64,000 nucleotides of DNA from Eledone cirrhosa. Its lineage: Eukaryota. Shown one piece after another: positions 1-64,000 of the stretch; position 1 is the first letter of the stretch, and every line of letters starts with the position of its first letter. The notes beneath the pieces were generated by a model. The model worked only from the letters and a program-made list of their open reading frames with translations, did no database searches and had not been told where the DNA came from. Location: positions 251,844,001 through 251,908,000 of the forward strand of contig OZ024740.1 in the NCBI GenBank assembly GCA_964016885.1, in the 5' to 3' direction. Both the position numbers and the translations under genes were made by a program.

Positions 1-3000
1 TTGCACGGCTGGAAATTATCTCCCCTTGATTTTTTTTACAAATTATCTCCCCCTGATTTTTTTTTACAAATTATCTCCCCCTGATTTTTTTTTACAAATT
101 ATCTCCCCCTGATTTTTTTTACAAATTATCTCCCCCTGATTTTTAAAAAAAAAATTATCTCCCCTTCGCTGGCTGGAAATTATCTCCCCTTGGACGCTGG
201 AAATTATAGCCCCTTGGAGGGCTGGAAATTATCTTCCCTTGGACGGCTGGAAATTATCTTCCCTTGGACGGCTGGAAATTATCTCCCCTTGATTTTTTTT
301 ACAAATTATCTCCCCCTGATTTTTTTTTACAAATTATCTCCCCCTGATTTTTTTTTACAAATTATCTCCCCCTGATTTTTTTTTTACAAATTATCTCCGC
401 TTGATTTTTTAAAAAAAATTATCTCCCCTTGGACGGCTGGAAATTATCTCCCCTTGGACGGCTGGAAATTATCTCCCCTTGGACGGCTAGAAATTATCTC
501 TCCTTGGACGGCTGAAAATTATCTCCCCTTGGACGGCTGCAAATTATCTCCCCTTTATTTTTTTTACAAATTATCTCCCCCTGATTTTTTTTTACAAATT
601 ATCTCCCCCTCATTTTTTTACAAATTATCTACCCCTGATTTTTTTTACAAATTATCTCCCCCTGATTTTTTTTTACAAATTATCTCCCTCTGATTTTTTT
701 TACAAATTATCTCCCCCTGATTTTTTTTTTACAAATTATCTCCCCCTGATTTTTTTAAAAATTATCTCCCCCTGATTTTTTTACAATCTCCGCCTGATTT
801 TTTTAAAAATTATCTTCCCTTGGCTGGCGGGAAATTATCTCCCCTTGGACGGCTGGAAATTATCTCCCCTTGGAAGGATGGAAATTATCTCCCCTTGGAC
901 GGCTGGATATTATCTCCCCTTGCACGGCTGGAAATTATCTCCCCTTGGCTGGAAATTATCTCCCCTTGGACGGCTAGAAATTATCTCTCTTTGGACGGCT
1001 GGAAATTATCTCCGTTTGATTTTTTTTACAAATTATCTCCCTCTGATATTTTTTACAAATCTCCCCCTGATTTTTTAAAAAAAATTATCTCCCCTTCGCT
1101 GGCTGGAAATTATCTCCCCTTGGACACTGGAAATTATAGCCCCTTGGAGGGCTGGAAATTATCTTCCCTTGGACGGCTGGAAATTATCTCCCCTTGATTT
1201 TTTTTACAAATTATCTCCGCCTGATTTTTTTTAAAAATTATCTCTCCTTGGACGGCTGGAAATTATCTCCCCTTGATTTTTTTTACAAATTATCTCCCCC
1301 TGATTTTTTTTACAAATTATCTCCCCCTGATTTTTTTTTACAAATTATCTACCACTGATTTTTTTTACAAATTATCTCCCCCTGATTTTTTTTACAAATT
1401 ATCTCCCCCTGATTTTTCTTTTACAAATTATCTCCCCCTGATTTTTTTACAAATTATCTCCCCCTGATTTTTTTTACAAATTATCTCCGCCTGATTTTTT
1501 TAAATATTATCTTCCCTTGGCTGGCGGGAAATTATCTCCCCTTGGACGGCTGGAAATTATCTGCCCTTGATTTTGTTTTTACAAATTATCTTCCACTGAT
1601 TTTTTTTACAAATTATCTCCACCTGATTTTTTTAAAAATTATCTCCCCTTGGAAGGCTGGAAATTATCTCCCCTTGGACGGCTAGAAATTATCTCTCTTT
1701 GGACGGCTGGAAATTATCTCCCCTTGATTTTTTTTACAAATTATCTCCCCCTGATTTTTTTTACAAATATCCCAGTGATTTTTTTTAAAAAATTATCTCC
1801 CCTTCGCTGGCTGGAAATTATCTCCCCTTGGACGCTGGAAATTATAGCCCCTTGGAGGGCTGGAAATTATCTTCCCTTGGACGGCTGGAAATTATCTCCC
1901 CTTGATTTTTTTTACAAATTATCTCCCCCTGATTTTTTTTTACAAATTATCTCCCCCTGATTTTTTTTTACAAATTATCTCCCCCTGATTTTTTTTACAA
2001 CTTATCTCCGCCTGATTTTTTTTAAAAAATCATCTCCCCTTGGACGGCTGGAAATTATCTCCCCTTGGACGGCTGGAAATTATCTCTCCTTGGACGGCTA
2101 GAAATTACCTCTCCTTGGACAATTGAAAATTATCTCCCCTTGGACGGCTGGAAATTATCTCCCCTTGATTTTTTTTACAAATTATCTCCCCCTGATTTTT
2201 TTTACAAATTATCTCCCCTGATTTTTTTTTACAAATTATCTCCCCCTGATGTTTTTTTACAAATTATCTCCCCCTGATTTTTTTTACAAATTATCTCCCC
2301 CTGATTTTTTTACAAATTATCTCCCCTTGGCTGGCTGGAAATTATCTCCCCTTGGAGGCAGGAATTTATCTCCCCTTGGACGGCTAGAAATTACCTCTCC
2401 TTGGACGGCTGGAAAATATGTCTCCTTGGACGGCTGGAAATTATCTCCCCTTGGACGGCTGGAAATTATCTCCCCTTGGACGGCTGGAAATTATCTCCCC
2501 TTGGACGGCTAGAAATTACCTCTCCTTGGACGGCTGAAAATTATCTCCCCTTGGACGGCTGGAAATTATCTCCCCTTGATTTTTTTACAAATTATCTCCC
2601 CCTGATTTTTTTTTACAAATTATCTCCCCCTGATTTTTTTTACAAATTATCTCCCCCTGATTTTATTTACAAATTATCTCCCCCTGATTTTTTTTACAAA
2701 TTATCTCCGCCTGATTTTTTTAAATATTATCTCTCCTTGGCTGGCGGGAAATTATCTCCCCTTGGACGGCTGCAAATTATCTCCGCTTGATTTTTTTTAC
2801 AAATTATCTCCCCCTGATTTTTTTTTACAAATTATCTCCCCCTGATTTTTTTTACAAATTATCTCCCCCTGATTTTTTTTACAAATTATCTCCCCCTGAT
2901 TTTTTTTTACAAATTATCTCCCCTTGATTTTTTTTTACAAATTATCTCCCCCTGATTTTTTTTTTACAAATTATCTCCCCCTGATTTTTTTACAAATTAT

Positions 3001-6000
3001 CTCCCCCTGATTTTTTTTACAAATTATCTCCCCCTGATTTTTTTTACAAATTATCTCCCCTTGATTTTTTTTTACAAATTATCTCCCCCTGATTTTTTTT
3101 TTACAAATTATCTCCCCCTGATTTTTTTAAAAATTATCTTCCCTTGGCTGGCGGGAAATTATCTCCCCTTGGACGGCTGGAAATTATCTCCCCTTGGAAG
3201 GATGTAAATTATCTCCCCTTGGACGGCTGGAAATTATCTCCCCTTGCACGGCTGGAAATTATCTCCCCTTGATTTTTTTTACAAATTATCTCCCCCTGAT
3301 TTTTTTTTACAAATTATCTCCCCCTGATTTTTTTTTACAAATTATCTCCCCCTGATTTTTTTTACAAATTATCTCCCCCTGATTTTTTTTACAAATTATC
3401 TCCCCTTCGCTGGCTGGAAATTATCTCCCCTTGGACGCTGGAAATTATAGCCCCTTGGAGGGCTGGAAATTATCTTCCCTTGGACGGCTGGAAATTATCT
3501 TCCCTTGGACGGCTGGAAATTATCTCCCCTTGATTTTTTTTACAAATTATCTCCCCCTGATTTTTTTTTACAAATTATCTCCCCCTGATTTTTTTTTACA
3601 AATTATCTCCCCCTGATTTTTTTTTTACAAATTATCTCCGCTTGATTTTTTAAAAAAAATTATCTCCCCTTGGACGGCTGGAAATTATCTCCCCGTGGAC
3701 GGCTGGAAATTATCTCCCCTTGGACGGCTAGAAATTATCTCTCCTTGGACGGCTGAAAATTATCTCCCCTTGGACGGCTGCAAATTATCTCCCCTTGATT
3801 TTTTTTACAAATTATCTCCCCCTGATTTTTTTTTACAAATTATCTCCCCCTGATTTTTTTTACAAATTATCTACCCCTGATTTTTTTTACAAATTATCTC
3901 TCCCTGATTTTTTTTACAAATTATCTCCCTCTGATTTTTTTTTACAAATTATCTCCCCCTGATTTTTTTTTTACAAATTATCTCCCCCTGATTTTTTTAC
4001 AAATTATCTCCCCCTGATTTTTTTTACAATCTCCGCCTGATTTTTTAAAAAATTATCTTCCCTTGGCGGGCGGGAAATTATCTCCCCTTGGACGGCTGGA
4101 AATTATCTCCCCTTGGACGGCTAGAAATTATCTCTCTTTGGACGGCTGGAAATTATCTCCCCTTGATTTTTTTTACAAATTATCTCCCCCTGATTTTTTT
4201 TACAAATTATCCCCGCATGATTTAAAAAAAAAAAATTATCTCCCCTTCGCTGGCTGGAAATTATCTCCCCTTGGACGCTGGAAATTATAGCCCCTTGGAG
4301 GGCTGGAAATTATCTTCCCTTGGACGGCTGGAAATTATCTCCCCTTGATTTTTTTTACAAATTATCTCCCCCTGATTTTTTTTTACAAATTATCTACCCC
4401 TGATTTTTTTTTACAAATTATCTCCCCCTGATTTTTTTTTTACAAATTATCTCCGCTTGATTTTTTAAAAAAAATTATCTCCCCTTGGACGGCTGGAAAT
4501 TATCTCCCCTTGGACGGCTGGAAATTATCTCCCCTTGGACGGCTAGAAATTATCTCTCCTTGGACGGCTGAAAATTATCTCCCCTTGGACGGCTGCAAAT
4601 TATCTCCCCTTGATTTTTTTTACAAATTATCTCCCCCTGATTTTTTTTTACAAATTATCTCCCCCTGATTTTTTTTTACAAATTATCTCCCCTTGATTTT
4701 TTTTTACAAATTATCTCCCCCTGATTTTTTTTTTACAAATTATCTCCCCCTGATTTTTTTACAAATTATCTCCCCCTGATTTTTTTTACAAATTATCTCC
4801 CCCTGATTTTTTTTACAAATTATCTCCCCTTGATTTTTTTTTACAAATTATCTCCCCCTGATTTTTTTTTTACAAATTATCTCCCCCTGATTTTTTTAAA
4901 AATTATCTTCCCTTGGCTGGCGGGAAATTATCTCCCCTTGGACGGCTGGAAATTATCTCCCCTTGGAAGGATGTAAATTATCTCCCCTTGGAGGCTGGAA
5001 ATTATCTCCCTTGCACGGCTGGAAATTATCTCCCCTTGATTTTTTTTACAAATTATCTCCCCCTGATTTTTTTTTACAAATTATCTCCCCCTGATTTTTT
5101 TTTACAAATTATCTCCCCCTGATTTTTTTTTTACAAATTATCTCCGCTTGATTTTTTAAAAAAAATTATCTCCCCTTGGACGGCTGGAAATTATCTCCCC
5201 TTGGACGGCTGGAAATTATCTCCCCTTGGACGGCTAGAAATTATCTCTCCTTGGACGGCTGAAAATTATCTCCCCTTGGACGGCTGCAAATTATCTCCCC
5301 TTGATTTTTTTTACAAATTATCTCCCCCTGATTTTTTTTTACAAATTATCTCCCCCTGATTTTTTTTTACAAATTATCTCCCCTTGATTTTTTTTTACAA
5401 ATTATCTCCCCCTGATTTTTTTTTTACAAATTATCTCCCCCTGATTTTTTTACAAATTATCTCCCCCTGATTTTTTTTACAAATTATCTCCCCCTGATTT
5501 TTTTTACAAATTATCTCCCCTTGATTTTTTTTTACAAATTATCTCCCCCTGATTTTTTTTTTACAAATTATCTCCCCCTGATTTTTTTAAAAATTATCTT
5601 CCCTTGGCTGGCGGGAAATTATCTCCCCTTGGACGGCTGGAAATTATCTCCCCTTGGAAGGATGTAAATTATCTCCCCTTGGACGGCTGGAAATTATCTC
5701 CCCTTGCACGGCTGGAAATTATCTCCCCTTGATTTTTTTTACAAATTATCTCCCCCTGATTTTTTTTTACAAATTATCTCCCCCTGATTTTTTTTTACAA
5801 ATTATCTCCCCCTGATTTTTTTTACAAATTATCTCCCCCTGATTTTTAAAAAAAAAATTATCTCCCCTTCGCTGGCTGGAAATTATCTCCCCTTGGACGC
5901 TGGAAATTATAGCCCCTTGGAGGGCTGGAAATTATCTTCCCTTGGACGGCTGGAAATTATCTTCCCTTGGACGGCTGGAAATTATCTCCCCTTGATTTTT

Positions 6001-9000
6001 TTTACAAATTATCTCCCCCTGATTTTTTTTTACAAATTATCTCCCCCTGATTTTTTTTTACAAATTATCTCCCCCTGATTTTTTTTTACAAATTATCTCC
6101 GCTTGATTTTTTAAAAAAAATTATCTCCCCTTGGACGGCTGGAAATTATCTCCCCTTGGACGGCTGGAAATTATCTCCCCTTGGACGGCTAGAAATTATC
6201 TCTCCTTGGACGGCTGAAAATTATCTCCCCTTGGACGGCTGCAAATTATCTCCCCTTTATTTTTTTTACAAATTATCTCCCCCTGATTTTTTTTTACAAA
6301 TTATCTCCCCCTCATTTTTTTACAAATTATCTACCCCTGATTTTTTTTACAAATTATCTCCCCCTGATTTTTTTTTACAAATTATCTCCCTCTGATTTTT
6401 TTTACAAATTATCTCCCCCTGATTTTTTTTTTACAAATTATCTCCCCCTGATTTTTTTAAAAATTATCTCCCCCTGATTTTTTTACAATCTCCGCCTGAT
6501 TTTTTTAAAAATTATCTTCCCTTGGCTGGCGGGAAATTATCTCCCCTTGGACGGCTGGAAATTATCTCCCCTTGGAAGGATGGAAATTATCTCCCCTTGG
6601 ACGGCTGGATATTATCTCCCCTTGCACGGCTGGAAATTATCTCCCCTTGGCTGGAAATTATCTCCCCTTGGACGGCTAGAAATTATCTCTCTTTGGACGG
6701 CTGGAAATTATCTCCCTTTGATTTTTTTTACAAATTATCTCCCTCTGATATTTTTTACAAATCTCCCCCTGATTTTTTAAAAAAAATTATCTCCCCTTCG
6801 CTGGCTGGAAATTATCTCCCCTTGGACACTGGAAATTATAGCCCCTTGGAGGGCTGGAAATTATCTTCCCTTGGACGGCTGGAAATTATCTCCCCTTGAT
6901 TTTTTTTACAAATTATCTCCGCCTGATTTTTTTTAAAAATTATCTCTCCTTGGACGGCTGGAAATTATCTCCCCTTGATTTTTTTTACAAATTATCTCCC
7001 CCTGATTTTTTTTACAAATTATCTCCCCCTGATTTTTCTTTTACAAATTATCTCCCCCTGATTTTTTTACAAATTATCTCCCCCTGATTTTTTTTACAAA
7101 TTATCTCCGCCTGATTTTTTTAAATATTATCTTCCCTTGGCTGGCGGGAAATTATCTCCCCTTGGACGGCTGGAAATTATCTGCCCTTGATTTTGTTTTT
7201 ACAAATTATCTTCCACTGATTTTTTTTACAAATTATCTCCACCTGATTTTTTAAAAAATTATCTCCCCTTGGAAGGCTGGAAATCATCTCCCCTTGGACG
7301 GCTAGAAATTATCTCTCTTTGGACGGCTGGAAATTATCTCCCCTTGATTTTTTTTACAAATTATCTCCCCCTGATTTTTTTTACAAATATCCCAGTGATT
7401 TTTTTTAAAAAATTATCTCCCCTTCGCTGGCTGGAAATTATCTCCCCTTGGACGCTGGAAATTATAGCCCCTTGGAGGGCTGGAAATTATCTTCCCTTGG
7501 ACGGCTGGAAATTATCTCCCCTTGATTTTTTTTACAAATTATCTCCCCCTGATTTTTTTTTACAAATTATCTCCCCCTGATTTTTTTTTACAAATTATCT
7601 CCCCCTGATTTTTTTTACAACTTATCTCCGCCTGATTTTTTTTAAAAAATCATCTCCCCTTGGACGGCTGGAAATTATCTCCCCTTGGACGGCTGGAAAT
7701 TATCTCTCCTTGGACGGCTAGAAATTACCTCTCCTTGGACAATTGAAAATTATCTCCCCTTGGACGGCTGGAAATTATCTCCCCTTGATTTTTTTTACAA
7801 ATTATCTCCCCCTGATTTTTTTTACAAATTATCTCCCCTGATTTTTTTTTACAAATTATCTCCCCCTGATTTTTTTTTACAAATTATCTCCCCCTGATTT
7901 TTTTTACAAATTATCTCCCCCTGATTTTTTTACAAATTATCTCCCCTTGGCTGGCTGGAAATTATCTCCCCTTGGAGGCAGGAATTTATCTCCCCTTGGA
8001 CGGCTAGAAATTACCTCTCCTTGGACGGCTGGAAAATATGTCTCCTTGGACGGCTGGAAATTATCTCCCCTTGGACGGCTGGAAATTATCTCCCCTTGGA
8101 CGGCTGGAAATTATCTCCCCTTGGACGGCTAGAAATTACCTCTCCTTGGACGTCTGAAAATTATCTCCCCTTGGACGGCTGGAAATTATCTCCCCTTGAT
8201 TTTTTTACAAATTATCTCCCCCTGATTTTTTTTTACAAATTATCTCCCCCTGATTTTTTTTACAAATTATCTCCCCCTGATTTTTTTTACAAATTATCTC
8301 CCCCTGATTTTTTTTACAAATTATCTCCGCCTGATTTTTTTAAATATTATCTCTCCTTGGCTGGCGGGAAATTATCTCCCCTTGGACGGCTGCAAATTAT
8401 CTCCGCTTGATTTTTTTTACAAATTATCTCCCCCTGATTTTTTTTTACAAATTATCTCCCCCTGATTTTTTTTACAAATTATCTCCCCCTGATTTTTTTT
8501 ACAAATTATCTCCCCCTGATTTTTTTTTACAAATTATCTCCCCTTGATTTTTTTTTACAAATTATCTCCCCCTGATTTTTTTTTTACAAATTATCTCCCC
8601 CTGATTTTTTTACAAATTATCTCCCCCTGATTTTTTTTACAAATTATCTCCCCCTGATTTTTTTTACAAATTATCTCCCCTTGATTTTTTTTTACAAATT
8701 ATCTCCCCCTGATTTTTTTTTTACAAATTATCTCCCCCTGATTTTTTTAAAAATTATCTTCCCTTGGCTGGCGGGAAATTATCTCCCCTTGGACGGCTGG
8801 AAATTATCTCCCCTTGGAAGGATGTAAATTATCTCCCCTTGGACGGCTGGAAATTATCTCCCCTTGCACGGCTGGAAATTATCTCCCCTTGATTTTTTTT
8901 ACAAATTATCTCCCCCTGATTTTTTTTTACAAATTATCTCCCCCTGATTTTTTTTTACAAATTATCTCCCCCTGATTTTTTTTACAAATTATCTCCCCCT

Positions 9001-12000
9001 GATTTTTAAAAAAAAAATTATCTCCCCTTCGCTGGCTGGAAATTAACTCCCCTTGGACGCTGGAAATTATAGCCCCTTGGAGGGCTGGAAATTATCTTCC
9101 CTTGGACGGCTGGAAATTATCTTCCCTTGGACGGCTGGAAATTATCTCCCCTTGATTTTTTTTACAAATTATCTCCCCCTGATTTTTTTTTACAAATTAT
9201 CTCCCCCTGATTTTTTTTTACAAATTATCTCCCCCTGATTTTTTTTTTACAAATTATCTCCGCTTGATTTTTTAAAAAAAATTATCTCCCCTTGGACGGC
9301 TGGAAATTATCTCCCCGTGGACGGCTGGAAATTATCTCCCCTTGGACGGCTAGAAATTATCTCTCCTTGGACGGCTGAAAATTATCTCCCCTTGGACGGC
9401 TGCAAATTATCTCCCCTTGATTTTTTTTACAAATTATCTCCCCCTGATTTTTTTTTACAAATTATCTCCCCCTGATTTTTTTTACAAATTATCTACCCCT
9501 GATTTTTTTTACAAATTATCTCTCCCTGATTTTTTTTACAAATTATCTCCCTCTGATTTTTTTTTACAAATTATCTCCCCCTGATTTTTTTTTTACAAAT
9601 TATCTCCCCCTGATTTTTTTACAAATTATCTCCCCCTGATTTTTTTTACAATCTCCGCCTGATTTTTTAAAAAATTATCTTCCCTTGGCTGGCGGGAAAT
9701 TATCTCCCCTTGGACGGCTGGAAATTATCTCCCCTTGGACGGCTAGAAATTATCTCTCTTTGGACGGCTGGAAATTATCTCCCCTTGATTTTTTTTACAA
9801 ATTATCTCCCCCTGATTTTTTTTACAAATTATCCCCGCATGATTTAAAAAAAAAAAATTATCTCCCCTTCGCTGGCTGGAAATTATCTCCCCTTGGACGC
9901 TGGAAATTATAGCCCCTTGGAGGGCTGGAAATTATCTTCCCTTGGACGGCTGGAAATTATCTCCCCTTGATTTTTTTTTACAAATTATCTCCCCCTGATT
10001 TTTTTTTACAAATTATCTCCCCCTGATTTTTTTTTACAAATTATCTCCCCCTGATTTTTTTTTTACAAATTATCTCCGCTTGATTTTTTAAAAAAAATTA
10101 TCTCCACTTGGACGGCTGGAAATTATCTCCCCTTGGACGGCTGGAAATTATCTCCCCTTGGACGGCTAGAAATTATCTCTCCTTGGACGGCTGAAAATTA
10201 TCTCCCCTTGGACGGCTGCAAATTATCTCCCCTTGATTTTTTTTACAAATTATCTCCCCCTGATTTTTTTTTACAAATTATCTCCCCCTGATTTTTTTTT
10301 ACAAATTATCTCCCCTTGATTTTTTTTTACAAATTATCTCCCCCTGATTTTTTTTTTACAAATTATCTCCCCCTGATTTTTTTACAAATTATCTCCCCCT
10401 GATTTTTTTTACAAATTATCTCCCCCTGATTTTTTTTACAAATTATCTCCCCTTGATTTTTTTTTACAAATTATCTCCCCCTGATTTTTTTTTTACAAAT
10501 TATCTCCCCCTGATTTTTTTAAAAATTATCTTCCCTTGGCTGGCGGGAAATTATCTCCCCTTGGACGGCTGGAAATTATCTCCCCTTGGAAGGATGTAAA
10601 TTATCTCCCCTTGGAGGCTGGAAATTATCTCCCTTGCACGGCTGGAAATTATCTCCCCTTGATTTTTTTTACAAATTATCTCCCCCTGATTTTTTTTTAC
10701 AAATTATCTCCCCCTGATTTTTTTTTACAAATTATCTCCCCCTGATTTTTTTTTTACAAATTATCTCCGCTTGATTTTTTAAAAAAAATTATCTCCCCTT
10801 GGACGGCTGGAAATTATCTCCCCTTGGACGGCTGGAAATTATCTCCCCTTGGACGGCTAGAAATTATCTCTCCTTGGACGGCTGAAAATTATCTCCCCTT
10901 GGACGGCTGCAAATTATCTCCCCTTGATTTTTTTTACAAATTATCTCCCCCTGATTTTTTTTTACAAATTATCTCCCCCTGATTTTTTTTTACAAATTAT
11001 CTCCCCTTGATTTTTTTTTACAAATTATCTCCCCCTGATTTTTTTTTTACAAATTATCTCCCCCTGATTTTTTTACAAATTATCTCCGCCTGATTTTTTT
11101 TACAAATTATCTCCCCCTGATTTTTTTTACAAATTATCTCCCCTTGATTTTTTTTTACAAATTATCTCCCCCTGATTTTTTTTTTACAAATTATCTCCCC
11201 CTGATTTTTTTAAAAATTATCTTCCCTTGGCTGGCGGGAAATTATCTCCCCTTGGACGGCTGGAAATTATCTCCCCTTGGAAGGATGTAAATTATCTCCC
11301 CTTGGACGGCTGGAAATTATCTCCCCTTGCACGGCTGGAAATTATCTCCCCTTGATTTTTTTTACAAATTATCTCCCCCTGATTTTTTTTTACAAATTAT
11401 CTCCCCCTGATTTTTTTTTACAAATTATCTCCCCCTGATTTTTTTTACAAATTATCTCCCCCTGATTTTTAAAAAAAAAATTATCTCCCCTTCGCTGGCT
11501 GGAAATTATCTCCCCTTGGACGCTGGAAATTATAGCCCCTTGGAGGGCTGGAAATTATCTTCCCTTGGACGGCTGGAAATTATCTTCCCTTGGACGGCTG
11601 GAAATTATCTCCCCTTGATTTTTTTTACAAATTATCTCCCCCTGATTTTTTTTTACAAATTATCTCCCCCTGATTTTTTTTTACAAATTATCTCCCCCTG
11701 ATTTTTTTTTTACAAATTATCTCCGCTTGATTTTTTAAAAAAAATTATCTCCCCTTGGACGGCTGGAAATTATCTCCCCTTGGACGGCTGGAAATTATCT
11801 CCCCTTGGACGGCTAGAAATTATCTCTCCTTGGACGGCTGAAAATTATCTCCCCTTGGACGGCTGCAAATTATCTCCCCTTTATTTTTTTTACAAATTAT
11901 CTCCCCCTGATTTTTTTTTACAAATTATCTCCCCCTCATTTTTTTACAAATTATCTACCCCTGATTTTTTTTACAAATTATCTCCCCCTGATTTTTTTTT

Positions 12001-15000
12001 ACAAATTATCTCCCTCTGATTTTTTTTACAAATTATCTCCCCCTGATTTTTTTTTTACAAATTATCTCCCCCTGATTTTTTTAAAAATTATCTCCCCCTG
12101 ATTTTTTTACAATCTCCGCCTGATTTTTTTAAAAATTATCTTCCCTTGGCTGGCGGGAAATTATCTCCCCTTGGACGGCTGGAAATTATCTCCCCTTGGA
12201 AGGATGGAAATTATCTCCCCTTGGACGGCTGGATATTATCTCCCCTTGCACGGCTGGAAATTATCTCCCCTTGGCTGGAAATTATCTCCCCTTGGACGGC
12301 TAGAAATTATCTCTCTTTGGACGGCTGGAAATTATCTCCCTTTGATTTTTTTTACAAATTATCTCCCTCTGATATTTTTTACAAATCTCCCCCTGATTTT
12401 TTAAAAAAAATTATCTCCCCTTCGCTGGCTGGAAATTATCTCCCCTTGGACACTGGAAATTATAGCCCCTTGGAGGGCTGGAAATTATCTTCCCTTGGAC
12501 GGCTGGAAATTATCTCCCCTTGATTTTTTTTACAAATTATCTCCGCCTGATTTTTTTTAAAAATTATCTCTCCTTGGACGGCTGGAAATTATCTCCCCTT
12601 GATTTTTTTTACAAATTATCTCCCCCTGATTTTTTTTACAAATTATCTCCCCCTGATTTTTTTTTACAAATTATCTACCACTGATTTTTTTTACAAATTA
12701 TCTCCCCCTGATTTTTTTTACAAATTATCTCCCCCTGATTTTTCTTTTACAAATTATCTCCCCCTGATTTTTTTACAAATTATCTCCCCCTGATTTTTTT
12801 TACAAATTATCTCCGCCTGATTTTTTTAAATATTATCTTCCCTTGGCTGGCGGGAAATTATCTCCCCTTGGACGGCTGGAAATTATCTGCCCTTGATTTT
12901 GTTTTTACAAATTATCTTCCACTGATTTTTTTTACAAATTATCTCCACCTGATTTTTTAAAAAATTATCTCCCCTTGGAAGGCTGGAAATTATCTCCCCT
13001 TGGACGGCTAGAAATTATCTCTCTTTGGACGGCTGGAAATTATCTCCCCTTGATTTTTTTTTACAAATTATCTCCCCCTGATTTTTTTTACAAATATCCC
13101 AGTGATTTTTTTTAAAAAATTATCTCCCCTTCGCTGGCTGGAAATTATCTCCCCTTGGACGCTGGAAATTATAGCCCCTTGGAGGGCTGGAAATTATCTT
13201 CCCTTGGACGGCTGGAAATTATCTCCCCTTGATTTTTTTTACAAATTATCTCCCCCTGATTTTTTTTTACAAATTATCTCCCCCTGATTTTTTTTTACAA
13301 ATTATCTCCCCCTGATTTTTTTTACAACTTATCTCCGCCTGATTTTTTTTAAAAAATCATCTCCCCTTGGACGGCTGGAAATTATCTCCCCTTGGACGGC
13401 TGGAAATTATCTCCCCTTGATTTTTTTTACAAATTATCTCCCCCTGATTTTTTTTACAAATTATCTCCCCTGATTTTTTTTTACAAATTATCTCCCCCTG
13501 ATTTTTTTTTACAAATTATCTCCCCCTGATTTTTTTTACAAATTATCTCCCCCTGATTTTTTTACAAATTATCTCCCCTTGGCTGGCTGGAAATTATCTC
13601 CCCTTGGAGGCAGGAATTTATCTCCCCTTGGACGGCTAGAAATTACCTCTCCTTGGACGGCTGGAAAATATGTCTCCTTGGACGGCTGGAAATTATCTCC
13701 CCTTGGACGGCTGGAAATTATCTTCCCTTGGACGGCTGGAAATTATCTCCCCTTGGACGGCTAGAAATTACCTCTCCTTGGACGGCTGAAAATTATCTCC
13801 CCTTGGACGGCTGGAAATTATCTCCCCTTGATTTTTTTACAAATTATCTCCCCCTGATTTTTTTTTACAAATTATCTCCCCCTGATTTTTTTTACAAATT
13901 ATCTCCCCCTGATTTTTTTTACAAATTATCTCCCCCTGATTTTTTTTACAAATTATCTCCGCCTGATTTTTTTAAATATTATCTCTCCTTGGCTGGCGGG
14001 AAATTATCTCCCCTTGGACGGCTGCAAATTATCTCCGCTTGATTTTTTTTACAAATTATCTCCCCCTGATTTTTTTTTACAAATTATCTCCCCCTGATTT
14101 TTTTTACAAATTATCTCCCCCTGATTTTTTTTACAAATTATCTCCCCCTGATTTTTTTTTACAAATTATCTCCCCTTGATTTTTTTTTACAAATTATCTC
14201 CCCCTGATTTTTTTTTTACAAATTATCTCCCCCTGATTTTTTTACAAATTATCTCCCCCTGATTTTTTTTACAAATTATCTCCCCCTGATTTTTTTTACA
14301 AATTATCTCCCCTTGATTTTTTTTTACAAATTATCTCCCCCTGATTTTTTTTTTACAAATTATCTCCCCCTGATTTTTTTAAAAATTATCTTCCCTTGGC
14401 TGGCGGGAAATTATCTCCCCTTGGACGGCTGGAAATTATCTCCCCTTGGAAGGATGTAAATTATCTCCCCTTGGACGGCTGGAAATTATCTCCCCTTGCA
14501 CGGCTGGAAATTATCTCCCCTTGATTTTTTTTACAAATTATCTCCCCCTGATTTTTTTTTACAAATTATCTCCCCCTGATTTTTTTTTACAAATTATCTC
14601 CCCCTGATTTTTTTTACAAATTATCTCCCCCTGATTTTTAAAAAAAAAATTATCTCCCCTTCGCTGGCTGGAAATTATCTCCCCTTGGACGCTGGAAATT
14701 ATAGCCCCTTGGAGGGCTGGAAATTATCTTCCCTTGGACGGCTGGAAATTATCTTCCCTTGGACGGCTGGAAATTATCTCCCCTTGATTTTTTTTACAAA
14801 TTATCTCCCCCTGATTTTTTTTTACAAATTATCTCCCCCTGATTTTTTTTTACAAATTATCTCCCCCTGATTTTTTTTTTACAAATTATCTCCGCTTGAT
14901 TTTTTAAAAAAAATTATCTCCCCTTGGACGGCTGGAAATTATCTCCCCGTGGACGGCTGGAAATTATCTCCCCTTGGACGGCTAGAAATTATCTCTCCTT

Positions 15001-16640
15001 GGACGGCTGAAAATTATCTCCCCTTGGACGGCTGCAAATTATCTCCCCTTGATTTTTTTTACAAATTATCTCCCCCTGATTTTTTTTTACAAATTATCTC
15101 CCCCTGATTTTTTTTACAAATTATCTACCCCTGATTTTTTTTACAAATTATCTCTCCCTGATTTTTTTTACAAATTATCTCCCTCTGATTTTTTTTTACA
15201 AATTATCTCCCCCTGATTTTTTTTTTACAAATTATCTCCCCCTGATTTTTTTACAAATTATCTCCCCCTGATTTTTTTTACAATCTCCGCCTGATTTTTT
15301 AAAAAATTATCTTCCCTTGGCTGGCGGGAAATTATCTCCCCTTGGACGGCTGGAAATTATCTCCCCTTGGACGGCTAGAAATTATCTCTCTTTGGACGGC
15401 TGGAAATTATCTCCCCTTGATTTTTTTTACAAATTATCTCCCCCTGATTTTTTTTACAAATTATCCCCGCATGATTTAAAAAAAAAAAATTATCTCCCCT
15501 TCGCTGGCTGGAAATTATCTCCCCTTGGACGCTGGAAATTATAGCCCCTTGGAGGGCTGGAAATTATCTTCCCTTGGACGGCTGGAAATTATCTCCCCTT
15601 GATTTTTTTTACAAATTATCTCCCCCTGATTTTTTTTTACAAATTATCTCCCCCTGATTTTTTTTTACAAATTATCTCCCCCTGATTTTTTTTTTACAAA
15701 TTATCTCCGCTTGATTTTTAAAAAAAAATTATCTCCCCTTGGACGGCTGGAAATTATCTCCCCTTGGACGGCTGGAAATTATCTCCCCTTGGACGGCTAG
15801 AAATTATCTCTCCTTGGACGGCTGAAAATTATCTCCCCTTGGACGGCTGCAAATTATCTCCCCTTGATTTTTTTTACAAATTATCTCCCCCTGATTTTTT
15901 TTTACAAATTATCTCCCCCTGATTTTTTTTTACAAATTATCTCCCCTTGATTTTTTTTTACAAATTATCTCCCCCTGATTTTTTTTTTACAAATTATCTC
16001 CCCCTGATTTTTTTACAAATTATCTCCCCCTGATTTTTTTTACAAATTATCTCCCCCTGATTTTTTTTACAAATTATCTCCCCTTGATTTTTTTTTACAA
16101 ATTATCTCCCCCTGATTTTTTTTTTACAAATTATCTCCCCCTGATTTTTTTAAAAATTATCTTCCCTTGGCTGGCGGGAAATTATCTCCCCTTGGACGGC
16201 TGGAAATTATCTCCCCTTGGAAGGATGTAAATTATCTCCCCTTGGACGGCTGGAAATTATCTCCCTTGCACGGCTGGAAATTATCTCCCCTTGATTTTTT
16301 TTACAAATTATCTCCCCCTGATTTTTTTTTACAAATTATCTCCCCCTGATTTTTTTTTACAAATTATCTCCCCCTGATTTTTTTTACAAATTATCTCCCC
16401 CTGATTTTTAAAAAAAAAATTATCTCCCCTTCGCTGGCTGGAAATTATCTCCCCTTGGACGCTGGAAATTATAGCCCCTTGGAGGGCTGGAAATTATCTT
16501 CCCTTGGACGGCTGGAAATTATCTTCCCTTGGACGGCTGGAAATTATCTCCCCTTGATTTTTTTTACAAATTATCTCCCCCTGATTTTTTTTTACAAATT
16601 ATCTCCCCCTGATTTTTTTTTACAAATTATCTCCCCCTGA
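1..16640 (+). repeat. Higher-order repeat of ~5.6-5.7 kb, about three copies
   Basis: Equivalent repeat-derived ORFs recur at 190/5893/11516, 820/6522/12146 and 2401/8021/13653 (offsets 5620-5703). Rare variant monomers (CCCTTTATT, CCCTCATT, GGACACTGG, ATATCCCAGTG, GGAGGCAGG) recur in the same order. Confidence 0.92.
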
Positions 16641-19600
16641 TTTTTTTTTTACAAATTATCTCCCCCTGATTTTTTTACAAATTATCTCCCCCTGATTTTT
16701 TTTACAATCTCCGCCTGATTTTTTAAAAAATTATCTTCCCTTGGCGGGCGGGAAATTATCTCCCCTTGGACGGCTGGAAATTATCTCCCCTTGGACGGCT
16801 AGAAATTATCTCTCTTTGGACGGCTGGAAATTATCTCCCCTTGATTTTTTTTACAAATTATCTCCCCCTGATTTTTTTTACAAATTATCCCCGCATGATT
16901 TAAAAAAAAAAAATTATCTCCCCTTCGCTGGCTGGAAATTATCTCCCCTTGGACGCTGGAAATTATAGCCCCTTGGAGGGCTGGAAATTATCTTCCCTTG
17001 GACGGCTGGAAATTATCTCCCCTTGATTTTTTTTACAAATTATCTCCCCCTGATTTTTTTTTACAAATTATCTACCCCTGATTTTTTTTTACAAATTATC
17101 TCCCCCTGATTTTTTTTTTACAAATTATCTCCGCTTGATTTTTTAAAAAAAATTATCTCCCCTTGGACGGCTGGAAATTATCTCCCCTTGGACGGCTGGA
17201 AATTATCTCCCCTTGGACGGCTAGAAATTATCTCTCCTTGGACGGCTGAAAATTATCTCCCCTTGGACGGCTGCAAATTATCTCCCCTTGATTTTTTTTA
17301 CAAATTATCTCCCCCTGATTTTTTTTTACAAATTATCTCCCCCTGATTTTTTTTTACAAATTATCTCCCCTTGATTTTTTTTTACAAATTATCTCCCCCT
17401 GATTTTTTTTTTACAAATTATCTCCCCCTGATTTTTTTACAAATTATCTCCCCCTGATTTTTTTTACAAATTATCTCCCCCTGATTTTTTTTACAAATTA
17501 TCTCCCCTTGATTTTTTTTTACAAATTATCTCCCCCTGATTTTTTTTTTACAAATTATCTCCCCCTGATTTTTTTAAAAATTATCTTCCCTTGGCTGGCG
17601 GGAAATTATCTCCCCTTGGACGGCTGGAAATTATCTCCCCTTGGAAGGATGTAAATTATCTCCCCTTGGAGGCTGGAAATTATCTCCCTTGCACGGCTGG
17701 AAATTATCTCCCCTTGATTTTTTTTACAATTTATCTCCCCCTGATTTTTTTTTACAAATTATCTCCCCCTGATTTTTTTTTACAAATTATCTCCCCCTGA
17801 TTTTTTTTTTACAAATTATCTCCGCTTGATTTTTTAAAAAAAATTATCTCCCCTTGGACGGCTGGAAATTATCTCCCCTTGGACGGCTGGAAATTATCTC
17901 CCCTTGGACGGCTAGAAATTATCTCTCCTTGGACGGCTGAAAATTATCTCCCCTTGGACGGCTGCAAATTATCTCCCCTTGATTTTTTTTACAAATTATC
18001 TCCCCCTGATTTTTTTTTACAAATTATCTCCCCCTGATTTTTTTTTACAAATTATCTCCCCTTGATTTTTTTTTACAAATTATCTCCCCCTGATTTTTTT
18101 TTTACAAATTATCTCCCCCTGATTTTTTTACAAATTATCTCCCCCTGATTTTTTTTACAAATTATCTCCCCCTGATTTTTTTTACAAATTATCTCCCCTT
18201 GATTTTTTTTTACAAATTATCTCCCCCTGATTTTTTTTTTACAAATTATCTCCCCCTGATTTTTTTAAAAATTATCTTCCCTTGGCTGGCGGGAAATTAT
18301 CTCCCCTTGGACGGCTGGAAATTATCTCCCCTTGGAAGGATGTAAATTATCTCCCCTTGGACGGCTGGAAATTATCTCCCCTTGCACGGCTGGAAATTAT
18401 CTCCCCTTGATTTTTTTTACAAATTATCTCCCCCTGATTTTTTTTTACAAATTATCTCCCCCTGATTTTTTTTTACAAATTATCTCCCCCTGATTTTTTT
18501 TACAAATTATCTCCCCCTGATTTTTAAAAAAAAAATTATCTCCCCTTCGCTGGCTGGAAATTATCTCCCCTTGGACGCTGGAAATTATAGCCCCTTGGAG
18601 GGCTGGAAATTATCTTCCCTTGGACGGCTGGAAATTATCTTCCCTTGGACGGCTGGAAATTATCTCCCCTTGATTTTTTTTACAAATTATCTCCCCCTGA
18701 TTTTTTTTTACAAATTATCTCCCCCTGATTTTTTTTTACAAATTATCTCCCCCTGATTTTTTTTTACAAATTATCTCCGCTTGATTTTTTAAAAAAAATT
18801 ATCTCCCCTTGGACGGCTGGAAATTATCTCCCCTTGGACGGCTGGAAATTATCTCCCCTTGGACGGCTAGAAATTATCTCTCCTTGGACGGCTGAAAATT
18901 ATCTCCCCTTGGACGGCTGCAAATTATCTCCCCTTTATTTTTTTTACAAATTATCTCCCCCTGATTTTTTTTTACAAATTATCTCCCCCTCATTTTTTTA
19001 CAAATTATCTACCCCTGATTTTTTTTACAAATTATCTCCCCCTGATTTTTTTTTACAAATTATCTCCCTCTGATTTTTTTTACAAATTATCTCCCCCTGA
19101 TTTTTTTTTTACAAATTATCTCCCCCTGATTTTTTTAAAAATTATCTCCCCCTGATTTTTTTACAATCTCCGCCTGATTTTTTAAAAAATTATCTTCCCT
19201 TGGCTGGCGGGAAATTATCTCCCCTTGGACGGCTGGAAATTATCTCCCCTTGGAAGGATGGAAATTATCTCCCCTTGGACGGCTGGATATTATCTCCCCT
19301 TGCACGGCTGGAAATTATCTCCCCTTGGCTGGAAATTATCTCCCCTTGGACGGCTAGAAATTATCTCTCTTTGGACGGCTGGAAATTATCTCCCTTTGAT
19401 TTTTTTTACAAATTATCTCCCTCTGATATTTTTTACAAATCTCCCCCTGATTTTTTAAAAAAAATTATCTCCCCTTCGCTGGCTGGAAATTATCTCCCCT
19501 TGGACACTGGAAATTATAGCCCCTTGGAGGGCTGGAAATTATCTTCCCTTGGACGGCTGGAAATTATCTCCCCTTGATTTTTTTTACAAATTATCTCCGC

Positions 19601-22600
19601 CTGATTTTTTTTAAAAATTATCTCTCCTTGGACGGCTGGAAATTATCTCCCCTTGATTTTTTTTACAAATTATCTCCCCCTGATTTTTTTTACAAATTAT
19701 CTCCCCCTGATTTTTCTTTTACAAATTATCTCCCCCTGATTTTTTTACAAATTATCTCCCCCTGATTTTTTTTACAAATTATCTCCGCCTGATTTTTTTA
19801 AATATTATCTTCCCTTGGCTGGCGGGAAATTATCTCCCCTTGGACGGCTGGAAATTATCTGCCCTTGATTTTGTTTTTACAAATTATCTTCCACTGATTT
19901 TTTTTACAAATTATCTCCACCTGATTTTTTAAAAAATTATCTCCCCTTGGAAGGCTGGAAATTATCTCCCCTTGGACGGCTAGAAATTATCTCTCTTTGG
20001 ACGGCTGGAAATTATCTCCCCTTGATTTTTTTTACAAATTATCTCCCCCTGATTTTTTTTACAAATATCCCAGTGATTTTTTTTAAAAAATTATCTCCCC
20101 TTCGCTGGCTGGAAATTATCTCCCCTTGGACGCTGGAAATTATAGCCCCTTGGAGGGCTGGAAATTATCTTCCCTTGGACGGCTGGAAATTATCTCCCCT
20201 TGATTTTTTTTACAAATTATCTCCCCCTGATTTTTTTTTACAAATTATCTCCCCCTGATTTTTTTTTTACAAATTATCTCCGCTTGATTTTTAAAAAAAA
20301 ATTATAGCCCCTTGGAGGGCTGGAAATTATCTTCCCTTGGACGGCTGGAAATTATCTCCCCTTGATTTTTTTTACAAATTATCTCCCCCTGATTTTTTTT
20401 TACAAATTATCTCCCCCTGATTTTTTTTTACAAATTATCTCCCCCTGATTTTTTTTACAACTTATCTCCGCCTGATTTTTTTTAAAAAATCATCTCCCCT
20501 TGGACGGCTGGAAATGATCTCCCCTTGGACGGCTGGAAATTATCTCTCCTTGGACGGCTAGAAATTACCTCTCCTTGGACAATTGAAAATTATCTCCCCT
20601 TGGACGGCTGGAAATTATCTCCCCTTGATTTTTTTTACAAATTATCTCCCCCTGATTTTTTTTTACAAATTATCTCCCCTGATTTTTTTTTACAAATTAT
20701 CTCCCCCTGATTTTTTTTTACAAATTATCTCCCCCTGATTTTTTTTACAAATTATCTCCCCCTGATTTTTTTACAAATTATCTCCCCTTGGCTGGCTGGA
20801 AATTATCTCCCCTTGGAGGCAGGAATTTATCTCCCCTTGGACGGCTAGAAATTACCTCTCCTTGGACGGCTGGAAAATATGTCTCCTTGGACGGCTGGAA
20901 ATTATCTCCCCTTGGACGGCTGGAAATTATCTCCCCTTGGACGGCTGGAAATTATCTCCCCTTGGACGGCTAGAAATTACCTCTCCTTGGACGTCTGAAA
21001 ATTATCTCCCCTTGGACGGCTGGAAATTATCTCCCCTTGATTTTTTTACAAATTATCTCCCCCTGATTTTTTTTTACAAATTATCTCCCCCTGATTTTTT
21101 TTACAAATTATCTCCCCCTGATTTTTTTTACAAATTATCTCCCCCTGATTTTTTTTACAAATTATCTCCGCCTGATTTTTTTAAATATTATCTCTCCTTG
21201 GCTGGCGGGAAATTATCTCCCCTTGGACGGCTGCAAATTATCTCCGCTTGATTTTTTTTACAAATTATCTCCCCCTGATTTTTTTTTACAAATTATCTCC
21301 CCCTGATTTTTTTTACAAATTATCTCCCCCTGATTTTTTTTACAAATTATCTCCCCCTGATTTTTTTTTACAAATTATCTCCCCTTGATTTTTTTTTACA
21401 AATTATCTCCCCCTGATTTTTTTTTTACAAATTATCTCCCCCTGATTTTTTTACAAATTATCTCCCCCTGATTTTTTTTACAAATTATCTCCCCCTGATT
21501 TTTTTTACAAATTATCTCCCCTTGATTTTTTTTTACAAATTATCTCCCCCTGATTTTTTTTTTACAAATTATCTCCCCCTGATTTTTTTAAAAATTATCT
21601 TCCCTTGGCTGGCGGGAAATTATCTCCCCTTGGACGGCTGGAAATTATCTCCCCTTGGAAGGATGTAAATTATCTCCCCTTGGACGGCTGGAAATTATCT
21701 CCCCTTGCACGGCTGGAAATTATCTCCCCTTGATTTTTTTTACAAATTATCTCCCCCTGATTTTTTTTTACAAATTATCTCCCCCTGATTTTTTTTTACA
21801 AATTATCTCCCCCTGATTTTTTTTACAAATTATCTCCCCCTGATTTTTAAAAAAAAAATTATCTCCCCTTCGCTGGCTGGAAATTATCTCCCCTTGGACG
21901 CTGGAAATTATAGCCCCTTGGAGGGCTGGAAATTATCTTCCCTTGGACGGCTGGAAATTATCTTCCCTTGGACGGCTGGAAATTATCTCCCCTTGATTTT
22001 TTTTACAAATTATCTCCCCCTGATTTTTTTTTACAAATTATCTCCCCCTGATTTTTTTTTACAAATTATCTCCCCCTGATTTTTTTTTTACAAATTATCT
22101 CCGCTTGATTTTTTAAAAAAAATTATCTCCCCTTAGACGGCTGGAAATTATCTCCCCGTGGACGGCTGGAAATTATCTCCCCTTGGACGGCTAGAAATTA
22201 TCTCTCCTTGGACGGCTGAAAATTATCTCCCCTTGGACGGCTGCAAATTATCTCCCCTTGATTTTTTTTACAAATTATCTCCCCCTGATTTTTTTTTACA
22301 AATTATCTCCCCCTGATTTTTTTTACAAATTATCTACCCCTGATTTTTTTTACAAATTATCTCTCCCTGATTTTTTTTACAAATTATCTCCCTCTGATTT
22401 TTTTTTACAAATTATCTCCCCCTGATTTTTTTTTTACAAATTATCTCCCCCTGATTTTTTTACAAATTATCTCCCCCTGATTTTTTTTACAATCTCCGCC
22501 TGATTTTTTAAAAAATTATCTTCCCTTGGCTGGCGGGAAATTATCTCCCCTTGGACGGCTGGAAATTATCTCCCCTTGGACGGCTAGAAATTATCTCTCT

Positions 22601-25600
22601 TTGGACGGCTGGAAATTATCTCCCCTTGATTTTTTTTACAAATTATCTCCCCCTGATTTTTTTTACAAATTATCCCCGCATGATTTAAAAAAAAAAAATT
22701 ATCTCCCCTTCGCTGGCTGGAAATTATCTCCCCTTGGACGCTGGAAATTATAGCCCCTTGGAGGGCTGGAAATTATCTTCCCTTGGACGGCTGGAAATTA
22801 TCTCCCCTTGATTTTTTTTTACAAATTATCTCCCCCTGATTTTTTTTTACAAATTATCTCCCCCTGATTTTTTTTTACAAATTATCTCCCCCTGATTTTT
22901 TTTTTACAAATTATCTCCGCTTGATTTTTTAAAAAAAATTATCTCCACTTGGACGGCTGGAAATTATCTCCCCTTGGACGGCTGGAAATTATCTCCCCTT
23001 GGACGGCTAGAAATTATCTCTCCTTGGACGGCTGAAAATTATCTCCCCTTGGACGGCTGCAAATTATCTCCCCTTGATTTTTTTTACAAATTATCTCCCC
23101 CTGATTTTTTTTTACAAATTATCTCCCCCTGATTTTTTTTTACAAATTATCTCCCCTTGATTTTTTTTTACAAATTATCTCCCCCTGATTTTTTTTTTAC
23201 AAATTATCTCCCCCTGATTTTTTTACAAATTATCTCCCCCTGATTTTTTTTACAAATTATCTCCCCCTGATTTTTTTTACAAATTATCTCCCCTTGATTT
23301 TTTTTTACAAATTATCTCCCCCTGATTTTTTTTTTACAAATTATCTCCCCCTGATTTTTTTAAAAATTATCTTCCCTTGGCTGGCGGGAAATTATCTCCC
23401 CTTGGACGGCTGGAAATTATCTCCCCTTGGAAGGATGTAAATTATCTCCCCTTGGAGGCTGGAAATTATCTCCCTTGCACGGCTGGAAATTATCTCCCCT
23501 TGATTTTTTTTACAAATTATCTCCCCCTGATTTTTTTTTACAAATTATCTCCCCCTGATTTTTTTTTACAAATTATCTCCCCCTGATTTTTTTTTTACAA
23601 ATTATCTCCGCTTGATTTTTTAAAAAAAATTATCTCCCCTTGGACGGCTGGAAATTATCTCCCCTTGGACGGCTGGAAATTATCTCCCCTTGGACGGCTA
23701 GAAATTATCTCTCCTTGGACGGCTGAAAATTATCTCCCCTTGGACGGCTGCAAATTATCTCCCCTTGATTTTTTTTACAAATTATCTCCCCCTGATTTTT
23801 TTTTACAAATTATCTCCCCCTGATTTTTTTTTACAAATTATCTCCCCTTGATTTTTTTTTACAAATTATCTCCCCCTGATTTTTTTTTTACAAATTATCT
23901 CCCCCTGATTTTTTTACAAATTATCTCCGCCTGATTTTTTTTACAAATTATCTCCCCCTGATTTTTTTTACAAATTATCTCCCCTTGATTTTTTTTTACA
24001 AATTATCTCCCCCTGATTTTTTTTTTACAAATTATCTCCCCCTGATTTTTTTAAAAATTATCTTCCCTTGGCTGGCGGGAAATTATCTCCCCTTGGACGG
24101 CTGGAAATTATCTCCCCTTGGAAGGATGTAAATTATCTCCCCTTGGACGGCTGGAAATTATCTCCCCTTGCACGGCTGGAAATTATCTCCCCTTGATTTT
24201 TTTTACAAATTATCTCCCCCTGATTTTTTTTTACAAATTATCTCCCCCTGATTTTTTTTTACAAATTATCTCCCCCTGATTTTTTTTACAAATTATCTCC
24301 CCCTGATTTTTAAAAAAAAAATTATCTCCCCTTCGCTGGCTGGAAATTATCTCCCCTTGGACGCTGGAAATTATAGCCCCTTGGAGGGCTGGAAATTATC
24401 TTCCCTTGGACGGCTGGAAATTATCTTCCCTTGGACGGCTGGAAATTATCTCCCCTTGATTTTTTTTACAAATTATCTCCCCCTGATTTTTTTTTACAAA
24501 TTATCTCCCCCTGATTTTTTTTTACAAATTATCTCCCCCTGATTTTTTTTTTACAAATTATCTCCGCTTGATTTTTTAAAAAAAATTATCTCCCCTTGGA
24601 CGGCTGGAAATTATCTCCCCTTGGACGGCTGGAAATTATCTCCCCTTGGACGGCTAGAAATTATCTCTCCTTGGACGGCTGAAAATTATCTCCCCTTGGA
24701 CGGCTGCAAATTATCTCCCCTTTATTTTTTTTACAAATTATCTCCCCCTGATTTTTTTTTACAAATTATCTCCCCCTCATTTTTTTACAAATTATCTACC
24801 CCTGATTTTTTTTACAAATTATCTCCCCCTGATTTTTTTTTACAAATTATCTCCCTCTGATTTTTTTTACAAATTATCTCCCCCTGATTTTTTTTTTACA
24901 AATTATCTCCCCCTGATTTTTTTAAAAATTATCTCCCCCTGATTTTTTTACAATCTCCGCCTGATTTTTTTAAAAATTATCTTCCCTTGGCTGGCGGGAA
25001 ATTATCTCCCCTTGGACGGCTGGAAATTATCTCCCCTTGGAAGGATGGAAATTATCTCCCCTTGGACGGCTGGATATTATCTCCCCTTGCACGGCTGGAA
25101 ATTATCTCCCCTTGGCTGGAAATTATCTCCCCTTGGACGGCTAGAAATTATCTCTCTTTGGACGGCTGGAAATTATCTCCCTTTGATTTTTTTTACAAAT
25201 TATCTCCCTCTGATATTTTTTACAAATCTCCCCCTGATTTTTTAAAAAAAATTATCTCCCCTTCGCTGGCTGGAAATTATCTCCCCTTGGACACTGGAAA
25301 TTATAGCCCCTTGGAGGGCTGGAAATTATCTTCCCTTGGACGGCTGGAAATTATCTCCCCTTGATTTTTTTTACAAATTATCTCCGCCTGATTTTTTTTA
25401 AAAATTATCTCTCCTTGGACGGCTGGAAATTATCTCCCCTTGATTTTTTTTACAAATTATCTCCCCCTGATTTTTTTTACAAATTATCTCCCCCTGATTT
25501 TTTTTTACAAATTATCTACCACTGATTTTTTTTACAAATTATCTCCCCCTGATTTTTTTTACAAATTATCTCCCCCTGATTTTTCTTTTACAAATTATCT

Positions 25601-28600
25601 CCCCCTGATTTTTTTACAAATTATCTCCCCCTGATTTTTTTTACAAATTATCTCCGCCTGATTTTTTTAAATATTATCTTCCCTTGGCTGGCGGGAAATT
25701 ATCTCCCCTTGGACGGCTGGAAATTATCTGCCCTTGATTTTGTTTTTACAAATTATCTTCCACTGATTTTTTTTACAAATTATCTCCACCTGATTTTTTA
25801 AAAAATTATCTCCCCTTGGAAGGCTGGAAATTATCTCCCCTTGGACGGCTAGAAATTATCTCTCTTTGGACGGCTGGAAATTATCTCCCCTTGATTTTTT
25901 TTTACAAATTATCTCCCCCTGATTTTTTTTACAAATATCCCAGTGATTTTTTTTAAAAAATTATCTCCCCTTCGCTGGCTGGAAATTATCTCCCCTTGGA
26001 CGCTGGAAATTATAGCCCCTTGGAGGGCTGGAAATTATCTTCCCTTGGACGGCTGGAAATTATCTCCCCTTGATTTTTTTTACAAATTATCTCCCCCTGA
26101 TTTTTTTTTACAAATTATCTCCCCCTGATTTTTTTTTACAAATTATCTCCCCCTGATTTTTTTTACAACTTATCTCCGCCTGATTTTTTTTAAAAAATCA
26201 TCTCCCCTTGGACGGCTGGAAATTATCTCCCCTTGGACGGCTGGAAATTATCTCCCCTTGATTTTTTTTACAAATTATCTCCCCCTGATTTTTTTTACAA
26301 ATTATCTCCCCTGATTTTTTTTTACAAATTATCTCCCCCTGATTTTTTTTTACAAATTATCTCCCCCTGATTTTTTTTACAAATTATCTCCCCCTGATTT
26401 TTTTACAAATTATCTCCCCTTGGCTGGCTGGAAATTATCTCCCCTTGGAGGCAGGAATTTATCTCCCCTTGGACGGCTAGAAATTACCTCTCCTTGGACG
26501 GCTGGAAAATATGTCTCCTTGGACGGCTGGAAATTATCTCCCCTTGGACGGCTGGAAATTATCTTCCCTTGGACGGCTGGAAATTATCTCCCCTTGGACG
26601 GCTAGAAATTACCTCTCCTTGGACGGCTGAAAATTATCTCCCCTTGGACGGCTGGAAATTATCTCCCCTTGATTTTTTTACAAATTATCTCCCCCTGATT
26701 TTTTTTTACAAATTATCTCCCCCTGATTTTTTTTACAAATTATCTCCCCCTGATTTTTTTTACAAATTATCTCCCCCTGATTTTTTTTACAAATTATCTC
26801 CGCCTGATTTTTTTAAATATTATCTCTCCTTGGCTGGCGGGAAATTATCTCCCCTTGGACGGCTGCAAATTATCTCCGCTTGATTTTTTTTACAAATTAT
26901 CTCCCCCTGATTTTTTTTTACAAATTATCTCCCCCTGATTTTTTTTACAAATTATCTCCCCCTGATTTTTTTTACAAATTATCTCCCCCTGATTTTTTTT
27001 TACAAATTATCTCCCCTTGATTTTTTTTTACAAATTATCTCCCCCTGATTTTTTTTTTACAAATTATCTCCCCCTGATTTTTTTACAAATTATCTCCCCC
27101 TGATTTTTTTTACAAATTATCTCCCCCTGATTTTTTTTACAAATTATCTCCCCTTGATTTTTTTTTACAAATTATCTCCCCCTGATTTTTTTTTTACAAA
27201 TTATCTCCCCCTGATTTTTTTAAAAATTATCTTCCCTTGGCTGGCGGGAAATTATCTCCCCTTGGACGGCTGGAAATTATCTCCCCTTGGAAGGATGTAA
27301 ATTATCTCCCCTTGGACGGCTGGAAATTATCTCCCCTTGCACGGCTGGAAATTATCTCCCCTTGATTTTTTTTACAAATTATCTCCCCCTGATTTTTTTT
27401 TACAAATTATCTCCCCCTGATTTTTTTTTACAAATTATCTCCCCCTGATTTTTTTTACAAATTATCTCCCCCTGATTTTTAAAAAAAAAATTATCTCCCC
27501 TTCGCTGGCTGGAAATTATCTCCCCTTGGACGCTGGAAATTATAGCCCCTTGGAGGGCTGGAAATTATCTTCCCTTGGACGGCTGGAAATTATCTTCCCT
27601 TGGACGGCTGGAAATTATCTCCCCTTGATTTTTTTTACAAATTATCTCCCCCTGATTTTTTTTTACAAATTATCTCCCCCTGATTTTTTTTTACAAATTA
27701 TCTCCCCCTGATTTTTTTTTTACAAATTATCTCCGCTTGATTTTTTAAAAAAAATTATCTCCCCTTGGACGGCTGGAAATTATCTCCCCGTGGACGGCTG
27801 GAAATTATCTCCCCTTGGACGGCTAGAAATTATCTCTCCTTGGACGGCTGAAAATTATCTCCCCTTGGACGGCTGCAAATTATCTCCCCTTGATTTTTTT
27901 TACAAATTATCTCCCCCTGATTTTTTTTTACAAATTATCTCCCCCTGATTTTTTTTACAAATTATCTACCCCTGATTTTTTTTACAAATTATCTCTCCCT
28001 GATTTTTTTTACAAATTATCTCCCTCTGATTTTTTTTTACAAATTATCTCCCCCTGATTTTTTTTTTACAAATTTTCTCCCCCTGATTTTTTTACAAATT
28101 ATCTCCCCCTGATTTTTTTTACAATCTCCGCCTGATTTTTTAAAAAATTATCTTCCCTTGGCTGGCGGGAAATTATCTCCCCTTGGACGGCTGGAAATTA
28201 TCTCCCCTTGGACGGCTAGAAATTATCTCTCTTTGGACGGCTGGAAATTATCTCCCCTTGATTTTTTTTACAAATTATCTCCCCCTGATTTTTTTTACAA
28301 ATTATCCCCGCATGATTTAAAAAAAAAAAATTATCTCCCCTTCGCTGGCTGGAAATTATCTCCCCTTGGACGCTGGAAATTATAGCCCCTTGGAGGGCTG
28401 GAAATTATCTTCCCTTGGACGGCTGGAAATTATCTCCCCTTGATTTTTTTTACAACTTATCTCCCCCTGATTTTTTTTTACAAATTATCTCCCCCTGATT
28501 TTTTTTTACAAATTATCTCCCCCTGATTTTTTTTTTACAAATTATCTCCGCTTGATTTTTAAAAAAAAATTATCTCCCCTTGGACGGCTGGAAATTATCT

Positions 28601-29481
28601 CCCCTTGGACGGCTGGAAATTATCTCCCCTTGGACGGCTAGAAATTATCTCTCCTTGGACGGCTGAAAATTATCTCCCCTTGGACGGCTGCAAATTATCT
28701 CCCCTTGATTTTTTTTACAAATTATCTCCCCCTGATTTTTTTTTACAAATTATCTCCCCCTGATTTTTTTTTACAAATTATCTCCCCTTGATTTTTTTTT
28801 ACAAATTATCTCCCCCTGATTTTTTTTTTACAAATTATCTCCCCCTGATTTTTTTACAAATTATCTCCCCCTGATTTTTTTTACAAATTATCTCCCCCTG
28901 ATTTTTTTTACAAATTATCTCCCCTTGATTTTTTTTTACAAATTATCTCCCCCTGATTTTTTTTTTACAAATTATCTCCCCCTGATTTTTTTAAAAATTA
29001 TCTTCCCTTGGCTGGCGGGAAATTATCTCCCCTTGGACGGCTGGAAATTATCTCCCCTTGGAAGGATGTAAATTATCTCCCCTTGGACGGCTGGAAATTA
29101 TCTCCCTTGCACGGCTGGAAATTATCTCCCCTTGATTTTTTTTACAAATTATCTCCCCCTGATTTTTTTTTACAAATTATCTCCCCCTGATTTTTTTTTA
29201 CAAATTATCTCCCCCTGATTTTTTTTACAAATTATCTCCCCCTGATTTTTAAAAAAAAAATTATCTCCCCTTCGCTGGCTGGAAATTATCTCCCCTTGGA
29301 CGCTGGAAATTATAGCCCCTTGGAGGGCTGGAAATTATCTTCCCTTGGACGGCTGGAAATTATCTTCCCTTGGACGGCTGGAAATTATCTCCCCTTGATT
29401 TTTTTTACAAATTATCTCCCCCTGATTTTTTTTTACAAATTATCTCCCCCTGATTTTTTTTTACAAATTATCTCCCCCTGA
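3960..29481 (+). repeat. 12.7-12.8 kb tandem duplication (copy 1 ~3960-16640; copy 2 ~16641-29481)
   Basis: Constant offset of 12,678 (4063/16741, 4913/17591, 5893/18571, 7269/19947), then 12,841 (8021/20862, 11516/24357, 13653/26494, 16455/29296). Shared private variants: GGCGGGCGGG (~4065/16743), GACGTCTGAA (~8149/20990), CTCCACTTGG (~10102/22943). Confidence 0.9.
4451..5830 (+). repeat. ~691-bp internal tandem duplication within the higher-order repeat
   Basis: The marker CTCCGCTTGA at 4451 and 5142 is followed by the same A block and the same 11-monomer B block; the doublet recurs near 10.1, 17.1 and 22.9 kb. Confidence 0.8.
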
Positions 29482-32400
29482 TTTTTTTTTTACAAATTAT
29501 CTCCGCTTGATTTTTTAAAAAAAATTATCTCCCCTTGGACGGCTGGAAATTATCTCCCCTTGGACGGCTGGAAATTATCTCCCCTTGGACGGCTAGAAAT
29601 TATCTCTCCTTGGACGGCTGAAAATTATCTCCCCTTGGACGGCTGCAAATTATCTCCCCTTGATTTTTTTTACAAATTATCTCCCCCTGATTTTTTTTTA
29701 CAAATTATCTCCCCCTGATTTTTTTTTACAAATTATCTCCCCCTGATTTTTTTACAAATTATCTCCCCCTGATTTTTTTTACAAATTATCTCCGCCTGAT
29801 TTTTTTAAATATTATCTTCCCTTGGCTGGCGGGAAATTATCTCCCCTTGGACGGCTGGAAATTATCTGCCCTTGATTTTGTTTTTACAAATTATCTTCCA
29901 CTGATTTTTTTTACAAATTATCTCCACCTGATTTTTTAAAAAATTATCTCCCCTTGGAAGGCTGGAAATTATCTCCCCTTGGACGGCTAGAAATTATCTC
30001 TCTTTGGACGGCTGGAAATTATCTCCCCTTGATTTTTTTTACAAATTATCTCCCCCTGATTTTCTTTACAAATATCCCAGTGATTTTTTTTAAAAAATTA
30101 TCTCCCCTTCGCTGGCTGGAAATTATCTCCCCTTGGACGCTGGAAATTATAGCCCCTTGGAGGGCTGGAAATTATCTTCCCTTGGACGGCTGGAAATTAT
30201 CTCCCCTTGATTTTTTTACAAATTATCTCCCCCTGATTTTTTTTTACAAATTATCTCCCCCTGATTTTTTTTTACAAATTATCTCCCCCTGATTTTTTTT
30301 TACAACTTATCTCCGCCTGATTTTTTTTAAAAAATCATCTCCCCTTGGACGGCTGGAAATTATCTCCCCTTGGACGGCTGGAAATTATCTCTCCTTGGAC
30401 GGCTAGAAATTACCTCTCCTTGGACGGCTGAAAATTATCTCCCCTTGGACGGCTGGAAATTATCTCCCCTTGATTTTTTTTACAAATTATCTTCCCCTGA
30501 TTTTTTTTACAAATTATCTCCCCTGATTTTTTTTTACAAATTATCTCCCCCTGATTTTTTTTTACAAATTATCTCCCCCTGATTTTTTTTACAAATTATC
30601 TCCCCCTGATTTTTTTACAAATTATCTCCCCTTGGCTGGCTGGAAATTATCTCCCCTTGGAGGCAGGAATTTATCTCCCCTTGGACGGCTAGAAATTACC
30701 TCTCCTTGGACGGCTGGAAAATATGTCTCCTTGGACGGCTGGAAATTATCTCCCCTTGGACGGCTGGAAATTATCTCCCCTTGGACGGCTGGAAATTATC
30801 TCCCCTTGGACGGCTAGAAATTACCTCTCCTTGGACGGCTGAAAATTATCTCCCCTTGGACGGCTGGAAATTATCTCCCCTTGATTTTTTTACAAATTAT
30901 CTCCCCCTGATTTTTTTTTACAAATTATCTCCCCCTGATTTTTTTTTACAAATTATCTCCCACTGATTTTTTTTTACAAATTATCTCCCCCTGATTTTTT
31001 TTTTACAAATTATCTCCGCCTGATTTTTTTAAAAAAATTATCTCCCCTTGGACGGCTGGAAATTATCTCCCCTTGGACGGCTGGAAATTATCTCCCCTTG
31101 GACGGCTAGAAATTACCTCTCCTTGGACGGCTGAAAATTATCTCCCCTTGGACGGCTGCAAATTATCTCCCCTTGATTTTTTTTACAAATTATCTCCCCC
31201 TGATTTTTTTTACAAATTATCTCCCCCTGATTTTTTTTTACAAATTATCTCCCCCTGATTTTTTTTACAAATTATCTCCCCCTGATTTTTTTTACAAATT
31301 ATCTCCCCCTGATTTTTTTTACAAATTATCTCCGCCTGATTTTTTTAAATATTATCTCTCCTTGGCTGGCGGGAAATTATCTCCCCTTGGACGGCTGCAA
31401 ATTATCTCCGCTTGATTTTTTTTACAAATTATCTCCCCCTGATTTTTTTTTACAAATTATCTCCCCCTGATTTTTTTTACAAATTATCTCCCCCTGATTT
31501 TTTTTACAAATTATCTCCCCCTGATTTTTTTTTACAAATTATCTCACCTTGATTTTTTTTTACAAATTATCTCCCCCTGATTTTTTTTTTACAAATTATC
31601 TCCCCCTGATTTTTTTACAAATTATCTCCCCCTGATTTTTTTTACAAATTATCTCCCCCTGATTTTTTTTACAAATTATCTCCCCTTGATTTTTTTTTAC
31701 AAATTATCTCCCCCTGATTTTTTTTTTACAAATTATCTCCCCCTGATTTTTTTAAAAATTATCTTCCCTTGGCTGGCGGGAAATTATCTCCCCTTGGACG
31801 GCTGGAAATTATCTCCCCTTGGAAGGATGTAAATTATCTCCCCTTGGACGGCTGGAAATTATCTCCCCTTGCACGGCTGGAAATTATCTCCCCTTGATTT
31901 TTTTTACAAATTATCTCCCCCTGATTTTTTTTTACAAATTATCTCCCCCGGATTTTTTTTTACAGATTATCTCCCCCTGATTTTTTTTACAAATTATCTC
32001 CCCCTGATTTTTAAAAAAAAAATTATCTCCCCTTCGCTGGCTGGAAATTATCTCCCCTTGGACGCTGGAAATTATAGCCCCTTGGAGGGCTGGAAATTAT
32101 CTTCCCTTGGACGGCTGGAAATTATCTTCCCTTGGACGGCTGGAAATTATCTCCCCTTGATTTTTTTTACAAATTATCTCCCCCTGATTTTTTTTTACAA
32201 ATTATCTCCCCCTGATTTTTTTTTACAAATTATCTCCCCCTGATTTTTTTTTTACAAATTATCTCCGCTTGATTTTTAAAAAAAAATTATCTCCCCTTGG
32301 ACGGCTGGAAATTATCTCCCCGTGGACGGCTGGAAATTATCTCCCCTTGGACGGCTAGAAATTATCTCTCCTTGGACGGCTGAAAATTATCTCCCCTTGG

Positions 32401-35400
32401 ACGGCTGCAAATTATCTCCCCTTGATTTTTTTTACAAATTATCTCCCCCTGATTTTTTTTTACAAATTATCTCCCCCTGATTTTTTTTACAAATTATCTA
32501 CCCCTGATTTTTTTTACAAATTATCTCTCCCTGATTTTTTTTACAAATTATCTCCCTCTGATTTTTTTTTACAAATTATCTCCCCCTGATTTTTTTTTTA
32601 CAAATGATCTCCCCCTGATTTTTTTACAAATTAACTCCCCCTGATTTTTTTTACAATCTCCGCCTGATTTTTTAAAAAATTATCTTCCCTTGGCTGGCGG
32701 GAAATTATCTCCCCTTGGACGGCTGGAAATTATCTCCCCTTGGACGGCTAGAAATTATCTCTCTTTGGACGGCTGGAAATTATCTCCCCTTGATTTTTTT
32801 TACAAATTATCTCCCCCTGATTTTTTTTACAAATTATCCCCGCATGATTTTAAAAAAAAAAATTATCTCCCCTTCGCTGGCTGGAAATTATCTCCCCTTG
32901 GACGCTGGAAATTATAGCCCCTTGGAGGGCTGGAAATTATCTTCCCTTGGACGGCTGGAAATTATCTCCCCTTGATTTTTTTTACAAATTATCTCCCCCT
33001 GATTTTTTTTTACAAATTATCTCCCCCTGATTTTTTTTTACAAATTATCTCCCCCTGATTTTTTTTTTACAAATTATCTCCGCTTGATTTTTTAAAAAAA
33101 ATTATCTCCCCTTGGACGGCTGGAAATTATCTCCCCTTGGACGGCTGGAAATTATCTCCCCTTGGACGGCTAGAAATTATCTCTCCTTGGACGGCTGAAA
33201 ATTATCTCCCCTTGGACGGCTGCAAATTATCTCCCCTTGATTTTTTTTACAAATTATCTCCCCCTGATTTTTTTTACAAATTATCTCCCCCTGATTTTTT
33301 TTTACAAATTATCTCCCCTTGATTTTTTTTTACAAATTATCTCCCCCTGATTTTTTTTTTACAAATTATCTCCCCCTGATTTTTTTACAAATTATCTCCC
33401 CCTGATTTTTTTTACAAATTATCTCCCCCTGATTTTTTTTACAAATTATCTCCCCTTGATTTTTTTTTACAAATTATCTCCCCCTGATTTTTTTTTTACA
33501 AATTATCTCCCCCTGATTTTTTTAAAAATTATCTTCCCTTGGCTGGCGGGAAATTATCTCCCCTTGGACGGCTGGAAATTATCTCCCCTTGGAAGGATGT
33601 AAATTATCTCCCCTTGGACGGCTGGAAATTATCTCCCTTGCACGGCTGGAAATTATCTCCCCTTGATTTTTTTTACAAATTATCTCCCCCTGATTTTTTT
33701 TTACAAATTATCTCCCCCTGATTTTTTTTTACAAATTATCTCCCCCTGATTTTTTTTACAAATTATCTCCCCCTGATTTTTAAAAAAAAAATTATCTCCC
33801 CTTCGCTGGCTGGAAATTATCTCCCCTTGGACGCTGGAAATTATAGCCCCTTGGAGGGCTGGAAATTATCTTCCCTTGGACGGCTGGAAATTATCTTCCC
33901 TTGGACGGCTGGAAATTATCTCCCCTTGATTTTTTTTACAAATTATCTCCCCCTGATTTTTTTTTACAAATTATCTCCCCCTGATTTTTTTTTACAAATT
34001 ATCTCCCCCTGATTTTTTTTTTACAAATTATCTCCGCTTGATTTTTTAAAAAAAATTATCTCCCCTTGGACGGCTGGAAATTATCTCCCCTTGGACGGCT
34101 GGAAATTATCTCCCCTTGGACGGCTAGAAATTATCTCTCCTTGGACGGCTGAAAATTATCTCCCCTTGGACGGCTGCAAATTATCTCCCCTTGATTTTTT
34201 TTACAAATTATCTCCCCCTGATTTTTTTTTACAAATTATCTCCCCCTGATTTTTTTTTACAAATTATCTACCCCTGATTTTTTTTACAAATTATCTCCCC
34301 CTGATTTTTTTTACAAATTATCTCCCCCTGATTTTTCTTTTACAAATTATCTCCCCCTGATTTTTTTACAAATTATCTCCCCCTGATTTTTTTTACAAAT
34401 TATCTCCGCCTGATTTTTTTAAATATTATCTTCCCTTGGCTGGCGGGAAATTATCTCCCCTTGGACGGCTGGAAATTATCTGCCCTTGATTTTGTTTTTA
34501 CAAATTATCTTCCACTGATTTTTTTTACAAATTATCTCCACCTGATTTTTTAAAAAATTATCTCCCCTTGGAAGGCTGGAAATTATCTCCCCTTGGACGG
34601 CTAGAAATTATCTCTCTTTGGACGGCTGGAAATTATCTCCCCTTGATTTTTTTTACAAATTATCTCCCCCTGATTTTCTTTACAAATATCCCAGTGATTT
34701 TTTTAAAAAAATTATCTCCCCTTCGCTGGCTGGAAATTATCTCCCCTTGGACGCTGGAAATTATAGCCCCTTGGAGGGCTGGAAATTATCTTCCCTTGGA
34801 CGGCTGGAAATTATCTCCCCTTGATTTTTTTACAAATTATCTCCCCCTGATTTTTTTTTACAAATTATCTCCCCCTGATTTTTTTTTACAAATTATCTCC
34901 CCCTGATTTTTTTTTACAACTTATCTCCGCCTGATTTTTTTTAAAAAATCATCTCCCCTTGGACGGCTGGAAATTATCTCCCCTTGGACGGCTGGAAATT
35001 ATCTCTCCTTGGACGGCTAGAAATTACCTCTCCTTGGACGGCTGAAAATTATCTCCCCTTGGACGGCTGGAAATTATCTCCCCTTGATTTTTTTTACAAA
35101 TTATCTTCCCCTGATTTTTTTTACAAATTATCTCCCCTGATTTTTTTTTACAAATTATCTCCCCCTGATTTTTTTTTACAAATTATCTCCCCCTGATTTT
35201 TTTTACAAATTATCTCCCCCTGATTTTTTTACAAATTATCTCCCCTTGGCTGGCTGGAAATTATCTCCCCTTGGAGGCAGGAATTTATCTCCCCTTGGAC
35301 GGCTAGAAATTACCTCTCCTTGGACGGCTGGAAAATATGTCTCCTTGGACGGCTGGAAATTATCTCCCCTTGGACGGCTGGAAATTATCTCCCCTTGGAC

Positions 35401-35870
35401 GGCTGGAAATTATCTCCCCTTGGACGGCTAGAAATTACCTCTCCTTGGACGGCTGAAAATTATCTCCCCTTGGACGGCTGGAAATTATCTCCCCTTGATT
35501 TTTTTACAAATTATCTCCCCCTGATTTTTTTTTACAAATTATCTCCCCCTGATTTTTTTTTACAAATTATCTCCCACTGATTTTTTTTTACAAATTATCT
35601 CCCCCTGATTTTTTTTTTACAAATTATCTCCGCCTGATTTTTTTAAAAAAATTATCTCCCCTTGGACGGCTGGAAATTATCTCCCCTTGGACGGCTGGAA
35701 ATTATCTCCCCTTGGACGGCTAGAAATTACCTCTCCTTGGACGGCTGAAAATTATCTCCCCTTGGACGGCTGCAAATTATCTCCCCTTGATTTTTTTTAC
35801 AAATTATCTCCCCCTGATTTTTTTTACAAATTATCTCCCCCTGATTTTTTTTACAAATTATCTCCCCCTG
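26880..35870 (+). repeat. Variant higher-order repeat of ~4.5-4.6 kb
   Basis: Offsets of 4531-4532 (28158/32690, 29008/33539, 29296/33827), then 4614 (29954/34568, 30370/34984, 31073/35687). Confidence 0.8.
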
Positions 35871-37965
35871 ATTTTTAAAAAAAAAATTATCTCCCCTTCG
35901 CTGGCTGGAAATTATCTCCCCTTGGACGCTGGAAATTATAGCCCCTTGGAGGGCTGGAAATTATCTTCCCTTGGACGGCTGGAAATTATCTTCCCTTGGA
36001 CGGCTGGAAATTATCTCCCCTTGATTTTTTTTACAAATTATCTCCCCCTGATTTTTTTTTACAAATTATCTCCCCCTGATTTTTTTTTACAAATCATCTC
36101 CCCCTGATTTTTTTTTTACAAATTATCTCCGCTTGATTTTTTAAAAAAAATTATCTCCCCTTGGACGGCTGGAAATTATCTCCCCTTGGACGGCTGGAAA
36201 TTATCTCCCCTTGGACGGCTAGAAATTATCTCTCCTTGGACGGCTGAAAATTATCTCCCCTTGGACGGCTGCAAATTATCTCCCCTTGATTTTTTTTACA
36301 AATTATCTCCCCCTGATTTTTTTTTACAAATTATCTCCCCCTGATTTTTTTTTACAAATTATCTACCCCTGATTTTTTTTACAAATTATCTCCCCCTGAT
36401 TTTTTTTACAAATTATCTCCCCCTGATTTTTCTTTTACAAATTATCTCCCCCTGATTTTTTTACAAATTATCTCCCCCTGATTTTTTTTACAAATTATCT
36501 CCGCCTGATTTTTTTAAATATTATCTTCCCTTGGCTGGCGGGAAATTATCTCCCCTTGGACGGCTGGAAATTATCTGCCCTTGATTTTGTTTTTACAAAT
36601 TATCTTCCACTGATTTTTTTTACAAATTATCTCCACCTGATTTTTTAAAAAATTATCTCCCCTTGGAAGGCTGGAAATTATCTCCCCTTGGACGGCTAGA
36701 AATTATCTCTCTTTGGACGGCTGGAAATTATCTCCCCTTGATTTTTTTTACAAATTATCTCCCCCTGATTTTCTTTACAAATATCCCAGTGATTTTTTTT
36801 AAAAAATTATCTCCCCTTCGCTGGCTGGAAATTATCTCCCCTTGGACGCTGGAAATTATAGCCCCTTGGAGGGCTGGAAATTATCTTCCCTTGGACGGCT
36901 GGAAATTATCTCCCCTTGATTTTTTTTACAAATTATCTCCCCCTGATTTTTTTTTACAAATTATCTCCCCCTGATTTTTTTTACAAATTATCTCCCCCTG
37001 ATTTTTTTTTACAACTTATCTCCGCCTGATTTTTTTTAAAAAATCATCTCCCCTTGGACGGCTGGAAATTATCTCCCCTTGGACGGCTGGAAATTATCTC
37101 TCCTTGGACGGCTAGAAATTACCTCTCCTTGGACGGCTGAAAATTATCTCCCCTTGGACGGCTGGAAATTATCTCCCCTTGATTTTTTTTACAAATTATC
37201 TTCCCCTGATTTTTTTTACAAATTATCTCCCCTGATTTTTTTTTACAAATTATCTCGCCCTGATTTTTTTTTACAAATTATCTCCCCCTGATTTTTTTTA
37301 CAAATTATCTCCCCCTGATTTTTTTACAAATTATCTCCCCTTGGCTGGCTGGAAATTATCTCCCCTTGGAGGCAGGAATTTATCTCCCCTTGGACGGCTA
37401 GAAATTACCTCTCCTTGGACGGCTGGAAAATATGTCTCCTTGGACGGCTGGAAATTATCTCCCCTTGGACGGCTGGAAATTATCTCCCCTTGGACGGCTG
37501 GAAATTATCTCCCCTTGGACGGCTAGAAATTACCTCTCCTTGGACGGCTGAAAATTATCTCCCCTTGGACGGCTGGAAATTATCTCCCCTTGATTTTTTT
37601 ACAAATTATCTCCCCCTGATTTTTTTTTACAAATTATCTCCCCCTGATTTTTTTTTACAAATTATCTCCCACTGATTTTTTTTTACAAATTATCTCCCCC
37701 TGATTTTTTTTTTACAAATTATCTCCGCCTGATTTTTTTAAAAAAATTATCTCCCCTTGGACGGCTGGAAATTATCTCCCCTTGGACGGCTGGAAATTAT
37801 CTCCCCTTGGACGGCTAGAAATTACCTCTCCTTGGACGGCTGAAAATTATCTCCCCTTGGACGGCTGCAAATTATCTCCCCTTGATTTTTTTTACAAATT
37901 ATCTCCCCCTGATTTTTTTTACAAATTATCTCCCCCTGATTTTTTTTACAAATTATCTCCCCCTG
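33775..37965 (+). repeat. 2095-bp tandem duplication
   Basis: Constant 2095 offset (34568/36663, 34984/37079, 35246/37341, 35687/37782); the junction monomer at 33775 recurs at 35870. Confidence 0.87.
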
Positions 37966-38029
37966 ATTTTTTTTTACAAATTATCTCCCCCTGATTTTTT
38001 TTACAAATTATCTCCCCCTGATTTTTTTT

Positions 38030-41000
38030 ACAAATTATCTCCCCCTGATTTTTTTTACAAATTATCTCCCCCTGATTTTTTTTACAATCTCCGCCTGATT
38101 TTTTAAAAAATTATCTTCCCTTGGCTGGCGGGAAATTATCTCCCCTTGGACGGCTGGAAATTATCTCCCCTTGGACGGCTAGAAATTATCTCTCTTTGGA
38201 CGGCTGGAAATTATCTCCCCTTGATTTTTTTTACAAATTATCTCCCCCTGATTTTTTTTAGAAATTATCCCCGCATGATTTTTAAAAAAAAAATTATCTC
38301 CCCTTCGCTGGCTGGAAATTATCTCCCCTTGGACGCTGGAAATTATAGCCCCTTGGAGGGCTGGAAATTATCTTCCCTTGGACGGCTGGAAATTATCTCC
38401 CCTTAATTTTTTTTACAAATTATCTCCCCCTGATTTTTTTTTACAAATTATCTCCCCCTGATTTTTTTTTACAAATTATCTCCCCCTGATTTTTTTTTTT
38501 ACAAATTATCTCCGCCTGATTTTTAAAAAAAAATTATCTCCCCTTGGACGGCTGGAAATTATCTCCTCTTGGACGGCTGGAAATTATCTCCCCTTGGACG
38601 GCTAGAAATTACCTCTCCTTGGACGGCTGAAAATTATCTCCCCTTGGACGGCTGCAAATTATCTCCCCTTGATTTTTTTTACAAATTATCTCCCCCTGAT
38701 TTTTTTTACAAATTATCTCCCCCTGATTTTTTTTACAAATTATCTCCCCCTGATTTTTTTTTACAAATTATCTCCCCCTGATTTTTTTTTACAAATTATC
38801 TCCCCCTGATTTTTTTTACAAATTATCTCCCCCTGATTTTTTTTTACAAATTATCTCCCCCTGATTTTTTTTTACAAATTATCTCCCCTTGATTTTTTTT
38901 ACAAATTATCTCCCCCTGATTTTTTTTTTACAAATTATCTCCCCCTGATTTTTTTTACAAATTATCTCCCCCTGATTTTTTTTACAAATTATCTCCCCCT
39001 GATTTTTTTTACAAATTATCTCCCCTTGATTTTTTTTTACAAATTATCTCCCCCTGATTTTTTTTTTACAAATTATCTCCCCCTGATTTTTTTAAAAATT
39101 ATCTTCCCTTGGCTGGCGGGAAATTATCTCCCCTTGGACGGCTGGAAATTATCTCCCCTTGGAAGGATGTAAATTATCTCCCCTTGGACGGCTGGAAATT
39201 ATCTCCCCTTGCACGGCTGGAAATTATCTCCCCTTGCACGGCTGGAAATTATCTCCCCTTGATTTTTTTTACAAATTATCTCCCCCTGATTTTTTTTTAC
39301 AAATTATCTCCCCCTGATTTTTTTTTACAAATTATCTCCCCCTGATTTTTTTTACAAATTATCTCCCCCTGAATTTAAAAAAAAAAATTATCTCCCCTTC
39401 GCTGGCTGGAAATTATCTCCCCTTGGACGCTGGAAATTATAGCCCCTTGGAGGGCTGGAAATTATCTTCCCTTGGACGGCTGGAAATTATCTTCCCTTGG
39501 ACGGCTGGAAATTATCTCCCCTTGATTTTTTTTACAAATTATCTCCCCCTGATTTTTTTTTACAAATTATCTCCCCCTGATTTTTTTTACAAATTATCTA
39601 CCCCTGATTTTTTTTACAAATTATCTCCCCCTGATTTTTTTTTACAAATTATCTCCCTCTGATTTTTTTTTACAAATTATCTCCCCCTGATTTTTTTTTT
39701 ACAAATTATCTCCCCCTGATTTTTTTACAAATTATCTCCCCCTGATTTTTTTTACAATCTCCGCCTGATTTTTTAAAAAATTATCTTCCCTTGGCTGGCG
39801 GGAAATTATCTCCCCTTGGACGGCTGGAAATTATCTCCCCTTGGACGGCTAGAAATTATCTCTCTTTGGACGGCTGGAAATTATCTCCCCTTGATTTTTT
39901 TTACAAATTATCTCCCCCTGATTTTTTTTACAAATTATCCCCGCATGATTTTTAAAAAAAAAATTATCTCCCCTTCGCTGGCTGGAAATTATCTCCCCTT
40001 GGACGCTGGAAATTATAGCCCCTTGGAGGGCTGGAAATTATCTTCCCTTGGACGGCTGGAAATTATCTCCCCTTGATTTTTTTTACAAATTATCTCCCCC
40101 TGATTTTTTTTTACAAATTATCTCCCCCTGATTTTTTTTTACAAATTATCTCCCCCTGATTTTTTTTTTTACAAATTATCTCCGCCTGATTTTTAAAAAA
40201 AAATTATCTCCCCTTGGACGGCTGGAAATTATCTCCCCTTGGACGGCTGGAAATTATCTCCCCTTGGACGGCTAGAAATTACCTCTCCTTGGACGGCTGA
40301 AAATTATCTCCCCTTGGACGGCTGCAAATTATCTCCCCTTGATTTTTTTTACAAATTATCTCCCCCTGATTTTTTTTACAAATTATCTCCCCCTGATTTT
40401 TTTTACAAATTATCTCCCCCTGATTTTTTTTTACAAATTATCTCCCCCTGATTTTTTTTTACAAATTATCTCCCCCTGATTTTTTTTACAAATTATCTCC
40501 CCCTGATTTTTTTTACAAATTATCTCCCCCTGATTTTTTTTTACAAATTATCTCCCCTTGATTTTTTTTTACAAATTATCTCCCCCTGATTTTTTTTTTA
40601 CAAATTATCTCCCCCTGATTTTTTTACAAATTATCTCCCCCTGATTTTTTTTACAAATTATCTCCCCCTGATTTTTTTTACAAATTATCTCCCCTTGATT
40701 TTTTTTTACAAATTATCTCCCCCTGATTTTTTTTTTACAAATTATCTCCCCCTGATTTTTTTAAAAATTATCTTCCCTTGGCTGGCGGGAAATTATCTCC
40801 CCTTGGACGGCTGGAAATTATCTCCCCTTGGAAGGATGTAAATTATCTCCCCTTGGACGGCTGGAAATTATCTCCCCTTGCAAGGCTGGAAATTATCTCC
40901 CCTTGATTTTTTTTACAAATTATCTCCCCCTGATTTTTTTTTACAAATTATCTCCCCCTGATTTTTTTTTACAAATTATCTCCCCCTGATTTTTTTTACA

Positions 41001-41250
41001 AATTATCTCCACCTGATTTAAAAAAAAAAAATTATCTCCCCTTCGCTGGCTGCAAATTATCTCCCCTTGGACGCTGGAAATTATAGCCCCTTGGAGGGCT
41101 GGAAATTATCTTCCCTTGGACGGCTGGAAATTATCTTCCCTTGGACGGCTGGAAATTATCTCCCCTTGATTTTTTTTACAAATTATCTCCCCCTGATTTT
41201 TTTTTACAAATTATCTCCCCCTGATTTTTTTTTACAAATTATCTCCCCCT
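38030..41250 (+). repeat. ~1670-bp tandem duplication
   Basis: Offsets of 1670 (38146/39816, 38569/40239; TTTACAATCTCCGCC at 38081/39751), drifting to 1644 further right (39423/41067). Confidence 0.75.
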
Positions 41251-44200
41251 GATTTTTTTTTTACAAATTATCTCCGCTTGATTTTTTAAAAAAAATTATC
41301 TCCCCTTGGACGGCTGGAAATTATCTCCCCTTGGACGGCTGGAAATTATCTCCCCTTGGACGGCTAGAAATTATCTCTCCTTGGACGGCTGAAAATTATC
41401 TCCCCTTGGACGGCTGCAAATTATCTCCCCTTGATTTTTTTTACAAATTATCTCCCCCTGATTTTTTTTTACAAATTATCTCCCCCTCATTTTTTTACAA
41501 ATTATCTACCCCTGATTTTTTTTACAAATTATCTCCCCCTGATTTTTTTTTACAAATTATCTCCCTCTGATTTTTTTTTACAAATTATCTCCCCCTGATT
41601 TTTTTTTTACAAATTATCTCCCCCTGATTTTTTTAAAAATTATCTCCCCCTGATTTTTTTACAATCTCCGCCTGATTTTTTTAAAAATTATCTTCCCTTG
41701 GCTGGCGGGAAATTATCTCCCCTTGGACGGCTGGAAATTATCTCCCCTTGGAAGGATGGAAATTATCTCCCCTTGGACGGCAGGATATTATCTCCCCTTG
41801 CACGGCTGGAAATTATCTCCCCTTGGCTGGAAATTATCTCCCCTTGGACGGCTAGAAATTATCTCTCTTTGGACGGCTGGAAATTATCTCCCTTTGATTT
41901 TTTTTACAAATTATCTCCCTCTGATATTTTTTACAAATCTCCCCCTGATTTTTTAAAAAAAATTATCTCCCCTTCGCTGGCTGGAAATTATCTCCCCTTG
42001 GACACTGGAAATTATAGCCCCTTGGAGGGCTGGAAATTATCTTCCCTTGGACGGCTGGAAATTATCTCCCCTTGATTTTTTTTACAAATAATCTCCGCCT
42101 GATTTTTTTTAAAAATTATCTCTCCTTGGACGGCTGGAAATTATCTCCCCTTGATTTCTTTTACAAATTATCTCCCCCTGATTTTTTTTACAAATTATCT
42201 CCCCCTGATTTTTTTTTACAAATTATCTACCACTGATTTTTTTTACAAATTATCTCCCCCTGATTTTTTTTACAAATTATCTCCCCCTGATTTTTCTTTT
42301 ACAAATTATCTCCCCCTGATTTTTTTACAAATTATCTCCCCCTGATTTTTTTTACAAATTATCTCCGCCTGATTTTTTTAAATATTATCTTCCCTTGGCT
42401 GGCGGGAAATTATCTCCCCTTGGACGGCTGGAAATTATCTGCCCTTGATTTTGTTTTTACAAATTATCTTCCACTGATTTTTTTTACAAATTATCTCCAC
42501 CTGATTTTTTAAAAAATTATCTCCCCTTGGAAGGCTGGAAATTATCTCCCCTTGGACGGCTAGAAATTATCTCTCTTTGGACGGCTGGAAATTATCTCCC
42601 CTTGATTTTTTTTACAAATTATCTCCCCCTGATTTTTTTTACAAATATCCCAGTGATTTTTTAAAAAAAATTATCTCCCCTTCGCTGGCTGGAAATTATC
42701 TCCCCTTGGACGCTGGAAATTATAGCCCCTTGGAGGGCTGGAAATTATCTTCCCTTGGACGGCTGGAAATTATCTCCCCTTGATTTTTTTTACAAATTAT
42801 CTCCCCCTGATTTTTTTTTACAAATTATCTCCCCCTGATTTTTTTTTACAAATTATCTCCCCCTGATTTTTTTTTACAACTTATCTCCGCCTGATTTTTT
42901 TTAAAAAATCATCTCCCCTTGGACGGCTGGAAATTATCTCCCCTTGGACGGCTGGAAATTATCTCTCCTTGGACGGCTAGAAATTACCTCTCCTTGGACA
43001 ATTGAAAATTATCTCCCCTTGGACGGCTGGAAATTATCTCCCCTTGATTTTTTTTACAAATTATCTCCCCCTGATTTTTTTTACAAATTATCTCCCCTGA
43101 TTTTTTTTTACAAATTATCTCTCCCTGATTTTTTTTTACAAATTATCTCCCCCTGATTTTTTTTACAAATTATCTCCCCCTGATTTTTTTACAAATTATC
43201 TCCCCTTGGCTGGCTGGAAATTATCTCCCCTTGGAGGCAGGAATTTATCTCCCCTTGGACGGCTAGAAATTACCTCTCCTTGGACGGCTGGAAAATATGT
43301 CTCCTTGGACGGCTGGAAATTATCTCCCCTTGGACGGCTGGAAATTATCTCCCCTTGGACGGCTGGAAATTATCTCCCCTTGGACGGCTAGAAATTACCT
43401 CTCCTTGGACGGCTGAAAATTATCTCCCCTTGGACGGCTGGAAATTATCTCCCCTTGATTTTTTTACAAATTATCTCCCTCTGATTTTTTTTTACAAATT
43501 ATCTCCCCCTGATTTTTTTTACAAATTATCTCCCCCTGATTTTTTTTACAAATTATCTCCCCCTGATTTTTTTTACAAATTATCTCCGCCTGATTTTTAT
43601 AAATATTATCTCTCCTTGGCTGGCGGGAAATTATCTCCCCTTGGACGGCTGCAAATTATCTCCGCTTGATTTTTTTTACAAATTATCTCCCCCTGATTTT
43701 TTTTTACAAATTATCTCCCCCTGATTTTTTTTACAAATTATCTCCCCCTGATTTTTTTTACAAATTATCTCCCCCTGATTTTTTTTTACAAATTATCTCC
43801 CCTTGATTTTTTTTTACAAATTATCTCCCCCTGATTTTTTTTTTACAAATTATCTCCCCCTGATTTTTTTACAAATTATCTCCCCCTGATTTTTTTTACA
43901 AATTATCTCCCCCTGATTTTTTTTACAAATTATCTCCCCTTGATTTTTTTTTACAAATTATCTCCCCCTGATTTTTTTTTTACAAATTATCTCCCCCTGA
44001 TTTTTTTAAAAATTATCTTCCCTTGGCTGGCGGGAAATTATCTCCCCTTGGACGGCTGGAAATTATCTCCCCTTGGAAGGATGTAAATTATCTCCCCTTG
44101 GACGGCTGGAAATTATCTCCCCTTGCACGGCTGGCAATTATCTCCCCTTGATTTTTTTTACAAATTATCTCCCCCTGATTTTTTTTTACAAATTATCTCC

Positions 44201-46336
44201 CCCTGATTTTTTTTTACAAATTATCTCCCCCTGATTTTTTTTACAAATTATCTCCCCCTGATTTTTAAAAAAAAAATTATCTCCCCTTCGCTGGCTGGAA
44301 ATTATCTCCCCTTGGACGCTGGAAATTATAGCCCCTTGGAGGGCTGGAAATTATCTTCCCTTGGACGGCTGGAAATTATCTTCCCTTGGACGGCTGGAAA
44401 TTATCTCCCCTTGATTTTTTTTACAAATTATCTCCCCCTGATTTTTTTTTACAAATTATCTCCCCCTGATTTTTTTTTACAAATTATCTCCCCCTGATTT
44501 TTTTTTTACAAATTATCTCCGCTTGATTTTTTAAAAAAAATTATCTCCCCTTGGACGGCTGGAAATTATCTCCCCGTGGACGGCTGGAAATTATCTCCCC
44601 TTGGACGGCTAGAAATTATCTCTCCTTGGACGGCTGAAAATTATCTCCCCTTGATTTTTTTTACAAATTATCTCCCCCTGATTTTTTTTTACAAATTATC
44701 TCCCCCTGATTTTTTTTACAAATTATCTACCCCTGATTTTTTTTACAAATTATCTCCCCCTGATTTTTTTTACAAATTATCTCCCTCTGATTTTTTTTTA
44801 CAAATTATCTCCCCCTGATTTTTTTTTTACAAATTATCTCCCCCTGATTTTTTTACAAATTATCTCCCCCTGATTTTTTTTACAATCTCCGCCTGATTTT
44901 TTAAAAAATTATCTTCCCTTGGCTGGCGGGAAATTATCTCCCCTTGGACGGCTGGAAATTATCTCCCCTTGGACGGCTAGAAATTATCTCTCTTTGGACG
45001 GCTGGAAATTATCTCCCCTTGATTTTTTTTACAAATTATCTCCCCCTGATTTTTTTTACAAATTATCCCCGCATGATTTTTTAAAAAAAAATTATCTCCC
45101 CTTCGCTGGCTGGAAATTATCTCCCCTTGGACGCTGGAAATTATAGCCCCTTGGAGGGCTGGAAATTATCTTCCCTTGGACGGCTGGAAATTATCTCCCC
45201 TTGATTTTTTTTACAAATTATCTCCCCCTGATTTTTTTTTACAAATTATCTCCCCCTGATTTTTTTTTACAAATTATCTCCCCCTGATTTTTTTTTTTAC
45301 AAATTATCACCGCCTGATTTAAAAAAAAAAATTATCTCCCCTTGGACGGCTGGAAATTATCTCCCCTTGGACGGCTGGAAATTATCTCCCCTTGGACGGC
45401 TAGAAATTACCTCTCCTTGGACGGCTGAAAATTATCTCCCCTTGGACGGCTGCAAATTATCTCCCCTTGATTTTTTTTACAAATTATCTCCCCCTGATTT
45501 TTTTTACAAATTATCTCCCCCTGATTTTTTTTACAAATTAACTCCCCCTGATTTTTTTTTACAAATTATCTCCCCCTGATTTTTTTTTACAAATTATCTC
45601 CCCCTGATTTTTTTTACAAATTATCTCCCCCTGATTTTTTTTACAAATTATCTCCCCCTGATTTTTTTTTACAAATTATCTCCCCTTGATTTTTTTTTAC
45701 AAATTATCTCCCCCTGATTTTTTTTTTACAAATTATCTCCCCCTGATTTTTTTACAAATTATCTCCCCCTGATTTTTTTTACAAATTATCTCCCCCTGAT
45801 TTTTTTTACAAATTATCTCCCCCTGATTTTTTTTTTACAAATTATCTCCCCCTGATTTTTTTAAAAATTATCTTCCCTTGGCTGGCGGGAAATTATCTCC
45901 CCTTGGACGGCTGGAAATTATCTCCCCTTGGAAGGATGTAAATTATCTCCCCTTGGACGGCTGGAAATTATCTCCCCTTGCACGGCTGGAAATTATCTCC
46001 CCTTGATTTTTTTTACAAATTATCTCCCCCTGATTTTTTTTTACAAATTATCTCCCCCTGATTTTTTTTACAAATTATCTCCCCCTGATTTTTTTTACAA
46101 ATTATCTTCCCTTGGCTGGCGGGAAATTATCTCCCCTTGGCCGGCTGGAAATTATCTCCTCTTGGCCGGCTGGATATTATCTCCCCTTGGCCGGCTGGAT
46201 ATTATCTCCTCTCGGCCGGCTGGAAATTATCTCCCCTTGGCCGGCTGGAATTTATCTCCCCTTGGCCGGCTGGATTTTATACCCCGTTGGCCGGCTGGAA
46301 ATAATCTCCCCTTGCCCGGCTCGAAAATATCTCCCC

Positions 46337-46657
46337 TAAATTAAATTAAATTAAATTAAATCCAATTAATTAAATTAATTAATTAATTATATTTTTTTTA
46401 TTTTATTTTTTTTTATTTTTTTTTATTAATTACGTTATTAATTAATTAATTAATTATGTAAATTGATTTTATTTCAATTTAATGTTATTTAATTTAATTT
46501 AATTTAATTTAATTTAATTTACTTTAAATCAATTTAATTTAATCTAATTTAATTTAAGTTAATTTTATTTTATTTTATTTCAAAAACGAAACGAAACCCG
46601 TGTACCTAAAAAAACAAACGAAAAGAAACCGGGGAACCTAAAAAATCGAACGAAACG
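46337..46657. repeat. AT-rich spacer copy 1 (321 bp)
   Basis: (TAAAT)n, (TTAA)n, T-rich tract, ATTACGTTATT, (ATTTA)n, then the 32-bp doublet GAAACC(G/C)G..ACCTAAAAAA. Confidence 0.93.
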
Positions 46658-47069
46658 AAATTATCTCCCCTTGGCCTGCTGGAAATTATCTTCCCTTGGT
46701 CGGCTTGATATTATCTCCCCTTGGCAGGCTGGAAATTATCTCCCCTTGGCCGACTGGAAATTATCTCTCCTTGGGCGGCGGGATATTATCTCCCCTTGGC
46801 CGGCTGGAAGTTATCTCCCCTTGGCCAGCTGGAAATTATCTCGCCTTGGCCGGCTGGAATTTAGCTCTCCTTGGCCGGCTGGAAATATACTCCCCTTGGC
46901 CGGCTGGAAATATACTCCCCTTGGCCGGCTGGAAATTATCTCCTCTTGGCCGGCTGGATATTATCTCCCCTTGGCTGCTGGATATTATCTCCCCTTGGCC
47001 AGCTGGAAATTATCTCCACTTGGCCGGCTGCAAATTATCTCCTTTTGGCCAGCTGGAAATTATCTCCCC
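46658..47069 (+). repeat. Block of ~16 diverged 25-bp GGCC-type monomers
   Basis: Consensus AAATTATCTCCCCTTGGCCGGCTGG, with most copies carrying one or more substitutions. Confidence 0.92.
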
Positions 47070-47362
47070 TAAATTAAATTAAATTAAATCAAATTAATTA
47101 AATTAATTAATTAATTGATTATATTTTTTTTATTTTATTTATTTTAATTTTTTTTTTAATTACGTTATTAATTAATTAATTAATTATGTAAATTGATTTT
47201 ATTTTAATTTAATGTAATTTAATTTAATTTAATTTACTTTAATTCAATTTAATTTAATTTTATTTAATTTTATTTTATTTTATTTAAAAAACGAAACGAA
47301 ACCGGGGCACCTAAAAAAACAAACGAAAAGAAACCGGGGAACCTAAAAAATCGAACGAAATG
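47070..47362. repeat. AT-rich spacer copy 2 (293 bp)
   Basis: Same module order as copy 1, with different microsatellite lengths. Confidence 0.93.
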
Positions 47363-47950
47363 AAATTATCTCCCCTTGGCTTGCTGGAAATTATCTCAAC
47401 TCGACCGGCTGGATACTATCTCCCCTTGGCCGGCTGGAAATTATCTCCCCTTAGCCGGCTGGAAATTATCTCCCATTGGCCGGCTGGATATTATCTCCCC
47501 TTGGCCGGCTGGATGTTATCTCCCCTTGGCCAGCTAGAAATTATCTCCACTTGGCCGGCTGGAAATTATCTTCTCTTGGCCGGCTGGAAATTATCTCCCT
47601 TTGGCCGGCTGCATATTATCTCCCCTTGGCCGGCTGGATATGATCTCCCCTTGGCCGGCTGGAAATTATCTCCCCTTGGCAGGTTGGAAATTATCTCCCC
47701 TTGGCCGGCTGGAAATTATCTCCCCTTGGCCGGCTGGAAATAATCTCCCCTTGGCCGGCCGGAAATTATCTTCCTTTGGCCGGCTGGATATTATCTCCGC
47801 TTGGCCGGCTGGAAATTATCTCCCCTTGGCCAGCTGGATATTATCTCCCCTCGGCCGGCTGGAAATTATCTCCCCTTGGCCGGCTGGAATTTATCTCCCC
47901 TTGGCCGGCTGGAATTTATATCCCCTTGCCCGGCTCGAAAATATCTCCCC
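47363..47950 (+). repeat. Block of 23 diverged 25-bp GGCC-type monomers plus terminal core
   Basis: 588 bp = 23 x 25 + 13-bp core, so no net indel; many substitutions. Confidence 0.92.
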
Positions 47951-48255
47951 TAATTAAAATTAAATTAAATTAAATTAAATCAAATAAATTAAATTAATTA
48001 ATTAATTAATTATATTTTTTTTATTTTATTTATTTTTATTTTTTTTTATTAATTACGTTATTAATTAATTAATTAATTATGTAAATTGATTTCATTTCAA
48101 TTTAATGTAATTTAATTTAATTTAATTTACTTTAATTCAATTCAATTTAATTTAATTTAATTTAATTTAATTTTATTTAAAAAACGAAACGAAACCGGGG
48201 TACCTAAAAAAACAAACGAAAAGAAACCGGGGAACCTAAAAAATCGAACGAAATG
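47951..48255. repeat. AT-rich spacer copy 3 (305 bp)
   Basis: Same module order; ends CCTAAAAAATCGAACGAAATG as copy 2 does. Confidence 0.93.
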
Positions 48256-48370
48256 AAATTATCTCCCCTTGGCTTGCTGGAAATTATCTCAACTCGACCG
48301 GCTGGATACTATCTCCCCTTGGCCGGCTGGAAATTATCTCCCCTTAGCCGGCTGGAAATTATCTCCCCTT

Positions 48371-51300
48371 GGACGGCTGGAAATTATCTCCCCTTGATTT
48401 TTTTTACAAATTATCTCCCCCTGATTTTTTTTTACAAATTATCTCCCCCTGATTTTTTTTTACAACTTATCTCCGCCTGATTTTTTTAAAAAAATCATCT
48501 CCCCTTGGACGGCTGGAAATTATCTCCCCTGGGACGGCTGGAAATTATCTCTCCTTGGACGGCTAGAAATTACCTCTCCTTGGACAATTGAAAATTATCT
48601 CCCCTTGGACGGCTGGAAATTATCTCCCCTTGATTTTTTTTACAAATTATCTCCCCCTGATTTTTTTTACAAATTATCTCCCCTGATTTTTTTTTACAAA
48701 TTATCTCCCCCTGATTTTTTTTTACAAATTATCTCCCCCTGATTTTTTTTACAAATTATCTCCCCCTGATTTTTTTACAAATTATCTCCCCTTGGCTGGC
48801 TGGAAATTATCTCCCCTTGGAGGCAGGAATTTATCTCCCCTTGGACGGCTAGAAATTACCTCTCCTTGGACGGCTGGAAAATATGGTTCCTTGGACGGCT
48901 GGAAATTATCTCCCCTTGGACGGCTGGAAATTATCTCCCCTTGGACGGCTGGAAATTATCTCCCCTTGGACGGCTAGAAATGACCTCTCCTTGGCTGGCG
49001 GGAAATTATCTCCCCTTGGACGGCTGCAAATTATCTCCGCTTGATTTTTTTTACAAATTATCTCCCCCTGATTTTTTTTTACAAATTATCTCCCCCTGAT
49101 TTTTTTTACAAATTATCTCCCCTGATTTTTTTTTACAAATTATCTCCCCCTGATTTTTTTTTACAAATTATCTCCCCCTGATTTTTTTTTTACAAATTAT
49201 CTCCCCCTGATTTTTTTACAAATTATCTCCCCCTGATTTTTTTTACAATCTCCGCCTGATTTTTTTAAAAATTATCTTCCCTTGGCTGGCGGGAAATTAT
49301 CTCCCCTTGGACGGCTGGAAATTATCTCCCCTTGGAAGGATGGAAATTATCTCCCCTTGGACGGCTGGAAATTATCTCCCCTTGCACGGCTGGAAATTAT
49401 CTCCCCTTGGCTGGAAATTATCTCCCCTTGGACGGCTAGAAATTATCTCTCTTTGGATGGCTGGAAATTATCTCCCTTTGATTTTTTTTACAAATTATCT
49501 CCCTCTGATTTTTTTTACAAATCTCCCCCTGATTTTTTTTTACAAATTATCTCCCCCTGATTTTTTTTACAAACTATCTCCCCCTGATTTTTTTACAAAT
49601 TATCTCCCCTTGGCTGGCTGGAAATTATCTCCCCTTGGAGGCTGGAATTTATCTCCCCTTGGACGGCTAGAAATTACCTCTCCTTGGACGGCTGGAAAAT
49701 ATGTCTCCTTGGACGGCTGGAAATTATCTCCCCTTGGACGGCTGGAAATTACCTCTCCTTGGACGGCTGAAAATTATCTCCCCTTGGACGGCTGGAAATT
49801 ATCTCCCCTTGATTTTTTTACAAATTATCTCCCCCTGATTTTTTTTTTACAAATTATCTCCCCCTGATTTTTTTTACAAATTATCTACGCCTGATTTTTT
49901 TAAATATTATCTCTCCTTGGCTGGCGGGAAATTATCTCCCCTTGGAAGGATGGAAATTATCTCCCCTTGGACGGCTGGAAATTATCTCCCCTTGCACTGC
50001 TGGAAATTATCTCCCCTTGGACGGCTGGAAATTATCTGCCCTTGATTTTGTTTTTACAAATTATCTTCCCCTGATTATTTTTACAAATTATCTCCACCTG
50101 ATTTTTTAAAAAATTATCTCCCCTTGGACGGCTGGAAATTATCTCCCCTTGGCTGGAAATTATCTCCCCTTGGACGGCTAGAAATTATCTCTCTTTGGAC
50201 GGCTGGAAATTATCTCCCCTTGATTTTTTTTACAAATTATCTCCCCCTGATTTTTTTTACAAATTATCCCCCCATGATTTTTTAAAAAAAAATTATCTCC
50301 CCTTCGCTGGCTGGAAATTATCTCCCCTTGGACGCTGGAAATTATAGCCCCTTGGAGGGCTGGAAATTATCTTCCCTTGGACGGCTGGAAATTATCTCCC
50401 CTTGATTTTTTTTACAAATTATCTCCCCCTGATTTTTTTTTACAAATTATCTCCCCCTAATTTTTTTAAAAAAATTATCTCCCCTTGGACGGCTGGAAAT
50501 TATCTCCCCTTGGACGGCTGGAAATTATCTCCCCTTGGACGGCTAGAAATTACCTCTCCTTGGACGGCTGAAAATTATCTCCCCTTGGACGGCTGCAAAT
50601 TATCTCCCCTTGATTTTTTTTACAAATTATCCCCCCATGATTTTTAAAAAAAAAATTATCTCCCCTTCGCTGGCTGGAAATTATCTCCCCTTGGACGCTG
50701 GAAATTATAGCCCCTTGGAGGGCTGGAAATTATCTTCCCTTCGACGGCTGGAAATTATCTCCCCTTGATTTTTTTTACAAATTATCTCCCCCTGATTTTT
50801 TTTTACAAATTATCTCCCACTGATTTTTTTTTACAAATTATCTCCCCCTGATTTTTTTTTTACAAATTATCTCCGCCTGATTTTTTAAAAAAAATTATCT
50901 CCCCTTGGACGGCTGGAAATTATCTCCCCTTGGACGGCTGGAAATTATCTCCCCTTGGACGGCTAGAAATTACCTCTCCTTGGACGGCTGAAAATTATCT
51001 CCCCTTGGACGGCTGCAAATTATCTCCCCTTGATTTTTTTTACAAATTATCTCCCCCTGATTTTTTTTACAAATTATCTCCCCCTGATTTTTTTTACAAA
51101 TTATCTCCCCCTGATTTTTTTTTACAAATTATCTCCCCCTGATTTTTTTTTACAAATTATCTCCCCCTGATTTTTTTTACAAATTATCTCCCCCTGATTT
51201 TTTTTACAATCTCCGCCTGATTTTTTAAAAAATTATCTCCCCTTGGACGGCTGGAAATTATCTCCCCTTGGACGGCTGGAAATTATCTCCCCTTGGACGG

Positions 51301-54300
51301 CTAGAAATTATCTCTCTTTGGACGGCTGGAAATTATCTCCCCTTGATTTTTTTTACAAATTATCTCCCCCTGATTTTTTTTACAAATTATCCCCGCATGA
51401 TTTTTAAAAAAAAAATTATCTCCCCTTCGCTGGCTGGAAATTATCTCCCCTTGGACGCTGGAAATTATAGCCCCTTGGAGGGCTGGAAATTATCTTCCCT
51501 TGGACGGCTGGAAATTATCTCCCCTTGATTTTTTTTACAAATTATCTCCCCCTGATTTTTTTTTACAAATTATCTCCCCCTGATTTTTTTTTACAAATTA
51601 TCTCCCCCTGATTTTTTTTTTTACAAATTATCTCCGCCTGATTTTAAAAAAAAAATTATCTCCCCTTGGACGGCTGGAAATTATCTCCCCTTGGACGGCT
51701 GGAAATTATCTCCCCTTGGACGGCTAGAAATTACCTCTCCTTGGACGGCTGAAAATTATCTCCCATTGGACGGCTGCAAATTATCTCCCCTTGATTTTTT
51801 TTACAAATTATCTCCCCCTGATTTTTTTTACAAATTATCTCCCCCTGATTTTTTTTTACAAATTATCTCCCCCTGATTTTTTTTTACAAATTATCTCCCC
51901 CTGATTTTTTTTACAAATTATCTCCCCCTGATTTTTTTTACAAATTATCTCCCCCTGATTTTTTTTTACAAATTATCTCCCCTTGATTTTTTTTACAAAT
52001 TATCTCCCCCTGATTTTTTTTTTACAAATTATCTCCCCCTGATTTTTTTACAAATTATCTCCCCCTGATTTTTTTTACAAATTATCTCCCCCTGATTTTT
52101 TTTACAAATTATCTCCCCTTGATTTTTTTTTACAAATTATCTCCCCCTGATTTTTTTTTTACAAATTATCTCCCCCTGATTTTTTTTAAAATTATCTTCC
52201 CTTGGCTGGCGGGAAATTATCTCCCCTTGGACGGCTGGAAATTATCTCCCCTTGGAAGGATGTAAATTATCTCCCCTTGGACGGCTGGAAATTATCTCCC
52301 CTTGCACGGCTGGAAATTATCTCCCCTTGATTTTTTTTACAAATTATCTCCCCCTGATTTTTTTTTACAAATTATCTCCCCCTGATTTTTTTTTACAAAT
52401 TATCTCCCCCTGATTTTTTTTACAAATTATCTCCCCCTGATTTAAAAAAAAAAAATTATCTCCTCTTCGCTGGCTGGAAATTATCTCCCCTTGGACGCTG
52501 GAAATTATAGCCCCTTGGAGGGCTGGAAATTATCTTCCCTTGGACGGCTGGAAATTATCTTCCCTTGGACGGCTGGAAATTATCTCCCCTTGATTTTTTT
52601 TACAAATTATCTCCCCCTGATTTTTTTTTACAAATTATCTCCCCCTGATTTTTTTTTACAAATTATCTCCCCCTGATTTTTTTTTTACAAATTATCTCCG
52701 CTTGATTTTTAAAAAAAAATTATCTCCCCTTGGACGGCTGGAAATTATCTCCCCTTGGACGGCTGGAAATTATCTCCCCTTGGACGGCTAGAAATTATCT
52801 CTCCTTGGACGGCTGAAAATTATCTCCCCTTGGACGGCTGCAAATTATCTCCCCTTGATTTATTTTACAAATTATCTCCCCCTGATTTTTTTTTACAAAT
52901 TATCTCCCCCTCATTTTTTTTACAAATTATCTACCCCTGATTTTTTTTACAAATTATCTCCCCCTGATTTTGTTTTACAAATTATCTCCCTCTGATTTTT
53001 TTTTACAAATTATCTCCCCCTGATTTTTTTTTTACAAATTATCTCCCCCTGATTTTTTTAAAAATTATCTCCCCCTGATTTTTTTACAATCTCCGCCTGA
53101 TTTTTTTAAAAATTATCTTGCCTTGGCTGGCGGGAAATTATCTCCCCTTGGACGGCTGGAAATTATCTCCCCTTGGAAGGATGGAAATTATCTCCCCTTG
53201 GACGGCTGGAAATTATCTCCCCTTGCACGGCTGGAAATTATCTCCCCTTGGCTGGAAATTATCTCCCCTTGGACGGCTAGAAATTATCTCTCTTTGGACG
53301 GCTGGAAATTATGTCCCTTTGATTTTTTTTATAAATTATCTACCTCTGATATTTTTTACAAATCTCCCCCTGATTTTTTAAAAAAAATTATCTCCCCTTC
53401 GCTGGCTGGAAATTATCTCCCCTTGGACACTGGAAATTATAGCCCCTTGGAGGGCTGGAAATTATCTTCCCTTGGACGGCTGGAAATTATCTCCCCTTGA
53501 TTTTTTTTACAAATTATCTCCGCCTGATTTTTTTTAAAAATTATCTCTCCTTGGACGGCTGGAAATTATCTCCCCTTGATTTTTTTTACAAATTATCTCC
53601 CCCTGATTTTTTTTTACAAATTATCTCCCCCTAATTTTTTTTTACAAATTATCTACCCCTGATTTTTTTTACAAATTATCTCCCCCTGATTTTTTTTACA
53701 AATTATCTCCCCCTGATTTTTCTTTTACAAATTATCTCCCCCTGATTTTTTTACAAATTATCTCCCCCTGATTTTTTTTACAAATTATCTCCGCCTGATT
53801 TTTTTAAATATTATCTTCCCTTGGCTGGCGGGAAATTATCTCCCCTTGGACGGCTGGAAATTATCTGCCCTTGATTTTGTTTTTACAAATTATCTTCCAC
53901 TGATTTTTTTTACAAATTATCTCCACCTGATTTTTTAAAAAAATTATCTCCCCTTGGAAGGTTGGAAATTATCTCCCCTTGGACGGCTAGAAATTATCTC
54001 TCTTTGGACGGCTGGAAATTATCTCCCCTTGATTTTTTTTACAAATTATCTCCCCCTGATTTTTTTTACAAATATCCCAGTGATTTTTTTTAAAAAATTA
54101 TCTCCCCTTCGCTGGCTGGAAATTATCTCCCCTTGGACGCTGGAAATTATAGCCCCTTGGAGGGCTGGAAATTATCTTCCCTTGGACGGCTGGAAATTAT
54201 CTCCCCTTGATTTTTTTTACAAATTATCTCCCCCTGATTTTTTTTTTCAAATTGTCTCCCCCTGATTTTTTTTTACAAATTATCTCCCCCTGATTTTTTT

Positions 54301-57300
54301 TTACAACTTATCTCCGCCTGATTTTTTTTAAAAAATCATCTCCCCTTGGACGGCTGGAAATTATCTCCCCTTGGACGGCTGGAAATTATCTCTCCTTGGA
54401 CGGCTAGAAATTACCTCTCCTTGGACAATTGAAAATTATCTCCCCTTGGACGGCTGGAAATTATCTCCCCTTGATTTATTTTACAAATTATCTCCCCCTG
54501 ATTTTTTTTACAAATTATCTCCCCTGATTTTTTTTTACAAATTATCTCCCCCTGATTTTTTTTTACAAATTATCTCCCCCTGATTTTTTTTACAAATTAT
54601 CTCCCCCTGATTTTTTTACAAATTATCTCCCCTTGGCTGGCTGGAAATTATCTCCCCTTGGAGGCAGGAATTTATCTCCCCTTGGACGGGTAGAAATTAC
54701 CTCTCCTTGGACGGCTGGAAAATATGTCTCCTTGGACGGCTGGAAATTATCTCCCCTTGGACGGCTGGAAATTATCTCCCCTTGGACGGCTGGAAATTAT
54801 CTCCCCTTGGACGGCTAGAAATTACTTCTCCTTGGACGGCTGAAAATTATCTCCCCTTGGACGGCTGGAAATTATCTCCCCTTGATTTTTTTACAAATTA
54901 TCTCCCCCTGATTTTTTTTTACAAATTATCTCCCCCTGATTTTTTTTACAAATTATCTCCCCCTGATTTTTTTTACAAATTATCTCCCCCTGATTTTTTT
55001 TACAAATTATCTCCGCCTGATTTTTTTAAATATTATCTCTCCTTGGCTGGCGGGAAATTATCTCCCCTTGGACGGCTGCAAATTATCTCCGCTTGATTTT
55101 TTTTACAAATTATCTCCCCCTGATTTTTTTTTAAAAATTATCTCCCCCTGATTTTTTTTACAAATTATCTCCCCTGATTTTTTTTTACAAATTATCTCCC
55201 CCTGATTTTTTTTTACAAATTATCTCCCCCTGATTTTTTTTTTACAAATTATCTCCCCCTGATTTTTTTACAAATTATCTCCCCCTGATTTTTTTTACAA
55301 TCTCCGCCTGATTTTTTTAAAAATTATCTTCCCTTGGCTGGCGGGAAATTATCTCCCCTTGGACGGCTGGAAATTATCTCCCCTTGGAAGGATGGAAATT
55401 ATCTCCCCTTGGACGGCTGGAAATTATCTCCCCTTGCACGGCTGGAAATTATCTCCCCTTGGCTGGAAATTATCTCCCCTTGGACGGCTAGAAATTATCT
55501 CTCTTTGGATGGCTGGAAATTATCTCCCTTTGATTTTTTTTACAAATTATCTCCCTCTGATTTTTTTTACAAATCTCCCCCTGATTTTTTTTTACAAATT
55601 ATCTCCCCCTGATTTTTTTTACAAACTATCTCCCCCTGATTTTTTTACAAATTATCTCCCCTTGGCTGGCTGGAAATTATCTCCCCTTGGAGGCTGGAAT
55701 TTATCTCCCCTTGGACGGCTAGAAATTACCTCTCCTTGGACGGCTGGAAAATATGTCTCCTTGGACGGCTGGAAATTATCTCCCCTTGGACGGCTGGAAA
55801 TTACCTCTCCTTGGACGGCTGAAAATTATCTCCCCTTGGACGGCTGGAAATTATCTCCCCTTGATTTTTTTACAAATTATCTCCCCCTGATTTTTTTTTT
55901 ACAAATTATCTCCCCCTGATTTTTTTTACAAATTATCTACGCCTGATTTTTTTAAATATTATCTCTCCTTGGCTGGCGGGAAATTATCTCCCCTTGGACG
56001 GCTGGAAATTATCTCCCCTTGGAAGGATGGAAATTATCTCCCCTTGGACGGCTGGAAATTATCTCCCCTTGCACTGCTGGAAATTATCTCCCCTTGGACG
56101 GCTGGAAATTATCTGCCCTTGATTTTGTTTTTACAAATTATCTTCCCCTGATTATTTTTACAAATTATCTCCACCTGATTTTTTAAAAAATTATCTCCCC
56201 TTGGACGGCTGGAAATTATCTCCCCTTGGCTGGAAATTATCTCCCCTTGGACGGCTAGAAATTATCTCTCTTTGGACGGCTGGAAATTATCTCCCCTTGA
56301 TTTTTTTTACAAATTATCTCCCCCTGATTTTTTTTACAAATTATCCCCCCATGATTTTTAAAAACAAAATTATCTCCCCTTCGCTGGCTGGAAATTATCT
56401 CCCCTTGGACGCTGGAAATTATAGCCCCTTGGAGGGCTGGAAATTATCTTCCCTTGGACGGCTGGAAATTATCTCCCCTTGATTTTTTTTACAAATTATC
56501 TCCCCCTGATTTTTTTTTACAAATTATCTCCCCCTGATTTTTTTTTTACAAATTATCTCCGCCTGATTTTTTTAAAAAAATTATCTCCCCTTGGACGGCT
56601 GGAAATTATCTCCCCTTGGACGGCTGGAAATTATCTCCCGTTGGACGGCTAGAAATTACCTCTCCTTGGACGGCTGAAAATTATCTCCCCTTGGACGGCT
56701 GCAAATTATCTCCCCTTGATTTTTTTTACAAATTATCCCCCCATGATTTTTAAAAAAAAAATTATCTCCCCTTCGCTGGCTGGAAATTATCTCCCCTTGG
56801 ACGCTGGAAATTATAGCCCCTTGGAGGGCTGGAAATTATCTTCCCTTGGACGGCTGGAAATTATCTCCCCTTGATTTTTTTTACAAATTATCTCCCTCTG
56901 ATTTTTTTTTACAAATTATCTCCCACTGATTTTTTTTTACAAATTATCTCCCCCTGATTTTTTTTTTACAAATTATCTCCGCGTGATTTTTTTAAAAAAA
57001 TTATCTCCCCTTGGACGGCTGGAAATTATCTCCCCTTGGACGGCTGGAAATTATCTCGCCTTGGACGGCTAGAAATTACCTCTCCTTGGACGGCTGAAAA
57101 TTATCTCCCCTTGGACGGCTGCAAATTATCTCCCCTTGATTTTTTTTACAAATTATCTCCCCCTGATTTTTTTTACAAATTATCTCCCCCTGATTTTTTT
57201 TACAAATTATCTCCCCCTGATTTTTTTTTACAAATTATCTCCCCCTGATTTTTTTTCCAAATTATCTCCCCCTGATTTTTTTTACAAATTATCTCCCCCT

Positions 57301-60300
57301 GATTTTTTTTACAAATTATCTCCCCCTGATTTTTTTTACAATCTCCGCCTGATTTTTTAAAAAATTATCTTCCCTTGGCTGGCGGGAAATTATCTCCCCT
57401 TGGACGGCTAGAAATTATCTCTCTTTGGACGGCTGGAAATTATCTCCCCTTGATTTTTTTTACAAATTATCTCCCCCTGATTTTTTTAAAAATTATCTCC
57501 CCCTGATTTTTTTACAATCTCCGCCTGATTTTTTTAAAAATTATCTTGCCTTGGCTGGCGGGAAATTATCTCCCCTTGGACGGCTGGAAATTATCTCCCC
57601 TTGGAAGGATGGAAATTATCTCCCCTTGGACGGCTGGAAATTATCTCCCCTTGCACGGCTGGAAATTATCTCCCCTTGGCTGGAAATTATCTCCCCTTGG
57701 ACGGCTAGAAATTATCTCTCTTTGGACGGCTGGAAATTATGTCCCTTTGATTTTTTTTATAAATTATCTACCTCTGATATTTTTTACAAATCTCCCCCTG
57801 ATTTTTTAAAAAAAATTATCTCCCCTTCGCTGGCTGGAAATTATCTCCCCTTGGACACTGGAAATTATAGCCCCTTGGAGGGCTGGAAATTATCTTCCCT
57901 TGGACGGCTGGAAATTATCTCCCCTTGATTTTTTTTACAAATTATCTCCGCCTGATTTTTTTTAAAAATTATCTCTCCTTGGACGGCTGGAAATTATCTC
58001 CCCTTGATTTTTTTTACAAATTATCTCCCCCTGATTTTTTTTTACAAATTATCTCCCCCTAATTTTTTTTTACAAATTATCTACCCCTGATTTTTTTTAC
58101 AAATTATCTCCCCCTGATTTTTTTTACAAATTATCTCCCCCTGATTTTTCTTTTACAAATTATCTCCCCCTGATTTTTTTACAAATTATCTCCCCCTGAT
58201 TTTTTTTACAAATTATCTCCGCCTGATTTTTTTAAATATTATCTTCCCTTGGCTGGCGGGAAATTATCTCCCCTTGGACGGCTGGAAATTATCTGCCCTT
58301 GATTTTGTTTTTACAAATTATCTTCCACTGATTTTTTTTACAAATTATCTCCACCTGATTTTTTAAAAAAATTATCTCCCCTTGGAAGGTTGGAAATTAT
58401 CTCCCCTTGGACGGCTAGAAATTATCTCTCTTTGGACGGCTGGAAATTATCTCCCCTTGATTTTTTTTACAAATTATCTCCCCCTGATTTTTTTTACAAA
58501 TATCCCAGTGATTTTTTTTAAAAAATTATCTCCCCTTCGCTGGCTGGAAATTATCTCCCCTTGGACGCTGGAAATTATAGCCCCTTGGAGGGCTGGAAAT
58601 TATCTTCCCTTGGACGGCTGGAAATTATCTCCCCTTGATTTTTTTTACAAATTATCTCCCCCTGATTTTTTTTTTCAAATTGTCTCCCCCTGATTTTTTT
58701 TTACAAATTATCTCCCCCTGATTTTTTTTTACAACTTATCTCCGCCTGATTTTTTTTAAAAAATCATCTCCCCTTGGACGGCTGGAAATTATCTCCCCTT
58801 GGACGGCTGGAAATTATCTCTCCTTGGACGGCTAGAAATTACCTCTCCTTGGACAATTGAAAATTATCTCCCCTTGGACGGCTGGAAATTATCTCCCCTT
58901 GATTTATTTTACAAATTATCTCCCCCTGATTTTTTTTACAAATTATCTCCCCTGATTTTTTTTTACAAATTATCTCCCCCTGATTTTTTTTTACAAATTA
59001 TCTCCCCCTGATTTTTTTTACAAATTATCTCCCCCTGATTTTTTTACAAATTATCTCCCCTTGGCTGGCTGGAAATTATCTCCCCTTGGAGGCAGGAATT
59101 TATCTCCCCTTGGACGGGTAGAAATTACCTCTCCTTGGACGGCTGGAAAATATGTCTCCTTGGACGGCTGGAAATTATCTCCCCTTGGACGGCTGGAAAT
59201 TATCTCCCCTTGGACGGCTGGAAATTATCTCCCCTTGGACGGCTAGAAATTACTTCTCCTTGGACGGCTGAAAATTATCTCCCCTTGGACGGCTGGAAAT
59301 TATCTCCCCTTGATTTTTTTACAAATTATCTCCCCCTGATTTTTTTTTACAAATTATCTCCCCCTGATTTTTTTTACAAATTATCTCCCCCTGATTTTTT
59401 TTACAAATTATCTCCCCCTGATTTTTTTTACAAATTATCTCCGCCTGATTTTTTTAAATATTATCTCTCCTTGGCTGGCGGGAAATTATCTCCCCTTGGA
59501 CGGCTGCAAATTATCTCCGCTTGATTTTTTTTACAAATTATCTCCCCCTGATTTTTTTTTAAAAATTATCTCCCCCTGATTTTTTTTACAAATTATCTCC
59601 CCTGATTTTTTTTTACAAATTATCTCCCCCTGATTTTTTTTTACAAATTATCTCCCCCTGATTTTTTTTTTACAAATTATCTCCCCCTGATTTTTTTACA
59701 AATTATCTCCCCCTGATTTTTTTTACAATCTCCGCCTGATTTTTTTAAAAATTATCTTCCCTTGGCTGGCGGGAAATTATCTCCCCTTGGACGGCTGGAA
59801 ATTATCTCCCCTTGGAAGGATGGAAATTATCTCCCCTTGGACGGCTGGAAATTATCTCCCCTTGCACGGCTGGAAATTATCTCCCCTTGGCTGGAAATTA
59901 TCTCCCCTTGGACGGCTAGAAATTATCTCTCTTTGGATGGCTGGAAATTATCTCCCTTTGATTTTTTTTACAAATTATCTCCCTCTGATTTTTTTTACAA
60001 ATCTCCCCCTGATTTTTTTTTACAAATTATCTCCCCCTGATTTTTTTTACAAACTATCTCCCCCTGATTTTTTTACAAATTATCTCCCCTTGGCTGGCTG
60101 GAAATTATCTCCCCTTGGAGGCTGGAATTTATCTCCCCTTGGACGGCTAGAAATTACCTCTCCTTGGACGGCTGGAAAATATGTCTCCTTGGACGGCTGG
60201 AAATTATCTCCCCTTGGACGGCTGGAAATTACCTCTCCTTGGACGGCTGAAAATTATCTCCCCTTGGACGGCTGGAAATTATCTCCCCTTGATTTTTTTA

Positions 60301-63300
60301 CAAATTATCTCCCCCTGATTTTTTTTTTACAAATTATCTCCCCCTGATTTTTTTTACAAATTATCTACGCCTGATTTTTTTAAATATTATCTCTCCTTGG
60401 CTGGCGGGAAATTATCTCCCCTTGGACGGCTGGAAATTATCTCCCCTTGGAAGGATGGAAATTATCTCCCCTTGGACGGCTGGAAATTATCTCCCCTTGC
60501 ACTGCTGGAAATTATCTCCCCTTGGACGGCTGGAAATTATCTGCCCTTGATTTTGTTTTTACAAATTATCTTCCCCTGATTATTTTTACAAATTATCTCC
60601 ACCTGATTTTTTAAAAAATTATCTCCCCTTGGACGGCTGGAAATTATCTCCCCTTGGCTGGAAATTATCTCCCCTTGGACGGCTAGAAATTATCTCTCTT
60701 TGGACGGCTGGAAATTATCTCCCCTTGATTTTTTTTACAAATTATCTCCCCCTGATTTTTTTTACAAATTATCCCCCCATGATTTTTAAAAACAAAATTA
60801 TCTCCCCTTCGCTGGCTGGAAATTATCTCCCCTTGGACGCTGGAAATTATAGCCCCTTGGAGGGCTGGAAATTATCTTCCCTTGGACGGCTGGAAATTAT
60901 CTCCCCTTGATTTTTTTTACAAATTATCTCCCCCTGATTTTTTTTTACAAATTATCTCCCCCTGATTTTTTTTTTACAAATTATCTCCGCCTGATTTTTT
61001 TAAAAAAATTATCTCCCCTTGGACGGCTGGAAATTATCTCCCCTTGGACGGCTGGAAATTATCTCCCGTTGGACGGCTAGAAATTACCTCTCCTTGGACG
61101 GCTGAAAATTATCTCCCCTTGGACGGCTGCAAATTATCTCCCCTTGATTTTTTTTACAAATTATCCCCCCATGATTTTTAAAAAAAAAATTATCTCCCCT
61201 TCGCTGGCTGGAAATTATCTCCCCTTGGACGCTGGAAATTATAGCCCCTTGGAGGGCTGGAAATTATCTTCCCTTGGACGGCTGGAAATTATCTCCCCTT
61301 GATTTTTTTTACAAATTATCTCCCTCTGATTTTTTTTTACAAATTATCTCCCACTGATTTTTTTTTACAAATTATCTCCCCCTGATTTTTTTTTTACAAA
61401 TTATCTCCGCGTGATTTTTTTAAAAAAATTATCTCCCCTTGGACGGCTGGAAATTATCTCCCCTTGGACGGCTGGAAATTATCTCGCCTTGGACGGCTAG
61501 AAATTACCTCTCCTTGGACGGCTGAAAATTATCTCCCCTTGGACGGCTGCAAATTATCTCCCCTTGATTTTTTTTACAAATTATCTCCCCCTGATTTTTT
61601 TTACAAATTATCTCCCCCTGATTTTTTTTACAAATTATCTCCCCCTGATTTTTTTTTACAAATTATCTCCCCCTGATTTTTTTTCCAAATTATCTCCCCC
61701 TGATTTTTTTTACAAATTATCTCCCCCTGATTTTTTTTACAAATTATCTCCCCCTGATTTTTTTTACAATCTCCGCCTGATTTTTTAAAAAATTATCTTC
61801 CCTTGGCTGGCGGGAAATTATCTCCCCTTGGACGGCTAGAAATTATCTCTCTTTGGACGGCTGGAAATTATCTCCCCTTGATTTTTTTTACAAATTATCT
61901 CCCCCTGATTTTTTTTACAAATTATCCCCGCATGATTTTTAAAAAAAAATTATCTCCCCTTCGCTGGCTGGAAATTATCTCCCCTTGGACGCTGGAAATT
62001 ATAGCCCCTTGGAGGGCTGGAAATTATCTTCCCTTGGACGGCTGGAAATTATCTCCCCTTAATTTTTTTTACAAATTATCTCCCCCTGATTTTTTTTTAC
62101 AAATTATCTCCCCCTGATTTTTTTTTACAAATTATCTCCCCCTGATTTTTTTTTTTACAAATTATCTCCGCCTGATTTTTAAAAAAAAATTATCTCCCCT
62201 TGGACGGCTGGAAATTATCTCCCCTTGGACGGCTGGAAATTATCTCCCCTTGGACGGCTAGAAATTACCTCTCCTTGGACGGCTGAAAATTATCTCCCCT
62301 TGGACGGCTGCAAATTATCTCCCCTTGATTTTTTTTACAAATTATCTCCCCCTGATTTTTTTTACAAATTATCTCCCCCTGATTTTTTTTACAAATTATC
62401 TCCCCCTGATTTTTTTTTACAAATTATCTCCCCCTGATTTTTTTTTACAAATTATCTCCCCCTGATTTTTTTTACAAATTATCTCCCCCTGATTTTTTTT
62501 ACAAATTATCTCCCCCTGATTTTTTTTTACAAATTATCTCCCCTTGATTTTTTTTTACAAATTATCTGCCCCTGATTTTTTTTTTACAAATTATCTCCCC
62601 CTGATTTTTTTACAAATTATCTCCCCCTGATTTTTTTTACAAATTATCTCCCGCTGATTTTTTTTACAAATTATCTCCCCTTGATTTTTTTTTACAAATT
62701 ATCTCCCCTTGATTTTTTTTTACAAATTATCTCCCCCTGATTTTTTTTTTACAAATTATCTCCCCCTGATTTTTTTAAAAATTATCTTCCCTTGGCTGGC
62801 GGGAAATTATCTCCCCTTGGACGGCTGGAAATTATCTCCCCTTGGAAGGATGTAAATTATCTCCCCTTGGACGGCTGGAAATTATCTCCCCTTGCACGGC
62901 TGGAAATTATCTCCCCTTGATTTTTTTTAGAAATTATCTCCCCCTGATTTTTTTTTACAAAATATCTCCCCCTGATTTTTTTTTACAAATTATCTCCCCC
63001 TGATTTTTTTTACAAATTATCTCCCCCTGATTTTTAAAAAAAAAATTATCTCCCCTTCGCTGGCTGGAAATTATCTCCCCTTGGACGCTGGAAATTATAG
63101 CCCCTTGGAGGGCTGGAAATTATCTTCCCTTGGACGGCTGGAAATTATCTTCCCTTGGACGGCTGGAAATTATCTCCCCTTGATTTTTTTTACAAATTAT
63201 CTCCCCCTGATTTTTTTTTACAAATTATCTCCCCCTGATTTTTTTTAAAAATTATCTACCCCTGATTTTTTTTACAAATTATCTCCCCCTGATTTTTTTT

Positions 63301-64000
63301 TACAAATTATCTCCCTCTGATTTTTTTTTACAAATTATCTCCCCCTGATTTTTTTTTTACAAATTATCTCCCCCTGATTTTTTTACAAATTATCTCCCCC
63401 TGATTTTTTTTACAATCTCCGCCTGATTTTTTAAAAAATTATCTTCCCTTGGCTGGCGGGAAATTATCTCCCCTTGGACGGCTGGAAATTATCTCCCCTT
63501 GGACGGCTAGAAATTATCTCTCTTTGGACGGCTGGAAATTATCTCCCCTTGATTTTTTTTACAAATTATCTCCCCCTGATTTTTTTTACAAATTATCCCC
63601 GCATGATTTTTAAAAAAAAAATTATCTCCCCTTCGCTGGCTGGAAATTATCTCCCCTTGGACGCTGGAAATTATAGCCCCTTGGAGGGCTGGAAATTATC
63701 TCCCCTTGGACGGCTGGAAATTATCTCCCCTTGCACTGCTGGAAATTATCTCCCCTTGGACGGCTGGAAATTATCTGCCCTTGATTTTGTTTTTACAAAT
63801 TATCTTCCCCTGATTATTTTTACAAATTATCTCCACCTGATTTTTTAAAAAATTATCTCCCCTTGGACGGCTGGAAATTATCTCCCCTTGGCTGGAAATT
63901 ATCTCCCCTTGGACGGCTAGAAATTATCTCTCTTTGGACGGCTGGAAATTATCTCCCCTTGATTTTTTTTACAAATTATCTCCCCCTGATTTTTTTTACA
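48371..64000 (+). repeat. Two-monomer satellite array, right part
   Basis: Type A (GGACGG) and type B monomers resume in the same orientation and run off the right edge of the window. Confidence 0.98.
53030..61900 (+). repeat. 4428-bp near-perfect tandem duplication (copy 1 ~53030-57460; copy 2 ~57460-61900)
   Basis: Constant 4428 offset (53118/57546, 53954/58382, 54707/59135, 55359/59787, 57036/61464). Shared private variants: ATCTTGCC, GGAAGGTTGG, TTTCAAATTGTCTC, GACGGGTAG, AAAACAAAA, CTCCGCGTGA. Confidence 0.92.

Follow-up and report, generated by a model that had tools for sequence, protein, structure and literature searches.

The island of composite repeats within the 64-kb window, the whole stretch of DNA analysed here, is probably a duplicate of the end of a larger block of a tandem repeat termed P2, likely moved inward by unequal exchange, and P2 in turn is likely to be the ancestral layer of the A/B satellite that surrounds it. 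P2 is a composite tandem repeat made of an AT-rich spacer, an A-box and n GGCC-type 25-mers. The first-pass annotation had suggested that this spacer-bearing unit is a repeat family in its own right which predates A/B, and that suggestion stands: P2 is most likely the older because it occupies the array edge, is shared far less between chromosomes and has two still older relatives, P1 and P0. The island likely preserves a middle step in the descent from a repeat lying next to telomere-type DNA to the present satellite. On sequence comparison the island copy itself is young, although the P2 family appears older than A/B.

Anchored parsing divided the window into 2,370 units, of which only three exceed 52 bp; units of 48-52 bp are dimers with a worn head. 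The spacers are thus the sole non-monomer DNA of the 64 kb, and three of them, each of ~300 bp, separate blocks of 8, 16, 23 and 4 GGCC 25-mers, both as originally described. The island had been placed at 46126..48370; its exact ends are 46124-48355 (Table 1). The three spacers align with a mean column identity of 90%. Spacer 3, including its monomer head, shares homology with P1 and P0 in the spacer and the truncated A-box, and its A-box-to-monomer junction was reproduced without differences in a read contig.

Table 1. Features of the island and its flanks (positions in the window)
Feature	Positions	Strand	Description
Host A/B satellite, left flank	1..46123	+	25-bp GGAC/GGCT and 26-29-bp poly-T monomers with a common 13-16-bp head
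GGCT-type monomer at left junction	46099-46123	+	Final unit of left flank
P2 monomer block 1	46124..46323	+	8 GGCC-type 25-mers
Monomer head entering spacer 1	46324..46336	+	Junction same as that of P1
Spacer 1	46337..46657	+	AT-rich 5-bp microsatellite mosaic to 46581, then A-box
A-box of spacer 1	46582-46657	+	2.4 x 32 bp
P2 monomer block 2	46658..47056	+	16 units
Monomer head and spacer 2	47057..47362	+	Spacer 47070-47362; A-box 47286-47362
P2 monomer block 3	47363..47937	+	23 units
Monomer head and spacer 3	47938..48255	+	Spacer 47951-48255; A-box 48179-48255
P2 monomer block 4	48256..48355	+	4 units, reaching right junction
Host A/B satellite, right flank	48356..64000	+

The diagnostic difference between GGCC and GGAC monomers was confirmed, the island consensus lying one base from type A, and type B monomers are absent from all four island blocks, as had been noted. 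GGCCGG occurs in 0 of the 936 A-type 25-mers of the window. Over 563 kb of chromosome C1, TTGGCCGG has no occurrence outside spacer blocks, and TTGGACGG has three occurrences inside them. The description of island monomers as more heterogeneous holds for variant richness, with 35 distinct variants among 48 monomers against 18.5 in random sets of 48 A monomers and at most 27 in contiguous sets, whereas in distance to consensus the excess is slight (1.81 vs 1.62). In the wider comparison, distinct variants per 45 monomers in P2 and A/B numbered 32.5 vs 17.2 on C1, 28.7 vs 23.4 on C3 and 23.7 vs 22.5 on C21, with mean distances to consensus about equal (1.3-1.8 for P2, 1.55-1.66 for A/B).

The C1 array that hosts the island is at least 1 Mb long and contains 281 P2 spacers in six blocks, of 43.5, 2.3, 1.5, 36.3 and 24.0 kb, and a terminal one of 105 kb at the array edge; a single left junction is common to the four large blocks. 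The island matches the end of block 1, the 43.5-kb block lying 78 kb upstream, at 2255 of 2261 aligned bases (99.7%), and it is therefore read as a recent, trimmed duplicate of that end and not as a relic that stayed where it arose. The best matches of the left flank are the A/B stretches that end 1.37 kb before each of the four large P2 blocks; over the 7.2-8.9 kb up to 46111 the identity is 99.5-99.8%. The right flank departs from that of block 1, with 85% identity in the first 500 bp, and a single GGCT filler monomer stands at the left junction; a single clean deletion from block 1 is therefore insufficient and was ruled out. Simple insertion into an intact higher-order repeat was also rejected, since no empty site was seen in 563 kb. 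Unequal exchange between monomer heads, which are common to all types, is the likely means by which the island reached the interior of the array.

That a piece of a large block was merely stitched into the A/B array during assembly is highly improbable, even though the island is nearly identical to block 1. Its last 1.47 kb and the first 9 kb of right flank also have a second copy at C1:251.918 Mb (1465 of 1466 bases in the island part, 100% per tile in the flank), and this near-complete identity means that either the island or its twin could be an assembly duplication. Nevertheless, the island is set apart from block 1 by two substitutions within it and by 10 bp in the microsatellite, and the surrounding 664 kb contain no N. 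Whatever the status of the island, the repeat families themselves are genuine, because the spacer-monomer junction is seen in read contigs and the A-box-GC junction in raw reads of two other samples.

P2 is present at four loci, in tandem every time. It borders A/B arrays on C3 and C21 as well as C1, and at C3:179.43 Mb it occurs with no A/B nearby. Of the resolved A/B edges seen, three of four carry P2 (C1 3', C3 3' and C21 5', with the C123 edge lacking it), two of the three P2-lined edges having come from searching for P2; the C1 5' end and the C3 plus-strand 3' end of A/B are 200-N gaps. At the C3 array edge the order is A/B-P2-P1, with P1 outermost. P1 combines the same spacer as P2 with an extra GC-rich block and 19-bp monomers, and P0 is a monomer-free tandem unit matching P1, found at seven loci and composed of the AT spacer, three to five A-box subunits, a fold-back GC block of 27-bp subunits and TATTTCCGG repeats. 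The spacer is homologous across all three, P2 aligning as a shortened P1/P0. Five of the seven P0 loci adjoin degenerate TTAGGG-like tracts, which in the three measured are 44-57% exact, compared with 98-99% at true chromosome ends. P0 was rejected as a present-day subtelomeric repeat: the outermost 10 kb at 18 chromosome ends contained no copy, just three of these ends extending into telomeric repeat and one of the three consisting wholly of telomere. The head of the monomer has a further match in a motif that clusters within a subtelomeric element. An RNA gene or rDNA origin was likewise rejected (29 Rfam matches in five loci, all sub-gathering and none reported on the island locus). Read runs of three related organisms gave no placements for the A-box or the monomer, a blank that is no proof of absence, and in the literature searched no description of the P2 repeat was found, the 12-letter head motif leading to unrelated papers.

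The relative age of P2 is approached from several sides. Sharing of 61-mers with C1 is 0.19-0.40 for A/B of other chromosomes and 0.01-0.04 for P2, a low value to which less frequent exchange of small arrays may have contributed. The diagnostic base in the 19-mer is C; GGAC is one step from GGCC and two from the 19-mer-like GGCT, step counts being used in place of a 25-bp monomer tree, which would be unresolved. Retention of the 19-mer-type ending GGCTCG ahead of the spacer, seen on C1 in 75 of 94 endings, was given no weight, because C3 lacks it and a single mutation that was then amplified may account for it. Five marks in the GC block, chosen by eye once the sequences had been seen, are carried three to five at a time by P1 copies and as three of five by one P0 copy, and the other 29 P0 copies have none.

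A different history, in which P1 and P2 are derived hybrids that captured monomers of an existing satellite into P0 at array borders and are side branches and not ancestors of A/B, is considered unlikely. P2 does lie where the satellite would meet foreign repeats, and neither the 19-mer nor the B tail could be traced to a source; moreover, P1 is not one clade in the GC-block tree (three of four group at 100/99, the label needing two changes), and the direction of the series rests on internal rooting within one species. An orphan run of four to five 19-mers without spacer exists on C27, and was rejected as the 19-mer donor. On the other hand, there is no free-standing 19-mer array, 23 of 24 exact 19-mer matches falling within the two P1 loci, and 118 of 124 exact GGCC dimers are in spacer-bearing loci, with the remaining six unplaced. 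Capture from A/B would also need the loss of every B monomer and an A-to-C reversion, P2 has diverged more than A/B between chromosomes, and the C3:179.43 Mb locus lies away from any A/B.

The first-pass annotation had also put forward a mobile parent of Helitron/Helentron type, and this was not borne out. DINE-1 elements have a microsatellite beside central tandem repeats, and P2 shares this modular anatomy; small isolated clusters (C3:179.43 and C2:192.18, the latter within an LTR-element remnant) and the strong folding of the P0 GC block (z -15.0) also fit a non-autonomous rolling-circle element of Helentron/HINE or DINE-like kind, in which case the satellite would have grown out of its central repeats and the island would be an insertion. 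That block, however, lies inside tandem units and is missing from P2. HINE elements are dispersed as single copies with constant boundaries and inserted at TT without target duplication, so that empty sites exist; they have a 5' subTIR (11-12 bp) with an adjacent complementary IR in a constant left flank, a 3' subTIR followed by a palindrome or stem-loop at a constant right end, a microsatellite, often GTCY, before the central repeats, and an autonomous Rep/helicase partner with the same ends (PMC7492417). In the present case every one of the 88 exact A-box matches falls within a single 433-kb locus, always on the same strand. The 15 cluster ends show no constant left flank and fall in differing parts of the unit, two pairs being common along with an adjoining telomere-like tract, and none, as placed by eye, is a T|T insertion. 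No subterminal inverted repeat was found in P2, the 25 longest of 38 inverted pairs in the whole unit all being AT-microsatellite self-complementarity, and no hairpin, the predicted folding of the spacer being no stronger than that of shuffled sequences (z +1.10). A microsatellite is present, as a long AT-rich 5-bp mosaic and not as GTCY. Twelve flank ORFs, drawn from long ORFs listed at 30 flank loci, contained RT, endonuclease, RNase H and integrase families only, with no Rep/helicase. With 40 of 852 P0 candidates scored and the island lacking an empty site, a rolling-circle parent is already largely refuted and very improbable.

The A/B satellite totals ~18 Mb and lies near the middle of at least five chromosomes, at 57% of the length of C1, 60% of C2, 44% of C3, 54% of C4 and 50% of C21, and also occurs on unplaced C123; its size and mid-chromosome position suggest that it is probably centromeric. 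The genome has at least four giant and many small chromosomes. At three of the four resolved edges a probably older layer flanks a homogeneous core, and by variant counts, which differ little on C21, and by 61-mer sharing the outer layer is the more divergent. The layers of alpha satellite all consist of ~171-bp monomers. Primate alpha-satellite centromeres have a homogeneous higher-order core, older variant-rich edge layers and old pieces recently re-amplified (PMC4496801), an arrangement that A/B and its edges resemble; here, in contrast, the unit is structurally longer in each older layer, by a spacer in one and a GC block besides in the next, so that the layers record the monomer's own birth. 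Escape and amplification of a tandem sub-repeat from within a longer unit recalls satellites expanded from arrays inside Ogre LTR-retrotransposons, in Lathyrus mainly at primary constrictions (PMC7004042), or inside rDNA spacers (PMC5615363). Unlike these, the parent is neither a dispersed retroelement nor rDNA; it is non-coding, tandemly arranged and located next to interstitial telomeric tracts, and two intermediates survive, in order, adjoining the array. Oyster Cg_HINE Helentrons also have a microsatellite adjoining central tandem repeats, but P2 lacks their subTIR/IR, 3' palindrome at a constant end, TT insertion and fixed-boundary dispersal (PMC7492417). A Tree of Life atlas describes ditypic, tiered and transposon-derived centromeric arrays (bioRxiv 10.64898/2026.09.17.752431), with which the present array shares sub-nucleosomal monomers, intermixed related families and insertions copied within arrays by host recombination; it differs from the transposon-derived routes in its telomere-tract-associated, non-transposon parent and retained intermediates, and this satellite may figure in the family table of the atlas. 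Pericentromeric repeats of subtelomeric or telomeric origin, as in hop HSR1 (PMC12371157) and Solanum (cited in PMC5615363), likewise bring telomere-side sequence to the chromosome centre, although here it is not the telomeric repeat itself but a neighbouring complex unit that was remodelled.

The proposed order of events would begin with P0 in small clusters, mostly beside interstitial TTAGGG tracts. One P0 sub-lineage would have gained a 19-bp insert in its AAATT run, which then multiplied to give P1. Growth of the monomer from 19 to 25 bp and deletion of ~350-450 bp (the GC block and part of the A-box), joining the A-box AAA to the head AAATT, would have produced P2. Loss of the spacer, the C-to-A change and the rise of the poly-T tail (B) may then have given A/B, amplified to its present extent on several chromosomes with P2 and P1 left at the array edges. 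Finally, on C1, a segment made up of A/B flank and P2 block would have been duplicated repeatedly, one copy losing ~42.6 kb to become the island.

How a satellite monomer arises must as a rule be deduced from end products. In this case one assembly contains four stages (monomer-free parent, 19-bp monomer, 25-bp monomer with spacer, and spacer-free A/B), and at one array edge three of the four follow one another in physical order; each proposed step is a named junction. The parent is no transposon but a repeat tied to interstitial telomeric tracts, and through these tracts the birth of the satellite may be linked to possible fusion sites. The unchanged 13-bp head, common to the satellite and the subtelomeric element, is a candidate protein site conserved across satellite turnover. 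More speculatively, and rather doubtfully, the main mid-chromosome satellite may have been put together from telomere-side parts: a repeat of former chromosome-end fusion sites may have taken TTATCTCCCCTTG from the element preceding true telomeres, each later step shedding flanking sequence while the head was kept since a subtelomeric DNA-binding protein reads it. If this were true, the centromere would have formed on a site bound by a protein of the telomere region, and every intermediate would survive in the genome.

The window, C1:251,844,001-251,908,000 (C1 being 443 Mb of a 3.0-Gb assembly), is a single satellite of A (25-bp GGAC/GGCT) and B (26-29-bp poly-T) monomers with a head in common. 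Only three of the 2,370 units parsed are long, and all three are spacers, each an AT-rich 5-bp mosaic followed by an A-box of 2.4 x 32 bp; as the first-pass annotation had described, they lie between blocks of 8, 16, 23 and 4 GGCC 25-mers. The greater heterogeneity that it ascribed to this island holds for variant richness (35 distinct sequences among 48 island monomers, vs 18.5-20 for A) but only weakly for mean distance to consensus, which is nearly alike. To the right of the island, the A/B DNA has monomer variants that are matched elsewhere only by a twin at 251.92 Mb, and this stretch suggests an older sub-domain of the array.

Units of spacer, A-box and GGCC 25-mers (P2) recur beyond the island. 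A region of 600 kb around the window was fetched, and the 563 kb parsed contains 281 spacers in six blocks totalling 212.8 kb; for 251.24-251.64 Mb of the array the survey was by samples. Exact GGCC dimers fall within four P2 loci (C1, two on C3, C21) in 118 of 124 cases, the other six being not located. Two of the three P2-lined array edges came from searches for P2, and P2 is absent from one resolved edge of the unplaced contig C123. A/B arrays lie near the middle of C1, C2, C3, C4 and C21, and also on C123; from 30,922 matches to the A-B junction pattern, their total is estimated at 14-27 Mb with local rates and at about 18 Mb with the rate on C1. Contigs from run X1, which may be of the sample that was assembled, contain the A-box-to-monomer junction with zero differences, as well as a loose end from A-box to a GC-rich block, a junction covered by raw reads of two other samples.

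Features and their coordinates (L, fetched loci; C, contigs)
Feature	Location	Description
A/B right of island	window 48356-57400	
C1 array	C1:251.192-252.207 Mb	begins at 200-N gap
P2 blocks	C1	43.5 kb; island; 1.5 kb; 36.3 kb; 24.0 kb; terminal 105 kb
Variant P2	C3:165.863-165.874 Mb	A/B array edge
Variant P2	C21:17.716 Mb	A/B array edge
Variant P2	C3:179.43 Mb	no accompanying A/B array
P1 unit		19-bp monomers with P2 head; P2 spacer; longer A-box; GC-rich block of 27-bp subunits; TATTTCCGG repeats
Isolated P1 cluster	L124:1-3140; C2:192.175-192.178 Mb	breaks 3' part of LTR-retroelement remnant
P0/P1 GC blocks	L125:1577-1880 and others	27-bp subunits inverted first, direct after
Element beside P0	L125:614-685	related to ~476-bp copies; below threshold for Rfam HH9
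~476-bp tandem copies (two)	L070:8971-9950; C1:252,206,970-252,207,950	adjoin array 3' end; hammerhead-like core CTGATGA...GAAAC
ORF beyond ~476-bp copies	L071:1404-2612	inside inverted repeats; presumably Penelope-like; no Pfam match
AT-rich satellite	L089, L146-L150; C1:251.140-251.188 Mb	GC 0.17; just past gap at array 5' end; switches strand near 251.147 Mb
Satellites of about 78 and about 54 bp	L103:1-9925; L161-L164	unrelated; between two C3 arrays; periods by eye
Two other satellites	L168:9190 onward; L224:1-1370	cluster edges
Facing A/B arrays	C3:165.2-167.5 Mb; C2:248.2-250.8 Mb	plus strand opposite minus strand
Subtelomeric element	L217:1400-2760; L219:3700-4985; L226-L237	~1.3 kb, non-coding, internal inverted repeats
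Internal element copies	C2:412.3, C2:0.82, C11:32.8 Mb	with telomeric tracts

The facing arrays on C3 may be a scaffolding effect, because a 200-N gap lies between them.

The P2 family is old, and the island copy is young. Of 2261 island bases aligned to the final 2.26 kb of the 43.5-kb block, 2255 are identical, and the island's left flank is closest (99.5-99.8% over 7.2-8.9 kb) to the A/B stretches that end 1.37 kb ahead of the four large blocks, which all begin with one and the same left junction. At 251.918 Mb lies a third copy, identical to the island at 1465 of 1466 bases and alike in its right flank over 9 kb; both island junctions are located in monomer heads. On these identities the island reads as a duplicated flank-plus-block segment, which would have lost about 42.6 kb via exchange between monomer heads. 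A single clean event is ruled out, since the right flank diverges immediately from that of the 43.5-kb block, one GGCT monomer fills the left junction and no empty site was found for the island in 563 kb.

Older relatives of P2 were found on several contigs. On C3 the layers run outward from A/B through P2 to two to three longer P1 units. Scoring of 40 of 852 candidates for the GC block gave clusters on C2, C3, C4, C8, C13 and C14, mostly at 73-89% identity; that at C2:192.18 Mb is P1, and the seven remaining loci are P0, a P1-type unit without any monomer. Of 24 exact 19-mer matches, 13 lie in one P1 locus and 10 in the other, and C27 has a single orphan. By alignment, the island spacer is the P1/P0 spacer with its A-box shortened and fused to the monomer head. 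The GC-block subunits form a fold-back with ~100-bp arms (z -15.0), and we presume that their core TGCGCATGCGCA resembles a putative NRF1 site and TATTTCCGG a putative ETS site, as in subtelomeric promoters. At the isolated P1 cluster, the interrupted LTR remnant has RNase H and integrase domains upstream, and no target duplication was seen.

TTAGGG-like tracts adjoin P0 at five of the seven loci; a strongly worn one stands at C2, and none is clear at C8:31.03 Mb. Three measured tracts have an exactness of 44-57%, vs 98-99% at true chromosome ends. The P0 loci on C8, C13 and C14 lie at 51-56% of chromosome length, and P0/TTAGGG loci, like the A/B arrays, are concentrated around the chromosome middle. 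The karyotype is bimodal (C1-C4, 379-443 Mb; C8, C13, C14, C21 and C27, 22-61 Mb).

The earlier proposal that the spacer and GGCC unit is an older repeat family is supported by its P1/P0 relatives, by the outward order on C3 and by 61-mer sharing with C1, which is 19-40% for A/B of other chromosomes and 1-4% for P2. The P2 of C21 and of C3 have 51% of 61-mers in common, which points to a recent transfer. P0 is diverse; of five GC-block marks picked by eye, P1 blocks carry three to five, one P0 copy three and 29 P0 copies none. In a tree of 34 blocks, three of four P1 blocks group at 100/99, and P1 is not recovered as a single clade. The diagnostic base is C in the 19-mer, and GGCC to GGAC is one change. 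Within this one genome, a direction from P0 through P1 and P2 to A/B would be supported by P0 diversity, the base steps, 61-mer sharing and the C3 order; the C123 edge that lacks P2 and the search-based discovery of two of the three P2 edges count against it.

The same proposal had also considered a Helitron/Helentron-type parent, which is not supported by the HINE features listed in the available part of PMC7492417. The P2 unit has no subterminal inverted repeat, the spacer no hairpin, and 15 cluster ends neither constant ends nor TT targets; no empty site was seen either, and a Helentron/HINE element is very unlikely. The 12 flank ORFs that were scanned include no Rep/helicase, and all 88 matches to the exact 40-letter A-box pattern lie in one locus (C1:251.77-252.21 Mb) on a single strand. 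Spread by recombination or circles would fit the small outlying clusters with random ends.

Monomer tails are replaced while the 13-base head stays: per-position agreement with consensus is 83-100% for A and B, and for P2 mostly 85-98%, with 71% at one position. On C13 and C14, a ~1.3-kb element that precedes the true telomere contains a cluster of this motif (seven copies, vs 0.018 in 1,000 shuffles), a likeness of 11-13 bp only that was noticed after the fact. The element has about 30 occurrences; in each of the 12 loci fetched, telomeric repeat follows, with one copy directly before it. It contains 5-9 copies of TT(A/G)T(C/T)(T/C)CCC(C)TT, TTATCTCCCCTTG is present in 11 of 12 loci and TTTCCCTTGGCCGG recurs; the element resembles a subtelomeric core element of the single-copy kind. 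Where internal copies come with telomeric tracts, they may be old or mis-scaffolded ends. No satellite locus was linked to the element by BLAST, and 381 kb of other DNA contains 13 matches to the relaxed motif, three of them the orphan 19-mers. The motif common to satellite and element counts as a lead rather than a result.

The P2/P1 edge layers work like those of the layered alpha-satellite model, as far as the available part of PMC4496801 describes it, and amplification of a sub-repeat of a longer unit resembles the internal sub-repeat escape in the available parts of PMC7004042 and PMC5615363; unlike in the cases described there, the proposed parent here is non-transposon and telomere-tract-associated, and structural intermediates are retained. 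No closer case appears in the available parts of PMC8122249, PMC12371157 or the centromere atlas preprint, whose supplementary satellite-family list may include this repeat.
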